Source: Mesotaenium endlicherianum
Lineage: Eukaryota
Direction: 5' to 3'
DNA: 64,000 bases
Assembly: GCA_009602735.1 (NCBI GenBank)
Contig: WELA01003517.1
Coordinates: forward strand, 242,900-306,899
Shown here: positions 1-64,000 of the stretch, in pieces
Position numbering within the stretch: the first letter of the stretch is position 1
How the letters are laid out: the number at the start of each line of letters is the position of its first letter
Translations under genes and position numbers: made by a program
Notes under the pieces: model-generated
Databases searched by the model: none
Seen by the model: only the letters and a program-made list of their open reading frames with translations
Told to the model about the DNA's origin: nothing

Positions 1-129
1 CATCCCCCCTTTCACCCCCCACCCCCACACCTCCCTCGTTCAAAGGCCTGCTGCACCTGCCTCAAATGTCGCCAGTCGCCAGCAGCAGAGGCAGAAGCAC
101 AGGCGGGAGCATAGGCAGGACACACATAC

Positions 130-3100
130 CGGGCATCGAGGTCTTCATCGTCAAAGGAGGAGCGCATGGACGCCAGCTCGGCCTCCATGTTGGTGGCCAG
201 CGTGGTCGTCACCGTGACGGCGGAGCCGCGGCTGTCGCTGTCCACGTCCATGCCCCCGTTGCCCAAAAAGGACACTGGCCCGCCGCTCTGCCTCATGGCG
301 TCCTGCCGGTACACATTGCACACATGACACGTCACACGTCACACGTCGTACCCCCCCCAGAATAAAGGAGGAGCCGGAGGAGGAGGAGGAGAAGCAGGAG
401 GAAGAGGAAGCCAGCAAGAGTGGAGGAGGAAGCAGACGAGAGCAGCCGATGGCTGCACAAGCAGGCATGCAAGCCCAAACACAAATCCTTCCTACGTGCA
501 AAGACCCCAGCCCCCCTCTCCGGGCCTGAGATTCCACCTCCAGCCTAATCCGGGGGGAGCCAAAGGACTACCAAATGCACACCCAGCTCCAGCAACCCCT
601 CCCTCCCCTCCCCCTCTTTCCTTTCTCCAGTGCCTTACATCTCCCGACTACAGCAACTAGCATCTTATAACAGTATGGCACTGGCACATACAGCTAGTGG
701 CAGCGAGTATTAACCCCCCCCCCNAGGAGTAATCTGGAGCAGGACCACTGAGAAGTAAAGTGCACGCGCACGTGAGTATGACCACGAAAGACACGGAGGA
801 GAACATTTCAAAATACACACACACATACAGGCACACGCACACGCACCTACAGACGCACGAGGAGAGAGTGAAGAAGCGGGGCGGACGTGCATGCAACTGG
901 ACGCCCAAGAAGAATGCGAGGGGGCGCACAAAAGAGGCAGCCGGCCAAAGAGCCAGAGAGCAGGCAGACTGTGAGGCGAGCCCGAGTGGCGAGAGAGAGG
1001 CTGTTGGAAGTGAATGATGGCGAGTGGGCCAAGAGGGGCGGAACGTACGGATCCCCCCTCGTGGGTGGCGAGCACGGAGCGGATCTCAGACCAGTAGTCA
1101 GCAGGGCTGCCCGCCAGCACGGCGCAGCGCGCGCGGCGCTTGCGCAGGGATGCGCCGATGCGCGCGCGGCTGCCGGCCTCGTCCATGAGGTCGATGGCCT
1201 TGTCGGGCAGGAAGCGGTCGGAGATGTAGCGCGCCGACAGCTGCACGGCCGCGTGCACCGCCTCCTCCGTGATGTGGCAGCGGTGGTACGCCTCGTACTT
1301 GTCCTTGATGCCCAGCAGGATCTCCGTCGCCGTCTCCTGCACCACCACCACCAGCAGCAGCGGCGGCAGGGTCAGAAAGAGGAGAGAGAACGGCAAGCAG
1401 CAACAGTACGGCCGCGGGGCAACTTCCTGCAGCCATACGCACCAGCAGTGCCAGCAGCACCACCAGCAGCAGTACAGCCACAGAATGGTCAGAGAGGCAA
1501 CAGTGGGACTGCAAGGCGGCTTACCGGAGGCCCCAACCTGCCCGTGCCCCTGCCCCTGCCCCTGCCAAGCAGGTGCAGGTACTAGAAGAGGAGCAGGTCC
1601 CTTAAGAAGATGGTGGGTTTGTAATTTGTATGCCAAAAACAACTTTGTTGTCTGAGAAAAGCCATTAATTGATTGGGAAGCCGTGGCATGCAGGCAGGCA
1701 GGCATGCAGGCAGGCAGGCATGCAGGCAGGCAGGCAGGCGGCTGGACCCTGTCTACCCCACCACGCCACTCAAAGATATCCACAAGAAGGACGGTTGCTG
1801 ATGACAGCCACTCGGTGCGCGGAAAGCTTCCACCGGACAGGTGCGCACTCCCCTCAGCAATCCCACAGCAGCAAACCCACACAAGTGCATTACCCGGCAG
1901 TCACCATGCTTACAATGCAGCACGTGATGGGAATGTGCGTGCGATGCAAGCAGACTTCAACATCCGCACGCACGCACACGCACGTGCAAGCACACACGCT
2001 GGCTAAGCACCCTCAACAGCAGACCCAGGCACATTCATATTACTGCCTCTCGTCCACACTCTCCTGATCCCCGAAGCTCTGATCAGCAGAGAATGCGCCA
2101 CATGCCGGGCCGTCCTGCTGGCCAGCACACCCCCACGCTCCAAAGAAGAGGGAGCGAGAGGGGGAAAGGGGGGTAGGGGGNNNNNNNNNNNNNNNNNNNN
2201 NNNNNNNNNNNNNNNNNNNNNNNNAGGGGGGGGGGGGGAGGGGCGCCAGCTAGGAAGGCATGCGGGAGGCGGGCACTCACAGGGCTGGGCTCCAGCACCA
2301 TGACGGGCTGGAAGCGGCGCGCCAGCGCCTTGTCCTTCTCGATGTGCTTGCGGTGCTCGTCCAGCGTCGTGGCGCCAATGCACTGCTCCCCCCACACCCC
2401 CACACTTCTACTCAGCACTTGCCTAGTCCATCGCCTCGGCCAGCTGTCGCCTGCTGCCTGCCACCAGCCACCTGCTGCTCTCATTTTCCCACTCCCTCTC
2501 GTTCTTCCACATTCCTCCCTTTCTCCCCCCTATATTCCTTCCGCTCGAGCACACAGACTACTGCTACGTGCGCTAGCCCTGTTGCATTCTACTGCAGCAC
2601 ATGCCTAAAGAAAGAAAAGGACGGAGAGAGCGCGTGCGCAATGATGGAAGGGAGCTTCCAAGGTGACCAAGCGGAAAGATGCGGAGAGGCTAGCTCGAAC
2701 CCACCAGGCATCAGGCCCTTGGACTGTGCTGGGCCAAGTCCGTCACCCCCTCCCCCCCATGCAAGCTTGCACACAAATCGGCCGCACCCGGTCTCTCCAC
2801 TCCCTTCCACTGAGACTCAGGGCCGCCAGGTAGCAGTGGCAGTGGCAGAGTCAGCAAGGCGGCTATGATGTGTGGAGGAAGGAGGGGCACCTGGAGCTGG
2901 CCGCGCGCAAGCGCTGGCTTGAGCAGGTTGGAGATGTCGAGGCCGCCCCCCTGGCCGCCGCGGCCCACGGAGCCGGAGCCCACCAGCGTGTGCACCTCGT
3001 CAATCAGCAGCACCACGTTGCCTGCCCCCATAGCCCCCCCCTCCCCCCCCCGCGCGCAAAGGACGCAGTGCAATAGACAGGCGAGACGACAAATAGGTGA

Positions 3101-3989
3101 GACGCGAGCATGAGTGCAGATCCAGTCCCTCTGTTGTTACATAGGTTCACTCAACACGACAGGTGGTGATAGTGCACTAGTGTGTTGGAGAAGTCCTTGT
3201 CAAGAACATGCCATTGAGTACGAGTACGACTCAAGGACATGATTTGCGGGGGCACTAAAATGAGCAACTGACAGGCACTTCATCCAGCTGCATTACTTTT
3301 GAAGGTCCGCAAAGCGACGCCAAACCGGGCGCCAGAATGGGTGCAGGCTACTAGCAAGCAGAGAACCTGAGTGAGGAGAGGAGTGGTGTTGAGCGACGTG
3401 AAAAACGAGAGAATGACAATGAGGACACCAGTCTTTGTGTGCACCGCCAACACCACCACTCAACCGCGTGCAACGGATGCATGCATGCCCAGGTGCATGC
3501 CCTAGCAGACCTCATGGGATTTGCTGCTGGCAGCAGAGAGAGCTCTACGCACGCTGATGCTGCACAACCCCAGCAGCAGGAGCTGCTCCTACCACCTGCT
3601 GATACAGGGCACACAGCACACATCCACCTACTCCACGCTTCCCGTACCCTCCTGGCAGAGAACAAGGCTTGAGGCACACACGCTCACACACACGCACACA
3701 CACATGCTACATGGAAGAAATGCGCCCGTTCATGCATGCAAATGGCACCGCCTCAGCGCACACCAGGCTGCAGCTACGAAAGACAGCAGGCAGGTATCAG
3801 AAGAACAAGGAGGAGGAAGAATAGGAGGAGGAGGCAGAGGAGGAGCCCACCGGCTTTGATGGTCTCCTCAATGAGGCTGGTGACGCGAGTCTCCAGCTCC
3901 CCGCGCTCCTTGGCGCCCGCCATCAGCAGCATGATGTCCAGTGCCAGCACCCTCTTGCTCTGCACGCACACCCCACACGCGCGCACGCA

Positions 3990-4042
<53 letters not shown>

Positions 4043-7000
4043 GCGCGCGCGTATGCACGCGAGGAAGGGGGGCGGGGGGGAGATTGTCAGGCGCTGGCGT
4101 GCCTTGTCGCATCAGTCACCATCCCTGGGTCAGGCCCAGCGAGAGCATCGAGCCAAGGTTATTTATAAATCTTAGCAGAAGTGTGGGCCATCATCTTTAC
4201 CAGCACCCACAGCAGCAGCAACAGGTGGCAGTCCTCAGCACCCAGCACGAGGCACCACTGGGCCCATCACCAGGGGCGCGGAGAAGAATCGAGCACGGGG
4301 AAAAGAAGCCTCTAGTTTAATTCTAAATATCTGTGATCTTGTTTCATTTGTTCCTCCTCCCTTGTTACCTCCTTCAAATCGTCACAAGCAATTAGATAGA
4401 GAAAGAGAGAGAGCGGGGACAACAATTGGGCAACAAACAAACCAAGGAAGCGGCAGAAGGAAAAAAGAAAAAAGGACAAAGGAGACGATAGAGGGAGGGG
4501 ATGATCAGGAACACACGGAACAAGGAGCACAAGGAAAAAGGGGGGGGGGGGAGAGGGAGAGAGAAAGGGAGGGCGCAGCGCCTGCAGAGGCCACAACTGA
4601 CCGCGAGAAACTCGGGCACGTTGCCGGCGACGATGCGCGTGGCGAGGCCCTCCGCGATGGCCGTCTTGCCCACGCCGGGCTCGCCCAGCAGGATGGGGTT
4701 GTTCTTTGTGCGCCGCGCCAAAATCTCCACCACACGCTGCACCTCCTTGTCGCGCCCGATCACGGGGTCGATCAAGCCCTGGGCGGCGCGCGCCGTGATG
4801 TCCACGCAAAAGTCCGCCAGCGCCCCTCCCTTCTCTGCAGCCCCGGCTCAGCCCAAACGGTCACCTTGGTGAGTATGTGTCTGCGCCCTGGTGGGGGTGT
4901 CCAAGGGCTGTAATGAGCCGGTGAGAGCTGCTAAGACCTGTGGGTCAGTGGCAGCCGGTCTATGTGAAGGCAACGCAAGCACGGTCTAGAGACGGAGCCG
5001 CGGCCTCGTGTGGGACGAGAAGCCTGACCAGACATTGCCGGACGCTCTTCCCCATGCAAGCACACACCTGCTCTTCTCTGAGAGAGGAAGGAGAGGCAAG
5101 CAAGCAGGCACGGACGAGCTACTATATCGACAGCAGGCTGCGAGAGTAACGGCGCAGGGCCTAAAGAGAAGAATAGAAAAGAGGCATCGTGATGTGTCAA
5201 CAACACGCATGGGAGGCAACTGAGCGAAAATTTGTGCACATCCATGCATGCATGCGTGAGACCCACGAGCCAGCTCCTCCATGTGGACAGAGAGGTCCAG
5301 ACGTTCACGCAAGGCAGGGCTGAGATGCCGCGGTCTAGTAGCAGCAGCAGCAGCAGCACACAGCAAGGCCAACAGATACGGAAGAAGAAGCAAGCAGCTA
5401 GCTCACACTCATCATCAGAACGGCTCTATGCATGCGCATTTCCGGCAGGCAGTCAACTGCAGAGATACAGAGCTTTCCTCCCCTTTCTTCCTTTCTCTCT
5501 CTCTCTCTGCCAGCTCCAGCACCCCTGCCTGACAAGCCTCTCCTCTATCTGGATCCAGAGCCAGGGCACGGTAGGCTGAGAAAAGAGCGGACTGAGCGCA
5601 AACAGCCCCCACCCGATCAGCCCTGCAAGGAGGGGGCGGGGATCCTCTGCAGCAGCTTAGAGCCCCCCTCCCCCTCCTTCTGCCCCGACTCCTGCCTGGT
5701 GCATCTGCACCTGCACCTGCACCTGCATCTGCATCTGCTTCTGCATGTGCATCTGTACCTGCACAAGGGTGCATCTGTACCTACACCTGTACCTGCATCA
5801 GAACCTGCATCACAGGCAAGGCAGCGAAAATGGAAAGAAAGAGGGGGGGAGGGGAGGGGATGAGGAAGGGGAGACCTTTGCGGTTGCTGGAGCGCACAGA
5901 GGTGGCGGTGCTGCTGCTGACAGTCTGCTTAGCCGCCGCCATGCCTGCCGTCGAGCGTCCCTCCTTGGCCAGCTCCCCCTTCAGCCTGCTGATGGCTTCC
6001 TCGTGCAGCTTGTCCTTCCTCAATCCCAGCCTGGCAGATCAGATCACATCAGATATAATCGGATCACATCAGATCAGACAAGTCGAACCCCACATTGAGC
6101 TTCCATGGAGTAAATGGCACAAGCGAGTGAGAGCACACACAAACACCTCCACCCACATGGCTAGCACCATACGATCACCTTGGACACGTGAAAGGGTGGG
6201 GAGGGGNAGGAGAAGCAGACATCTCTTCCACAGGAGGCCCTTCAAGGTCCAGCCTCAGCCTGAGCGAAAAGCTCCAAGCAGGACACTCTGCAGCAGAATG
6301 ACAGCCCCCCGGCATCTGACCACAAGAGGGCTGTCATCTCATGACGAGCCGGCAGTGATTTTCGTTTCATGCCCATCCATAATCATCAGTTTCTTGACGG
6401 CACTAAATTGATGGCACTGAATTGAAGCACTGAATACTGCGGGCATATATTAATGCGGGTTGCCTGTGCATGCCTGCGGGACAGAGATTGATACAAAACC
6501 ATGATTACACTGCCCCCAGACTGACTGGACATATAATACGGAATCACTGCATGCATCTTGCACCAAACTCCACATGTCATGATCGTCTTCACAACAAATC
6601 GATGAGTAGTAGTGCAATCTCGCAATGAAAGGTCATACGGACAACTCGAGAGCAGAACCATTTTTTCATAAAAAGTGTCGTCATTAACCCCAAAGTGAGG
6701 TAGTAGTGCATCCCTCGCATGCCGTTCCCACGATGGCACATACAAACGATACTCCCTTCTTTGGTCTCAATTTGATCATGCAATAGGCGGCCAGAGCCCA
6801 CCACTTCAAGTCAAACAAGACTGCAGTCACATACAGACTGCACGATAAGCATAAATGCACATAGAAGACAGCCAACATGGATGAAGAGACGGTACCTGTC
6901 AACAATTTTTGCTGCTCCGCCCTCCTCGACTGCCAGTACGGCAATTGCAAGGTGTTCAGGAGCTATGTAGTTGTGGCCCATCTTTCTCGACTCCTCCAGG

Positions 7001-7599
7001 GCCACTTCAAAAACTAATTTGCTTCCTGAAGAGAAGGGTACCTCAGAAGCGGGCTTCTCACTTCCTGCCATACTAGAAACTTCTTGGTCCTCAAGGTAGG
7101 ATCGAACTGCATCTCGGGCTCTCTCAATTGTGACTCCTGTTTTCAAGAACCCAACACTGTCACGTTCCTCGGCAATCAAGCCTAAGAGTAACTGCTCAGT
7201 TCCAACCTCGCCTCTCCCCATAGCCTTCGCCTCCCTTTGCGCAAGCATAACTGACTTCACGGCCCTCTCAGTAAATATCTCAAATACCGCGGTGACAACT
7301 CCTCTGCTAGCAGGCTGCGCATGCCTTGATTCTAAGCAACGGAACGCTGCCTTACAGAAGGCCTCGTCTGCAGACAAATCTTTGTTGCGTAAGATTGCAG
7401 GCATCTTTTTAAGACCACTGTGGGATGCATCCAACTGAATCTCACGGCAACGCAAATTCCGTTTCACAGATGCTGAAACATCTACAGGAGTCACGGCCTT
7501 CCTCTGGCCTGAATGCCATGAAGACCGCCGAACGGTTTGTCCGGCAGGATAAGCATACGATGCAAAAGTAGGAATTGCTATTGACGCTACTGCCTCCAT
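130..7599 (-). CDS. clpD: Plastid Hsp100 chaperone ClpD/ERD1-like, 5' part (8 exons: 7599-6896, 6030-5876, 4834-4602, 3959-3851, 3021-2891, 2382-2281, 1336-1049, 302-130); gene continues past the left edge
   Basis: All introns are GT-AG and the exons join in frame. Transit-peptide-like N-terminus, Clp-N repeats ([27 protein letters not shown]), [23 protein letters not shown], Walker A GEPGVGKT, Walker [35 protein letters not shown]. The ClpD-type segments [21 protein letters not shown] and DYWSEIR favour ClpD over ClpC. Exon 8 is the least certain. Confidence 0.9.
1687..1740. repeat. (GCAG/GCAT)n intronic microsatellite
   Basis: gcatgcaggcaggcaggcatgcagg... run seen directly. Confidence 0.85.
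3961..4055. repeat. (AC)n followed by (GC)n, alternating purine-pyrimidine tract
   Basis: acacac... then gcgcgc..., abutting the clpD exon 4 acceptor. Confidence 0.9.
5700..5812. repeat. Degenerate hexamer repeat (CCTGCA/TCTGCA)n
   Basis: Seen directly in clpD intron 2. Confidence 0.85.
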
Positions 7600-10526
7600 T
7601 ATATGCTATATGTACACTTGAATCAAGATATATACAAACTAAGTTATATGCAATTGGAAGTTGCTGAAAAAAAGACGTAAGCTATATGTACAAGGTAAAC
7701 GGGAAGAAGTACGCAGGAGACTGGTATTTACACTTCAGCATACGAGGTCGACTTCACTGGAATAGGATGAAGAACAATTGCGCTATTGGGGAACTATGTT
7801 CACCGATTTGTAGTTAAGCAAAGAGTGCAGTGGCAGGAAATGGTGCAGACAGATGGTTGCGCTTGGTAGGTGCTGACGCTTCACTCGGCGTTGGTTGACT
7901 AAGCCACAGAACTTGCTTGGCAAAGAACACTTCTTTTCTCAACTTTTCCACCTATTTTCAAATTACGACTGCAGTGGCTCCAGCAAACAGTCAGCATGTA
8001 CCCTTGTCGACCATTTGCTTCAGTTTGATGCAATGTAGTTGAATAAAATACCATTTGACAACCATTGATACAAGCAGTTTGGCGACAACAATAACCATAA
8101 GCGTCCACCTGAGCCAATTGTCCTGTTACATTTGGACTGACCCCTTTTCTGCACCAATCAAAAATTTGGAAGGCCAGCGCCCCGGAGCCATAAATATGTT
8201 TCAGATTGTTTCAGAGCATTTTATCAGTGGTAACAAAACTAATGACAATTTAGAGCTGTTACAGAGTATTTCAAACCAAGTGATATCAAGTAAATCTTCA
8301 ATGCCGGAAATTGTAGCGGTCTCGACGAAGTAGAGGCGACTGGAGGCGACGACCTCGATGAGTACACGCGGTCTGAGTCCTGACGCACTCGGTTCCGAAG
8401 CCGAATTGAAGTGTTCTTCACATGAACTGAAACCGTGCGGGGTGAGCTAGCTGGAGGCTGGAGCAAGCTGGAGCAAGAGTCATATCTGTGCACACTTGTG
8501 CGTGTGCCGGCAACCACCGCCAACCGTAGTAAGCTGGCCGCGATCACATGGTAGGGAAGATGTTACGTCGTCAACCCTCACGGCAAATGAACACCCAGAT
8601 CCCACCGAGTCCGTTGCTCCTTACCTACTGGCTTTCCTGCGAAAGCAAATCGCACGAAATATCTTCCAGCAATTTAATTCGTCATCACCTTTTCAAAAGA
8701 GTCAAACCTGGATTAGCTTCACTGGCTTTAGCCACGTGCTTTTCATCGAATCCAGTTATATTAAGCTGATTTGAGCAGGTCACTTGAACCGTCGACGACA
8801 GATCTGACGCCAAAGCACGCCAAAGTCGTCCAGCCGTTGTCGGGATCTGACACCAACTATCTGATTTGCTAGTGACGAGCCCGTGGCCCGTGACCGACCG
8901 TGACCAGCTGCGAAGCTGCGACCATTTTCCCCAAACATTTCACCTGCCACAATTTGGCGCCAATATTTACATCTTTCCTGACGTTTGTATGCTACGGCCA
9001 TTCGCGAACCGCGCCATACACCCGATTCGATAGGGGTCCATATTCACGCACGTTCACGCACATATGAAAAGCTGTGCAAAACCGCAGCAGCAGGCGCGCG
9101 CAGCTTTGGCCACAACCCCTGAATTTGTTCTGGTTCGTCCTCGTCGCGTTTCACACTGCCTCGAACCGGAGTGCCGTAACACGGAATGGCTGACGTCGAA
9201 AATTTGTATTATATTTGATTTGGGTCAATATATGTGATATTGGGTCATGGTGGGCATTGGGCAGTTGTTGGCATCAGTTGGCATGGCTCCCATAGAGGAC
9301 GCCGATGAGGGAAGTCGAGGCTGCCGTCATCTGCCGTCCACACACCAGGGTCCACTTTTTTCGCAAATATATTTTTCGTGTAGGACAATATGTGTCATCA
9401 TACTCTACCCAAATTTAGAGCAAGCGCTCATTACCCACGCTTGCATGTAAACGACGCCTTTTGCGCTTAGCCAAAGAAGAAGCATAGGTGCACGAGAGAC
9501 CCCAACATCTTCTCAATCAACAATCTAATGGTGATCATGTTGAAGACTCTAACAATGAATATAGCATTTATGCTCAAAAATTAAAGCGATATCTCCAACA
9601 ACAAGGAAGAACATAGTACGTAGGCTTCTAAGAAATACAATATAAACACACTTTGTTCCCAGATTGGCTAAAAGCGTAGAAGATGAAGATAGTCATAAGA
9701 AGTGAAGGCATAGTGCAACTTGACTCTTTGACTAATTTTGCATCGTTCCAATCAATGACTTACGCTTAGCTTAGCCATAATAGTCCAATAAATTTTGTTA
9801 GGGTGAATATACTCTACTTAACTTGACTACTAGAAACATCAAACTCAAGCAAAAATGACAGGAAATTACTAGAGCTTGGATGGCATTCACTTGATTTTGA
9901 AGAAATTTTCTAGCATAAAAGAACTCTTGTTTTGCCAATGCACTATAAAAAGTAGATATGTCATGCTTAAGCTTCTTTTTGTTATCAAATACCAATAAGA
10001 AACATTCTTTGGAGGGCGGTCGTGGGTTATACATCCTGCGGCTCATTCATCGAGACGTGATCCAAACAGCGCAAGATTTTCCATCCAATCACTACATATT
10101 GCCTTCGAATAAGACGCGTTACATATGTTGTCTTTCGCAAAGGTCTTTGAAAAGCGTGCATACAAGTTGTCACCATTGTGTAGTCGAGTGGACTGGACCA
10201 CGTGGTTATGATATGTCATATACATGGGAATGAATATCATATGTTGCGATACTGACCGGGTAAAAGGTTTCCTGTGATAATTACAGGCTTATCGACACAT
10301 AGCACATTGAAAATCGTAGAGTAAAATTGGATGAACACTAAGATATTCTATGGGTTCCACATTGGTGTAGATGATGATGCCATAGGATATGGGCGACATT
10401 AATGGATAATGAGCAAGTTGCTGCGAGGAAAGAAAGAGCGAGGGAGCACGACGATAGACCAGATGATAGACTAGTAGCAATTATCTATGATAGAAAGAGA
10501 GAATAAAGCAAGAAAGGAAAAAGGAG

Positions 10527-11245
10527 TGAAATGAATCAACTTACCAATTAGGCGATTAACAATTAATAAAAATCTTCATATCAACAAGTAATCTTTATGG
10601 TATTTTTCGTTAATTGAATTAACAGCAAAGGACCACACACTAGCAGTGAATAATACTCGTAAGTCAAATGCAAGTAAACTAGCATCAATAATGCAATCAG
10701 TAAACTCATACATAAGCAAGGTTGGAAGACAGTGTGTATCAATGGCTTCTAGCATTGGATTCAGATCTCTCTCAGTAAGCTGTACAAGAGAGTTGGCCTC
10801 GTTTTCGAATGCCGAACTCGAGAGCAATGCCTAGCATATGTATAGGGAATGAGTTTACTGTTCAACGGCCAGTGCGATGGCACCGCCTACCCGAGATTTA
10901 ACCACGTTGGTAGGACCTCGGTTAACCAAATCCACCGCCATCTCCCATCATCCCGAATCGCCATCCATCATAGGAATGTCATCTGGCCATTCATCTAGCA
11001 TCCCACACTTAGATGCATATCGAGGCAGTTCGCTGCTACCGAGCACGGCAGTCAGCTGGCTGTCAAAGAATGTGTCAGCAAGCTGATTTAAGTTGGCTTC
11101 AGCCTGTTGCTTCTGTCTGAGCCCTTAAATTGATAATTATATAAACTCCAGCAGACTTAATACTACATAAAGTTCAGTAGGCTGAACTTAATTAACTATT
11201 ATATTTAAATGAATACTATATCTACTAATATACTGATTCATTACA
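10527..11245 (-). mobile_element. fam1 3' LTR (reverse), preceded on the minus strand by hairpin+PPT; probable 3' end of element A
   Basis: Reverse complement reads TGTAATGAATCAG...ATTCATTTCA and is similar to the 12146-12866 LTR. 11246-11280 is the reverse complement of GTTGTCGAGGCGACAAC...AGGTTGGAGGGAT. Confidence 0.9.
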
Positions 11246-12867
11246 ATCCCTCCAACCTAACTCGTTGTCGCCTCGACAACATTAAACTGAAGAAATCTTT
11301 GGTCAGGGAACTGAACCTGACCAGCCTCCCCCACTGACTGCCTCTTCAGCCTGTGAAATGAATCGACTTACCAAATAGGCGATTAACAATTGATGCCCAC
11401 ATAGACAGGCATACTGTGTAACTTAACAATTTTACAGTTAAAGTAAGAGGAGCCAGTGATGGGCAGACTGATTTGGCACCCACCAGTGCTCTTCCTCTTG
11501 TCCTGTGTGGATGGCAAATAAAGGAAAAGAAGAGGCTTCCAGAAGGATGCAAGTTGCTGAATGCAATGGAGTTTGTCAAAAGCTGGAACCAAAAAAAAGA
11601 CAAAATGTTATATCTTCTGCTAAGAGAGGTACCTCCTCAACCTGAAGAAGTGGTGGAGAAAAAGGTAAGCCCTAAAGAAGAAGTATGCCTTACCCAGAAT
11701 CGAGGACTTGCTTCATACCCTGTCTGGTACTCAGGTGTTCAGTAAGATAGATATCAAAAGTGGTTATCATCAAATCAGAATTGCTGAGGGGGATGAACAC
11801 AAGACTGCCTTCCGCACACGTTATGGACACTATGAGTTCAACGTGATGCCATTTGGACTGACTAATGCTCCTGCCACCTTCATGGGTGCTATGAATGACA
11901 TTTTCAGACCTTATTTGGATAAGTTGGTGCAAGTTTTCCTTGATGATATTGTAATTTTCTCTAAAGATGAAGCTCAGCACACTGAACACTTAGAGACAGT
12001 CCTGGACACTCTGAGAAAAAATCACTTACATGCTAAAATGAGCAAGTGTGATTTCTTTCAAGAAAGTATTGAATTCATAGGCCACGTTGTCAGTAACGAA
12101 GGCATCAGTGTGGACCCTAAGAAAGTCCAGACCATAAGGGACTGGTGTAATGAATCAGTATACTGGTCGATATAATATTCATTTAAATAATATAGTTAAA
12201 TAAGTTCAGCCTGCTGAACTCTAGTTAATAATCAGTCTGCTGGACTTTATACTTAATATCTCTTTAATGACTTGGCCGCAAGTAGCAGGCTGAGGCCACC
12301 TTAAGTCAACTTGCTGACACGTTCTTTGACAGCCAGCTGACTTCCGTACTCGGTAGCAGCGAACTGCCTCAATATGCATCTAAGTGTGGTATGCTAGATG
12401 AATGGCCACATGACATCCCTATGATGGATGGCGATTCGGGATGATGGGAGATGGCGGTGGATTTGGTTAACCGAGGTCCTACCAACGTGGTTAACTCCCG
12501 GGTAGGCGGTGCCATCGCACTGACCGTTGAACAGTAAACTCATTCCATGTACATACGCTAGACATTGCTCTCGAGTTCGACATTCGGAAACAAGGCCAAC
12601 TCTCTTGTATAGCTTACTGAGAGAGATCTGAATCCAAGGCGAGAAGCCATTGATACGCACTGTCTTCTAACCTTGCTTATCTATAAGTTTACTGATTTGC
12701 ATTATTGATGCTAGTTTACTCTCATTTGACTGACGAGTAATATTCACTGCTAGTGCGTTGTCCTTTTGCCGTTAAACGGTTAACGGAAAGTACCATAAAG
12801 ATTACTCGCTGATATAAAGATCTTTATTAATTGTTAATCGCCTATTTGGTAAGTCGATTCATTTCAG

Positions 12868-12879
12868 TGGTATCGGAGC
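12868..12879 (+). promoter_or_regulatory. Primer binding site, tRNA-iMet type (TGGTATCGGAGC)
   Basis: 1 nt after the LTR end, one mismatch to canonical TGGTATCAGAGC. Also at 27792 and 41106. Confidence 0.85.
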
Positions 12880-12900
12880 AGTTATCACAGTCTTCTTTGT

Positions 12901-14379
12901 ATGGTAAGGACAAGGTCTCAAACTAGCAACTCCCGAGACATGGAGAACCAGGATAACGAGAATGTCCAAAACCAGGCGGAAAGCCATGTAGCGGGAAACC
13001 GTACCTATTCGGAAGCAGTAGCGGATACTGCAGCTAGGGAGGCTGCAGATGAGGCAGCTGCTATTGCCTCAGTCGCAGCTCAGCAAGCTGAGGAGGAGAT
13101 AGCCAGACTAGAAGCTGAACAAGTAGCAAAGGCCGCTGAAGATATACAAAGGAGGGAAGGACAGCCAGCTGACGAGCGCACTGTTGAAGAACTTATGGCA
13201 TCAAGGGCCAATGTTCTGAACCCACCTCCTGCCGTACAACTCAATGTACCCCTAGGTCAAATACGTGACCGGCTGAATGCGGCAGGAATTGCTGCTGCAG
13301 GAGCAAGAGGGATTGTTGAGGACACTACTCAGCGAGTAGATGCCAATGCTGCTGCTGCATTTGCTAATCTACCACCCCAAAATGTAGACTTGGGAGCATT
13401 GTTCGTTCAGATGCAGTCGCAAATGGCGACCATGTATCAGTCCCAGCAGGAGGACAAAAGAATCATAATGTCCCTACTCCGGGACAGAGACCAACTGGGG
13501 TCTCACACCACTAGTGGTGGTGGCCGAGGGCCTAGTAAGCCCAAGCCGAAACCTCCCCAGGACTATGATCCTGAGGGAAACAGAAAATATTACCTGATCA
13601 AGTTTCTCGCGGATGTTGAGCAGTGGCTGGAGAACTACCCAGAACTGCAAGATTACGAGAAGGTCAGGCACACCGGTGCGCTACTGAAAGGCAGTGCCGC
13701 AGACTGGTGGCTTTACTGGAAGGAAGAGCGTAAGGCTCGGCAACTCGGTGACCCTACGTGGGTAGAGTTTGTCGAGAAGTTGCATGAGAAGTTTGATGTC
13801 ATCAACCAGCAGGAGAAAGCTATCTATGCGATGATCTCCCTGACACTGAAGCAGACCACTTCAGTTGCTGAGTTTGCTCAAAAGTTCCAAGAGAACATGA
13901 TGAAGCAGCCTGATTTGCCAGAACGGTATAGGATAGCATACTTCAGGTATGGCTTGAAATCCGAGGTCTCTGGTCATTTTGCTGAGAAAAAGTATGAGAA
14001 ACTGGCTGACTTGATCCAGGATGCTGACGCCTGGGATCAGCAGCAGTTCAATCACAAGCGCCAGAGTAACGCTTTGGTGTCTAAGATTGTCAAAAAGCCC
14101 CACGGTTCCTACAATGCAGTTGAAGGAGACCAGGCTGAGGATAATCAGGGTGATGAATATGAGTATGAGTACAATGCTATTCAGTCTAGAGGTAGAGGTG
14201 GTCCCTCTCGAGGTGGCTATGGAAGGGGTGGTGGTAGGACTAAGCCGAGACCAGCCTCAGCAAAATCTACTTGCTACCATTGTCAGCAGAAAGGCCACTA
14301 CAGAGAACAGTGTCCGGTCAAGCACCTGCCTAAGGTCGAGAGAAAAGACCAGCCTTTAAAAGACAGCAACAGTCAGTAA
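12901..14379 (+). CDS. gag: Gag, 492 aa, intact
   Basis: MVRTRSQ start, retrotransposon capsid-like region (AADWW...[13 protein letters not shown]), RG-rich stretch and CCHC knuckle [14 protein letters not shown]. Confidence 0.92.
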
Positions 14380-17300
14380 TCCAGTCTACTGACTGTGAGG
14401 ATGCTAGAGATAGTGAGTCGTCACTAGCTGCCCTCGTAGCAGGTATTATGGGTCCTGCTGAACTGGATTCACTATGCATGCCTGACAACCAGATAAAGGA
14501 GACCATCAGCAATATAGACGTCCAGAGAGTGCACACTCTGGATGCTCTTGTTCCACCTGATGTCCAACATTTCTTTGCTACGTCAGGAGAACAATGCGAA
14601 AGTCAGGAAAAGACAGTCCCCCCTATCCTACTGCATTGCATGATTGCAGGTAGGAAGGTGAGGGCATTTGTTGACGGAGGGGCGTCACATACTTTTATCC
14701 ACAAGGACTTAGTTAAGCGGCTAAGGCTGCCTACTGTCACCCAAGGGAATAGAAAAATATTCCTTGGAGATGCCTCAAGTATCCCGGGAGGAGTTATAAC
14801 CAAGCCTATTGAGGTCCAGTTAGGTTCTGGCATTGCAGTTCTAACTGAAACGCTTACATTTGAGGTACTCAACACTGGCTTTTATGATCTCGTGCTAGGC
14901 AGGTCCTGGCTTAATAGACATCAAGCTGAAGTGTGTTGGAGCAGAGGTACAGTTAAAGTGAGAGGAGCCAGTGATGGGCAGACTGACTTGGCACCCACCA
15001 GTGCTCTTCCTCTTGTCCTGTGTGGATGGCAAATGAAGGAAAAGAAGAGGCTTCCAGAAGGATGCAAGTTGCTGAATGCAATGGAGTTCGTCAAAAGCTG
15101 GAACCAGAAGGAAGACAGAATGTTCTGTCTGCTGCTAAGAGAGGTACCTCCTCAACCTGAAGAAGTGGTTGAGAAAAAGGTACACCCTCCGGAACACCCT
15201 ACTGCTGCAAACATTGTTGCTCAGTACACGGATGTGTTTAATATGCCTCCAGGACTACCCCCTAAGCGGGAAGTAGATCATAGGATTGATTTATTACCTG
15301 GTAGCCAGCCACCCTGGCAACGCACGTATGGCTTGTCTTATTTGGAGAGTGAGGAGTTGAAAACACAGATTGCAGAGCTGGAGGAAAATGGTTACATTTC
15401 TCCCAGTAAATCACCGTACGGCGCACCTATCCTATTTGTTAAGAAAAAGGATGGCAGTATGCGGATGTGTGTGGATTACAGAGCCCTGAACAGAATTACA
15501 GTAAAGAACAAGTATGCTTTACCCAGAATCGAGGACTTGCTTGATACCCTGTCTGGCGCTAAGGTGTTCAGTAAGATAGATCTCAAGAGTGGTTATCATC
15601 AAATCAGAATTGCTGAGGGGGATGAACACAAGACTGCTTTCCGCACACGTTATGGACACTATGAGTTCAACGTGATGCCATTTGGACTGACTAATGCTCC
15701 TGCTACCTTTATGGGTGCTATGAATGACATTTTCAGACCTTATTTGGATAAGTTTGTGCAAGTTTTCCTGGATGATATTTTAATTTTCTCTAAAGATGAA
15801 GCTCAGCACACTGAACACTTAAAGAAAGTGCTGGACACTCTGCGGAAAAATCACTTGTATGCTAAAATGAGCAAGTGTGATTTCTTTAAGGAAAGTATTG
15901 AATTCTTAGGCCACGTTGTCAGTAAAGAGGGCATCAGTGTGGATCCTAAGAAAGTCCAGACCATAAGGGACTGGCCAGTACCACAGTCTGTCTCTGAAGT
16001 TAGATCCTTCCTCGGGTTGGCTAACTACTATAGGAGATTTATTGAGAATTATTCCACAAAGGCCAGTAAACTGACTGACCTTACTAAGAAAGACATCGGG
16101 TATGTGTGGGGGGAAGAGCAGCAGGCTGCCTTCCAGACCCTTAAAGATGCCCTTTGTTCTGCCCCAGTGCTAGCCGTGTATGACCCCAGCAAACCGGTGC
16201 AGGTGGTTACTGATGCCTCTGATTTTGCCATGGGTGCTATTTTGTTGCAGCCTGCTGACAAAACCACAAAGGATGGTAAGGTACGGCAGGAGTGGCATCC
16301 TGTGTTGTATGAGTCTATGAAATTTAATCCAGCGGAGATTAATTACTCAGTGCATGATAAAGAGCTGCTAGCTATCATTCATGTACTCAAACAGTGGAGA
16401 GCATACTTACATGGTAAAGCTTTTAAGGTGATTACAGATCATCTAGCTCTGACCCACTTTCAGAAGAAGTCCAAGCTGTCGAGGAGGGAGAACCGCTGGA
16501 GCCAGATGCTGGAGCAGTTCCAAGTCCAGATCGACTACAAACCAGGGAAGTTGAATCCTGCTGATGCACTCTCTAGAAGACCTGACTTGCAAGAAAGGAA
16601 CTTTAGTCAGCATGCTGTAGATAAAGTCCTGTGTGCACTCACTTCACTAAAGGTGAAAAAGTCCTTCCTTGAACAACTTAGGAAAGCCTACCTTTCTGAC
16701 CCAACATTTGAGCCCAGCCCCACTACTGGTATGTGTCGTGCTACCGCACTCGGGTATAAGCTCAAGGGAGGGGTCTGGGTGACTGAAACCACTTCAGGCA
16801 GGCTGAAGCTGGTCATTCCTAATAATTTGGAAATAAGGTCTCTCTTACTGAGTCAAGCTCATGACAGTCTCCTGGGTGGACATTTGGGGCAGGCCAAAAC
16901 TGTTGGCAAACTGGCAAAACATTATCATTGGGAGGGGTTACCCCGGGAGGTCTTGAAATATGTCAAGTCCTGTGACCAGTGTCAGAGAAATAAGTCTCGG
17001 CACACACCACCCGGAGGTCTCTTGCAACCGCTGCCCATCCCAGCTGGACGCTGGGAAACTATATCCATGGACTGGGTGGTCTCACTACCAAGAACTGCCA
17101 ACGGGCATGATTCAATACTGGTAGTCGTGGATAAACTGACAAAAATGGTCATTTTTATCCCCACAACTGTCAAAGTGACTGCACTCGAAACAGCGAGACA
17201 GTTTTACAACCATGTAGTATGCCAACATGGGCTCCCTTCTAATATCATCTCAGACAGAGACTCAAAATTCACCTCTAAGTTCTGGAGAGCTTTAATGGGG

Positions 17301-18164
17301 TTAATGGGAGTCAAACAGCTGCTCAGCACAGCAAACCACCCTCAGACTGATGGGCAGACTGAAAGAACTAACCGAGTTCTGCAGGAGGTGCTGAGAGCAT
17401 ATATTAACCAAAAACAAGATAATTGGGATGACCTGTTGCCTCAAATTCAGTTTGCGGTCAACAGTGCGGTGCACGCGTCAACGGGCAAGACTCCTTTTGA
17501 ACTCAGCCTGGGTAGAGTCCCTAAGTCTCCTCTAGATGTGCTAGGGGAATCTTTAACTCACCCTGAAGGGATTGACAACCCGGTCTCCCTCCAGTTAACT
17601 CAGGAGTTTGCTGACACCCTGTCAGAAGTCCAACAAAACCTGCACAAAGCCCAAGAAAACCAACAAAAATACGCTAATCAACACCGTCGGGAGCTGACAT
17701 TTTCTAAGGGCGATTTAGTCAAACTGCATTCTCAGCACCTGTACCTCCCTGGTGTGGTCAAGAAAAAGCTTGGCCCTGTCTGGGTCGGTCCATATTCGGT
17801 GGTCCGTCGTGTCGGTCAGAATGCTTACAAACTGAACATGTCAGCTGACTACAAGGGTCACCCGGTCTTTAATGTCTCCTTCCTGGAACCATACATCAAA
17901 GGTGATACACTGTTCACAGGTCGGTTACCTGTCCAACCGGGACCGGTCCCCGCTGTCCGGGACGGCGATCCTGAGGAATATGAGGTCGATGAGATTTTAG
18001 ACGCTCGCTCGGTCCGTCGATCGTCTAAATATGTCATGAAGTACCTCATCCGATGGAAGGGTTACGATGCCTCTGGGGACACTTGGGAATTTAAAGATCA
18101 GCTGACCAATGCCAAAGGGGCGTTGAAACGGTTCCACCTTCGGGCGGCTGGGGCACCTCCCTAA
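14355..18164 (+). CDS. pol: Pol (PR-RT-RNaseH-INT-chromodomain), intact, in -1 frame relative to gag
   Basis: [36 protein letters not shown]; RNase H VTDASD; INT H-H-C-C (HDSLLGGH...CDQC), core [18 protein letters not shown] motif; chromodomain YEVDEILD...YLIRWKGY...DTWE retaining the aromatic-cage residues (group I type). Confidence 0.95.
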
Positions 18165-18488
18165 CAGTCATTTCAGTTGACACGGGAAGGTGACAGGAGG
18201 TCCTGTCTCCATATAAGTTGGAGGGGGATGTGACAGTTAGTGACAGTTGTGACAGGCAGCCCACCTTTAAAATTAAGTTGGAGGGAGTGGTATTCTCTGA
18301 TCACCATATTACACACTCAACCTGCGCTCACACTCACTTGCTCTCTAACTCAATTTTCCCTTATATTCACTCACACCAGGTATTCCACACTAGGAACTCT
18401 CCCGATCGCGTTCCTCTTCATCAAGGGCACTCAGTAGCGGCAAAATATCATGACTTCACTAACTGCATTGTGTTTATGATTGAGCAGG

Positions 18489-20155
18489 ATGACTCAAAAG
18501 TCGGAACTCAAGAGGAAGAGAAGGGCGGAAGAGGCACATGCAGAATACTTGCAATTCCGTGGAGACATCGAATCATCTTCCATCTCCGCTCGGGAATCAC
18601 AACGACTCCAACAACAGCGGGAGGCACAGAAGAAGAAGGAGGAGGAGGAACAGGCCAGACTGAGGCAGGAAGAAATGGACAGAAAAGCTGCAGAGGAGGC
18701 CAAGAAAGCAGAGGAGGAGAGGCAAGCTGAGGAGAAGCGGAAGCAGCAGGCTGAAGAAGAAGAACAGAGGAGAATCAGCAGCTACCGCTACACGGTGCTG
18801 GGCAAGGGCTTTGATCTACTGGAGGAGGCCTTCAAGTATGCCCAGAGAAGTCGCAGTGAGTCGCAGAAGGAAATCCTCCAGAAGGAAGGGGAGACATCCG
18901 AAAACTTTGACAAGTATATAGAGGTCGGCACAGGGCTCCTCCTCTACCACGATTACGCCAGGATGGTAGGATATACCATCGGAGAGGCCAAGGCAATGGC
19001 CCAGGTGAACGAAGCAGGAGCTGTCTCGATTCCTGGTATCTGGGGGGCAGATAGGGTCATCAGGATGATCCCCATGGACGCGGACAGCTTCAAGGACTCA
19101 ACACCCCACAACAGGTTCAAGGCCATGTACAATGAGGTGGAGAGGAGGAGCTGGGAATTCTTGGCCAGAGAAACCAGTCAGCTGGACTTTGCAGGGCACT
19201 GGTACCCTTGTACTCTCAAAAAGACAGACGCTGCCTTCTTCCAAAAGCCCACTGATTGGCGGTGGATGACCATCAACATGAGGGACCAGCAGAATGACAG
19301 GGCGACGGATGAGGATTTCCTGACAGACCTAAAGGGGAACATAGTATTGCCCCCTCACATTGCGGCTTGGGACCCAAGATTGGATGGAGTCAGAGACTGC
19401 ATGAGCCAAGAGATGCAGGGGGACAGAAGCAGGGCCCGAGAGTCATTCTCCAAAGGGAAGCACGCTTATGCCAAATGGGCAAGTAAGCAGGGGGAAAAGG
19501 ACCTCTATGCGGTCCGGACTCAGCAGCCCCCACCAGCACCCAAAAGGGGAAGGTCAGTAGGATATTCTTTTTCTCGGGAAGAGCTGGAGCAGCGGACAGA
19601 GGAGACCCCAGAAGTCTCAGAGGAACTCGGGGACAACGAGGAGGCGGAGTCGGAGGAAGACGAGGAGGAAGGCGAGGAGGAGGACACTAGCCCCGCCGTG
19701 ATCCTGACACCTGCCTCATCCCCTGTAAGGGAGAAGCGGGGTGGGCCCCGCCGCAACCCGCTCAAGAGGAGGATATCACTTGGCTGGGGACTGCCAGAGG
19801 ACAGAGCCCATCTCCAGGCAAGGAGACCCAGTCGGACAGGGCAGAGAGGAGGGCTGCTCGGGAAATAGCCAGAGGCCTGCCAGCATCTCCCTCGCAGAGA
19901 GGGCATGTACCCTTGGCTCATGTCATGCAACATCCTTCTGGGATGCCGGTATACGTACCTGTCAGTTTGAGGGCTGCCCAGGAGAAGGCTGCCTCCCTTC
20001 AGTTTCAGACTGTGCAGGAGGAAACAGCCCAGTTACTACGTTCTCCGCCGGGTCCTTACACGGAACCCCCTTCTCTGACAGGCTTCAAAAGACCCCAAGA
20101 CAGGAGGAGGTCTGGCTCCCCTGAGCATAGGGCCTCAGGGATATCTCCCTCCTAA
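18489..20155 (+). CDS. ORF3 type I, accessory protein of unknown function (~555 aa consensus; 1-nt frameshift near 19737 in this copy)
   Basis: ATG at 18489. Homologous frames in copies C (34669-36330) and D, and a diverged paralog at 24307. Copy C reads through the region where B is shifted. Confidence 0.85.
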
Positions 20156-20204
20156 GGGCAGCAGGCTGGGGATAAGAGGGACAGCACGCTGTTACTAGTG
20201 ATAG

Positions 20205-20240
20205 TGTTGTCGAGGCGACAACATGATAAGTTGGAGGGAT
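20205..20240 (+). promoter_or_regulatory. Terminal hairpin (TGTTGTCG-AGG-CGACAACA) plus polypurine tract (AAGTTGGAGGGAT)
   Basis: Directly precedes the 3' LTR TG. Related modules sit before the LTRs at 11245, 36450 and 48627. Confidence 0.85.
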
Positions 20241-23200
20241 TGTAATGAATCAGTATATTGGTCGATATGATATTCATTTAAATAATATAGTTATATAAGT
20301 TCAGCCTGCTGGACTCTAGTTAATAATCAGTCTGCTGGACTTTATACTTAATATCAATTTAATGACTTGGCCGCAAGTAGCAGGCTGAGGCCACCTTAAG
20401 TCAGCTTGCTGACACATTCTTTGACAGCCAGCTGACTTCCGTACTCGGTAGCAGCGAACTGCCTCAATATGCATCTAAGTGTGGTATGCTAGATGAATGG
20501 CCACATGACATCCCTATGATGGATGGCTATTCGGGATGATGGGAGATGGCAGTGGATTTGGTTAACTGAGGTCCTACCAACGTGGTTAACTCCCGGGTAG
20601 GCGGTGCCATCGCACTGACCGTTGAACAGTAAACTCATTCCATGTACATACGCTAGGCATTGCTCTCGAGTTCGGCATTCGGAAACGAGGCCAACTCTCT
20701 TGTACAGCTTACTGAGAGAGATCTGAATCCAAGGCGAGAAGCCATTGATACGCACTGTCTTCTAACCTTGCTTATGTATGAGTTTACTGATTTGCATTAT
20801 TGATGCTAGTTTACTCTCATTTGACTGACGAGTATTATTCACTGCTGGTGCGTTGTCCTTTTGCCGTTAAACAGTTAACAGAAAGTACCATAAAGATTAC
20901 TCGCTGATATAAAGATCTTTATTAATTGTTAATCGCCTATTTGGTAAGTCGATTCATTTTANNNNNNTAACTGGCCAGTACCACAGTCTGTCTCTGAAGT
21001 TAGATCCTTCCTCGGGTTGGCTAACTACTATGGGAGATTTATTGAGAACTATTCTACAAAGGCCAGTAAAGTGATTGACCTTACTAAGAAAGACATAGGG
21101 TATGTGTGGGGGGAAGAGCAGCAGGCTGCCTTCCAGACCCTTAAAGATGCTCTTTGTTCTGCCCCAGTGCTAGCCGTGTATGACCCCAGCAAACCGGTGC
21201 AGGTGGTTACTGATGCCTCTGACTTTGCCATGGGTGCTATTTTGTTGCAGCCTGCTGACAAAACCACAAAGGATGGTAAGGTACGGCAGGAGTGGCATCC
21301 TGTGTTGTACGAGTCTATGAAATTTAATCCAGCGGAGATTAATTACTCAGTGCATGATAAAGAGCTGCTAGCTATCATTCATGTGCTCAAACAGCGAAGA
21401 GCATACTTACATGGTAAGGCCTTTAAGGTGATTACAGATCATCTAGCTCTGACTCACTTTCAAAAGAAGTCCAAGCTATCGAGGAGGGAGAATCGCTGGA
21501 GCCAGATGCTGGAGCAGTTCCAAGTCCAAATCGACTACAAACCAGGGAAGTTGAATCCTGCTGATGCACTCTCTAGAAGACCTGACTTGCAAGAAAGGAA
21601 CTTTAGTCAGCATGCTGTATATAAAGTCTTGTGGGCACTCTCTTCACTAAAGGTGAAAAAGTCCTTCCTTGAACAACTTAGGAAAGCCTACCTTTCTGAC
21701 CCAACATTTGAGCCCAGCCCCACTACTGGTGTGTGTCGTGCTACTACACTCCGGTATAAACTTAAGGGAGGGGTCTGGGTGACTGAAACCACTTCAGGCA
21801 GGCTGAAGCTGGTCATTCCTAATAACGTGGTAATAAGGTCCCTTTTATTGAGTCAAGCACATGACAATCTACTGGGTGGGCTTTTGAGGCAGGCCAAAAC
21901 TGTTGGCAAACTGGTAAAACATTATCATTGGGAGGGATTACCTCGGGAGGTCTTGAAATACGTTAAGTCTCGTGACCAATGTCAAAAGAATAAGTCTAGC
22001 CACACATCACCCGGGGGCCACTTACAATCGCTGCCCATCCCAGCTGGCCGCTGGGAAACAATATCAATGGACTGGGTGGTCACACTGCCACGAACTGCCA
22101 ATGGGCATGATTCGATTCTTGTAGTCGTGGATAAACCGACAAAAATGGTCATTTTTATCCCCACAACTGTCAAAGTAACTGCACTCGAAACAGCGAGACA
22201 GTTCTACAAGCATGTAGTATGCCACCATGGGCTACCCTCTATTATAATCTCAGACAGAGACTCAAAATTTACCTCTAAGTTCTGGAGGGCTTAATGGGGT
22301 TAATGGGAGTCAAACAGCTGCTCAGCATAGCAAACCATCCTCAGATTGATGGGCAGACTGAAAGAACTAATTGAGTTCTTCAAGAGGTACTGAGAGCCTA
22401 TATTAACCAAAAACAAGATAATTGGGATGACCTGTTACCCCAAATCCAATTTGCGGTCGACATGTGCAGTGCACGCGTCAACGGGCAAGACTCCTTTTGA
22501 ACTAAGCCTGGGTAGAGTCCCTAAGTCTCCTTTAGATATCCTAGGGGAGTCTTTAACTCACCCTGAAGGGATTGACAATCCGGTCTCCCTCCAGTTAACT
22601 CAGGAGTTTGCTGACACCCTGTCAGAATTCCAGCAGAACTTGCACAAAGCCCAAGAAAACCAATAAAAGTACGCTAATCAGCACCGTCGAGAACTGACCT
22701 TTTCTAAGGGCAATTTGGTCAAACTGCATTCTCAGCACCTGTACCTCCCTGGTGTGTTCAAGAAAAAGCTTGGTCCTGTCTGGGTCGGTTCATATTCAGT
22801 GATGGGCCGTGTCGGTCAGAACGCTTACGAACTAAACATGTCAGCAGAATACAAGGGTCACCCGGTCTTTAATGTTTCCTTCCTTGAACCCTACATCAAA
22901 GGGGACACAGTGTTCACAGGTCGGTTACCTGTCCAACCGAGACCGGTCCCCGCTGTCCGGGATGGTGACCCTGAGGAATATGAGGTTGAGGAGATTTTAG
23001 ACGCGCGCTCGGGCCGTCGACCGTCTAAATATGTCATGAAGTACCTCATTCGATGGAAGGGTTACGATGCCTCTGGGGACACTTGGGAATTTAAGGACCA
23101 TTTGACCAATGCCAAAGGGGCGTTGAAACGGTTCCACCTTCGGGCGGCTGGAGCCCCTCCATAACTGTCATTTCAGTTGACACGGGAAGGTGACAGGCGG

Positions 23201-23559
23201 TCCTGTCTCCATTTAAGTTGGAGGGGAAAATATATGACAGTTAGTGTGCGAGAGCGAGAAAGGGACAGTCATGTGAACCCTAAGTGTCAGCATAGTGACA
23301 GATGGGACAGCCTGGCCCACATAAAGCACCTTGGGCAGAAGGAAAAAGGGCCTCGCACAGCAATACATCACTTAGCGCACCTTAAAATACATTCATACGT
23401 TTATGTCTACGGACCGCAACTACGTCAACTCTTAGCAATCACCCGGTAAGGTAAACAGAGGCGAATCCACCATACTAATACGAACATACTTCGTGCCTGC
23501 AATTCCTATGACAAAGGTCGATATCCTACTAACTTGTACCCTGGTTACATGTGCAGGAT

Positions 23560-24303
23560 TGAAAGGGGCAGAGTGCCCTAGTGGAAGCGTAGTGACTCGC
23601 GAGGAAAGAAACTAGTTGCAATCATACTAAAGAGTGCAGCGGCATATTGCTAAGAAAGCTTAGGAAAATTACTTGACATTTTGAGTGGCAAGAAACTGCT
23701 CACAAATGGTTTGGTATGAAAGGCCTTGTCATTACAAACCCGTAGAAATTTACAGAAGTGAAAACTGATCAGAATTGAAGAAGTTATGCCTATTTATAAT
23801 TTTCTGCCTAAGTGCTCCTCTCTAGGAGGAAGCTACGGATTTTCCCAAGTGTTCGTCAAATCGTCCCTTCCAGAATATTCGTGAGTAAGCCAGATCAGTC
23901 TAATCTGACATGTCGAGCCGAATTGACGTCCACATACATGCATCGACATTACTAGAATATTCTATCTTAGACGCGCTAGGCTAAACCGAAACTTCTAGGT
24001 AAATCGACCTAATCGGCACTCCGCGTCAGCCGAACTTACGTGAAGGTTCGAGTTCATTCTAACGGGCCAGATCGCTCGACGCTGTCGGGCAATCCGACGG
24101 TCGCGCTCACCGCAAATTAAAAACAGTCGTTAACCGACCTCATAACTAACTAAACTTCAAAAATCCATAACTCTCTCAATACTTGACCAAATTCGATGAA
24201 TTTTATATCAAAATGACCACAAAAATGCACTCTACACGACTATACAATCAAAACATACTTTCATGAAACTCAAAAGTGCACTTTATAAACCTATGACCTT
24301 ACG
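23560..24303 (-). mobile_element. fam2 solo LTR (reverse)
   Basis: Reverse complement matches the LTRs of element E (TGTAAGGTCATAGG...CCCCTTTCA). TSD AGGAT at 23555-23559 and 24304-24308. Confidence 0.92.
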
Positions 24304-24306
24304 AGG

Positions 24307-25819
24307 ATGGCTCCCACCACACAAAAGGAGGACAGAAAGCGCAAGGCAGAAGAAGCCAGGAGGACAATGGAGCAATACCAGAAGGAGTTGGCGGCGACGT
24401 CCCTCACCAGGAGAGAACAAGAAAGGGTCCGCAGACAACAAGAGGCGGCAAAAGAAGCACAGAGGAAGAAGGATCAGGAAGCGAAAAACCTCAGGAAAGC
24501 TGAGGAGGAGAGACAGAAGAAACAACAAGAAGAAGCGGCAGCGGCAGAGGAGGAGAGAAGGAAAAAGGCTGAAGCGGACAGGCAGAAGAGCTTGGCCACT
24601 TACAGGTACACTGTGGTGGGTGGCCAAAACTTTGATAACCTGAAGGAAGCATTGCTGGCAGCCCAGGAGATCAACAAGCTGGAACAGACAACACTGCTAC
24701 AGAGGGAAGGAGCTGCAGCACTGGATAGGTACATCGAGACACACACGGGTGTGGTCCTCTACGAAGATTATGCCAAGATGGTGGGCTACACAGCAAAGCA
24801 GGCCCGGTACTTTGCCGATGATTTAGAGGAAGAGCCAGTCCCAATACCGGGAATAGTGGGAGATCAAAGACTCATCAGGATGGTGAGCATGCAGCCCGAT
24901 AGCTTTAAGGATACGATATTCTACCTCACACTACTGCCAGCTTACAATGAAGTTGAGAGAAGGAGCTGGGAGTACTTGGCCAGGGAAGCAGGACAGCAGA
25001 TGTTCTCTCCCCACTGGTTCCCATGTAAACTGAGGAAGGCTGAGCATGGACCCCGGTACTACCAGCAGCCAACAGACTGGAGGTGGATGACCGTCACAAA
25101 CAAAAAGCAGGAGTGTGACCGAGCCCAACCGGATGACTTCCACAATGGCCTAGACGGCTACCTCACCCTACCACCTCACATTGCCCCTTGGGACCCAAGG
25201 CTGAATGGCCGCCTAAGCGATATGAATGCAGAGACCAAAGAGCACAGGAGGAGGGGGAGAGACTACTTCTCTAAGGGAAAGCATGCTTTTGTCAAAAAGG
25301 CGAAGAATGCAGGCCGGATAGATATCAGCAGGCTGAAGGCCAAGCAACCTCCGGCGCGCCCTAAGAAAGGGAGGTCAGTAGACTACTCCATGTCCACCAG
25401 AGAGCAGGACGACTTAGTGGACGAGACTCCTACCCTCTCAGAGGAGGAAGATGAGGAGGATGAGGGAGAAGAACAAGGCAGAGGAGAAACATCAGAACCT
25501 GGTTCTCAGGACACCCAGGGGCAGGCGAGAGCAGGGCTTCCTCAGGAGCCAAGATCAGGAATATGGCATCTGACCCCGATCGTGGAGGTAACCGAACCGC
25601 GCACTCGCTCCCCCAGCCCACCTGCCCAAGCAGGGGAAGAAGCTGATCTGACTGTACTTGGCAGCATACAAAGGCAAAAATCCCCAGAGGATAGGAGAGC
25701 CAGAAGAGGAACACGCGGGGTGGCCAGAGGTATGCCGACCTCTCCCTTCGCTCAGGGGCATGTACCTCTTGCCAATGTATTTCAGCACCCTACTGGAATG
25801 CCTGTCTATGTGGGGATCA
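24307..25819 (+). CDS. ORF3 type II (diverged paralog), truncated at the inversion breakpoint
   Basis: About 500 open codons. Shares YRYTV, LY.DYA.MVGYT, DSFKD, YNEVERRSWE.LARE, PTDWRWMT, LPPHIA.WDPRL.G, FSKGKHA and GHVPLA.V.QHP.GMPVYV with type I. Confidence 0.85.
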
Positions 25820-25844
25820 AGTATGCTTGTAACTGTTCAATTGT

Positions 25845-27124
25845 TAGTCCTGGAGGCATATTAAATACATCCGTGTACTGAGCAACGATTTTTGCAGCAG
25901 TAGGGTGCTCCGGAGGACTTACCTTTTTCTCAACCACTTCTTCAAGTTGAGGAGGTACGTCTCTTAGCAGCAGACAGAACATTCTGTCTTCCTTCTGGTT
26001 CCAGCTTTTGAAGAACTCCATTGCATTCAGCAACTTGCATCCTTCTGGAAACCTCTTCTTTTCTTTCATTTGCCATCCACACAGGACAAGAGGAATAGCA
26101 CTGGTGGGTGCCAAGTCAGTCTGCCCATCACTGGCTCCTCTTACTTTAACTGTACCTCTGCTCTAACACACTTCAGCTTGATGTCTATTAAGCCAGGACC
26201 TGCCAGCACGAGATCATAAAAGCCAGTGTTGAGTACCTCAAATGTAAGCGTTTCAGTTGGAATTGCAATGCCAGAACCTAATTGGACCTCAATAAGCTTG
26301 GTTATAACTCCTCCCGGGATACTTGAGGCATCTCCAAGGAATATTTTTCTATTCCCTTGGGTGACAGTAGGCAGCCTTAGCCGCTTCACTAAGTCCTTGT
26401 GGATCAAAGTATGTGACGCCCCTCCGTCAACAAATGCCCTCACCTTCCTACCTGCAATCATGCAATGCAGTAGGATAAGGGGGACTGTCTTTTCCTGACT
26501 TTCGCATTATTCTCCTGACTTAGCAAAGAAATGTTGGACATCAGGTGGAACAAGAGCATCCAGAGTGTGCACTCTCTGGACGTCTATATTGCTGATGGTC
26601 TCCTTTATCTGGTTGTCAGGCATGCATAGTGAATCCAGTTCAGCAGGACCCATAATACCTGCTACGAGGGCAGCTAGTGACGACTCATTATCTGTAGCAT
26701 CCTCACAGTCAGTAGACTGGATTACTGACTGTTGCTGTCTTTTAAAGGCTGGTCTTTTCTCTCGACCTTTGGGAGGTGCTTGGCTGGACACTGCTCTTTG
26801 AAGTGACCCGTCTGCTGGCAATAGAAGCAAATCGATTTTGCTGAGGCTGGTCTCGGCTTAGTCCTACCACCACCGCTTCCAAAGCTGCCTCGAGAGAAAC
26901 CACCTCTACCTCTAGACTGTATAGCATTATACTCATACCCATATTCATCACCCTGATCATCCTCAGCCTGGTCTCCTTCAATTGCATTGTAGGAATTGTG
27001 GGGCTTTTTGACAACCTTCGACACCAAAGCATTACTCTGGCGCTTGTGATGAACTGCTGCTCATCCCAGGCATTAGCATCCTGGATCAAGTCAGCCAGTT
27101 TCTCATACTTCTTCTCAGCAAAAT
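25845..27124 (-). pseudogene. Element A gag 3' end plus protease region (reverse, decayed)
   Basis: Minus-strand ORFs match B gag end (CFYCQQTGHFKEQC) and PR (VDGGAS). Confidence 0.9.
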
Positions 27125-30100
27125 AAGTTCAGCCTGCTGAACTCTAGTTAACAATCAGTCTGCTGGACTTTATATTTAATATCTGTTTAATGACTCAGGC
27201 CGGAAGTAGCAGGCTGATGTCAGCTTAAGTCAGCTTGCTGACACATTCTTTGACAGCCAGCTGACTTCCGTACTCGGTAGCAGCGAATTGCCTCGATATG
27301 CATCTAAGTGTGGTATACTAGATGAATGGCCAGATGACATCCCTATGATGGATGGCGATTCGGGATGATGGAAGATGGCGGTGGATTTGGTTAACCGAGG
27401 TCCTACCAACAAGGTTAACTCCCGGGTAGGCGGTGCCATCGCACTGACCGTTGAACAGTAAACTCATTCCATGTACATATGCTAGGCATTGCTCTCGAGT
27501 TCGGCATTTGGAAACGAGGCCAACTCTCTTGTACAGCTTACTAAGAGGGATCAGAATCCAAGGCGAGAAGCCATTGATACGCACTGTCTTCTAACCTTGC
27601 TTATGTATGAGTATACTGATTTGGATTATTGATGCTAGTTTACTCGCATTTGACTTACGAGTATTATTCCCTGCTAGTGTGTTGTCCTTTGCCGTTTAAC
27701 CAGTTAACGGAAAATATCATAAAGATTACTTGCTGGTATAAAGATCTTTATTAATTGTTAATCTCCTATTTGGTAAGTTGATTCATTTCAGTGGTATCGG
27801 AGCAGTTATTACAGTCTTCTTTGTATGGTAAGGACAAGGTCTCAAACTAGCAACTCCCAAGACATGGAGAACCAAGATAACGAAAATGTCGAAAACCAGG
27901 CGGAAAGCCACGTAGCGGGAACCCGTACCTATTCTGAAGCAGTGGCAGATACTGCAGCTAGAGAGGCTGCAGATGAGGCAGCTGCTATTGCCGCAGTCAC
28001 AGCACAGCAAGCTGAGGAGGAGAGAGCCAGATTAGAAGCTAGATTAGATTAGCAAAGGCCGCTGAAGATACAGAAAGAAGGGAAGGACAGCCAGCTGACG
28101 AGCGCACTGTTGAAGAACTTATGGCATCAAGGGCCAATGTTTTGAACCCACCTCCTGCTGTACAACTCAATGTACCCCTATGTCAAATACGTGACCGACT
28201 GAATGCGGCAGGACTTGCTGCTGCAGGAGCGAGAGGGACTGTTGAGGACACTACTTAGCGAGTAGATGCCAATGCTGCTGCTGCATTTGCTTGACAACCA
28301 CCCCAGAGTGTAGACTTGGGAGCATTGTTCGTTCAAATGCAGTCGCAAATGGCGACCATGTATCAGTCCCAACAGGAGGACAAAAGAATCATAATGTCTC
28401 TACTGCGGGACAGAGACCAACTGGGGTCTCAAACCACTAGTGGTGGTGGCCGAGGGCCTACTAAGCCCAAGCCGAAACCTCCCCAAGAATATGATCCTGA
28501 GGGAAATAGAAAATACTACTTGATCAAGTTTCTCGCTAATGTTGAGCAGGGGCTGGAGAACTATCCGAAACTGCAAGATTACGAGAAGGTCAGGCACACC
28601 GGTGCGCTACTGAAAGGCGGTGCCGCAGACTGGTGGCTTTCCTGGAAAGGAGAGCGTAAGGCTCGGCAACTCGGTGACCCTACGTGGGTAGAGTTTGTTG
28701 AGAAGTTGCATGAGAAGTTTGATGTCATCAACCAGCAGGAGAAAGCTATCTATGCGATGATCTTCCTGACAGTGCAGCAGACCGCTTCAGTTGCTGAGTT
28801 TGCTCAAAAGTTCCAGGAGAACATGATGAAGCAGCCAGACTTGCCAGAACGGTATAGGATAGCATACTTCAGGTATGGCTTGAAATCCGAAGTCTCTGGT
28901 CATTTCGTTGAGAAGAAGTATGAGAAACTGGCTGACTTGATCCAGGATGCTGACGCCTAGGATCAGCAGCAGTTCAATCACAAGCGCCAGAGTAATGCTT
29001 TCGTGTCTAAGATTGTCAAAAAGCCCCACGATTCCTACAATGCAATTGAAAGAGAACAGACTGAGGATGATCAGGGTGATGGCTATGAGTATGAGTATAA
29101 TGCCATACAGTCTAGAGGTAGAGGTGGCTTCCCTCGAGGCGGCTATGGAAGAGGTGGTGGTAGGACTAAGCCGAGACCAGCCTCAGCAAAATCCACTTGC
29201 TTCCATTGCCAGCAGCCAAGTCACTTCAGAGAACAGTGTCCAGTCAAGCACCTCCCAAAAGTCGAGAGAAAAGACCAGCCTTTAAAAGACAGCAACAATC
29301 AGTAATCCAGTCTACTGACTGTGAGGATGCTAGAGATAGTGAGTCGTCACTAGCTGCCCCCGTAGCAGGTATTATGGGTCCTGCTGATCTGGATTCACTA
29401 TGCATGCCTAACAACCAGATAAAGGAGACCATCAGCAATATAGACATCCAGAGAGTGCAAACTCTGGATGCTCTTGTTCCACCTGATGTCCAACATTTCT
29501 TTGCTAAGTCAAGAGAACAATGCGAAAGTCAGGAAAAGACAGTCCCCCCTATCCTACTGCATTGCATGATTGCAGGTAGGAAGGTGAGGGCATTTGTTGA
29601 CGGAGGGGCGTCACATACTTTTATCCACAAGGACTTAGTTAAGCGGCTAAGGCTGCCTACTGTCACCCAAGGGAATAGAAAAATATTCCTTGGAGATGCC
29701 TCAAGTATCCCGGGAGGAGTTATAACCAAGCCTATTGAGGTCCAGTTAGGTTATGGCATTGCAATTCTAACTGAAACGCTTACATTTGAGGTACTCAACA
29801 CTGGCTTTTATGATCTCGTGCTGGGCAGGTCCTGGCTTAATAGACATCAAGCTGAAGTGTGTTGGAGCAGAGGTACAGTTAAAGTAAGAGGAGCCAGTGA
29901 TGGGCAGACTGACTTGGCACCCACCAGTGCTCTTCCTCTTGTCCTGTGTGGATGGCAAATGAAGGAAAAGAAGAGGCTTCCAGAAGGATGCAAGTTGCTG
30001 AATGCAATGGAGTTCGTCAAAAGCTGGAACCAGAAGGAAGACAGAATGTTCTGTCTGCTGCTAAGAGAGGTACCTCCTCAACCTGAAGAAGTGGTTGAGA

Positions 30101-33100
30101 AATAGGTAAGCCCACCGGAGCACCCTACTGCTGCAAAAATTGTTGCTCAGTACACTGATGTATTTAATATGCCTCCAGGACTACCTCCTAAGAGGGAAGT
30201 AGATCATTGGATTGATTAATTACCTGGTAGTCAGCCACCTTGGCAACGCACTTATGGCTTGTCTTATGTGGAGAGCGAGGAGTTGAAAACACAGATTGCA
30301 GAGCTTGAGGAAAATGGTCATATTTCCCCCAGTAAGTCACCTTACGGCGCACCCATTTTATTTGTTTAGAAAAAGGATGGCAGTATGCGGATGTGTGTGG
30401 ACTACAGAGTCCTGAACAGAATTACGGTAAAGAACAAGTATTTTTTACCCAGAATCGAGGACTTGCTTGATACCCTGTCTGGTGCTAAGGTGTTCAGTAA
30501 GATAGATCTCAAGAGTGGTTATCATCAAATCAGAATTGCTGAAGGGGATGAACACAAGACTGCCTTCCGCACACGTTACGGACATTATGAGTTCAACGTG
30601 ATGCCATTCGGACTGACTAATGCTCCCGCAACATTTATGGGTGCTATGAATGACATTTTCAGGCCTTATTTGGATAAATTTGTGCAGGTTTTCCTGGATG
30701 ATATTTTAATTTTCTCTAAAGATGAGACTCAGCACGCTAAACACTTAAAGACAGTTATATGCTAAAATGAGGAAGTGTGATTTCTTTAAGGAAAGTATTG
30801 AATTTTTAGGCCACGTTGTCAGTAAAGAGGGCATCAGTGTGGACCCTAAGAAAGTCCAGACCATAAAGGACTGGCCAGTACCACAGAGTGTCTCTGAAGT
30901 TAGATCCTTCCTCGGGTTGGCTAACTACTATAGGAGATTTATTGAGAATTATTCCACAAAGGCCAGTAAACTGACTGACCTTACTAAGAAAGACATAGGG
31001 TATGTGTGGGGGGAAGAGCAACAGGCTGCCTTCCAGACCCTTAAAGATGCCCTTTGTTCTGCCCCAGTGCTAGCCGTGTATGACCCCAGCAAACCGGTGC
31101 AGGTGGTCACTGATGCCTCTGACTTTGCCATGGGTGCTATTTTGTTGCAGCCTGCTGACAAAACCACAAAGGATGGTAAGGTACGGCAGGAGTGGCATCC
31201 TGTGTTTTACGAATCTATGAAATTTAATCCAGCGGAGATTAATTACTCAGTGCATGATAAAGAGCTGCTAGCTATCATTCATGTGCTCAAACAGCGGAGA
31301 GCATACTTACATGGTAAGGCCTTTAAGGTGATTACAGATCATCTAGCTCTGACTCACTTTCAGAAGAAGTCCAAGCTGTCGAGGAGGGAGAACCGCTGGA
31401 GCCAGATGCTGGAGCAATTCCAAGTCCAAATTGACTACAAACCAGGGAAGTTGAATCCTGCTGATGCACTCTCTAGAAGACTTGACTTGCAAGAAAGGAA
31501 CTTTAGTCAGCATGGTGTAGATAAAGTCCTGTGTGCACTCACTTTACTAAAGGTGAAAAAGTCCTTCCTTGAACAACTTAGGAAAGCCTACCTTTCGGAC
31601 CCAACATTTGAGCCCAGCCCCACTACTGGTGTGTGTCGTGCTACTACACTCAGGTATAAACTTAAGGGAGGGGTCTGGGTGACTGAAACCACTTCAGGCA
31701 GGCTGAAGCTGGTCATTCCTAATAACTTGGAAATAAATTTTCTTTTATTGAGTCAAGCACATGACAGTGTACTGGGTGGGCATTTGGGGCAGGCCAAAAC
31801 TGTTGGCAAACTGGCAAAACATTATCATTGGGAAGGGTTGCCCCAGGAGGTCTTGAAATATGTGCAGTCCTGTGATCAGTGTCAAAGAAATAAGTCTAGT
31901 CACACACCACCGGGAGGTCTCTTGCAATCGCTGCCCATCCCAGCGGGACGCTGGGAAACTATATGCATGGACTGGGTGGTCACACTGCCACGAACGGCTA
32001 ATGGGCATGATTCGATACTAGTAGTCGTGGATAAACTAACGAAAATGGTCATTTTCATCCCCACAACTGTCAAAGTAACTGCACTCGAAACAGCGAGACA
32101 GTTCTACAACCATGTAGTATGCCAACATGGGCTACCCTCTAATATCATCCAAGACCGAGACTCAAAATTTACCTCTAAGTTCAAGAGAGCTTTAATGGGA
32201 TTAATGGGAGTCAAACAGCTGCTCAGCACAGCAAACCACCCTCAAACTGATGGGCAGACTGAAAGAACTAACCGATATCTGCAGGAGGTCCTGAGAGCAT
32301 ATATTAACCAAAAACAAGATAATTGGGATGACCTGTTGCCTCAAATTCAGTTTGCAGTCAACAATGCGGTGCACGCGTCAACGGGCAAGACTCCTTTTGA
32401 ACTCAGCCTCGGTAGAGCCCCTAAGTCTCCTTTAGATGTACTGGGGGAGTCTTTAACTGACCCAGAAGGGATTGACAACCCGGTCTCCCTCCAGTTAACT
32501 CAGGAGTTTGCTGACACCCTGTCAGAAGTCCAACAAAACGTGCACAAAGCCCAAGAAAACCAACAAAAATACGCTAATCAACACCGTCGGTGTAATGTAT
32601 CAGTTCATTATTTATTTAATAAATTGCATATATAAATATAACACTAAATAAGTATTATGTCTATATACTCACATGTGCGAGTTCATCTAAATGAATGTAT
32701 GTCGATGTAATGCGAGTTTACTTACTTTGTCAAAAAGGTCAGCAGAATGACTTTTGTACCATAGTGTGGTTTGCTGACATTGTTGAAAAGGTCAGCAGGA
32801 TGACTTTTTTATCATAGTATAGTTTGCTGAGATTTATATATCAGTTATATACAGGATATAATATCAGTAGGTTGACATATAGTAAGCTCGCTTGATATTA
32901 GTCAACATACTTAGCTTCAGTACGCTGAGGATACACATATTCATTTAGATTGTTATTTGTAGATTGGCACATGTGACCGTAGTATACTGAAAGTCGGGAG
33001 GTCGACTGAGATTTGGTAAACCAATGTCCTACCAGTGTGATTAACTCCTGGGTAGGCGGAGCCGTCGTCAGTCAACTGAACAGTTAGGACTTCAGTCAAC

Positions 33101-36100
33101 CGACCAATTAATATGGTCGTTATACCTAGATCCGTGGGTCCCAACTTAACGGGTTTCCCACGAAACGGCGCACCTTGCGCCGTGGTCAACCAGGTGGTCA
33201 CTAGGTACATAGCAGGCTGGGATCTCGTGGTCGCTCATTCTGGACAGTAGGCTTTACAGTCGGATTTCTACTTGCAAGTCATGTGTGCACTTTTGGGTTC
33301 GTTCTAATGACCAGCCTTCACAGAAATTAACATGGTTGCTTTGTCTGCGCTCCAAATGGGACGAACTAGGACTTTTCGGAAAGGTCTCGTCAAGATGCAT
33401 CCGTTGCCGTTAAGTTTGAAGTAGTATTGGCAGAGTTATGCCCTCTGACATTTCGGGGTCACACAGCGGACAGATTCCATGGTTTTGCACCTAAGTCAGT
33501 GGGATGTGATTTAGCTACATTATGGTCATCTGAATGAGAGCGCCTTTGCAATTCAGTCCCCTGATGTTGTGCATGTGCTATACATGCTTGCATGCTTGGT
33601 AGGCAAGAGGCCATGAGTTTCTAAAGGAGAAGCTCTACTCCTCAAGCTCGCCTCTTTCTTGTGCCTTGTATTCGCGTGCAACTATGGCACACTACGATGA
33701 GCGAATCAAGGGTTATAGATGAGTAAACGGAATTCATTATAAGGGCGAAGATCGCTCCCTGATTTCACACGCTTCCACCTATCTCTGATCTTTTATATTT
33801 AAATGAAATATATTAATCTTGAATAAGCAAGATTCATTTCAGTCAGGAGCTGACTTTTTCTAAGGGCGATTTAGTCAAACTGCATTCTTAGCACCTGTAC
33901 CTCCCTGGTGTGGTCAAGAAGAAGCTTGGCCCTGTCTGGGTCGGTCCATATTCGGTAGTGCGTCGTGTCGGTCGAAATGCTTACAAACTGAACATGTCAG
34001 CGAACTACAAGGGTCACCAGGTCTTTAATGTCTCCTTCCTGGAACCATACACCAAAGGTGATACACTGTTCACAGGTCGGTTACCTGTCCAAACGGGACC
34101 GGTCCCCGCTGTCGGGACGGCGACCCTGACGAATATGAGGTCAATGAGATTTTAGACGCTCGCTCGGTCCGTCAATCGTCTAAATATGTCATGAAGTACC
34201 TCATCCGATGGAAGGGTTACGATGCCTCTGAGGATACTTGGGAATTTAAGGACCAGCTGACCAATGCCAAAGGGGCGTTGAAACGGTTCCACCTTTGGGA
34301 GGCTGGGGCACCGCCCAAACTGTCACTTCAGTAGACATTGGAAGGTGACAGGAGGTCCTGTCTCCATATAAGTTGGAGGGGGATGTGACAGTTAGTGACA
34401 GTTGTGACAGGCAGCCCACCTTTAGACTTAAGTTGGAGGGAGTGGTATTCTGTTTCGGGATCAGCCGGAAAATCTCTGATAACCATATTACACACTCAAC
34501 CTGCGCTCACACTCACTTTCTCAACAAACTCAATCTTTCCCTTATATTCACACACACCAGGTATTTCACACTAGGAACTCTCTCGAGCGCGTTCCTCTTC
34601 ATCAAGGGTACTCGGTAGCGAAAAATATCATGGATTCACTGACTGCATTGTGTTTATGATTGAGCAGGATGACTCAAAAGTTGGAACTCAAGAGTAAGAG
34701 AAGGGCGAAAGAGGCACATGCAGAATACTTGCAATTCCGTGGAGACATCGAATCATCCTCCATCTCCGCTCGGGAATCACAACGACTCCAACAACAGCGG
34801 GAGGCACAGAAGAAGAAGGAGGAGGAGGAACAGGTCAGACTGAGGCAGGAAGAACTAGACAGAAAAGCTGCAGAGGAGGCCAAGAAAGCAGAGGAGGAGA
34901 GGCAAGCTGAGGAGAAGCGGAAGCAGCAGGCTGAAGAAGAGCAGAGGAGAATCAGCAGCTACCGCTATACAGTACTGGGCAAGAGCTTCAATCTACTAGA
35001 GGAGGCCTTCAAGTATGCTCAGAGAAGTCGCAGTGAGTCACAGAAGGACATCCTTCAGAAGGAAGGGGAGACATCCGAACACTTTGACAAGTATATAGAG
35101 GTCAGCACGGGGCTCCTCCTCTACCACGATTACGCCAGGATGGTAGGATATACGATCAGGGAGGCCAAGGCAATGGCCCAGGTGAACGAAGCAGGGGCTG
35201 TATCGATTCTTGGTTTTTGGGGGGAAGGTAGGGTCATCAGAATGATCCCCATGGACGCGGACAGCTTTAAGGACTCTACACCCCATAACCGGTTCAAGGC
35301 CATGTATAATGAGGTGGAGAGGAGAAGCTGGGAATTCTTGGCCAGGGAAACCAGTCAGCTAGACTTTGCAGGGCACTGGTACTCTTGTACTCTTAAAAGG
35401 ACAGAACCTGCCTTCTTCCAGAAGCCCACCAATTGGCGGTGGATGACCATCAACATGAGGGACCAGCAGAATGACAGGGCGATGGATGAGGATTTCCTGA
35501 CAGACCTAAAGGGGAACATAGTATTGCCCCCTCACATTGCGGCTTGGGACCCATGATTGGATGGAGTCACAGACTGCATGAGCCAAGAAATGCAGGGGGA
35601 CAGAAGCAGGGCCCGAGAGTCATTCTCAAAAGGGAAGCACGCTTATGCCAAATGGGCAAGGAAGCAGGGGGAAAAGGACCTGTATGCGGTCCGGACTCAG
35701 CAGTCCCCAGCACCCAAAAGGGGAAGGTCAGTGGGATATTCTTTTTCTCAGGAAGAGCTAGAACAGCTGACAGAAGAGACCCCAGAAGTCTCAGAGGAAC
35801 CCGGGGACGGAGAGGAGGAGGAGTCTGAGGAAGACGAGGAGGAAGGCGAGGAGGAGGACACTAGCCCCGCCGTGATCCTGACACCTGCCACATCCCCTGT
35901 AAGGGAGAAGACGGGGTTGGCCCTGCAGCAACTCGCTGAAGAGGAGGATATCACTTGGCTGGGAACTGCCAGAGGACAGAGCCCATCTCCAGGCACGGAG
36001 ACCCAGTCAGACAGGGCAGACAGGAGGGCTGCTAGAGAAATAGCCAGAGGCCTGCCGGCATCTCCCTCGCAAAGAGGGCATGTACCCTTAGCTCATGTTA

Positions 36101-37167
36101 TGCAACATCCTTTTGGGATGCCGGTATACGTACCAGTCAGTTTGAGGGATGCCCAGGAGAAGGCTGCCTCCATTCAGTTTCAAACCGTGCAGGAGGAAAC
36201 AGCACATTTACTGCGTTCTCCGCCGGGTCCTTACACGGAACCTCCCTCTTTGACAGGCTTCAAAAGACCCCAAGACAGGAGGAGGACTGACTCCCCTGAC
36301 TATAGGGCCCCAGGGGCATCTCCCTCCTAAGGGCGGAAGGCCAAGGGCACAGCATGCTGGATGGGAGAGGGATCAGTATTTTCAGTCGGGGAAACCTATG
36401 TACCCTGTGTCAGTATTGTCGAGGCGAGAACATGTTAAGCTGGAGGGATTGTAATGAATCAGTATATTGGTTGATATAATATTCATTTACATATAACAAT
36501 TAAATTAGTTCAGTTTGCTGACCTCTAGTTAATAATCAGTCTGTTGGACTTTATAATTAATATCAGTTTAATGACTCAGCCAGAAGCAGCAGGCTGAAAG
36601 CTTAAGTCAGCTTGCTGACACATTCTTTGACAGCCAGCTGACTTCCGTACTCGGTAGCAGCGAACTGCCTCGATATGCATCTAAGTGTGGTATGCTAGAT
36701 GAGTGGCCAGGTGACATCCCTATGATAGATGGCGATACGGGATGATGGGAGATGGCGGTGGATTTGGTTAACCGAGGTCCTACCAACGTGGTTAACTCCC
36801 GGGTAGGCGGTGCCATTGCACTGGGCGTTGAACAGTAAACTCATTCCATGTACATACGCCAGGCATTGCTCTCGAGTTCGGCATTTGGAAACGAGGCCAA
36901 CTCTCTTGTACAGCTTACTGAAAGAGATTTGAATCCAAGGCGAGAAGCCATTGATACGCACTGTCTTCTAACCTTGCTTATGTATGAGTTTACTGATTTG
37001 CATTATTGATGCTAGTTTACTCGCATTTGACTTACGAGTATTATTCCCTGCTAGTGTGTTGTCCTTTGCCGTTTAACCACTTAACAAAAAATACCATAAA
37101 GATTACTTGCTGATATAAAGATCTTTATTAATTGTTAATCGCCTATTTGGTAAGTCGATTCATTTCA
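27121..37167 (+). mobile_element. Element C: decayed fam1 chromovirus (5' LTR 27121-27790 lacks its first ~50 bp; 3' LTR 36450-37167)
   Basis: PBS at 27792; fragmented gag and pol; ORF3 34669-36330 with one in-frame TGA at 35554; PPT. Confidence 0.92.
32591..33841 (+). mobile_element. fam3 solo LTR (1251 bp) inserted in the integrase of element C
   Basis: TGTAATG...GATTCATTTCA termini; TSD GTCGG/GTCAG (one mismatch); C pol resumes after it. Confidence 0.88.
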
Positions 37168-37463
37168 CGTCCCTACTATTCCAGTGACCATCAAATGCCC
37201 CATGACGAGCGCTGCAAATTGTATCTCCTTAGTTAGCAAAAGGATAGGTCACATCCAAAAAAACATTGGTAGATGGGGATGGATGGGTTAATTTTGACGT
37301 GTACGCTAGGGTACAACCGATGACTCCGGAATAGGTGTGGGTAAATTCCAGAAAATTTGCAATTGACCTCGTAAGGTCAATTACGTTTTGACCTATTCTG
37401 TTTTTTTCACGTAAGGTTTCAATTGTAAACGTCAATTAGTTGAATAGGAAGCAGCCCGCCTAA

Positions 37464-39715
37464 AGGGCCTCTTTACAGTGGGCAAACGCATTCAATTCAA
37501 TGACGTCACCTACACAATCGCGTTTTTTTCAATTTGATTGCAAAAGTACACAATCGTAATTGCAAATGGAGGGTGGTGTGGGGCAAACCTTTACAGTGCG
37601 CAAACCTCCTGCAATTCACATCTTGTGATAAAAAATGCCCCACCTCTTACAACCGCTCTTGAGTGCACCTGATTTCTCTACGACTCGATCACGCTAAAAA
37701 CATTTCACCTCTCTGGACATTAGAAATGATGAAAAATTGTGAACTTTCACGCTTTGAAAATGAAAACCCCAAGTGACTCTCACACTGCTAACCTTCTCGT
37801 CATTTTTGTTCTTCGTGTCTTTCATCGATCAAGAACCAATGGCACCCCTGCCACAGCCGATATGCACAATTTTACTAAGAGTTTTATATAATTTGCAATA
37901 TATCGCAAATCTCCTTTACCATATGTTTAGTAGGTGCAAAATTGAGCAACCGCAATGGATAAGTTTTTTAAGAGTATATAAGAAACATTCCTATGAGCTG
38001 GTACACCGTGTTCATCTGCATGTTGTGAGAGCTAAGACAAACTTTATTAAGAAACTCGTAAGTACGGATAGGCAACGTGTTGTCGTGCCCGTTCTTGTCG
38101 AGTCCTCTTTGGTGGTGCCTAGTGGTATTCCCAGAGGGTGGAGGGTCAATGACAGGTTCTAGTAGTTAGTCGAATGAGGGTGGTAGGTGAGGATGGTCTA
38201 GTCTACGTGCTGTGGTGGTGAACACTGGAACCCAAAATCTGCTCACGAGGTTCTGCTGTTGAGCAGCTGTGAGGCTCCCTCCCAGATCACGCGCTCTTTC
38301 TCTACCTTCACACATGGTGTTGCCGCCCACATGTGTGGAGGTCGACCCTCAGGTTCGCTCACCTGAAGGGTCGGCGCAATTAACCAGTGGGATCCCCCAT
38401 TGTCCATGTTTAGATCATCACTGTACCATAGGTAGTCCCCATGGGTATGCACAAGGATTGCTAGGGGTTAGAGAGAGTAAGGGACATTAGGATGTCGGGT
38501 TCTTCTGGCGTTTGGTCATTAGTCGTACGTGTGCGTGTCAACCTCTAAGTTCAACCCTTTCTCATATTTAGTGTAAATTGGATTTGTGTGAGATGGCGCG
38601 ATGACGCGTTCATTCGTAGTTGTTAGTTTGAGTGTGTTTCGTAGGCTTTGGGCATAGCATTCGAGAGCACGCTACTTATGCCGCGAGCTAACACCATTTC
38701 GGTGTTAGCTTTGTATGTTCGTTCTTATGAGTGAGATGATTCTTATATTGTGGTGTGACTAAATGCTTATGATGTGTGATTGTGCACTCTCGGTTTCCTC
38801 ACTTCCATGTGTAGGTTACTTGTAGTGCATGCCACTAGTCACCTTTAGTCGCGAACACAACTCTCTTCCTCGCGGCCATAACATAGCTTTCCAATCGTAA
38901 TTTTGCTCGTCACTTTAGGTACTTATGTTCTAGCTTTAGGTGCTTTCACCTCGCCCTAGCTTGTATACAAGTTTTCATGGCTCATTTTTCGCTCCTTAGA
39001 TAGTGCTTAGTAGCTGCTCAGTTGCCCACTAGTGCCCAGTAGTGCCCACTTCAAACTTCTTGTATTCTTTTTTATGTACAGCTCATGTTGTAAGCTTTTA
39101 CCCCTAATAGGGGAGTTTTTACCCACAGCACCTAGATAAGCCAGTCCTCGTCCGATCTTTGGAGTCACTCCTCCCAATGTCGTGTCCCTCTTATTTCAAC
39201 ACTTGTTTAGGTTAGGTGTGTTGATGCCTAGCATGCGTTGACGGTCACTGTATCGATAGTGTTGTATAGTTGTGAGAGAGGTATATGCTGCGATTGTCTT
39301 AACGAACAACAAGCAAAATCAATACTCTTTAGATGAGACACTTCAAAAAGTCATGGATGACTTTGAATTGCTTTATGGATGACAAGGCGTTGTTGGTGCC
39401 ATTGACTGCACTCACATCAAGATTAAAAGACCATTGGCGTGGCTGGTGGGTGCTACCGCGACAAAAAAGGTGGATACAGTATTCTTTTGCAAGCAACTGT
39501 AGATTCCAAGTGTTGATTCTTTAGCGTTTATGGTGGGTGGTCCGGCTCACTTCATGATGCTCGCATTTTTAAAGCGTCTCCTATATATTCGGCCTATGTG
39601 GCAAATATCCATGTGCTGGCAAGTACCCCTCATGTGCAGATCAAAGATGGACATCTTGTTACACCATATGTTTTAGGGGATGCTGGTTATTAACTAATGC
39701 CTTGGATCAATACAT
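37464..39715 (+). mobile_element. PIF/Harbinger DNA transposon relic (transposase pseudogene ~39330-39715; possible left end at 37464)
   Basis: Manual translation gives GVVGAIDCTHIKI, YSILLQATVDS, GWSGSLHDARIFK and YVLGDAGY, which are DDE_Tnp_4/HARBI1 motifs. TAA followed by AGGGCCTCTTTACAGTG is a tentative TSD/TIR; the left boundary is low confidence. Confidence 0.7.
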
Positions 39716-39734
39716 TATATGCAGCACGCGCCAC

Positions 39735-40180
39735 GCGCACATCCGCACGACGATGGAGCGCACCCGACGGAAACCGCAGGCACCAACACTGACGCCCCTG
39801 CAGGCCCGGCTCGCCTCACGCTGACACCTGTCAGCACTGATCCGCAAGCTCCGACGCACTGACAGATGGCAGGCCCCAGACCTGCGCAGCTCTGCCTGCC
39901 TGTGCTGCGCACGGCCCCGCTATCGGGTCGACGCAGCCGCCACAAACACGTCCGCACGACGACGGAGCGCCCACAACAATTGCCGCAGGCGCCGACATCG
40001 ACGCCCCTGCAAGCCCGGCTCGTCCCGCGCTGATACCTGTCTGCAGCGACACGACGAGTCTCGACTGGCTAACAAGTGGCAGGCCTTAGGCCTGTGCATC
40101 CCTGGCAGCCAACGCTGCGATCGGGCCCATCGACGGGTCCACGCAACAATCAGCGCAGCCCGCGCAGACGTCGACACACG
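39735..40180. repeat. GC-rich tandem repeat, ~210-bp unit, about 2 diverged copies
   Basis: tccgcacgacga..gacgcccctgca..gcccggctcg recurs at ~39742 and ~39951; tggcaggcc..cctg recurs at ~39866 and ~40077. Confidence 0.7.
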
Positions 40181-40470
40181 CACCCGTTGTATGGGCTGCC
40201 CTGCTGGCGCCAGCAGGTCTGCACAGTGCCTGTGCAGCAACAGGTGGCGCCCCAGCACAAGCCCGCCAGCCGGCCACTTCGGCTACAGCTTTAGCTGCCG
40301 TGCGAGTAACGGCCGCGCGGACATGCGCAACGCTACGCACGAGCACGCAGCAACGGGACAAACGCCCGCTGCTGGTTGCTGCTAGCAGCAGGTCCCAGCA
40401 GCCGTCGCCACGTGTCAAGCACACGCTGGTCGGGGTGTCGACTTACGGCAGCGGCATGACCAAGCGCACA

Positions 40471-41022
40471 TGAAAGGGGCAGAGTACCCTAGTGGAAGCG
40501 TAGTAACTCACGAGGAAAGGAACTAGTTGCAATCATACTAAAGAGTGCAGCGGCATATCACTAGGAAAGCCTATGAAAATTACTCAACATTTTGAGTAGC
40601 AAGAAATTGCTCACAAATGATGTAGGATGAAAGGCCTTGTCATTACAAACTCGTAGAAATTTACAGAAGTAAAAAGTCCCAAGAAATGAAGTAGTTATGT
40701 CTATTTATAGTTTTCTACGACGGCCGCTCGCCCCTAGGCGAGAGGGCCGCTTAGCAACGGATTTTCCTAAGTGTTCGTCAAATCGTCCCTTCCAAAATAT
40801 TTGTGAGTAAGCCAGATCAGTCTCATCTGACGTGTTGGACCAAATTGACGTCCACATACATGCATCGACATTACTAGAATGTTCTATCTTAGACACGTGA
40901 GGCTAAACCGAAACTTCTTGGTAAATCGACCTAGTCGGCACTCCGCGTCAGCCGAACTTACGTGAAGGTTCGAGTTCACTCTAAAGGGCCAGATCGCTCG
41001 ACGCTGTCGGTCAATTCGACGC
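40471..41022 (-). mobile_element. fam2 LTR fragment (reverse, truncated)
   Basis: Collinear with the left ~540 bp of the 23560-24303 solo LTR. Confidence 0.88.
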
Positions 41023-44000
41023 AGAAAATACCATAAAGATTACTTGCTGATATAAAGATCTTCATTGATTGTGAATCGCCTATTTGGTAAGTCGATTCAT
41101 TTCAGTGGTATCGGAGCTGTTATCATAGTCTTTTTTGTATGGTAAGAGCAAGGTCTCAAATTAGCAACTCCCGAGACATGGAGAATTAGGATAACGAGAA
41201 TGTCAAAAATCCGGCTGAAAGCTATGTAGCGAGAACCCGTACCTATTCTGAAGCAGTGGCAGATACTGCAGCTAGAGAGGCTGCAGATTAGGCAGTTGCT
41301 ATTGCTGCAGTCGCAGCACAAGGCTGAGGAGGAAAGAGTCAGACTAGAAGCCAAACAATTAGCAAAAGCTGCTGAAGATACAAAACGGAGGGAAGGACAG
41401 CCAGCGGACGAGCGCACTGTTGAAGAACTCATGGCAGCAAGGGCCAATGTTCTGAACCCACCTCCTGCTGTACAACTCTTTGTGCCTCTAATTCGTGACT
41501 GGCTGAATGCGGCACAAATTGCTGCTGCAGGAGCGAAAGGGACTGTTAAGGACACTACTCAGCGAGTGGATGCCACTGCTACTGCTGCATTTGCTAGACT
41601 CGCACTTCAGAGTGTGGACTTGGGAGCATTATTTGTGCAAATGCAATCGCAAATGGCGAGCATGTATCAGTCGCAACAGGAGGACAAAAGAATCATAATC
41701 TCTCTGCTGCGGGACGTAGACCAACTAGGTTCTCAAACCACTGGTGGTAGTGGCAGAGGGCCTAGTTAGCCTAAGCCGAAACCTCCCCAGGACTATGAGC
41801 CTGAGGTAAACAAAAAGTATTACCTGATCAAGTTTCTCGCTGATGTTGAGCAGTGGCTGGAGAACTACCCAAAATTGCAAGATTACGAGAAGGTCAGGCA
41901 CACTGGTGCTCTACAAAAAGGCAGTGCAGCAGACTGGTGGCTGTATTGTAAAGGAGAGCGTAAGGCTCAGCAATTCGGTGACCCTACTTGGGTAGAGTTT
42001 GTCGAGAAATTGCATGAGAAGTTCGATGTCATCAATCAGCAGGAGAAAGTTATCTATGCAATGATCTCCTTGACACTGAAGCAGACCACTTCAGTTGCTG
42101 AGTTTGCTCAAAGGTTCCAAGAGAACATGATGAAGCAGCCAAACTTGCCAGAGCGGTATAGGATAGCATACTTCAGGTATGGCTTGAAATCCGAAGTCTC
42201 TGGTCACTTCGCTGAAATGAAGTATGAGATATTGGCTGACTTGATCCAGGATGCTGATGCCTGGGATCAACAGCAGTTCAATCACAAGCGCCAGAGTAAT
42301 GCTTTGGTGTGTGAGATTGTCAAAAAGCCCCACGGATCCTACAATGCATTTGAAGGAGACCAGGCAAAGGATGATCAGGTCGATGAGTACGACTATGAGA
42401 ATAATGCTATACAGTCTAGAGGGAGAGGTGGTTACTCTCGAGGTGGCTATGGAAGAGGTGATGGTAGGACTAAGCCGAGACCAGCCTCAGCAAAATCTGT
42501 GTGCTTCCATTGCCAGCAGCTGGGTCATTTCAGAGAGGAGTGCCCAGTCAAGCACCTCCCACAGGTCGAGAGAAAAGATCAGCCTTTAAAAGACAGCAAC
42601 AGTTAGTAATCCAGTCTACTGACTGTGAGAATGCTAGAGATAGTGAGTTGTCACTAGCTGCCCTCGTAGCAGGTATTATGGGTCCTGCTGAATTGGATTC
42701 ATTATGCATGCCTGACAACCAGATAAAGGAGACCATCAGCAATGTAGATCTCCAGAGAGTGCACACTTTGGATGATCTTGTTCCACCTGATGTCCAACAT
42801 TTCTTTGCTAAGTCAAGAGAACAATGCGAAAGTCAGGAAAAGACAGTCCCCCCTATCCTACTGCATTGCATGATTGCAGGTAGGAAGATGAGGGCATTTG
42901 TTGACGGAGGGGCGTCACATACTTTTATCCACAAGGACTTAGTTAAGCGGCTAAGGCTGCCTACTGTCACCCAAGGGAATAGAAAAATATTCCTTGGAGA
43001 TGCCTCAAGTATCCCGGGAGGAGTTATAACCAAGCCTATTGAGGTCCAGTTAGGTTCTGGCATTGCAATTCTAACTGAAACGCTTACATTTGAGGTACTC
43101 AACACTGGCTTTTATGATCTCGTGCTAGGCAGGTCCTGGCTTAATAGACATCAAGCTGAAGTGTGTTGGAGCAGAGGTACAGTTAAAGTGAGAGGAGCCA
43201 GTGATGGGCACACTGACTTGGCACCCACCAGTGCTCTTCCTCTTGTCCTGTGTGGATGGCAAATGAAGGAAAAGAAGAGGCTTCCAAGAGGATGCAAATT
43301 GCTGAAAGCAATGGAGTTCATCGAAAGCTGGGAATATCAAAAGACAGAATGTTCTGTCTGCTGCTAAGAGAGGTACCTCCTCAACTTGAAGAAGTGGTTG
43401 AGAAAAAGTTAAGCCCTCCAGAGCACCCTACTGCTGCAAAAATTGTTGCTCAGTACAGTGATCTTTTTAATATGCCTCCAGGACTACCCCCTAAGAGGGA
43501 AGTAGATCACATGATTGATTTACCACCCTGGGAGTCAGCCACCCTTGCAACGCACTTATGGCTTGTCTTATGTGGAGAGCAAAGAGTTGAGAACACAGAT
43601 TGCAGAGCTTGAGGGAAATGGTTATATTTCCCCAAGTAAATGACCTTATGGCGCACCCATCATATTTGTTACAAAAAAGGATGGAAGTATGCGGATGTGT
43701 GTTGATTACAGAGCTCTTAACAGAATTACAAGTAAGAACAAGTACGCTTTACCCAGAATCGCGGACTTGCTTGATACCTTGTCTAGTGCTAAAGTGTTCA
43801 GTAGGATAGATCTCAAGAGTGGTTATCATCAAGTCAGAATTGCTGAGGAAGATGAAGACAAGACTGCCTTCCGCACACGTTATAGATACTATGAATTTAA
43901 TGTGATGCCATTTGGACTGACTAATGCTCCTGCAACCTTCATGGGTGCTTTGAATAACATTTTCAGACCGTTCCTGGATAAGTTTGTGCAAGTCTTCCTG

Positions 44001-47000
44001 GATGATATTTTAATTTTCTCTAGAGATGAAGCTCAGCATGATGAACACTTAAGGATAGTCATGGACACTCTCAGAATAAATCAGTTATATGCTAAAATGA
44101 GCAAGTGTCATTTCTTCAAGGAAAGTATTGAATTCCTGGGCCACGTTGTCAGTCAGGAAGGCATCAGTGTGGATCCTAAGAAAGTCCCGACCATAAGGGA
44201 CTGGCCTGTACCACAGTCTGTCTCCAAAACTAGATCCTTCCTTGGGTTGGCTCACTACTATAGGAGATTTATTGAGAATTATTATACAAAGCCAAGTAAA
44301 CTGACTGACCTTACTAAGAAAGACATAGGGTATGTGTGTGGGGAAGAGCAGCAGGCTGCCTTCCAGACCCTTAAAGATGCTTTTTGTTCTGCCCCAGTGC
44401 TAGCCGTGTATGACCCCAGCAAACTTGTGCAGGTGGTTACTGATGCTTCTGACTTTGCCATGGATGTTGTTTTGTTGCAGCCTGCTGACAAAACCACAAA
44501 GGATGGTAAGGTACGGCAGGGGCGGCACCCTGTGCTGTATGAGTCTATGAAACTCAACCCAGCTGAAATTAACTATTCCGTGCATGATGAAGAGCTGCTT
44601 GCTATCATTCATGTGCTCAAACAGTGGAGAGCATACTTACATGGTAAAGCTTTTAAGGTGATTACAGATCATCTAGCTCTGACTCACTTTCAAAAGAAGT
44701 CCAAGTTGTTGAGGAGGGAGAACCGCTGGAGCCAGATGCTGGAGCAGTTCCAAGTTCAGATTGACTACAAACCACGGAAGTTAAATCCTGCTGATGCACT
44801 CTCTAGAAGACCTGACTTGCAAGAAAGGAACTTTAGTCAGCATGCTATACATAAAGTGTTTTGTGCAATCACTTCACTAAAGGTGAAAAAGTCCTTCCTT
44901 GAACAACTTAGGAAAGCCTACCTTTCGAACCCAACGTTTGAGCCTAGCCCCACTGATGGTGTGTGTCCTGCTACTGCACTCGGGTATAGGCTTGAGGGAG
45001 GGGTCTGGGTGAATGAAACCACTTCAGGCAGGCTGAAGCTAATCATTCCTAATAACTTGGAAATATGGTTTCTCTTACTGAGTCAAGCACATGACAGTTT
45101 TCTGGGTGGCCATTTGGGGCAGGCCAAACTGTTGGCAAACTGGCAAAACATTATCATTGGGAGGAATTACCTCGGAAGGTCTTGAAATATGTTAAGTCTT
45201 GTGATCAGTGTCAAAGAATTAAGTCTAGGCACACACCACCGAGGGGTCTCTTACAACCACTGCCCATCCCAGCTAGCCGCTGGGAAACAATATCCACAGA
45301 CTGGGTGGTAACACTACCACGAACTGCCAATGGGCATGATTTGATACTGGTAGTAGTGGATAAACTGACAAAAATGGTCATTTTCATCCCCACAATCGTC
45401 AAAGTAACTGCACTCGAAACAGGGAGACAGTTCTACAACCATGTAGTATGCCAACATGGGCTACTCTCTAATATCGTCTCAGACAGAGACTCAAAATTTA
45501 CCTCTAAGTTCTGGAGAGCTTTAATGGGGATAATGGGAGTCAAACAGCTGCTCAGCACAGCAAACCACCCTCAGACTGATGGGCAGACTGAAAGAACTAA
45601 CCGAGTTCTGCAAGAGGTGCTGAGAGCATATATTAACCAAAAACAAAACAATTGGGATGACCTGTTGCCTCAAATTCAGTTTGCGGTCAACAGTGCGGAG
45701 CACGCGTCAACAAGCAAGACTTCTTTTACACTGAGCTTGGGTAGAGTCCCTAAGTCGCCTTTAGATGTGCTAGAGGAGTCTTTAACTCAACCTGAAGAGA
45801 TTGACAATCCGATCTCCCTACAGTAAAATTAGGAGTTTGCTGACACCCTGTCAGAAGTCCAACAGAACCTGCACAAAGCCCAAGAATATTAACAAAAATA
45901 CGCTAATCAGCACCGTCAAGAACTGACATTTTCTAAAGGCGATTTGGTCAAATTACATTCTCAACACCTGTACCTGCCTGGTGTGGTCAAGAAAAAGCTT
46001 GGTCCGGTTTGGGTCGGTCCATATTTGGTGGTGCGCCGTGTCGGTCAAAATGCTTACAAATTGAAAATGTCAGCAGAATACAAGGGTCACCCAGTCTTTA
46101 ATGTCTCCTTCATGGAATCGTACATCAAAGGTTACACACTGTTCACAGGTTGGTTATTTGTCCAACCGGGACCAATCCCCGCTGTTCGGGATGGTGACCC
46201 TTAGGAATATGAGGTCGAGGAGATTTTAGACGCTCGCTCTCTCCGTTGATCATCTAAATATGTCATGAAGTACCTGGTTAGATGGAAGGGTTACGATACC
46301 TCTGGGGACTCTTGGGAATTTAAAGACCAGCTGACCAATGCCAAAGGGGCGTTAAATTGGTTCCACCTTTGGGCGGCTGGCACATCTCCCTGACCGTCAT
46401 TTCAGTCGCCCTGGACAGGTGACAGGAGGTCCTGTCTCCAAGTAAGTTGGAGGCGAATGTGACAGTTAAACTGGACAGTTAGTGACAGATAGTGACAGTT
46501 GTGACAGGCAGCGTACCTTTAAAATTAAGTTGGAGGGAGTGTGTTCCGTCTCGGGAGCAGCCAGGCAAAATTTATATGTAATCATTTTACACACTCAACT
46601 TGCGCTCATACTCACTTTTTCTCTCTGACTCAATTCTCCTCTTCTACTCACTCACACAAGGTATTACACACTTGGAACTCTCCCTACCACGTTCCTCTCC
46701 ACCAAGGGTACTCAGTAGCGGCAAAGTACCATGACTTCATTGACTGCATTGTGCTTATGATTGAGCACGATAACTCAGAAGTCGGAACTCTAGAGGAAGA
46801 GAAGAGCGGAAGAGGCACATGCAGATTACTTGCAATTTTGTGGCGACATCGAATCATCCTCCATCTCCGCTCGGGAATCACAACGACTCCAACAAAAGCG
46901 GGAGGCACAGAAGAAGAAGGAGGAGGAGGAACAGGCCAGGCTGAGGCAGGAAGAACTGGACAGACAAGCTGCAGAGGAGGCCAAGAAGGCAGAGGAGGAG

Positions 47001-49344
47001 AGGCAAGCTAAGGAGAGGCGGAAGCAGCATGCTGAAGAAGAAGAACAGAGGAGAATCAGCAGCTACCGCTACACAGTGCTGGGCAAGGGCTTTGATCTAT
47101 TGGAGGAGGCCTTCAAGTATGCCCAGAGAAGTCGCAGTGAGTCGCAAAAGAACATCCTGCAGAGGGAAGGGGAGACATCTGAAAACTTTGACAAGTATAT
47201 AGAGGTCAGCACAGGGCTCCTCCTCTACCACGATTATGCCAGGATGGTAGGATATACGGTCAGAGAGGCCAAGGGAATGGCCCAAGTGAATGAAGAAGGA
47301 GCTGTATCAATTTCGGGTATCTGGGGGAAAGATAGGGTCATCAGAATGATCCCCATGGACGCGGTCAGCTGTAAGGACTCTACATCCCATAACAGGTTCA
47401 AGGCCATGTATAATGAGGTGAAGAGGAGCTGGGAATTCTTGGCCAGGGAAACCAATCAGCTGGACTTCGAAGAGCATTGGTACCCTTGTACGTTGAAAAG
47501 GACAGATCCTGCCTTCTTCCAAAAGCCCACCAATTGGAGGTGGATGACCATTAGCGTGAGGGACCAGCAAAATGACAGGGCAGGAGAGGAAGATTTCCTA
47601 ACAGCCCTACAAGGGAACATAGTGTTGCCCCCTCACATTGCAACTTGGGACCCAAGATTGGATGGAGTAAGAGACTGCATGAGTCAAGAAATGCAGGAGA
47701 ACAGGAGCAGGGCCCGAGAGTCATTCTCGAAAGGGAAGCACGCTTATGTCAACTGGGCAAGCAAGCAGGGAAAGAATGACTTGTATGCGGTCAGGACTCA
47801 ACAACCCCCACCAGCACCCAAAAGAAGAAGGTCAGTGGGGTATTCTTTTTCTCGGGAAGAGCTGGAGCAGCTGACAGAGGAGACCCCAGTAGTCTCAGAG
47901 GAGCCAGGGGAAGAAGAGGAGGAGTAAGAGGAAGAAGAGGAGGAAGGCGAGGAAGAGGACACTAGCCCCGCTGTGACCCAGACACCTGGCACATCCCCTG
48001 TAATGGAGAAGACTGGGTTGGCCAGGGCAGACATAGCTCTGCACCAGCTCGCTGAATAGGAAGATATCACTTGGCTGAGAACTGTCAGAGGACAGATCCC
48101 ATCTGCAGGCGCAGAAACCCAGTCAAACAAGGGAGACAGGAGGGCTGCTAGAGAAATAACCAGAGGCCTGCCAGCATCTCCCTTGCAGAGAGGACATGTG
48201 CCCTTGGCTCATGTCATGCAACATAATTTTGGAATGCCGGTATATGTACCTGTCAATTTGAGGGATGCCCAAGAGAAGGCTGCCTCCCTTCATTTTCAGA
48301 TTGTGCAGAAGGAAACAGCCCAATTACTGCGTTCTCCCCTTGGTTCCCCCTACTCGGAGCCCCCAGGCTTCAGGAGACCCCAAAACAGAAGGAGGAGGTC
48401 TGGCTCCCGGTCTCGCTCCCCTGGCCGTAGAGCCCCAGGAACATCTCCCTCATTAGGGCAGTAGGCTGAGGGCAAAGGGACAGCACACAGTTACTAGTGA
48501 TTCCCACGGTTAGGCATCAGTTTTGGAGCAAGAGGCGATGGGAGGGAGATCAGTACTTTCAGTTGGGCAATACCATGTACCCAATGTTAGTGTTGTCGAG
48601 GCGACAACCTACTAAGTTGGAGGGATTGCAATGAATCTGTATATTGGTAGATATATTATTCATTTATATATAATGATTAAATAAGTTCAGCCTGCTGAAC
48701 TCTAGGTATTATTGAGTCTGCTGGACCTTATAAAATAATCAATTTAATGACTCAGCCGGAAACAGCAGGCTGAAGTCAACTTAGGTCAGCTTGCTGACAC
48801 ATTCTTTGACAGCCAGCTGGCTTCCGTACTCGGCAGCAGCGAACTGCCTAGATATGCATCTAAGTGTGGTGTGCTAGATGAATGGCCAGATGACATCCTT
48901 AGGATGGATGGCGATTCGGGATGATGGGAGATGGCGGTGGATTTGGGTAACCGAGGTCCTACCAACGTGGTTAACTCCCGGGTAGGCGGTGCCATCGCAC
49001 TGGCTATTGAACAGTAAACTCATTCCATGTACATATGCTAGGTATTGCTCTCAAGTTCAGCATTCGGAAACGAGGCCAACTCTCTTGTACAGCTTGCGGA
49101 GAGAGATCTAAATCCAAGGCGAGAAGCCTTTGATATGCACTGTCTTCTAGCCTTGCTTATGTACGAGTTTACTGATTGCATTATTGATGCTAGTTTACTT
49201 CCATTTGACTTTCGAGAATTGTTCACTGCTAGTGTGTTGCTTTTGCTGTTGAATCAATTAACAGAAAATACCATAAAGATTACTTGGTGATATAAAGATC
49301 TTCATTAATTGTTAATTGCCTATTTGGTAAGTCGATTCATTTCA
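41023..49344 (+). mobile_element. Element D: older decayed fam1 chromovirus (only ~80 bp of 5' LTR left; 3' LTR 48627-49344)
   Basis: PBS at 41106; gag, pol and ORF3 with multiple stops and frameshifts; hairpin+PPT ~48591-48626. Confidence 0.92.
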
Positions 49345-50797
49345 GAAGAGGACAAACCCATGGCTATAAGCTTATTTTCCTAAGCTGACCTGTTTGAGTG
49401 AAAAAGATTGAATCTAAATGGAAACCTGGCTTTTGAGCTTCATTGTTTGGGCCATATCTTTGGCAATATAAGTCAAAATCACGTTATCTGTTTTTTGCAT
49501 TAGGTTTATGACTGTCGGCATCTTTTGAGCTATAGTTAGTACAATTCTGTCAACATTGCCGCCCTGTGGATCATAGTTGCTCGACTGACTCGCTAAACAC
49601 CACAACATCATCATTGTATGGCTTTGCAAAGTGAAACTCCCTCAACACCTTGTCCATAGTCCTTTGGAAGATAGCAGGGATCTGGTTGAAGCCTTCGCGC
49701 AGATCAATGATGCTGAACACCTTCCCGGTGGTGGCAATAGAGAAGATCCGCTGTAGCGTAGGCATCACATAGCTGTCTGGCTCTGTGTAGAGGTTTAACC
49801 TCTTGTAATCGCCACACATGCGAGTGACAATATAATTGCCATCTTCATCTTTCTTCGCAACTACTACCGTGGGAGCTCCATGTACAGAAGTTGATTCCTC
49901 AATCATCTCAAGCTTTTGCAGCTCTTGGCAGGTTTTCTCCACACAGTCCCACTCTATCTGACTGAGCTTATGCGGCCATAGTCGAATACGTTCATCTGTA
50001 GTTAGTCTGATTTCGCACACATTGGCTGTGGTTCTGCCATTCTCCTCCTTAGTTGAAATGAACGGACTTACCAATAAGCGATTAACAGTTAATAGCATAT
50101 CTTTATATCAACAAGTAATCTTTATGGTATTTTTTGGTTAACTCATTAATCAGCAAAAGACCACACGACTAACGAAAGCTATACTCATAAGCCAAATGCA
50201 AGTAAACGAGCATCAATCATGCAATCAGTAAACTCATACATTAGCAAGGTTAGAAGAGAGTTCGCATCACATAGCTGTCTGGCTCTGTATAGAGGTTTAA
50301 CCTCCTGTAGTCGCCACATATGCGAGTGACAACGTAAACGCCATCTTTGTCTTTTTTTGCAACTACTACTTCGGGAGTTCCATGTACTGACGTTGATTTT
50401 TCAATCATCGCAAGCTTTTGCAACTCTTGGCAGGTTTTCTCCACACACTCCCACTCTGTCTGACTGATCTCATGTGGCCCTAGTTGAACAGGTTTATCGG
50501 TAGTTGGTGTGATTTTGCACTCGTTGGCAGTGATTCTGCCAGTCTCCTCCTTAGTGACAGCAAACACCTTGCGGTGCTTCTTCAACAGCCTTTGTACTTG
50601 TGCTTTTTGTTGGGATGAGGCCAATATTTTTAATGGCAAACATCTCAATTTTTGACTGCTTCTCTCCAGCAAAGGCATCCAATAGTTACACTGTTGCTAC
50701 TCCTGGAGTCCAGGTAGAGAATTCTCACTCTTCTCCTTCCCCTCTGGCTTTTCAACCTGATCACTTGGTGGTGGGGTGATAGGCTTCTTAGCCTATT

Positions 50798-53700
50798 TGT
50801 AAGGTCATAGGTTTATAAAGTGCATTTTTGAAAGTATGTTTTGGTTGCATAGAAATGTAGAGTGCATTGTTGTGGTCATTTTGATATAAAGTTCATCAAA
50901 TTTGATTAAGTATTGAGAAAGTTATGGATTTCCAAAGTTTAATTAGCTTTGAGGTCGGTTGACGACTGTCCTTAAGTCGCGGTGAGCGCCATTGACGGAT
51001 TGACCGACAGCGTCGAGCAATCTGGGCGTTAGAGTGAACATAATTTTGGTTGACGCGGAGTGCCGACTAAATCAATTTACCTAGAAGTTTCGGATTAGCC
51101 TAGCGCGTCTAAGTTAGTATATTCTAGATATTTCAATGCATGCATGTGGGCGTCAAATCGGCCCGACACGTCAGATAAGATTGATTCTGCCTACTCACGA
51201 ATATTTTGGAAGGGACGATTTGACACACTCACAAAAATCCATTGCTAAGCGGCCCTCCCGTCTAGAGAGGAGGACTTAGGTCAGAAAACTATAAATTGGC
51301 ATAACTTCCTCATTTCTTATCAGTTTTCACGTCTGTAACTTTCTACGGGTTTGTAATGACTAGGCCTTTCATTTCAATTCATTTGTGAGCAATTTCTTGC
51401 TACTCAAAATGCTGAGTAATTTTCCTAAGCTTTCTTAGTGATATGTTGCTGCACTCTTAAGTATGATTGCAACTATTCTTTCCTCATGAGTCATTACGCT
51501 TCCACTAGGGCACCTCGCCCCTTTCATCCGGTATCGAAGCAGGGCTAGTTTGCATATTATATTATGGAGTCGCAGCCGCCACCTGGAGGAGGCGAACATG
51601 TCGAGCATGTTGAGCGCGTGGGGCAGCAGGCATCACCAACCATGACCAGAGAGCAACAAGAGATGCAGGCGATGCTAAGGCAAATGGCAAATGCAATTGG
51701 AAAGGAAGTCTACGCCCAATTTCAACAAAGTATGCGCGTGAAGCTGGAGAGAATGGTGCCAGTTGTTGTTGGATATGCCGCTTCAACAAGTTCGGCACCT
51801 GCACCTGCTATACCACCAATTCATGTTCAACCAGTGGTGCAACCAGATATTCCACCCGCATCGGGAGTGCGTGCGCCTAAGCCTGAAGTGTATACTCGAG
51901 AGCGTGGATCGCCGCCTGTTCATCAATGGATTTTTGGAAGGAAAAAGTTTATGGAGTATTCTGCGCTCACGACCGACAGGCAAGTCGCCTGTGATTACCT
52001 TGTTGAAGAAGAGTGCTGGAGCTTGGTATGAGCGAGAGGAGCAACTGTCTGGGATTCCTGCTACTGTTGATCAGATATTTGAAGGCTTGAAGAGGCAATT
52101 TCAACCTATTGCACCCGAGGCTTCTGCTCGAGGTTTATTGGTGCGCCTTCGTCAACGAGGAAGCGTTCAGGAGTATGTATCGCGCTTCAACGAGCTGGTG
52201 CTTCAATGCCCATCCATGCACGAGTCGGAGATGATGGACAAGTTCAAGAGGGGACTCAAGCCAACTGTAGCCAAAGAAGTGGCACTCAAGGACCCTACCA
52301 ATCTTGGAGGAATGATGGCATTGGCGACGAGGGTCGACGCTGTGGAGTATAGTCAGAGGGCAGTGGGGCAACGACAATTTTGGAGGACATCGACTCTTTG
52401 GATCTCCAACGCCAAGCACGAGTGGACAAGGCCCAGTACCTATGGAATTAGGACTTGTTCAAAATTAGCGCAGGCATCATCATTTTAAGCCGAGAGGATC
52501 CTGCTATAACTTAGCAAGCTTGGGCATCTCGCTCGAGACTGTCGTGTGAAGGCGAAGAAACCTCAACAACAGGAAAAAGGAGGACGCCAGTAAGTCGTTC
52601 TGGGGCGTCTACTGGCGTGAAGATGGGAATTCACAAGGAGGTTATTCCCAGGAGCCTACGGAGAAGCGAAAGACGAGATGTTGACAAGCCTATTATCGTG
52701 GAAGGAGTGGTCGACGGCAACAAGGCGAAGTGTATGGTTGACAGTGGCGCAAGTGCAAATTTTGTGCACAAGAAGCTTGTGAAGGAGTGGCGAATTCCTG
52801 TGCAGAAGCATTATGAGCCTAAGGAGGCAAATGGGCGAGTGGGCGAATGGGCGAATGGGCGAATGGGCAGAGACTCAAGTGTGGTGCACCTACAGAAGCT
52901 ATTCACGTGGAAGTAGCGGGCACCAGAGTAATGAAGTTCTGGAGCAGGCAGAGTTAGGTCACCATGAGGTGATATTGGGCCGACCATGGCTAAGAAAAGT
53001 AGGTTTACTGGAGCACAGGACAAGTGAAAGTCCAAGGGCGTGATGGTCGAATGGAGACAACAAAACAGGTGGAGGTAGATACACCACAAGTAACTGTTTT
53101 GTGTCGAACCTGCGAGTTAAGAAGCTATGCAGGGCAAATCAGGTGAAGGAGATGTACCTTGTTTCGGTGGCCCTGACCCATTCATCAGATGGAGCAAGCG
53201 TGAATTGTAAAAGTCTGGGCAAGAGCTTGTTGCCAGAGGAGCAAGTAGCGGTGTTTGATCCCCTTGCTTAGAAGGAGCAGAGCCCAACTGCTCAAGAGAA
53301 GAAGAAGCCTGCTGAGATGCCTGCCCAAATTAAGGCGTTGTTGGAGGAGTTCAAGAGCGTGTTTTCTGAGAAACTACCTGCAGGATTACCTCCACAGAGA
53401 GCTATGGAGCACAAGATTGAATTGGAACCAGGGAGCAAGCCACCGGTGAAACCCGCCTATCGACAATCGTTTGTGGAGCTGGATGAGTTGAAGAAGCAGC
53501 TGACATAGTTATTGGAGAAGGAATTTATCCGACCCAGCGAGTCTCCATTTGCAGCGTCAATCTTATTTGTGAAGAAGAAGGATGGGACTATGAAGATGTG
53601 TGTCAACTACCGAGCACTCAACAAAATCACCAATAAGAACAGGTACCCACTTCCATGAGTGGACGAGTTGATTGACAGGCTTGTCGGGGCGAAGTATTTC

Positions 53701-55027
53701 TCGAAGATCGATTTGAGGAGTGGCTATCACCAGGTACGGATTGCAAAAGAAGAACGGCATATGGTATTATGGTGATTCCAAGAGAGTGGTGGTACCTGAC
53801 ATCAAGGAGCTATGAGACTTACTACTTGCGGAGCATCATGACGGCTTATATGCTAGACACTTTGGAAGTGAGAAGACGGCAAGCGTGCTGAAGCGAGAGT
53901 ACTATTGGAGAAATATGGACAAGGACATCGAGGAGTGGATCAAAAATTGCGATGCGTGCCAGCGGAACAAAACGCCGAATCGGAAGAAGGGAGTTACGTG
54001 CGGCCATACGTTGACCCAAATGAAGGACATCCAGGATGACTACCTACACCGCCATCACCGGTCGAGATCGATAATGTATTGGAGTATGAAGTGGAGGCGA
54101 TTGTCGGCGATCGACGAGTCAAGCGAGGTCAACAATTTGTTCAAGAATATCTGGTCAAGTGGAAAGGCTACCATGCGGACGACAACACTTGGGAGCCGGA
54201 GGCCAACTTGACTCATTGTAAGAGTAAGTTGAGACGTTATCTGCAGAATGCGTCGAGGACGTCGCATCTTGAGGAGGGGGATGATGTAAGGTCATTGGTT
54301 TATAAATCACATTTCTAAAAGTATATTTTGATTGCATAGAAATGTAGAGTGCATTGTTGTGGTTATTTTGATATAAAGTTCATCAAATTTGGTTAAGTAT
54401 TGAGAAAGTTATGGATTTCCAAAGTTTAATTAGCTTTGAGGTCGGTTGACAACTATCCTTAATTTTGCGGTGAGCCCGACCGTCGGATTGACCGACAGCG
54501 TCGAGCAATCTAGGCCGTTAGAGTGAATTCGAACCTTCACATAATTATGGCTGACGCGGAGTGCCGACTAGGTCGATTTACCTAGAAGTTTTGGATTAGC
54601 CTAGCGCGTCTAAGTTAGTATATTCTAGATATTTCGATGCATGCATGTGGACGTCAAATCGGCCTGACAGGTCAGATGAGAACGATTTGGCCAAGTCACG
54701 AATATTCTGGAAGGGACGATTTGACAAACACTTAGGAGAATCCGTTGCTAAGCGGCCCTCCCGTCTAGGAGGACTTAGGTCAGAAAACCATCAATAGGCA
54801 TAAGTTCCTCAATTCTTATCAACTTTCACTTCTGTAAATTTCTACGGGTATGTAATGACGAGGCCTTTCATTCTAGTTCATTTGTGAGCAGTTTCTTGAT
54901 ACTCAAAATGCAGAGTAATTTTCCTAAGCTTTCTTAGTGATATGCTGCTGCAGTCTTTAGTATGATTGCAACTAGTTCTTTTCCTTGTGAGTCATTACGC
55001 TTCCACTAGGGCACCCCGCCCCTTTCC
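50798..55027 (+). mobile_element. Element E: fam2 chromovirus, internally deleted (non-autonomous)
   Basis: LTRs 50798-51526 and 54285-55027; TSD CTATT/CTACT; degenerate Met-type PBS; gag; PR VDSGAS; only the RT N-terminus and the integrase zinc finger remain; chromodomain YEVEAIVG...YLVKWKGY...[21 protein letters not shown]. Confidence 0.9.
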
Positions 55028-57149
55028 CTACTCCTCTTGAGCCTTAGGCTCTGTTGCCTTACCTTCAGGTCCCTTACCCTTTCCTTGCGATCTACGTTTC
55101 TCTTGTTGTGAGTCAAACTTCAGCCGCCTCTTGATCGGTTGTCGTAGGAACCGTTCTTTGTCTTCGCGAGTCCAGCTGGTACCCGTCCCGCCTGCTTTGA
55201 GTGGTGGACGTGTATTGGCCACTGGCCATTTAGCCCGGTCATGGGTAGTGATCCTTGGATCAATAGTCCACCCCCACTGACGCTCTAGTGTAGGAATGTG
55301 GTCTAGTGTAACTCCAAGATTTTCTCCTGATGGTGGTGTGATTGTCCAGCCACGTGACACAAACCAAGGATCTTGCAGATCTGCCAACCTACTACGTAGA
55401 GTATTCTCCTCAACCAAGCGCTGCACTGTCCTTCTCAGGTCAGCGACTTCTTGTTCAGTGGCTGTGGGTGCCCTAGGGGCAGATTCTGCTCTTCCCCACA
55501 TTCCAGTGGCTGACGACGTTACCATGGGAATGTGAAGTCCCTAAGCGGCAGCTCTACGCATGAGACCTGCTTTGCCTTCCCTCTGTAGAATATTATTGGT
55601 TGGCTGTGGTGGGGCAGTGATTCCTTTTGGAGCTCCTTTCGTGCGAGGTTCCCCTCGGTACTTGAGGTTACGTATCAACATCCGTTTGAATGGTGCGTTT
55701 CCCTCACAAGCCACCTTCCTTGGCCTACTCGCGTGGCCTTGTGGCTTGCCTTGAACTGCTTCTGCCTTAGCAACATATGCACTCACCTCTGGTGGTTATT
55801 ACGGCCCTCCTTGTGCTTTTGTTGCTGGCAGTAGGTGACTTCAAGTCTTCATAAAGGTCGGTTGGGTTGGGCCCCTCCAGTGTTAACGGGTCAGATACCT
55901 AGTCATTGGTTTTGAGCTCTTGCAGCTCTTGTAAGTCCAGCTTTGGAGAGGAGACCGTGGGATCTCATTCCCTACGTCCCCTCCATTTGTGAGCTCAGGC
56001 AATTTGAACTCTCGCGCATCAGGCATTTCTGCCTCGACTGACTCTTCACTCCTGGTAGCGACGATTCTTTGTCATCTTCCGTGTTGAGCTTGGCCGTATT
56101 GATAATCGTGTCTTGCAAGGAATGCGCTACTTGCGCTACCTTCTCTCTTTTGCGCTGATCGGCATCTGCCTTCAGAAGTTGATCGAAATCTGCCTGGTGA
56201 TGTTCCCGGCTGTTAAGCAAACTGTAGCCAGCTGACGCTCCTCCTTGGTTGACTTTAAGTTGGATGCGTAGCACGTCTTCCTTGCTTCCTCAATCACCTC
56301 CTTGTGACTCTCATTAGTCAGTTCCAAGCATATGGTCCTTCCAGACCTCTAGAGTCTGCAGACTTCTGGCTGCTTGCTTCGGCCCATTCACCAATGTTGC
56401 ACTGGCGCTCAGCATGATAGGCCTAATAGTCTTGCCGTCTTGGGTCATCGTCCTCTAGAGTGCAACTTGGTGTACCATTTGACCATTTCCGATCTTGTGA
56501 GGATGATAGGCAGCGCTGATTAGCTTCCCAGCTACTTGAGCTCGCTTCCCAGTAGTGACCATTTTCAGTCGCTCTTGGATTGTCATTAGTGTCGTAACCA
56601 GAGTGTCCACCCTCTTCTCACAGCGAAGTCGCCTCCTGTCTTGGCGTCTGCTGCCGTTCAAGTGTATCTTCTTGTTCAGGTGATGGTATTATAATTAGTC
56701 CAGCCGCTGCTTCTCTTAGCTAAGGCGGCGTGACTTTTGTGTCTTCTACCCATGGCCCAGATATTATGAGTGATGTAGACCTGTCTGTCACTTCTTCGTC
56801 TGGTGGGGGAGAGTCTCGTCATGGTGATCTTTGTCTGCCATGGGCGTGTCTTCCCTTTCTAGAAGTGTAGTTAGCGCAACCAGCCTATGATCTATGCGTT
56901 CCCGCAACTCGTGACATTGTGCCAATTTTTAGCCATCCCGGCTTCTTTGAGTGGAGTGTGGGTACCTTTGGTTTCTCCAGCAGCATTTCTGCGTCTTGGA
57001 GTCAGCTCCCGGCGTTGTCAAACGTTCCGGTCAAGTCTCTGATCCGAAGTGGGTACCACAAATATTTTACTTCATACCTTTGGCGGCTTGGGCATGGGCT
57101 TATTGGCAAAAGCCATTTGTTGCCGAGTCATAGTAGTCTCCAGCAACCA

Positions 57150-58085
57150 GGTCATAGTATGTTGCCCAATTATGTTGCCAAAAATCTTGGCCGCCTCTGT
57201 CCTTCCAACCTTGTGGATAATGTCCATAACAACCTGCTCTGGAAGTCCCAAACAACTTCCCTTTTCCATAGCATATGGTTCTCGCCAAAGAGAGTCGGTG
57301 GCAAAGTCTCTAACCATTCCAGCTCCTCCTTTGGTGACTCAGGGTAGGCTGTGGAGGTACGCAGAACCTCCCTTGGTTTCCTTGGTTTGTTGATGCCATA
57401 CTCAGGGTAGGTATTCTTCCTTGCCACCGATTTAGTAATTACTCCCAGCACTTCTCCCACGCATCGTGCGTTAGGTGGTCGTTTTGAGATAGTCTCCATA
57501 GCCCTTAAATGTTCAATGGGCATACCATTTGTCTAGAATATCTTGGCTCGTGGAGACAATCCCCCACGCCTTGCGTCGTTTAGCAAGGCATGATGCCCCA
57601 AGGTGGAGTCGAAGATCAACCATGGAGCCTCTGGCTTCATCTCCTTGTAGTCCAATTTTGGGTGCACATTCTTAATCACTAACACAGGTGGAAACTGGCG
57701 CTGGCGTTCCTGCAGCGACTAGATGATTTTCACTATCTTTCCCCAGTGTTGTGTTTTGTGATCATTAAATCCTCTTCTCATTTCGGCTTGAGAAAATGGT
57801 TGGCAAGGAAATCCAGCAAATACCCAATCAATCCGGTATGGATGAGGACTTTCCAACCTGACGTTCTTGATGCATCCGTCAGCCATACGCTCCACGTGCT
57901 GGTAGGCTGGCGTCAATTCCTTGAAATGATACATTTGCCGCATCTGACTCATGGCTTCTTGAAAAGTGCGGAAGGCGTTGTCGTTGTGATCCATATAGAG
58001 AACTTTAGACACTTTAATCCCCCTCTAAATCAATGCCATAGTCCCAAATCCCAACCCACCAAATAATTCCAGTACCACCACTCCC
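57150..58085 (-). pseudogene. C5 cytosine DNA methyltransferase domain within the polyprotein of element F
   Basis: Motifs in canonical order: I VLELFGGLG; II LYMD; IV FAGFPCQPFS; VI LVIKNV (ENV-like); VIII NDARRGGLSPRAKIF*TN; IX REPYAMEKGSCLGLP; X KIFGNII. Motifs I-VIII lie in one frame broken by TAG stops. Confidence 0.85.
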
Positions 58086-61000
58086 GCTTCTCGGAAGAGA
58101 TTTTCCATCCGGATAGTCGCTTGAGATATAAGCTCCACTTCTGGCATCAAATTTAACACTGAAGTGACTGGATAAGGCACAGGTCGCAACTCTTGCGGGC
58201 CACGTTCCATGTTACTCACCGTTTCCAATTGCGCCATCCTGTTTGTCTGCCAAACCAATGATAGCGGCATGTTGATGCTGGCGTAAGCTTCTTCCTCCCT
58301 CTTCATTAAGTTGTCATAGAATACTGGATACCCGGTGGTTGCACAGCAGTCTAGGATCCCATAACTTGCTGCACCATGGCAAACCATCTTCACAGGAATG
58401 TCTCCTGCTGGTTGCTTATCCGTTTGCTGGTAGGTCACCTTTTGCTTCCGCACATCGATAAGCATGCCCAAGGGAATCAGTGCTTCTGTTCCCAGTAGTA
58501 TGTCATAGTTCTTTTCTTCTGTCACGATGCATTCGATCCACAATGACGCCTCCTCAGGTTTCCTCGAGTATACTGTGAGTTTCACAAGCTTGCGGGTGAT
58601 CCCTTAAGATTTGGAAACTTGCGCTGATGCGGTCCTCAACTGGAAAGGGCTGTCTTTTAGATTCCTTGCAATCAATCCTAGAGCTTTCACAACTCGTTTT
58701 CCCAGGATGACTAGTTGTGCGCCCGTGTTCAATGAATTGTTGGGGGCAGCCCAGTTGTTGAACTTCAATACACCCTCTTTATTCAACACTCTTACAGTGC
58801 TGAAATTCGCAGGCAATGAGGCGCTATTCGCACCTTCCTCAGCCGTATCCAGCTGTCGCTTGGTCTCTTCGACCGTGAAAGGCAATGTAATATGCAAGTC
58901 AACAAGTGAGATCATAGGTGTATGCTGAATCCGGTGTTCCACCAGAGCTTTCAGCTTATCCAACGAAAAATCGAACGTGCGTGACCCAATCCTGGCTTGG
59001 CGTAGCTGAGCGATCTCCTTTTCAACTAGGGTGATCCGAAAGGTCTGTGGAAGCTTCCCAGCGTTCTTAGGCACCAATTGGTCATGATTTGCCCACTCAT
59101 TGGCTATTGCAGTCGTTACCTTTTTCAGGCATCAACTTCTTGCCTTTGAGACGGTTTTCTCTGCCACATCTGCATCATAGTAGACATTGGGTGTATTTAA
59201 TTTTGCAAATTGAGCTTTTAACTCAACAATCTCATAGCATCAAACTCATGATTGCCCTTGTAATCACCAGAGTTATCCTTTCTTTTCTTTTTACCCTTTT
59301 GCCTCTTTCGTGGCAGCATAAGCCCATGGTGGCTTTAAATTTGGATTCTTAGACCAACACTCATCTTCCGAGTGTCCCTTTTTGCTGCAATGTGGGCAAA
59401 CTTACCCTTTGCTAGCAAATAGTTGCTTAGCATCCGGGTACAGACAATCTCTCTTTTGATGTCCTGATTTTCCGCAATTCCAACAATCTTTTGCTGTCCT
59501 AGCAATGTTGGCGTGCTTAGCAAACCTATTGAAAGACCCGCTCTTCTTCTTAAACTGAAATTCAGAGCTGTTGGCCTTAGGAGGAGAGATTCTTCCTTTT
59601 TCTCAGGAGCCATAGGCATCCCGAAAGTCTCCTTGTACCAGACTTTACCTTCCTCGACATTGCGTGCTATTTCAACAGCTTTGTCGATGTCCCAGTCGAT
59701 TCCGCGTCTTGCAGATAGATGTGGCCTGACTTCACAATCTGTCTCCTTGCCCAAGCACAACATAAACTTGTCAGCCACAATCCTGGGCTCGTAGATTCCT
59801 GCCTTTTTGGCAAGATCTACTAATCTGGACTTAACCTCCATTGTTGTCTCATTCTTCTGACGGACAAAATGCACATACCGGTGCACCTTAAGACTGTGAT
59901 CCTAAGAAAAACGCTGCTCAAGCAACTTAAAGAAACGACGCAAACAGTGTTCAAGATCCAACTGGTTATCTCCAACTTCCATATCCCTGCGACAAATAGC
60001 CAAAGCTTCCGCCTAACTAGCCTCAATGGTAGCACTGTTGCCTTGCTGCCCAGTAAATAGTGCAGCCCTGCGTGTTACTCTATCCTGGGCATTTGCAATC
60101 ATTTCAGACACATATGCACACACTCTACGCAATTTTGCGACGGACCCGACATCATTATCTGGAGAGGTCGTTCTTTGTTGACCCCCGGTAAGGTGTCACA
60201 TGGCCTCAGTAAGCTCTTTTGTTAGTGCAGCTAAGTCTACGCTCTCGACAGGTGCGGCAGGCACTGCTCTCCCCGACGACAAAGCGGACAAACGGGCTTT
60301 CCCAACCTCTTTCTGAAATTTTAAATCCCTTGCTTTCTTTGGCTCTCCAGATGCCCATTCCTGGGTAAGGTCCTCATCCTTCCGGAATTGACGATAGAGT
60401 AGCAAGGCATCCTTGTCCAAGTATTGAACCTGACTTATGAATGCAACAGACTGTGTGTATGAGACATCATTTTGGATCTTCTCAAAGAAGTCCACTCAAT
60501 AGATCTCATCAAACTCTTCAAACATGAGACTATTTTCGCCAGATTGTCTGCTAAAGCATTTCGTAGGCAGCTTGAACTTAGAATTTTAATCCCTGTCATT
60601 ACCAGCCATTTCTACAGGTGACCAGGACTCACTGACTCTTACCCACGCGTCTTGTTCTCTGCTCAAATCAGGTGCAAATAAACGTGCGTTATAGGGATTC
60701 TCATCGTTTGCAGAGATATGGCGAGGCTCGTCTCCCAACGGCCGCTCACTCCACGGGTTGTCAGACCGCTCAGATGTCTCACTTCTTCGTGGACTTTGGT
60801 TAGAATCAGAGCTTTCTGCAGGCTCCATAGGATGATAGATCTTACCACTCCTCAACCGCATGTACAATTGAATTTCTCCGGGTCCTCTTCCAGGTTAAGC
60901 TCCGGCAGTCTTCACAAGGTCTCAATCCCCAATTTTCTTAGGAACTCTTGTTCACCTGAACCACTCAATTGAAGTTCTCAAAAGTAGGACAGACGTGCCC

Positions 61001-62841
61001 TATTTCCAAATAGGCTTTCGCCAAAGTTGACGGTTTAACCAAGTGAACAAATTTGTAGTTTGCAAAAATTACGTCTAAGCAAATTAACACACACACACAG
61101 CACCAGTGTTCATAGGAAATCGCCCACCAGGGCTTTCGCTTAACTTTCACTGAGTCACAGCTTACAAAACTCTGAAAGTATGGCAACTATGCTAGCCTGG
61201 TTTGAGCACTTCGCCCAACACTGCGCCTTAGCAATTCTTATCGTTGGCTAGGCTCACTCACTTCTTCACTAAGAGTGCTCCTGATTAATTCCGCTCTTGC
61301 TTTCAATAATTTGACAATAGAGACTTCTAAGAAATTAGAAACTAACACAGCACTCACCATTTTATGTGCTCTCGCACGCTTGTGGTGTCCGGGTCCAACT
61401 TTACGCTAGTAATCCTTGCTACTTTCTATCAGAGATCCCTTCTTGAGAACTCCTTAACTCTAACTTTTCTATGATACAAAGAAAGGATCTTCGACCGTCG
61501 GCTGGAGATGCCTCCTTGGCTCTCCCGTAGCCTTGGGAATTCCCTTCACCTTCGCGCCCTTCTCTTTTATTCATCTCTCACTCTTGGCTCCTTCTGCTGC
61601 CTTGGCAAACGTACGCGGCAAGAATGAGATGAGATTGTGCAACGCTTGTGCCTTACTCGGGCACCACGCATGCAGGCCTCTCCCTCTCTCTCGAGTTCCA
61701 ATGCTGCGTCACACCCCTCACACAACACATGCATGCAATCTTGAGTTTATCACTCGAGCGTCTTAACCTCTTGGTTAGCATGCAAGCCTGGGCAACGTCG
61801 CAGCCCATGTCCCTTGGGTGGCTGCTTAAGTAGTGGCAAACTCGGCCCAAGTCCAGCGACAAAGATCGCCATCCAGTCAGCGCTTCTGACTCGGCAACTT
61901 GTGCATGTCTGCAGCATGGTCAGCTTCGCAGCTGACTTGGCATTTCCTCCCGGCTCTTCAGCCTAGTCAGCTTCGCAGCTGATCTGTCAATTCTTGCAGG
62001 CCTAGCTTAGTCAGCTTTCCGGCATACTGGACTGTGAAACCCATTCACCTCTGAGCGTCGGGTTTGACCTCACTTCTGGTCAAGTTCACTCGTCGTCTAA
62101 ACTAGTGCTGACCTGTCGGTGGTCAACTGATGGGACTGAAGTCAGCGCTGACTTCTGACCCTGGGCGGGTCGTGACTTGTGCTGCGGCACCGTCAGACGG
62201 ATAGCAGTCGCCACAACCAGCCCTTACTGTCCATAATGTCATTTCACTTATACGAACTGATATTCATACTTGTCGGTTGCATTAGAACCTGCGCCTGTTA
62301 TGGAGCCACCTTAGAAATTGCCGCATGTGCGGATGCTGGCGGATGCAAGATCGCGCGGCAATACATCGGTGACCGCAATTAGGATCGATCCCAATCTGCG
62401 TGTTTACTTCCAAATTTTCGTCTTTGTCTTAAAGTCGGTCGCAGTGAAATGTGCGCCTTTTACAGAGCCACATTAAGAGACTCCACGAATGGATGCAAGA
62501 TTGGATCTTCAAGCAAAGAAGCCTAGTCGTGAAGCAAATTTTTTGATCTAGCTGTCTAGTGTCACAGACCATCTTAATTGCTTGAAGTGGTGCTGCAGGA
62601 TCAGCGTGTACAATGGTATATTTAATCTTCTTAGAGCTGCGTTTGGATCGATAGGCTGCTGAAACCCGAGGAAGACCGAATATTGATGATCATTTCCCTT
62701 GCTCTGCCTGTGAAGGACTGTTGCTCTCCGTTTTTCATAGTCAGCAGCTAGACGGGCTCCGGACTGCCTTATTGTTGACAACAAAATGCCAGAACCTAAG
62801 GTTCTTTGACCTGTTTCGGTGCGGACGAAGTACACTTCAGT

Positions 62842-63381
62842 ATGGCTCTTTCGACACCTGCCTCAAGTGAGCCTGTGGGTCAGACAAATGCCGCCCGAAG
62901 TCCGGCGTCGGCGTCTGAGCTAGACGTCGAATCTGGGACAAGCTCTTCGAATGGTCCACCTACACTCGTGCTTCCCTTCCACAGCAGTCCAAAATACACC
63001 TCTGCCCCGTCCAGCTCATCAGTTCCTCAGGGCAAAGCGCATGACCACGGCTACCACCCACCCTCGCCTCCAACTTTTGGCCTCTCCTCTCCCTCTCGTG
63101 CAGCTGCTCCAGTGCCTCCGCCAGCAAGAGCCCAGCAGGCTTCTAGAAGTTCCCAGCAGTCCACGTCCTCAGAGTCGGTAGTCATATCCCCTGTTCTCGC
63201 CCTAGATGCTTACTCTGTCCCGAGCCTATCCCTCCCTTCGCCTGTCCCCCGGGGCCCTCCGTCGTTCTTTGAGGGAGACGATGGTGCTGCTGGGCCGGGG
63301 GTGTACGGCACGGATCTATCGGAGGACAATCTCAACGGTGCTGAGACATCGGAGCCATTTGTGCAATTCACTGCCAGCTTG
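62842..63381 (+). CDS. Probable first coding exon of an unknown host gene (Ser/Pro-rich N-terminus)
   Basis: ATG at 62842, open for 180 codons to a plausible donor TTG|GTACGC, followed by an (AC)n-rich intron-like stretch like those in clpD. No recognisable domain. Confidence 0.45.
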
Positions 63382-63469
63382 GTACGCCCCTGTCCGACCA
63401 TGGCTACCATGTCGCACCCCCTCCCCTGCCCTACCCCTCCCTCCGGTGTCCTGACCAGCTCTAGTGTCA

Positions 63470-63618
63470 ACACATATGCACACATGCACGCACGCACGCA
63501 CGCACATACGCAGGCACGCACACACCAGGCACACACGTGCACACACACGCAGACGCACGCACACGCACTCACATACGCACACGCACACGCGCACACTCAC
63601 GCACACGCGCGCGCGCGT

Positions 63619-63666
<48 letters not shown>

Positions 63667-63730
63667 GCGCACGCACAAACACACGCTTACATGCATGCAC
63701 GTACTTTGAGGTGACACGCACGCACGCACA
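63470..63730. repeat. (AC)n/(GC)n/(ACGC)n microsatellite complex
   Basis: Seen directly. Confidence 0.9.
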
Positions 63731-64000
63731 CCACGGCCGACGCCGCCCGGCGATGAATCAGCGAGTAACACTACGAAGCAAGCTGCAGTGGCTGCTGCCA
63801 TGGACGCGCGCCCACCTTACCTGCAGCCTGCACATATGGGACGCCCGCTCCGCTCTCACAACCAGCACAGTGCGCGCCCCAGCATGCACGCCAGCACGCG
63901 CGCCAGCTGGCATGATGGATGGAAGCCTGCAACAGCTCCCTGTGTGTCGGCGCCTCTCTCTCCCCTCCCTTTCCCCGTCGGCCCAAGACTCCCGAGCGCG

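Follow-up and report, generated by a model that had tools for sequence, protein, structure and literature searches.

The AG dinucleotide immediately upstream of the third open reading frame (ORF3) of a Ty3/gypsy retrotransposon in the alga Mesotaenium endlicherianum is probably a true 3' splice site, judging by the sequence signals that surround it. We tentatively propose that it is the acceptor of a short intron (107–111 nt) within the ORF3 5' leader, for which the predicted donor is a local GT (at 18380 in type I of the gene and 23446 in type II). A transcript starting downstream of pol, or indeed any transcript reaching the region, would lose this leader intron. Splicing would thereby take out two out-of-frame upstream ATGs (18450 and 18476), and the type I leader would then contain no ATG ahead of the ORF3 start codon, which would lie one base past the junction. 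The local donor is favored because its position is conserved and because the ATG pattern of type I fits a leader exon followed by an intron. All positions are counted from the first letter of the window, i.e., the whole stretch of 64,000 nt that was analyzed, and features are on the plus strand unless stated otherwise.

An algal chromovirus with a third gene

The first 7.4 kb of the window contain a G+C-rich host gene for a ClpD-type chaperone (126–7404, minus strand), the first exon of which shows 99% identity to a protein labelled jgi/Mesen1. From approximately 10.5 kb onward, the window is filled by nested copies of a single LTR retrotransposon. Copy B (12146–20959) is the best preserved; copies C (27121–37167) and D (41024–49345) are 86–94% identical to it, with D the most diverged. 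The pol gene of copy A is 93% identical to that of copy B up to position 23226, and the sequence beyond is completely different. The 3' LTR of copy B is followed immediately by a gap of six N (20962–20967), behind which copy A begins, so that A and B are only provisionally adjacent. DNA contigs of sequencing run X1 on both sides of the N run continue into primer-binding-site and pol sequence.

Copy B is bounded by LTRs of approximately 720 bp (5' LTR, 12146–12866; 3' LTR, 20241–20959), which are 97% identical by self-BLAST (12146–12864 vs. 20241–20959). The primer-binding site, TGGTATCGGAGC, lies directly after the LTR end, ...TTTCA. The gag gene (12901–14379) matches the Pfam families Ty3_capsid (4.5e-10) and Retrotrans_gag (2.6e-08); its zf-CCHC match is weak (E 8.7e-04, 19.7 bits) and falls below the Pfam cut-off of 20.8. 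The pol gene (14334–18164, with its TAA stop at 18162–18164) encodes protease, reverse transcriptase, RNase H, integrase, and a chromodomain, with matches to RVT_1 (2.6e-41), RT_RNaseH (2e-33), Integrase_H2C2 (1.9e-18), and Chromo (8.3e-09). The closest pol proteins in a large database are 43–56% identical and come from Haematococcus, Closterium, and land plants. A terminal polypurine tract (PPT; 20227–20238) precedes the 3' LTR. With its LTRs, primer-binding site, order of gag and pol, chromodomain, and PPT, the element belongs to the Ty3/gypsy chromoviruses, its host being a streptophyte alga; the assignment to the chromoviruses follows from pol carrying the protease, reverse transcriptase, RNase H, and integrase domains together with a chromodomain. 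Zygnematophyte algae are the sister group of land plants. In a search of the titles and abstracts of literature on Mesotaenium retrotransposons, none was found that describes this element.

ORF3 is present in all four element copies of the window that retain the region between pol and the 3' LTR. It spans 18489–19868 in copy B (type I, 459 codons) and 24307–25881 in type II (524 codons), where an inverted fragment of the element, from 25845 onward, truncates its 3' end. Lengths of 459–524 codons, together with location and recurrence, place it among the sense extra ORFs (aORF-3S / eORF-3'F), which have at least 250 codons, lie between pol and the 3' LTR, and occur in most copies. Protein identity between type I and type II is 43% across 392 residues (E 2e-96). 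Over 249–401 codons, dN/dS was 0.20 for B–C, 0.19 for B–D, 0.22 for C–D, and 0.18 for type I against type II; by the identical method, pol gave 0.15, 0.23, and 0.12. ORF3, which the initial annotation had taken for a real gene, is indeed a real gene of the element, under purifying selection that equals in strength the selection on pol. All four copies in the window are incomplete or damaged: the frame of copy B changes near codon 416 relative to copy C and type II, copy C has an in-frame stop (35554–35556), copy D is without both the ATG and the AG, and copy A is interrupted and cut. This state, and the lack of an ORF3 homologue in the databases searched, would favor the view that ORF3 is non-functional and that its open frame and motifs are chance features of decayed copies. 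The range of dN/dS (0.18–0.22, vs. 0.12–0.23 for pol) and the similarity of the two types make that view extremely improbable.

The ORF3 product is a soluble protein, with a long helix at its N terminus, and not an envelope protein. Structure prediction from five sequences gave a helix at residues 2–98 as the only confident part of a model with a mean pLDDT of 49 overall. Besides this highly charged helix, the protein contains a conserved core and a stretch of acidic residues; a C-terminal motif common to copy C and type II has been lost from copy B via its frame change. The env-like character suggested for ORF3 by the initial annotation was not borne out, because the proteins contain no hydrophobic segment (maximum Kyte-Doolittle 19-residue mean 0.88–0.97) and match no Pfam family. 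Comparison of residues 95–360 with 785 candidate proteins of near length gave none with E ≤ 0.001, the ESM Atlas gave no usable match, and the best match among PDB sequences had an E of 0.57. Pattern searches for ORF3-related loci gave 212 matches in metagenome contigs and 92 in viral contigs, none of which was confirmed. ORF3 was also considered as a second gag and rejected, because its similarity to gag is confined to the charged helix (E 0.56).

Candidate intron signals before ORF3

A branch-point word and an acceptor precede the start codon of ORF3 in copies B and C and in type II, and all of the motifs that had been quoted for these three sites are present. In copy B, the branch A of the word CACTAAC (18457–18463) is at 18462, at a distance of 25 nt from the final base of the intron; the acceptor CAG (18485–18487) is followed by G 18488 and by the ORF3 ATG at 18489. 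Copy C has CACTGAC (34637–34643), then GAGCAG/G with the AG at 34666–34667 (slashes mark predicted junctions), and the ATG at 34669. In type II (copy A), TACTAAC (23527–23533) is followed by CAG (23554–23556) and then G-A-T, with the branch A 24 nt upstream. The equivalent in copy D (46738–46772) reads CATTGAC ... GAGCAC/G-ATA; CAC replaces CAG and ATA replaces ATG, such that both the AG and the ATG are lost, and the copy looks decayed.

Pairing these acceptors with local donors gives candidate introns of 108 nt in copy B (18380–18487; CAG/GTATTC ... CACTAAC ... CAG), 107 nt in copy C (34561–34667; with CACTGAC), and 111 nt in type II (23446–23556; CCG/GTAAGG ... TACTAAC ... CAG/G), in agreement with the length of about 110 nt given by the initial annotation for the donors at 18380 and 23446. 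An ORF3 transcript would have 18286–18379 as its candidate non-coding first exon, which ends in CAG/ and the 5' start of which is placed provisionally. Each candidate has the sequence features of a U2-type GT-AG intron, namely a GT donor, a branch-point word 18–40 nt before a YAG, and an AG acceptor. The acceptor forms resemble those in the host ClpD-type gene model (GAGCAG/T and GGTGCAG/G, where donors are weak, e.g., CAG/GTACCG) and that of an antisense pol intron described below (TGTGCAG/G), all in the same genome. Copy B contains no ATG in 18229–18449, and both of its out-of-frame upstream ATGs lie inside the candidate intron.

Several features count against the local intron. The type I donor, GTATTC, is without a G at +5, and a length of 107–111 nt is unlike that of the six introns mapped in the ClpD-type gene by mapping its protein back (508–1041 nt, G+C-rich, with a weak donor consensus). 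The would-be first exon of type II holds ATGs at 23271, 23302, and 23403, and a type II variant contig is without 153 nt of this region (23262–23414).

In copy A, the start-codon context of type II is interrupted by a 744-nt insertion of another repeat family (23560–24303, with a 5-bp duplication, AGGAT), and the ATG is restored past it at 24307. In a DNA contig from run X1, 23554 is followed directly by 24304 (749 skipped; five letters fit both sides). This contig has the empty site, and the pre-insertion CAG/G-ATG that the initial annotation had reconstructed therefore occurs in real copies. Further copies of the approximately 744-nt repeat family lie at 40471–41021 and, on the minus strand, at 51529–50799 and 55026–54286.

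The main argument that these signals are functional is that they stand at matching positions in leaders that otherwise align poorly. Alignment of the type I and type II leaders gave 54% identity, with a score attained by 15 of 500 shuffles. Despite this divergence, the GT, ACTAAC, and GCAG/G coincide in position, with introns of 108 vs. 111 nt and branch A distances of 25 vs. 24 nt; the similar spacing within unrelated-looking flanks, remarked on from the outset, thus stands. By chance, the module YACTRAC-15..30-CAGGAT would be found 0.09 times per 64-kb strand, and 18 of 200 simulated strands contained it at least once; it was observed three times in the window, every time at an ORF3 start, for motifs that were chosen post hoc after sequence inspection and in a comparison of two lineages. 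Only two lineages are independent, because copies B and C share the module by descent. Divergence is also slower in the leader than at synonymous sites within ORF3: copies B and C differ at 7/153 and 9/107 leader sites against a pS of 0.15, and copies B and D at 24/152 and 14/108 sites against a pS of 0.25.

Part of this evidence would also fit an AG that is not a splice site at all, with ORF3 either rarely expressed or produced without splicing, from an internal or a read-through transcript. The words would then serve antisense transcription, reverse-transcription signals near internal PPTs, or start-codon context, or would be leftovers of descent. A looser module (YACTRAC, 15–30 nt, YAG/G) is not rare, with approximately two expected per strand by chance and four observed on each, and the weak overall homology of the leaders indicated by the shuffles means that some shared words are to be expected. 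Yet three separate signals (GT, branch point, and CAG/G) are equally spaced in both lineages, and an unspliced leader would keep two out-of-frame ATGs less than 40 nt from the ORF3 start. Moreover, a third ORF on a full-length retroelement RNA has no known translation route save splicing or a promoter of its own. We therefore regard an absence of splicing as doubtful, and the RNA observed over the site, described below, bears on it further.

A second alternative keeps the acceptor and replaces the donor. The word TTG/GTAAGT (12846–12854, exon end 12848), 18 nt before the end of the 5' LTR, is a candidate far donor; its use would remove gag-pol and yield a retrovirus-style subgenomic mRNA. This route is not mutually exclusive with the local intron, and both donors may be used; taken by itself, we consider it unlikely. 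Over seven bases, this far donor agrees perfectly with the plant-type consensus. The G/GTAAGT that the initial annotation had singled out at 12849 recurs in all six plus-strand LTR ends of the window, but LTR ends are conserved anyway, for integration. There is no ATG in 12709–12866, so the ORF3 ATG would be the first in a far-donor mRNA, and such splicing is described as the route for gypsy env and Bagy2 (PMC7264820). Against this, far-donor splicing leaves both the positional conservation of the local GT and the ATG-free stretch upstream of it unexplained, its junction would place a T at −3 of the ORF3 ATG, and, depending on where in the LTR transcription starts, the candidate donor may lie outside the transcript. 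A further strong donor-like word, ATG/GTAAGG, covers the likely gag start codon (12901–12909), 55 nt past the one in the LTR; joined to 18488, this donor would be predicted to put ORF3 in a different frame from the gag ATG.

RNA across the candidate acceptor

We mapped RNA to two stretches, 12146–20240 and 18227–26000, using raw runs X11, X14, and X17 of a relative (organism B) and a putative RNA assembly (X4), with junctions listed from a threshold of three reads. The DNA runs of organism B contain 0.46–0.49 of the words of the element, and this organism is not surely the strain of the window. A search of sequencing runs did not find the element in those recorded as RNA. The initial annotation had inferred that ORF3 is expressed from mRNA spliced at its start codon. 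Of this proposal, the conserved sequence signals stand, and neither of the two junctions that it named was recovered: no joint with at least three reads was found for 18379>18488 or its type II equivalent in X4, X11, X14, and X17, at a sense depth of only approximately 1x in the stranded runs, such that this absence carries little weight. Likewise, no 12848>18488 joint was listed in X11, X14, and X17, for which both sites lie on one mapped stretch and sense depth is very low; this counts only slightly against the far donor at the LTR. Rare reads spliced from donors outside the mapped stretches could escape this analysis, as loose ends are known only among those listed. The predicted leader intron gives exact junctions, which are checkable by RT-PCR.

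RNA across the candidate acceptor is unspliced, probably antisense, and at least partly derived from a rearranged copy. Depth over 18227–18486 was 9.4 + 14.5 in X14 and 7.9 on the plus and 1.25 on the minus strand in X17, and in X11 it was below 2 (18356–18625). In X14, depth fell from approximately 24 before the AG to approximately 9 at 18487–18746 and to 0–3 farther into ORF3; in X17 it was below 2 inside ORF3. Unspliced reads and one X4 contig (18233–18551) span the candidate acceptor. Reads of the stranded runs over the site are mostly first-mate-on-plus, which by the usual convention corresponds to RNA of the opposite strand. A copy rearranged at 18551 is the source of the X4 contig and of some reads over the acceptor. 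Reads or contigs in X4, X14, and X17 join 18551 to an inverted 16924, indicating a rearranged, transcribed copy in the genome of the relative.

In X14, eight reads with six different starts skip 289 nt (17640–17928) in the integrase part of pol. The skipped segment reads ACAG/GTAACC...TGTGCAG/G, with GT..AG on the minus strand only, and this agrees with the antisense reading of the RNA. These observations lend some weight to the doubtful alternative without splicing, given that the only RNA observed over the site is unspliced and that antisense spliced RNA and PPT copies in the region point to other constraints on its sequence. Many RNA reads of organism B stop at the borders of the 744-nt repeat, including 193 reads at 23560 in X14.

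Polypurine-tract copies and comparison with known elements

The word TAAGTTGGAGGG occurs just downstream of pol, at 18214–18225 and 18274–18285 in type I, around GTGACAG repeats, and as one copy at 23214–23225 in type II. There are 11 matches in the window, against 0.43 expected, and copies C and D have equivalents of the internal words. We identify this word as the polypurine tract because it abuts every 3' LTR. Homology between type I and type II stops exactly at the end of TAAGTTGGAGGG (18226/23226). Given this break at one PPT word, and the other PPT word at the 3' LTR, ORF3 and its leader form a cassette between PPT copies. This arrangement suggests exchange between elements by template switching in reverse transcription, and thus how extra genes pass between elements.

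The sequences CATATAAG and TTTAAAATTAAG after pol were considered as TATA boxes and rejected, as both are parts of PPT copies; the argument for an internal promoter was therefore dropped. No promoter for an internal ORF3 transcript, which the local-intron reading requires, was identified in the sequence after pol. A scan for bacterial promoters and terminators found nothing, with a model that is not applicable to the present organism.

In a fuller version of the preferred local-intron reading, ORF3 would be a self-contained accessory cassette with its own transcription start, a conserved leader intron, PPT borders enabling swaps between type I and type II, and a soluble coiled-coil product. 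The leader intron would end one base before the ATG, and the swaps would take place between element lineages during reverse transcription. We hold this combination of features to be quite unlikely as a whole. If true, it would represent a foamy-virus-like gene layout in the plant lineage, with a coiled-coil protein without known relatives. In foamy viruses, an internal promoter drives the accessory genes; an internal ORF3 transcript would be similar in that a 3' accessory gene has its own promoter, whereas neither a promoter nor a start site was found for ORF3.

If the LTR donor were used, the closest parallel would be the env mRNAs of Drosophila gypsy and retroviruses, in which a donor in the leader is joined to an acceptor before the third ORF. 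ORF3 differs from these in that it encodes no envelope protein and in the extra local donor, conserved 107–111 nt upstream of its start. Retroviral env mRNAs need no second, local donor.

The candidate intron lies in a non-coding leader and serves a separate ORF. In contrast, the Ogre elements of pea and Medicago contain a short spliceosomal intron that is removed from part of the RNAs (PMC6317226), is located between gag-protease and reverse transcriptase, and brings the polyprotein back into frame. Thousands of plant elements are reported to carry a sense extra ORF between pol and the 3' LTR, and such ORFs are widespread in plant Ty3/gypsy elements (PMC6317226). The expression and function of extra ORFs in plant LTR retrotransposons are described as mostly unknown, and splicing as the usual expression route for extra ORFs of retroelements, with Bagy2 on record as a plant LTR retrotransposon that expresses a sense extra ORF in this way (PMC7264820). 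The algal element is like the Bagy2-type elements (aORF-3S / eORF-3'F) in having a sense ORF between pol and the 3' LTR that is kept across the copies of a family. The term env-like is applied to Bagy2-type ORFs, in which membrane segments are frequent, whereas the ORF3 of the algal chromovirus is without any and its splicing is only predicted.

Spliced expression of extra LTR-retrotransposon ORFs is hence an already known mechanism, and its predicted use here would be no surprise. The present case lies in an algal chromovirus, with a non-envelope ORF3 protein and a cassette bounded by PPTs. If the site is used, the element would provide a clear zygnematophyte case in which a non-envelope accessory gene under selection has an intron of its own.

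The GTGACAG repeats around the first internal PPT copy number four within 18186–18256, and copy D has extra units. At the end of pol, one of the GTGACAG units forms part of a hairpin with a perfect 6-bp stem, GACAGG-AGGT-CCTGTC.

What the first reader, a model, noticed from the sequence alone, without database searches (positions are those of the whole stretch)
18489..20155. Unknown ~555-aa accessory gene (ORF3) carried by a chromovirus
Seen: all four fam1 copies carry a sense ORF between the chromodomain and the PPT. It has an N-terminal basic NLS-like motif (KRKRR / RKRK), an E/K/R/Q coiled-coil-like stretch, a ~250-aa Trp/Tyr-rich conserved core, an acidic tract and a conserved C-terminal motif (RG.P.SP...GHVPLA.V.QHP.GMPVYV). 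There is no signal peptide or TM segment, so it is not env-like. Motif-level conservation between types I and II implies purifying selection. Known: extra ORFs are common in Athila/Tat/Ogre/SIRE but unusual in chromoviruses. I do not recognise the domain. Inference: a nuclear trans-activator or anti-silencing factor (VANC-like by analogy only). Best candidate here for an undescribed system.
Basis: partly seen in the sequence, partly recalled or inferred. Interest (0 to 1): 0.9.

Follow-up and report, generated by a model that had tools for sequence, protein, structure and literature searches.

The report
Swappable extra gene in a chromovirus
A family of jumping genes, likely from a green alga or other non-seed plant, carries an extra gene for a roughly 555-residue protein that matched nothing in our searches; selection has conserved it, it comes in two very different versions on nearly the same element, it is broken in all four copies here, and it likely makes a nuclear helper protein whose job is untested.

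Summary
The gene is real, but this copy is broken. The open frame at 18489 gives 459 aa because the frame shifts near 19740; the ~554-aa frame is seen whole only in the sister copy at 34669, apart from one internal stop. All four copies in the window are damaged. ORF3 evolved under purifying selection (dN/dS 0.21-0.24, pol 0.13-0.30). It exists as two types, 49% identical in the core with saturated dS, on pol genes 93.5% identical, so it behaves as an old, exchangeable cassette. The cassette lies between two copies of a hairpin-plus-polypurine-tract motif. Both types keep a branch-point/acceptor signal just before the ATG, suggesting an internal promoter and 5'-UTR intron (not seen in RNA). 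No homologue was found in Pfam, PDB or 1.84 billion protein representatives; AlphaFold failed. Three polyA RNA runs show the whole element, ORF3 included, nearly silent. Best reading: a trans-acting nuclear accessory protein that favours the family's expression (about 0.4); a VANC-like demethylation role is untested. Sense 3' extra ORFs are known in chromoviruses (Tekay, 18%), so this is a new variant of a known kind with an unplaced protein.

The parts
12146..12866 (+). 5' LTR of copy c1 (TG...CA); 97.1% identical to the 3' LTR; c1 is nested in the pol of copy c2 with a 5-bp target duplication
12868..12879 (+). primer-binding site of tRNA-Met type (recognised from recall)
   Evidence: sequence
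12901..14379 (+). gag, 492 aa (Ty3_capsid, Retrotrans_gag, zf-CCHC)
14448..18164 (+). pol, 1238 aa from this ATG; its frame opens upstream and overlaps the end of gag; PR-RT-RH-IN-chromodomain
17979..18137 (+). chromodomain with the three aromatic cage positions Y, W, Y (cage positions recalled)
   Evidence: PF00385, E 7.9e-9
18191..18230 (+). short inverted repeat plus first PPT-like tract (18215-18228) followed by TG; left edge of the ORF3 cassette, where type I and type II copies part
18229..18300 (+). three tandem TGACAG-containing units, TATA-like block and second PPT-like tract (18275); candidate internal promoter; blocks partly shared with the type II spacer
18380..18487 (+). candidate 108-nt 5'-UTR intron: GT donor, CTAAC branch (18459), CAG acceptor one base before the ATG; not seen in RNA
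   Evidence: negative
18489..20155 (+). ORF3 type I of c1; open for 459 aa to 19868, frame broken near 19740; basic N-terminus, charged helix, core (aa 98-345), basic patch, acidic tract, C-terminal motif (aa 446-489)
20206..20239 (+). 7-bp hairpin and the working PPT (20228-20239); right edge of the cassette
20241..20961 (+). 3' LTR of c1
23191..23559 (+). type II spacer of c2: PPT-like tract (23215), TGACAG units, donor-like GTAAG/GTAAA, TACTAAC branch, CAG acceptor
23560..24303 (-). solo LTR of another family inserted at the type II acceptor/ATG, flanked by a 5-bp target duplication
24307..25818 (+). ORF3 type II of c2, open for 504 codons, then cut by a rearrangement (the listed 524-aa ORF ends in foreign sequence)
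10527..11432 (-). displaced fragment: type II-like C-terminal DNA, a different 3' UTR, hairpin, PPT and a fam1 LTR
34669..36330 (+). ORF3 type I of c3, 553 codons, one internal stop at codon 296
46770..48455 (+). ORF3 type I of c4, no ATG, three internal stops

Best explanation
ORF3 is a selected accessory gene of a Ty3/gypsy chromovirus family, present in two deeply diverged types on near-identical pol backbones and likely exchanged as a cassette between duplicated polypurine-tract motifs; it is likely transcribed from its own internal promoter through a short 5'-UTR intron and likely makes a nuclear adaptor protein that would act in trans to keep the family expressed. Shown: position, two types, purifying selection, duplicated hairpin-PPT edges, broken state of all four copies. 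Inferred: promoter and intron (about 0.6), nuclear location (about 0.75), exchange by template switching at the PPT-like edges (about 0.6). Proposed mechanism (about 0.4): the N-terminal basic cluster imports the protein; a rigid charged helix spaces it from a folded core that, with the basic patch behind it, binds nucleic acid or chromatin; the acidic tract and the conserved C-terminal motif recruit or block a host chromatin factor; the result is activation or protection from silencing.
For: dN/dS 0.214, 0.235, 0.215 for the 3 of 3 type I pairs (bootstrap upper limits 0.33-0.36), 0.16-0.19 in the core; pol control 0.13-0.30 over 6 pairs. Differences by codon position 16/13/41 and 29/25/68. 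Type I vs II: 49% identity in the core, 62% in the basic patch, 61% in the C-terminal motif, dS about 2-3 (saturated), while c1-c2 pol has dS 0.23 and 93.5% DNA identity. c1 and c2 stop aligning just after the first PPT-like tract; 15 contigs of DNA run X1 leave the c1 sequence at 18226 and their first 11 letters agree with c2; 14 contigs carry the other 3' UTR before the last hairpin. Summed contig depth over type I ORF3 is 0.33 of that over pol, so many copies carry something else or nothing. Branch plus acceptor one base before an ATG occurs at 7 of 2192 ATGs in the window; 2 of these are type I ORF3 starts, the only two with a donor 90-130 nt upstream, and type II has the same signal on the far side of its solo LTR. 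Charged segment: 35 of 57 residues charged, 3 bulky hydrophobic, 36 i+3/i+4 salt pairs against 20 in shuffles, 0 of 5000 reaching it. Precedent: maize Grande gene23 is a nuclear protein from its own internal promoter (PMC7264820).
Against: No function was tested. No homologue and no usable structure (pLDDT 34-36), so 'binds nucleic acid or chromatin' rests on composition alone. In 3 polyA runs, depth over the six ORF3 bins was at most 0.94 except one bin of one run (6.04, five molecules ending at one place), and no RNA joint was among the 15 joints shown of 173: no intron or ORF3 transcript seen, though gag and pol are near-silent too. The 7 branch-plus-acceptor ATGs are close to the 4.6 expected by chance across the window, so the signal counts only through its position in both types. 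The depth ratio is no copy number and is biased down by the 90% cut-off (ORF3 c1-c4 89.2% against pol 91.9%). c2 is rearranged and adjoins an N gap. Very different ORF3 types share about 90% identical LTRs, which argues against an LTR-sequence-specific activator.
Confidence: 0.4

Rival explanations
1. Post-transcriptional helper: ORF3 binds the element's RNA or integration complex (export, packaging, nuclear import) or suppresses RNA silencing, like retroviral accessory proteins.
For: Basic patch and Arg-rich start of the C-terminal motif are conserved between types; two types serve the same backbone, which fits a generic or host-facing target; this role is proposed for plant extra ORFs in PMC7264820 and PMC11728184.
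Against: No RNA-binding or other domain hit; an acidic tract and many SP/TP sites look more like a chromatin regulator (inference); many copies seem to lack type I.
Confidence: 0.25
2. Strict VANC-like factor: binds a short repeated DNA motif of its own family and removes DNA methylation across the element.
For: A small TGACAG cluster travels with the cassette: 4 copies in 18191-18255, 5 in c4, 3 in type II; conserved core plus variable linkers as in VANC (PMC5735166); the neighbouring gypsy carries a cytosine methyltransferase, so methylation matters here.
Against: No DUF1985 or DUF287 hit; the motif cluster is three tandem units, not an array; LTRs do not differ by ORF3 type; the element is near-silent in the runs laid.
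Confidence: 0.15
3. Competition or addiction factor: the types restrict rival copies or harm cells that lack them, and diverge because they recognise self.
For: Two old types kept on one backbone, with swap points at both ends.
Against: No toxin-like or dominant-negative Gag-like similarity; no partner gene in the cassette; 4 of 4 copies decay freely.
Confidence: 0.1
4. Captured host gene or inserted foreign element riding as a passenger.
For: Own promoter-like spacer, intron-like signal and higher GC3 (0.58-0.68 against 0.49 for pol) suggest outside origin; the host genome could not be searched.
Against: Selection as strong as on pol; no intron in the coding region; no cellular homologue among 1.84 billion representatives.
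Confidence: 0.07
5. Env-like envelope or movement protein.
For: Same position and sense as env, possibly spliced.
Against: No hydrophobic segment; the N-terminus is basic and charged, not a signal peptide.
Confidence: 0.03

Closest known systems
Sense additional ORFs between pol and the 3' LTR (aORF-3S / eORF-3'F) of plant LTR retrotransposons: SIRE 74%, TatII 26%, Retand 22%, Tekay 18% (PMC6317226 Additional file 5; PMC7264820)
   Same: Position, orientation, size over 250 codons, presence across copies, no recognised domain.
   Different: No transmembrane segment; carrier is not Tekay (cage-type chromodomain; RT outside the angiosperm clade), and the table lists no such ORF for Tcn1, Chlamyvir, Galadriel, Reina or CRM; two exchangeable types between duplicated PPT motifs.
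Maize Grande gene23 and other antisense 3' aORFs (Retand, RIRE2, Ogre)
   Same: Conserved like pol; Grande gene23 is nuclear and has its own internal promoter.
   Different: Those are antisense, in non-chromoviruses, often with Transposase_28 or plant mobile domains, which were not hit here.
Tekay 5' aORFs (sunflower Tekay 13-2; PMC11728184)
   Same: Chromovirus-borne, about 400 aa, predicted NLS, helices and disorder, present in one subgroup and absent in others.
   Different: They lie 5' of gag, are Pro-rich and mostly disordered; ORF3 is 3' with a conserved 250-aa core. No direct sequence comparison was made.
VANC anti-silencing proteins of VANDAL DNA transposons (PMC5735166)
   Same: Element-encoded, dispensable in cis, conserved domain plus variable regions.
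   Different: DNA transposon host; DUF1985/DUF287 domains absent; no motif arrays or demethylation shown.
Variable ORF3s of bdelloid rotifer LTR retrotransposons (PMC5408684, abstract only)
   Same: Modular, exchangeable ORF3 slot.
   Different: Those ORF3s are recognisable (env, GDSL esterase, DEDDy exonuclease); this one is not.

Membership tests
Chromovirus (Ty3/gypsy) | LTRs, gag, and pol in the order PR-RT-RH-IN | tested here: met
Chromovirus (Ty3/gypsy) | Chromodomain at the end of integrase | tested here: met
   PF00385 at pol aa 1178-1230, E 7.9e-9
Tekay clade | RT/RH groups with angiosperm chromoviruses | tested here: not met
   The 15 angiosperm rows form a branch with SH-aLRT 100 that excludes the window's RT in a quick 62-row tree; those rows carry no clade labels, so their being Tekay is assumed
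Tcn1 / Chlamyvir / Galadriel clades | Phylogenetic placement with reference elements | tested here: inconclusive
   No reference sequences were at hand; no well-supported group holds the window's RT. Cage-type chromodomain and overlapping gag/pol frames fit Tcn1, a tRNA-Met PBS fits Galadriel or Chlamyvir better
aORF-3S / eORF-3'F | Sense ORF of at least 250 codons between pol and the 3' LTR, separate from pol | tested here: met
aORF-3S / eORF-3'F | Kept in many copies with conservation like that of pol | tested here: met
   4 of 4 copies in the window; dN/dS 0.21-0.24
env-like ORF | Transmembrane segment or signal peptide | tested here: not met
   highest 19-residue hydropathy 0.88 and 0.73
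env-like ORF | Spliced mRNA from the 5' LTR | tested here: inconclusive
   RNA depth too low; no RNA joint among those shown
VANC | DUF1985 / DUF287 domains | tested here: not met
   Pfam scans to E 1 and E 10
VANC | Tandem arrays of a short target motif in non-coding regions | tested here: inconclusive
   only a three-unit TGACAG-containing repeat after pol
VANC | Sequence-specific DNA binding and demethylation in trans | not testable with these tools
   needs expression and methylome data
Retand/Ogre/Athila eORF domains | Transposase_28, plant mobile domain, ATHILA ORF-1 or DUF390 | tested here: not met
   no such Pfam hit; domain list

The most novel reading that the evidence does not exclude
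ORF3 is a new protein fold and a retrotransposon-encoded counter-silencing factor, carried in a swappable cassette that was once the front of the LTR (the first PPT plus TG being a fossil LTR edge); elements trade ORF3 types at the duplicated PPTs the way viruses trade accessory genes, as moves in an arms race with the silencing system of an early-diverging plant.
Probability: 0.2. Interest if true: 0.85.

Novelty: new variant of a known kind. Interest (0 to 1): 0.55.

Why it matters
The function of extra ORFs in plant LTR retrotransposons is an open question: thousands are catalogued, most without a domain (PMC6317226, PMC7264820). This one gives a clean comparison: two old versions, and probably ORF3-less copies, on one backbone in one genome, so copy number, age and methylation can be compared by type. 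If it counters silencing, it would be a retrotransposon counterpart of VANC with an unrelated protein. If not, it remains an unplaced protein family in a chromovirus branch for which the REXdb summary lists no extra ORFs.

Tried and rejected
Homologue searches with no relative found: Pfam (best E 0.021), PHROGs (1 of 4 members hit one unnamed family at E 0.0026, not pursued), PDB sequences (best E 0.45), word-indexed 5.8-billion search with the type II core and with alignment A3 (near lengths only, longer and shorter not searched), full HMMER scan of 1.84 billion representatives (one hit, P0121, a TPR-repeat protein, HH probability 4.6%, rejected), metagenome contigs twice and viral contigs once. 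The profile held only 4 sequences of 2 types, so remote homology is not excluded. AlphaFold2 single-sequence and 4-row models: mean pLDDT 35.9 and 34.2; the Foldseek search on the second had no match at E 0.001 and is meaningless at that confidence. No ESM Atlas result was obtained. No RNA holder listed in the run search. No host genome is held. The ORF3 spacer shows no similarity to the fam1 or fam2 LTR, so the fossil-LTR idea rests only on the PPT-plus-TG motif. An env-style splice from the donor-like sequence at the gag start would put the gag ATG out of frame with ORF3 (read from the sequence), so it was set aside. The exact 5000-bp offset between c1 and c2 is explained by nesting of c1 in c2. 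Paper searches listed no description of this ORF; the library lacks most subscription journals, and Additional files 1 and 3 of PMC6317226 could not be read and may list single chromoviruses with extra ORFs.

Full report
Setting. The window is eukaryotic: an intron-containing Clp-family gene lies at its left end (Clp_N), followed by about 50 kb of nested LTR retrotransposons. No tool named the host and no genome is held. A charophyte alga or other non-seed plant is inferred: the chromodomain keeps its aromatic cage, which PMC6317226 (section 9) limits to non-seed plants; the RT falls outside the angiosperm branch of a quick tree of 62 rows, its nearest rows being unnamed metagenome proteins at up to 62% identity; and a neighbouring gypsy carries a cytosine methyltransferase, an arrangement described in Klebsormidium (PMC5890265, passages).

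The carrier. Copy c1 (12146-20961) has LTRs 97.1% identical, a tRNA-Met-type PBS, open gag (492 aa) and open pol (1238 aa from the first ATG) ending in a chromodomain. It is nested in the pol of copy c2. Copies c3 and c4 are older and more decayed.

The observation. A sense ORF starts at 18489 but is open for only 459 aa: a one-base gap relative to c3 and c4 near 19740 shifts the frame, and the C-terminal motif lies in the other frame. Copy c3 shows the full frame, 553 codons with one internal stop; c4 lacks the ATG and has three stops. The type II gene of c2 is open for about 504 codons, has a solo LTR of another family inserted exactly at its start with a 5-bp target duplication, and ends in a rearrangement. 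So 4 of 4 copies carry the gene and 0 of 4 carry it whole.

It is a selected gene. Nei-Gojobori dN/dS for the three type I pairs is 0.214, 0.235 and 0.215, with bootstrap upper limits of 0.33-0.36; a pol segment gives 0.13-0.30 over six pairs. Third codon positions carry most differences (41 of 70 and 68 of 122). The part behind the c1 break is also constrained (0.30-0.36). These values include decay after insertion, so selection on the source elements was at least this strong.

It behaves as a cassette. Types I and II share 49% identity in the core, 62% in the basic patch and 61% in the C-terminal motif, with synonymous sites saturated, yet their pol genes are 93.5% identical with dS 0.23. 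The ORF3 split is therefore far older than the backbone. c1 and c2 stop aligning just after a PPT-like tract behind pol. That tract copies the working PPT (the same 11-nt core), is followed by TG in type I, and like the working PPT is preceded by a short inverted repeat. The junction is not only an assembly feature: in DNA run X1, 15 contigs leave the c1 sequence at 18226 and begin like c2 (first 11 letters; agreement 0.62, so more types may exist), and 14 contigs carry a different sequence before the last hairpin, matching the displaced fragment at 10527-11432 that also holds type II-like C-terminal DNA. Summed contig depth over type I ORF3 is 0.33 of that over pol (six against fourteen bins); the tool warns this is no copy number, and the 90% cut-off biases it down. 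Contigs with most of ORF3 deleted (18756 joined to about 20396) exist at low depth. Template switching at the shared PPT motifs is the inferred route.

Expression signals. The two spacers are barely alignable but keep blocks in order: TGACAG units, a TATA-like block, a branch-like ACTAACT and GCAG-G-ATG. A GT donor lies about 110 nt upstream in both. Branch plus acceptor before an ATG occurs at 7 of 2192 ATGs (4.6 expected), so it is not rare by itself; what counts is that it sits at the ORF3 start in c1, c3 and type II (c4 has lost the acceptor). In three polyA runs of the same species label (1.0-1.8 billion letters read each) only 223, 322 and 209 reads lay on 8.1 kb of the element, mostly on the LTR and, assuming the usual strand convention, antisense on integrase; ORF3 depth was at most 0.94 except one bin in one run, and no RNA joint was among the 15 of 173 shown. 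The family is near-silent in those samples, so ORF3 expression is neither shown nor specifically refuted. Type II was not examined in reads.

The protein. Basic cluster at the N-terminus (NLS-like, pattern recalled); a 55-residue charged segment with the signature of a single alpha-helix rather than a coiled coil; a 250-aa core with conserved aromatic, His and Cys residues; a basic patch; an acidic tract of net charge -15 to -20 per 40 residues; SP/TP-rich linkers; a conserved 44-aa motif; no hydrophobic segment. No relative was found in Pfam, PDB, 5.8 billion proteins by word index, 1.84 billion representatives by full HMMER scan, or metagenome and viral contigs; the one hit was a TPR-repeat artefact. 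AlphaFold gave no usable model.

Mechanism. I commit to a trans-acting nuclear adaptor that favours expression of its family (0.4). Its parts are those of chromatin-associated regulators (inference), it is not needed in every copy, and maize Grande gene23 is a precedent for a nuclear accessory protein with its own promoter (PMC7264820, abstract and parts 1-2 of the main text). Because very different types share about 90% identical LTRs, the target is more likely a host factor, generic chromatin or the cassette's own spacer than an LTR-specific motif, which lowers a strict VANC model (0.15; PMC5735166, passages). An RNA- or particle-level role is the main rival (0.25).

Comparison. Additional file 5 of PMC6317226 lists sense 3' extra ORFs for 18% of Tekay elements and none for the other chromovirus clades; Additional file 4 lists their known domains, none hit here. 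Tekay 5' aORFs with predicted NLS (PMC11728184, passages), fungal chromoviruses with an unnamed extra ORF (PMC2864245, figure legend), methyltransferase-carrying algal chromoviruses (bioRxiv 10.64898/2026.05.21.726589, passages) and modular rotifer ORF3s (PMC5408684, abstract) show that the slot is known. Seven paper searches listed no description of this protein. Verdict: a new variant of a known kind, with an unplaced protein and an unusual PPT-bounded, two-type cassette; function untested; interest 0.55.

Noticed in passing
window 57173-60894, minus strand: A decayed Ty3/gypsy element carries a C5 cytosine methyltransferase right after its protease (PF00145, E 6.5e-8 at 57722-58024; motif I-like and PCQ motifs in adjacent frames), like the Klebsormidium Gypsy-Dnmt3 of PMC5890265. 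Also a clue to the host lineage.
   Followed up: partly
window 55031-55540, minus strand: A 170-aa frame with no Pfam match, cut by the fam2 insertion, inside the methyltransferase-carrying element, upstream of its RT pieces.
   Followed up: no
window 50798-55026, plus strand: A second, short chromovirus (fam2; 4.2 kb, chromodomain E 9.5e-20, no extra ORF); its solo LTRs lie at 23560-24303 and, in part, 40471-41021 on the opposite strand.
   Followed up: partly
window 49574-50696, minus strand: Two similar RT N-terminal pieces (49762-50053 and 50264-50555, 86% alike) separated by a 215-bp fragment of a fam1-like LTR.
   Followed up: no
window 32591-33841: A 1.25-kb solo LTR of a related family (starts and ends like the fam1 LTR, holds a 53-bp tandem repeat) inserted in the integrase of c3.
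   Followed up: partly
window 11433, 25819-25845, 27121: Copy c2 is scrambled by inversions whose junctions hold short patches of nearby sequence; either repair with templated inserts or assembly error.
   Followed up: partly
window 14330-14379: The pol frame overlaps the end of gag around a T/A run, a candidate -1 frameshift site.
   Followed up: no
window 16920-18540 and the LTR, in RNA runs X22-X24: Most reads lie antisense on integrase or on the LTR and share identical flanks, which suggests a few copies read through inside host transcripts.
   Followed up: no
window 700-7600, minus strand: Host Clp-family chaperone gene (ClpC/ClpD-like, label recalled) with GC-rich introns full of AC and AG repeats.
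   Followed up: no
window 39718-40470: GC-rich stretch with a 208-bp imperfect duplication and no identified coding role.
   Followed up: no

Follow-up and report, generated by a model that had tools for sequence, protein, structure and literature searches.

A chromovirus family in Mesotaenium endlicherianum raises the question of how a single retrotransposon family can carry two very different versions of a third open reading frame (ORF3) behind closely similar pol sequences. Two of its copies, A with ORF3 type I and B with type II, lie within the 64,000-nt stretch of contig WELA01003517.1 analysed here (the window; positions 242,900 to 306,899, forward strand), to which all coordinates below refer. 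The initial annotation attributed the contrast to modular exchange at an internal PPT, by which alternative ORF3 types would be kept in one family under host-element conflict.

Family X and its broken type II copy

Copies A, B, C and D belong to one Ty3/gypsy chromovirus family (family X), and their pol sequences form a single clade (100/100) relative to 6 outgroups without clade labels. Element A (12146–20959, plus strand) is a full-length type I copy with 97.1% identical LTRs bounded by TG..CA, a 5-bp TSD, a PBS at 12867 that presumably corresponds to tRNA-Met, and a PPT at 20228. Its gag is followed by PR-RT-RH-INT, in that order according to Pfam, and by a chromodomain at the integrase C terminus (PF00385, E 8e-9, above cutoff); B pol maps collinearly and also contains the chromodomain. 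The best RT-RH matches are plant and green-algal Ty3/gypsy proteins, with at most 61% identity over the full region. In the excerpted text of PMC6317226, plant chromoviruses of the Chlamyvir, Tcn1, Galadriel, Tekay, Reina and CRM clades share with family X the gag-pol-chromodomain order, the LTRs and the 5-bp TSD. ORF3 has sense orientation, is located between pol and the 3' LTR and is 1.4–1.6 kb long. Type I is present on the plus strand in A (18489–20155, with a frame shift near 19750 and the tail in another frame), in C (34669–36330, with one internal stop) and, decayed, in D (46770–48257).

Copy B is interrupted by A. The left part of its pol (11433–12145, plus strand), consisting of a protease linker piece and RT, is cut off by the insertion from the remainder at 20970–23164 (plus strand), in which the RT end, RNase H, integrase and chromodomain were assigned by matching to the intact pol of A and which has decayed to the extent of 2 stops and 2 frameshifts. 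The insertion is flanked by a 5-bp TSD (12141–45 and 20970–74), and both B pol pieces meet at the same pol position; B pol is thus continuous across the assembly gap, and the possibility of a chimera at that gap was rejected. More generally, an assembly artefact that joined contigs of two repeats, be it at the PPT or over the N gap, is very improbable. The 6-N gap (20962–67) does fall at the apparent start of B and the region is a dense repeat cluster, but the TSD of the inserted A borders this gap, no gap separates pol from ORF3-II, and the continuity of leader and ORF3 recurs in contigs of three sequencing runs.

Downstream of pol, B carries an internal hairpin and PPT-like block (23190–23226, plus strand; with a weak similarity tail to 23246), which forms the left border of the variable module. 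It is followed by the type II leader (23227–23559, plus strand), with GTGACAG repeats, a branch-point-like CTAAC (23529–33) and an acceptor-like AG (23555–56). A solo LTR from another chromovirus family, Y (23560–24303, minus strand), is a secondary insertion with its own 5-bp TSD (23555–59 and 24304–08) and is 84–89% identical to LTRs at 40471, 50798 and 54285. ORF3 type II (24307–25820, plus strand) then extends over 504 stop-free codons, comprising a charged helix-rich N-terminal part, a conserved core of ~270 aa and an acidic tract, until a rearrangement at 25820 truncates its 3' end. The possibility that type II belongs to an independent insertion with its own LTR and TSD, raised in the initial annotation, does not agree with this layout, as the sole TSD-bounded insert here is the solo LTR upstream of ORF3.

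The missing ends of B can be traced in the vicinity. A filler at the right breakpoint of an apparent inversion (25821–25844, no strand assigned) is followed by a gag end-protease fragment of family X (25845–27124, minus strand; 95.2% identical to A and C, 92.7% to D), which probably represents, still in the original orientation, the 5' half of B. On the other side of A, a relic at 11246–11412 (minus strand) contains, in order, a match to ORF3-II 25798–25820 at 22/23 positions, a fragment of 39 bp from an LTR end, 68 nt that do not resemble type I, and a 39-nt hairpin and PPT block that precedes the LTR in both types and forms the right border of the module. A loose end behind 25820 in run X13 shares a six-letter overlap with this relic, which is probably the 3' end of the type II ORF3 region of B. 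The adjoining family X LTR (10526–11245, minus strand), downstream of the relic, shares 89.4–90.6% identity with the five further family X LTRs in the comparison; its 89–91% identity to type I LTRs is the same as that of the LTR of type I copy D. Judged from the assembled sequence, B was probably broken by an internal inversion that left its 3' end and family LTR at 10526–11412. The link between type II and this LTR rests on the 22/23 match, the six-letter overlap and the inversion model, and B, itself rearranged, is the only type II copy seen directly with pol and LTR.

Divergence of pol, leader and ORF3

B pol (20970–23246) and A pol (15970–18242) share 92.9% nucleotide identity. In 200-nt windows, identity lies between 87.5 and 99% up to 23170 and then falls to 54–64%; continuous similarity stops at 23226, and the PPT-like motif is found at 23215 in B and 18215 in A. 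The collapse of similarity noted in the initial annotation was thus recovered at ~23226, whereas its description of the pol sequences as near-identical is too strong for values of 92–94%. The gag-pol-LTR backbone is 89–95% identical across types, and pol identity to A is higher for B (93.7%) than for type I copy D (91.9%). The pol tree of the four copies is an unresolved star in which a type-I-only clade is not rejected (AU test, p-AU 0.111), no type-diagnostic pol sites were found among the four copies, and B shares 25 informative pol sites with D, 12 with C and 9 with A. Among the pol rows from run contigs, 21/21 in a selected subset, out of a listing with 513 further rows, carried the letter of A.

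The two ORF3 types share 170/392 amino acids (43%, BLASTP), or 133/268 in the core, for which roughly 45% had been estimated by eye, and their nucleotide identity is ~65%. Four-fold sites are equal at 270/320 positions in pol of A and B and at 17/49 in ORF3 I and II. Pol of A and B has a dS of 0.237 (0.195–0.295), compared with 0.15 and 0.26 for type I pairs, while ORF3 I and II have a pS of 0.735 and a saturated dS of at least 1.5. Both ORF3 types are under purifying selection (dN/dS 0.14–0.21), with divergence spread evenly along the protein. Type I ORF3 pairs have dS values of 0.16 and 0.30, tracking their pol, so ORF3 is not fast-evolving by itself. The saturation of silent sites in ORF3 and not in pol argues for recombination between old haplotypes rather than fast adaptive change. 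Accordingly, it is exceedingly improbable that rapid adaptive change, without recombination, made ORF3 diverge next to a conserved pol, even though accessory ORFs of plant LTR elements are described as highly heterogeneous (PMC6317226, as excerpted). Saturated synonymous sites and a dN/dS of 0.14 already contradict this explanation: selection on the protein cannot saturate silent sites or erase a non-coding leader beside a pol with a dS of 0.24. Positive selection as the cause of ORF3 divergence was rejected on the same grounds.

The leaders require a more qualified description. What appeared to be a type-specific leader of 1.1 kb was rejected as such, since 744 bp of it are the family Y solo LTR, and the true type II leader measures ~330 nt. 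Without their first 25 nt the two leaders are unrelated (score 21, reached by 116/300 shuffles), as had been proposed; nevertheless, both carry a short GTGACAG-repeat block (score 36, reached by 0/300 shuffles). The persistence of the acceptor-like motif across types was confirmed: a branch-point-like CTAAC, and a CAG directly 5' of the start, are present in both, and the acceptor-like motif is conserved in A, B and C and changed in D. Production of ORF3 from a spliced subgenomic RNA through this conserved acceptor-like site is somewhat favoured by these motifs. No RNA reads fell on ORF3-II 24310–25381 in the ~6% of one RNA run that was read, and no RNA runs were among those matched by a run search.

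Origin of the two 3' modules

The explanation that we consider likely is that two deeply diverged 3' modules, each consisting of a leader and an ORF3, are carried on one backbone, most plausibly through RT template switching between co-packaged RNAs in the homologous flanks. Two lineages would have diverged long ago, and their backbones would later have been replaced or homogenised by copy-choice recombination. RT template switching requires homology (PMC6894440, as excerpted); the module, at ~65% nucleotide identity, would be too diverged to recombine internally and would hence move as a block between the two hairpin and PPT borders. Of the modular exchange originally proposed, the part that is supported is a single gag-pol-LTR chassis to which recombination has joined two ORF3 modules. 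Exchange driven by the PPT is unsupported: flanking homology suffices, and the breakpoint is where that homology ends.

In its fuller form, the earlier proposal holds that host-element conflict keeps both types and that the internal PPT promotes exchange as a second plus-strand priming site with strand displacement. We find this unlikely. The coincidence of both borders with hairpin and PPT blocks, the purifying selection on both types and the multicopy state of type II are in its favour, and the greater age of B (type II) than of A (type I) at this locus is compatible with turnover. However, any homology-driven switch must end at the last homologous bases, the similarity runs 20 nt beyond the PPT, and the low dN/dS together with the even divergence of ORF3 speaks against maintenance of the types by conflict. 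Such a role of conflict and PPT would add to the template-switch explanation more than compete with it.

Sequencing-run contigs bear on a further possibility, namely that the type II ORF3 comes from a distinct sister family, equipped with a pol and an LTR of its own, B being either an uncommon recombinant or the outcome of a rearrangement. Type II is multicopy in contigs of three runs, although summed depths do not equal copy numbers and the assembly may derive from run X1. The insertion-free joint (23554 to 24304), lacking the family Y solo LTR, was found in X1, X13 and X20 (3/4 runs), and contig 11 of X13 covers 23384–23554 and continues into ORF3. In X1, none of the 46 contigs that cover 25219, and none of the 14 that cover 24811, has the letter of B there; a type II contig of 1037 nt from X13 differs from B by 55 letters over 752, and pol contigs of the same run are equally distant from B (19/222 and 20/277). 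Contig depth dips over 23238–23505, and none of the contigs listed bridges 23226 with 31 letters on each side. The sister-family explanation, which we regard as rather improbable, draws on this lack of listed contigs spanning the pol-leader junction, on B being broken at both ends and the sole type II copy that the window contains, and on the relic at 11246–11412, whose stray LTR-end fragment indicates that it is scrambled. Against it, the pieces that can be assigned to B (gag-PR, RT, integrase, LTR) all belong to family X, the hairpin and PPT blocks are common to both types at both borders, and of the 94 X13 records, 10 aligned only in part; among the rows listed, which by count comprise all 10, none shows a different sequence preceding the type II leader.

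Comparable systems and the ORF3 product

Segment swapping in retroelements is already known, which limits the surprise. Among mostly open-access main texts, we found no paper on family X or on ORF3 dimorphism within a chromovirus family. Chromovirus 3' ORFs may be included in the clade-by-clade tables of extra ORFs that accompany PMC6317226 as supplements. The chromovirus extra ORFs described in the excerpt of PMC11728184 lie 5' of gag, whereas ORF3 of family X lies between pol and the 3' LTR, so that a chromovirus is seen here with an accessory gene in sense orientation at its 3' side. In position and orientation ORF3 resembles the env-like 3' ORFs of Athila, Bagy-2 and SIRE (PMC7264820 and PMC6317226, both as excerpted). 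Spliced Bagy-2 has an acceptor before its ORF and ORF3 an acceptor-like motif, and both classes combine an orphan protein with heterogeneity within a lineage (19 groups in SIRE), as far as these excerpts describe them. Family X differs from Athila, Bagy-2 and SIRE in that two homologous, saturated versions occur on a ~93% identical backbone within one family. The same pattern is described for retroviruses and ERVs that swap env: gag-pol stays and the third gene is replaced as a unit, with template switching proposed (PMC10536682, as excerpted); ORF3, however, is no envelope, and nothing here implies a function in receptor use or host range. Chromoviruses of the grass centromeric retrotransposon (CR) subfamilies swap segments, their recombinants amplify, and co-packaging with template switching has been proposed, but the exchanges described in the excerpt (PMC4079200) concern the LTR, UTR and polyprotein parts rather than an accessory gene. 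Bdelloid rotifer LTR elements possess varied, modular non-envelope ORF3s from spliced messages; in the portion consulted (PMC5408684) these are unrelated, family-specific and of known folds, in contrast to the homologous alternatives within family X.

Unlike env-like ORFs, ORF3 has neither a transmembrane segment (maximum Kyte-Doolittle 19-mer 0.63–0.96 over four frames, B without the last type II residues) nor a Pfam match at cutoff in either type, and the lack of a transmembrane segment led us to reject an envelope. Two sub-cutoff Pfam matches (E 0.02–0.07) were rejected as well, and no match at cutoff was obtained for accessory domains described previously (Transposase_28, plant mobile domain, Athila ORF1, AlkB, GDSL and DEDDy). 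No homologue was found for ORF3-II in a set of 5.8 billion proteins, for the 4-row ORF3 alignment among the longer proteins of that set, or for ORF3 in the ESM Atlas; at E 0.001, a set of 1.84 billion representatives yielded 0 hits, none of 83 pattern matches in metagenome contigs was confirmed, and PDB sequences gave a single hit (E 0.31). AlphaFold2 on 4 ORF3 sequences reached a pLDDT of 33.5 and produced no usable model. With no homologue or usable model, any role assigned to ORF3 is a guess from composition and analogy: tentatively, it might be a soluble protein, probably nuclear, through which the element regulates its own expression or silencing. A more far-reaching and doubtful idea is a balanced two-allele accessory locus bounded by duplicated hairpin and PPT signals, whose product would be a new anti-silencing or regulatory protein family with type-specific targets and whose alleles would be repeatedly shuffled onto one chassis, in the manner of env swapping but with no envelope involved.

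What extra ORFs do in plant LTR retrotransposons is described as an open question (PMC7264820, as excerpted), and two old, conserved ORF3 versions on nearly the same backbone constitute a natural controlled comparison, in which copy number and age can be compared by type with the chassis held constant. Residues conserved across the ORF3 types mark the functional core, and basic clusters are located at matching places in types I and II.

Two ORF3 types in one chromovirus family

An intron-rich AAA+ gene on the minus strand (~150-7605; AAA match), which by eye we take to be of the Clp type, adjoins a cluster of transposable elements, and the GC content falls from ~0.6 to 0.42 across the boundary. 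Beyond this gene, LTR elements are densely clustered. For the RT-RNase H region of their main family, X, the best matches are plant and green-algal Ty3/gypsy proteins, which makes a green alga or a non-seed plant the likely host. By its sequence, family X is classified as a chromovirus, with a capsid and a zinc knuckle in gag and a pol comprising protease, RT, RNase H, integrase and chromodomain. Copy A (12146-20959) is full length, and its LTRs are 97.1% identical. Like copies C (27121-37167) and D (41024-49345), it carries a type I ORF3 in the sense orientation after pol; copy B carries type II (24307-25820). Retroelement remnants of other families, decayed and on the minus strand, lie at 49571-50555 (RT match at 49574-50104) and 55028-60900 (weak protease matches at ~58000-59100).

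The pol sequences of B and A are 92.9% identical over 2278 nt, identity drops from ~93% to ~60% at 23226, and the ORF3 proteins of types I and II are 43% identical over 392 aa. These values bear out the visual estimate of the initial annotation, that highly similar pol sequences are joined to two very different ORF3 types. Its description of the leaders as unrelated needs amending: the true leaders (~260 nt in type I, ~330 nt in type II) share a GTGACAG-repeat block and an acceptor-like end and no other likeness, and part of the type II leader as first described is a solo LTR. Type I leaders contain a second PPT-like motif 60 nt past the first (18227-18296; also 34430 and 46527), which is absent from the type II leader; the TG-initial GTGACAG repeat after the first motif (18227-18296) looks like an old LTR start.

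Type II is not a one-off, being multicopy in contigs of three sequencing runs, X1 (possibly the source of the assembly), X13 and X20. At full depth, X1 yields contigs with a letter differing from B at 25219 (46 contigs) and at 24811 (14). A type II contig of 1037 nt from X13 has 55 mismatches to B over 752 letters, a distance similar to that of X13 pol contigs (19/222 and 20/277), and type II pieces are present in X20 too. In all three runs, the summed depth of ORF3-II is of about the same order as that of pol, a measure distinct from copy number. Of 94 X13 records, 10 were placed partly (by our count, nine listed loose ends and one joint), and none of these shows foreign sequence before the type II leader. 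No listed piece bridges 23226, and depth dips over the type II leader. The occurrence of two ORF3 types in one family is real, with better support than was initially given.

Structure of copy B

Copy A is inserted into the pol of B: an identical five-letter sequence borders A at each end, and the site is single in intact pol. Since A is bounded by this TSD, a chimeric join at the N gap (20962-67) is ruled out; since A is nested in B pol, the rest of the B RT lies at 11673-12145, and B is the older of the two. ORF3-II ends at 25820, where a minus-strand family X gag-protease fragment (95% to A and C) starts. A relic on the minus strand (11412-10526), probably a type II 3' end, contains, in order, a 22/23 match to the final ORF3-II bases, a stray 39-bp LTR end, a 68-nt segment unlike every type I 3' region, the shared 39-nt hairpin and PPT block, and a family X LTR. 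Two X13 contigs continue beyond 25820, and the loose end finishes in the six letters that open the 68-nt segment. Identity of the relic LTR to type I LTRs is 89.4-90.6%; for copy D, itself of type I, the LTR falls in the same range. On the simplest reading, B would be one minus-strand type II element with an inverted middle and short duplications at both breakpoints. The fillers at these breakpoints (11413-11432 and 25821-25844) contain short words common to each other and to nearby pol, resembling what templated-insertion repair may leave.

A feature missed by the initial annotation is a minus-strand solo LTR of family Y, a second chromovirus family, at 23560-24303; it has a 5-bp TSD and lies at the putative acceptor and the start codon of ORF3-II. 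The insertion-free form is found in contigs of X1 (7), X13 (1) and X20 (1).

Age and exchange of the ORF3 module

Pol dS is 0.237 for A/B, 0.150 for A/C and 0.260 for A/D, and the values of ORF3-I pairs (0.163 and 0.297) match those of their pol. Between ORF3 I and II, pS reaches 0.735 and dS is at least 1.5, with 17 of 49 four-fold sites equal versus 270 of 320 in pol. For pol, dN/dS lies at 0.12-0.19, and for ORF3 at 0.14-0.21; ORF3 I/II identity (33-60%) is evenly spread along the protein. Selection on the protein is ruled out as the cause because silent-site saturation is confined to one block, which indicates that the module (leader plus ORF3) has a history much older than that of its flanks. 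In the pol protein tree, A-D form one clade (100/100) without a resolved internal order. With four pol copies, a grouping of A, C and D without B was not rejected (p-AU 0.111), so the incongruence shown is one of distance (pol versus ORF3 dS) and not of topology. Within pol 22579-23050, 13 of 14 informative sites pair A with C, and B with D, and upstream pol is mixed; mosaicism inside the family X backbone is possible. The integrase of copy C is interrupted by a 1252-bp insert (32591-33842) whose LTR-like ends look similar to family X termini. It has a 5-bp TSD that is nearly perfect, and one block of 75 nt is ~80% like the family X LTR; the insert is probably the solo LTR of a related third family.

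A hairpin and then a purine tract directly follow the pol stop in A-D, and in A and the relic they recur ahead of the 3' LTR; family Y, which lacks ORF3, has a single such block right after pol, its PPT being immediately 3' of the chromodomain. The module is thus flanked on each side by a copy of the 3' signal, an arrangement suggesting that this signal may have been duplicated when the module was acquired. Template switching by RT requires donor-acceptor homology (PMC6894440), so that type I/type II RNA crossovers would be confined to the flanks, with the module moving as a block. Such homology-limited switching would explain the sharp border without a special role of the PPT; that role, favoured in the initial annotation, is possible. 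Earlier reports describe sense 3' extra ORFs in Athila, Bagy-2 and SIRE (PMC7264820, PMC6317226), an arrangement that family X shares. Grass CR elements are known to exchange modules (PMC4079200), retroviruses to swap env (PMC10536682), and the ORF3s of rotifer elements to be modular (PMC5408684). Module swapping itself is a known process, and two types of a 3' accessory gene in one chromovirus family are a new version of it; the literature searches, which covered main texts, listed no report of this.

ORF3 proteins and family Y

In both ORF3 types the N-terminal part is charged, and both have a core of ~270 aa (91 columns invariant among four copies), an acidic tract and, close to the C-terminus, a short conserved motif. 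Basic clusters stand at matching places in the two types, and neither has a transmembrane segment. Searches of Pfam, billion-scale protein sets, the ESM Atlas, metagenome contigs and PDB sequences returned no homologue, the AlphaFold2 model was unusable (pLDDT 33.5), and the ~6% read of one polyA RNA run contained no reads over ORF3-II 24310-25381. By analogy with the roles proposed for other extra ORFs in PMC11728184, PMC9289625 and PMC11963269, ORF3 might, at less than even chances, be a soluble protein that is translated from spliced RNA and regulates how the element is expressed or silenced. The host-TE conflict initially invoked is treated here as a hypothesis.

The family Y element (50798-55026, plus strand; LTRs 90.9% identical) has a large internal deletion in pol. 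In X20, depth over the Y LTR sequence (23560-24303) greatly exceeds that over the flanking element; in run X21, polyA reads map to both of its strands, and loose ends lead into other sequence. Transcription of some copies of the Y LTR therefore appears likely. Low-depth X1 joints (24302, 25461 and 25604) tie Y LTR ends to other places in ORF3-II, a hint that Y has inserted independently into type II copies on further occasions. At 40471-41105, the last 80 nt of the copy D 5' LTR are joined straight to a truncated Y LTR.

Follow-up and report, generated by a model that had tools for sequence, protein, structure and literature searches.

A probable Ty3/gypsy-type retrotransposon family whose DNMT3-type methyltransferase lies between its protease and its reverse transcriptase, seen in a decayed copy most likely from Mesotaenium endlicherianum

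Some retrotransposons carry a cytosine DNA methyltransferase (DNMT) of their own. The nearest described case is KnitGypsy-Dnmt3, a Gypsy element of the streptophyte alga Klebsormidium nitens with a DNMT3-related domain in its Pol, reported by de Mendoza et al. 2018 (PMC5890265). The legend to Fig. 4c of that paper gives the element a DIRS-like arrangement of terminal repeats. The accessible text of the same paper also describes DNMTs in LINE and DIRS elements of Symbiodinium and puts forward the hypothesis (section 11) that such enzymes methylate the element's own new DNA. In the yeast test given there, the KnitGypsy-Dnmt3 domain produced no de novo methylation, but as human DNMT3B failed too, the authors drew no conclusion from this; the SymbioDIRS-Dnmt3 domain carried out de novo CG methylation (PMC5890265). 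In the accessible text of Sarre et al. 2025 (PMC12344493), a retrotransposon-embedded DNMT3 is mentioned solely as previously reported. Elements known as EpiLTRs, from Cymbomonas tetramitiformis and Euglena gracilis, likewise combine an LTR element with a cytosine DNMT (10.64898/2026.05.21.726589).

In this context, we analysed a window of 64,000 nucleotides, a eukaryotic stretch dominated by nested LTR retrotransposons (all positions are those of this window). We consider it probable that a Ty3/gypsy-type element of many copies, most likely belonging to Mesotaenium endlicherianum, has left a dead and truncated copy in the window; in this element a DNMT3-type domain lies between protease and reverse transcriptase (RT), and intact copies would likely encode a self-methylating enzyme. 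The element lies on the minus strand, from about 61500 to 55028, with an RT fragment beyond a nested insertion. Far from it, a ClpD-like gene exon at 6814-7605 is 99% identical to the EukProt entry jgi/Mesen1 ME000167S01816, with the next matches at 73% or less; we take this identifier to denote Mesotaenium endlicherianum, a zygnematophycean alga, and base the host assignment on it.

The closest comparison is with Klebsormidium. We searched 1.84 billion cluster representatives exhaustively with HMMER, using as query the protease-DNMT read-through of the window copy with X at the stops. The K. nitens protein GAQ93235.1 (P0024), in which a CCHC zinc knuckle, a protease and a DNMT follow one another, matched query residues 16-416, covering the end of the protease and the DNMT, with an E-value of 1.4e-10 and 24% identity. 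This protein is most likely a copy of KnitGypsy-Dnmt3. Since it shares both the domain order and a significant match, the Mesotaenium element appears to be of the same kind, in another class of streptophyte algae; since the match is distant (24%), the two belong to the same kind and not to the same family. As far as the accessible text of PMC5890265 describes KnitGypsy-Dnmt3, both are LTR Gypsy elements of a streptophyte alga with an unrearranged DNMT3-related domain in Pol, whereas the Mesotaenium element differs in its host class (Zygnematophyceae), in sequence (again the 24% identity) and in a much longer linker between DNMT and RT. The earlier note on this DNA had called the arrangement rare rather than new, and the published K. 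nitens element (PMC5890265), together with the match to GAQ93235.1, bears that judgement out.

Other published elements are less similar. SymbioDIRS-Dnmt3 also has a DNMT3-type domain in its Pol, yet it belongs to the DIRS class, with a tyrosine recombinase, and to another host lineage; SymbioLINE-Dnmt is likewise a retrotransposon-borne DNMT, but in a LINE and again in another host lineage (both as given in the accessible text of PMC5890265). According to the available part of the EpiLTR source, the EpiLTR DNMT groups next to DNMT4 and is accompanied by a DAM adenine methyltransferase and a chromodomain, and in the Cymbomonas EpiLTR the DNMT sits at the 3' end of pol (10.64898/2026.05.21.726589).

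The methyltransferase domain of the window copy spans about 58108 to 57117 on the minus strand, close to the 57150-58085 claimed for it earlier. Its assignment draws on Pfam, on relatives, on profiles and on a fold prediction. A 101-residue piece alone (57722-58024), which includes motif IV, matches PF00145 with an E-value of 6.5e-8 and 32.8 bits, above the Pfam cut-off of 22. A profile of protease-DNMT relatives scores the N-terminal part (58108-57335) at 127.7 bits (E 5e-41) and the C-terminal part (57326-57117) at 22.1 bits (E 7e-9). The N-terminal part is in the frame of the protease; the C-terminal part, with motifs IX-X, is in another. A single minus-strand frame runs from 59131 to 57173, from the aspartic protease into the DNMT, broken only by single stops. 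Within it, the open reading frame at 58025-58603 (minus strand) contains both NYDILLG, the end of the protease, and motif I, VLELFGGLGFG, the latter at 58072-58043. Motif IV (GFPCQPFS) follows at 57814-57791, motif VI (VIKNV, where KNV replaces ENV) at 57679-57665, and a sequence resembling motif VIII (RAKIF*TN) at 57550-57527. Motifs I, IV, VI, VIII, IX and X thus stand in unpermuted order, with IX-X confirmed in the shifted frame. The earlier note's claims on these points (a C5 methyltransferase domain, its motifs in order, and motif I in one reading frame with YDILLG) all held up.

The same note regarded this copy as dead on account of its TAG stops and KNV, and the damage is in fact more extensive. 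The in-frame stops are one TAA (58606-58604) and three TAGs (58027-58025, 57721-57719 and 57535-57533). In addition, homologues align as far as 57335 and then continue at 57326-57117 in another frame, which places a frameshift before motifs IX-X; that frameshift was absent from the earlier note. Of the catalytic residues of the methyltransferase, PCQ is kept and the Glu of ENV is lost, and the catalytic Asp of the protease has become Asn (LNTGAQ, 58732-58715) where relatives have D[TS]GA. Taken together, the stops, the frameshift, KNV and the protease Asn indicate that the window copy is dead several times over.

What type of methyltransferase is this? By the ranking of its profile and its predicted fold against solved structures, the domain is of the DNMT3 type. 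A profile built from the query and 21 relatives matched DNMT3A best (6.2e-23), then DNMT3B (4e-21) and DNMT3C (1.3e-20), with DRM (9.6e-12), M.HhaI (1.4e-10) and DNMT2 (2.3e-5) far lower; no DNMT1 chain appeared among the solved structures at an E-value of 0.01 or better. A structure model of the N-terminal part, made with 24 relatives as alignment, reached a pLDDT of 75.6 and a pTM of 0.80. In Foldseek its top matches are DNMT3A/3B (E 6e-9, TM about 0.5), and 191 PDB chains match it at E<=0.001, those listed being C5 cytosine methyltransferases with DNMT3A/B/C first. The host DNMT3A/3B/3C domains thus give the best profile and fold matches, and they share with the window domain the unpermuted motif order and the short region between motifs VIII and IX. 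On the other hand, the window domain is without PWWP or ADD, is embedded in a retrotransposon polyprotein and has GFPCQ as its motif IV. Unlike in DRM, its motif order is not permuted. In a FastTree tree of 106 DNMT domains, drawn from this search's matches only, a very long branch leads to the window copy, whose placement is uninformative.

The main rival to a self-methylating enzyme is that the family's domain no longer methylates DNA and instead has a structural role in the polyprotein, binds DNA or RNA there, or acts on RNA. We regard this as unlikely, although it has something in its favour. The usual form of motif X is GN..P, and in this family the motif X region reads 'G.aMD' in the alignment. 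The yeast result for KnitGypsy-Dnmt3, as reported in the accessible text of PMC5890265, points the same way; however, human DNMT3B failed in the same yeast test (PMC5890265), and the catalytic motifs of the family are conserved. All 22 rows of the alignment have the catalytic Cys-Gln in motif IV, and nearly all have ENV and the R.R of motif VIII. Moreover, ENV is kept in most of the other genomic copies. The lost Glu, that is, belongs to the window copy more than to its family.

Upstream of the methyltransferase, the element has the parts expected of a retrotransposon. Its 5' part (60496-61500, minus strand), an untranslated leader and probably LTR, was recognized by the high summed depth of the contigs placed on it (6,500-24,000 over these positions); the outer boundary of this part was not found in the window. 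A TGG at about 61135, spotted by eye as resembling a primer-binding site, was rejected as not convincing. The gag region (59335-60495, minus strand) is broken into several frames, with open reading frame pieces at 60196-60495 and 59335-59901, and includes a CCHC zinc knuckle (PF00098 on 59405-59602, E 1.6e-5, 25.2 bits against a Pfam cut-off of 20.8). The aspartic protease (58325-58801, minus strand) was located by tblastn with two relatives: residues 654-814 of P0026 match 58783-58325, and residues 785-1180 of P0039 match 58801-57443, taking in protease and DNMT as a single piece. Pfam matches to the protease are weak (gag-asp_proteas, E 0.012; RVP_2, E 0.081), and its C-terminal motif, YDILLG, lies at 58507-58490. 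Zinc-knuckle gag, aspartic protease and RT succeed one another on one strand, in the Ty3/gypsy order.

The 3' end of the element, including the 3' LTR, is missing from the window. No LTR pair of the element was found in the window, where 55028-62000 repeats only with the LTR of the nested element, and a Pfam scan of the minus strand over 37232-50812 and 54433-64000 detected no RNase H or integrase belonging to it. For these reasons, the assignment to Gypsy rests on gag, protease and RT and on the relatives.

It might be asked whether this is a one-off capture or an assembly chimera, that is, a piece of a host DNMT3 gene that came to lie beside retrotransposon debris by chance. Elements are densely nested in the window, which holds a single DNMT copy, and both facts are what a chance juxtaposition would give. 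Against this, the end of the protease and motif I share one uninterrupted reading frame, and the same protease-DNMT junction recurs in proteins of Klebsormidium, Closterium and Mesostigma. The domain also recurs elsewhere in the genome. When contigs from a DNA run of the same organism were placed on the window at a likeness of at least 80%, 207 of them fell on the DNMT stretch (57060-58110), 17 with a likeness of at least 99%, 20 in the range 95-99%, 60 in the range 90-95% and 110 under 90%, and a single 1633-bp contig covered 57080-58064 on its own. We therefore consider an accident of this sort highly improbable. The earlier note had named a one-off capture as the case that would speak against its reading; the other genomic copies carry the DNMT domain.

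The contigs also give a picture of the family at large. There are 2140 on 55027-61500, and their summed depth is about 800-3,800 over linker and DNMT (about 800-2,700 over the linker itself, 55028-57116) while gag and the 5' part reach 2,250-32,000; a single-copy contig has about 75. The family is apparently undescribed and of high copy number in Mesotaenium endlicherianum. In samples of the runs X6, X7, X9, X10, X12 and X13, with 6-24% read per run, there were no reads on the DNMT bins, a coverage too low to speak for or against expression.

At the sites of damage, most other copies differ from the window. At 58027 (TAG) another letter is found in 10 contigs, accounting for 807.6 of a summed depth of 878.9; at 57721 (TAG) in 11 contigs (992.8 of 1199.9); at 57534 (TAG) in 17 contigs (1379.3 of 1683); and at 57673, the K of KNV, in 13 contigs (1306.1 of 1815.6). 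The alternative letters make up 72-92% of the summed depth per site and translate to sense codons and to Glu. Because most other copies differ there, the three TAGs and the lost Glu can be read as mostly private decay of the window copy. For the frameshift, no indel with a share of at least 50% is listed at its place among the contigs, so it may be shared among copies or lie below what the contigs resolve. In the linker, about half of the contigs are longer by a single base at 55948 and at 56046, which is compatible with a coding role of the linker elsewhere in the family without proving it. Among these short contigs, no intact copy was seen whole.

Downstream of the DNMT, the path to the RT is interrupted. 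First comes a linker of roughly 2.1 kb (55028-57116, minus strand), in which scans with Pfam and a DNMT profile recognised no domain and which puts about 750 codons before the RT. Pfam detected no family in linker reading frames on either strand. A weak tblastn pile-up at 55283-55470 had raised the possibility of a second, degenerate DNMT within it; the DNMT profile gave a best E-value of 1.8 there, and this candidate was set aside as compositional. Over its last 170 codons (55540-55031) the linker stays open in the frame of protease and DNMT. Beyond them lies an insertion on the plus strand (50798-55027), identified from its LTRs, Pfam matches and flanks as a chromodomain Ty3/gypsy element separate from the DNMT element. 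Its LTRs (50798-51525 and 54285-55026) are 88.2% alike, and between them Pfam finds Retrotrans_gag, a protease, Integrase_H2C2 and Chromo (E 9.5e-20). The LTR starts with TG and ends with TTTCA in three of four aligned copies, and with TTTCC in the element's own 3' LTR. The flanks, CTATT and CTACT, form a 5-bp target duplication with four of five positions matching.

On the far side of this insertion is the RT fragment (49574-50620, minus strand), which has a YNDD box and was detected with PF00078 and by tblastn with P0039. The PF00078 match is under the cut-off (E 2.2e-5, 24.7 bits against 29.6), while residues 1362-1536 of the P0039 RT match it at 36.6% identity and an E-value of 2.8e-22. 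Damage has reached the RT too: a 216-bp piece of LTR (50054-50269) sits in it, enclosed by an internal duplication of 292 bp, and an LTR of the window's main Gypsy family severs it at 49345.

Does this RT belong to the DNMT element? The codons of protease and DNMT start at positions that are 1 mod 3, as do the last 170 codons of the linker. Once the insertion is taken out together with one of the two duplicated target sites, reading resumes with a codon at 50792, in the frame of the RT. By this frame arithmetic, gag, protease, DNMT, linker and RT share one frame. The alternative is that the RT fragment comes from another element and that the DNMT unit is a non-autonomous gag-protease-DNMT element or one of a different kind. 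Similarity of the RT does not discriminate between the two readings: the P0039 RT is about 36% identical to the fragment and to the window's other Gypsy RTs alike, and for this reason we rejected the RT as a marker of kinship for protease-DNMT elements. Several predicted relatives (P0005, P0024 and P0026) end after the DNMT, as a unit without an RT would, and the linker of about 750 codons is far longer than the corresponding stretch of about 140 residues in P0039. Yet these shorter proteins are either encoded on short contigs or annotated as partial, P0039 (2188 aa) is a whole protein with the order CCHC-PR-DNMT-RT-RH-IN, and excision of the insertion at its target duplication (four of five positions) puts the RT in frame with protease, DNMT and linker end. 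A separate origin of the RT is therefore improbable in our estimation. The order gag-PR-DNMT-linker-RT proposed at the outset is thus supported, with the link to the RT resting on the four-of-five target duplication and the continuity of frame.

Relatives place the family in a wider setting. With a limit of E<=1e-3 the exhaustive search returned 182 proteins, of which 21 were at E<=1e-10; the top match had an E-value of 1.8e-19 and 33% identity. Word-based searches with the same read-through, among proteins of similar and of greater length, gave no match at E<=0.001. Judged by a best exhaustive match of 33% identity, the family itself is apparently absent from the protein collection searched. 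In a Pfam scan of the 39 best HMMER matches, PF00145 was present in 31 (E<=1e-4), and RT, RNase H, integrase or protease occurred in many as well. We surveyed domain architectures with local HMMs in 155 proteins (the query, 150 matches and 4 cluster members), and a profile of the window's DNMT domain matched all but one of the 154 others. The DNMT stands directly behind the protease in 25 of the 155 (including the query and two members of the same cluster). In 69 it stands behind RT/RNase H and/or before the integrase, usually with a PHD finger after that. It stands alone in 59, many of them on short contigs, and the two remaining proteins have another order.

These positions correspond to two fixed architectures, one found in four genera of streptophyte algae including Mesotaenium and the other in a chlorophyte. 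Among the 30 matches whose sources were looked up, together with the cluster members, the protease-DNMT order was traced to K. nitens, to Closterium sp. NIES-68, NIES-53 and NIES-54 and to Mesostigma viride. The named source of the RT-RNaseH-DNMT-integrase-PHD order, among the 30 looked up, was a 'pol' of Scenedesmus sp. PABB004; the other matches looked up come from metagenome or run assemblies. The Closterium proteins (GJP34393.1 and others) and the Mesostigma viride protein (Mv19666) share with the Mesotaenium element the order of CCHC, protease and DNMT, and the DNMT profile of this type scores the window copy best; they differ in being database predictions, at an identity of about 25-29%. 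The chlorophyte-type elements, such as the Scenedesmus protein (KAF8056149.1), have their DNMT in the same HMMER neighbourhood, but in the order RT-RNaseH-DNMT-(G-patch)-integrase-PHD, and profiles of this type score the window copy lower. The literature searched, which included few subscription journals, contained no description of such elements for Mesotaenium, Closterium, Mesostigma or Zygnematophyceae, nor of the chlorophyte RT-RH-DNMT-IN-PHD type.

How might intact copies use such an enzyme? In the mechanism that we propose, the DNMT domain would be translated within Gag-Pol and, after cleavage by the protease, either freed or kept fused. It could then act de novo on the reverse-transcribed cDNA or on the fresh insertion. 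The methyl mark could disguise the new copy as methylated host DNA, or damp the element's own expression. Methylation of new cDNA, the function suggested in the earlier note, coincides with the hypothesis published in PMC5890265. The step of self-methylation by an element-borne DNMT, taken on its own, has in our view something approaching an even chance of being right.

Hosts silence transposons chiefly by methylating cytosines, and a transposon with a de novo methyltransferase of its own would thus invert the logic of silencing. Zygnematophyceae are the sister class of land plants, and among streptophytes the described cases are limited to Klebsormidium. The finding of a high-copy family in Mesotaenium, together with the look-alikes in Closterium and Mesostigma, suggests that the arrangement is long-lived across streptophyte algae. 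We tentatively propose, as a reading that may well need revision, that Ty3/gypsy elements acquired a DNMT3-type domain early in the history of the green lineage, in a single event or very few, and have retained it to this day in both orders. If so, its distribution would run from Mesostigma through Klebsormidium to Zygnematophyceae in the protease-DNMT-RT order, and would include chlorophytes in the RT-RNaseH-DNMT-integrase-PHD order. In that case, de novo methyltransferases carried by retrotransposons would be old and widespread in green-lineage genomes and no Klebsormidium oddity, and such elements may have donated DNMT3 genes to their hosts or received them from there. The Mesotaenium family extends a known finding and adds no new principle; the broader pattern of two architectures among its relatives is a more interesting lead than the window copy itself. 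Altogether, several genomes are now suited to testing self-methylation and the role that such elements may have had in the origins of plant methylation pathways.

Most of the window is taken up by one Gypsy family, whose several nested or tandem copies run from 10526 to 49345 (e.g. 12786-20202, 27710-32588 and 41024-48501). These copies are 84-97% alike, and their LTRs, about 760 bp long, are held in common by adjoining copies. At 39517-39690 (plus strand), a weak DDE_Tnp_4 match (E 0.003, under the cut-off) is possibly the remnant of a PIF/Harbinger-type DNA transposon. A host gene, encoding a ClpD-like chaperone, occupies 1-7605 (minus strand). Its exons are GC-rich, the first large one (6814-7605) having 99% identity with a Mesen1 gene model, and both (CA)n tracts and assembly gaps, written as strings of N, occur in the stretch.

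The DNMT element, the decayed retrotransposon carrying the methyltransferase domain, contains an internally deleted chromodomain Ty3/gypsy element (50798-55027, plus strand; Chromo match, E 9.5e-20). The LTRs of this insertion are 88% alike and its target duplication is CTATT/CTACT. Two other places in the window, 23560-24302 and 40470-41021, carry LTRs related to these, either solo or partial. The RT fragment of the DNMT element holds a 292-bp direct duplication (49762-50555, minus strand; repeats 86% alike), with a 216-bp piece of the main Gypsy family's LTR (50054-50269) between the repeats, an odd rearrangement.

Outside the window, the database proteins matched by the protease-DNMT read-through include a large group of Gypsy polyproteins (P0004, P0008, P0010, P0011, P0027, P0032 and others) with the order RT-RNaseH-DNMT-(G-patch)-integrase-PHD, one of which also has a Tudor-like domain. 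Our literature search found no description of such polyproteins, and Scenedesmus sp. PABB004 is their sole named source among the hits looked up by identity.

Within the compared stretch 55027-61500, RNA reads were found only at 61291-61500, and these were few (runs X9 and X12). Because they are 80-95% alike and then continue into unlike sequence, they likely derive from related LTR copies elsewhere.
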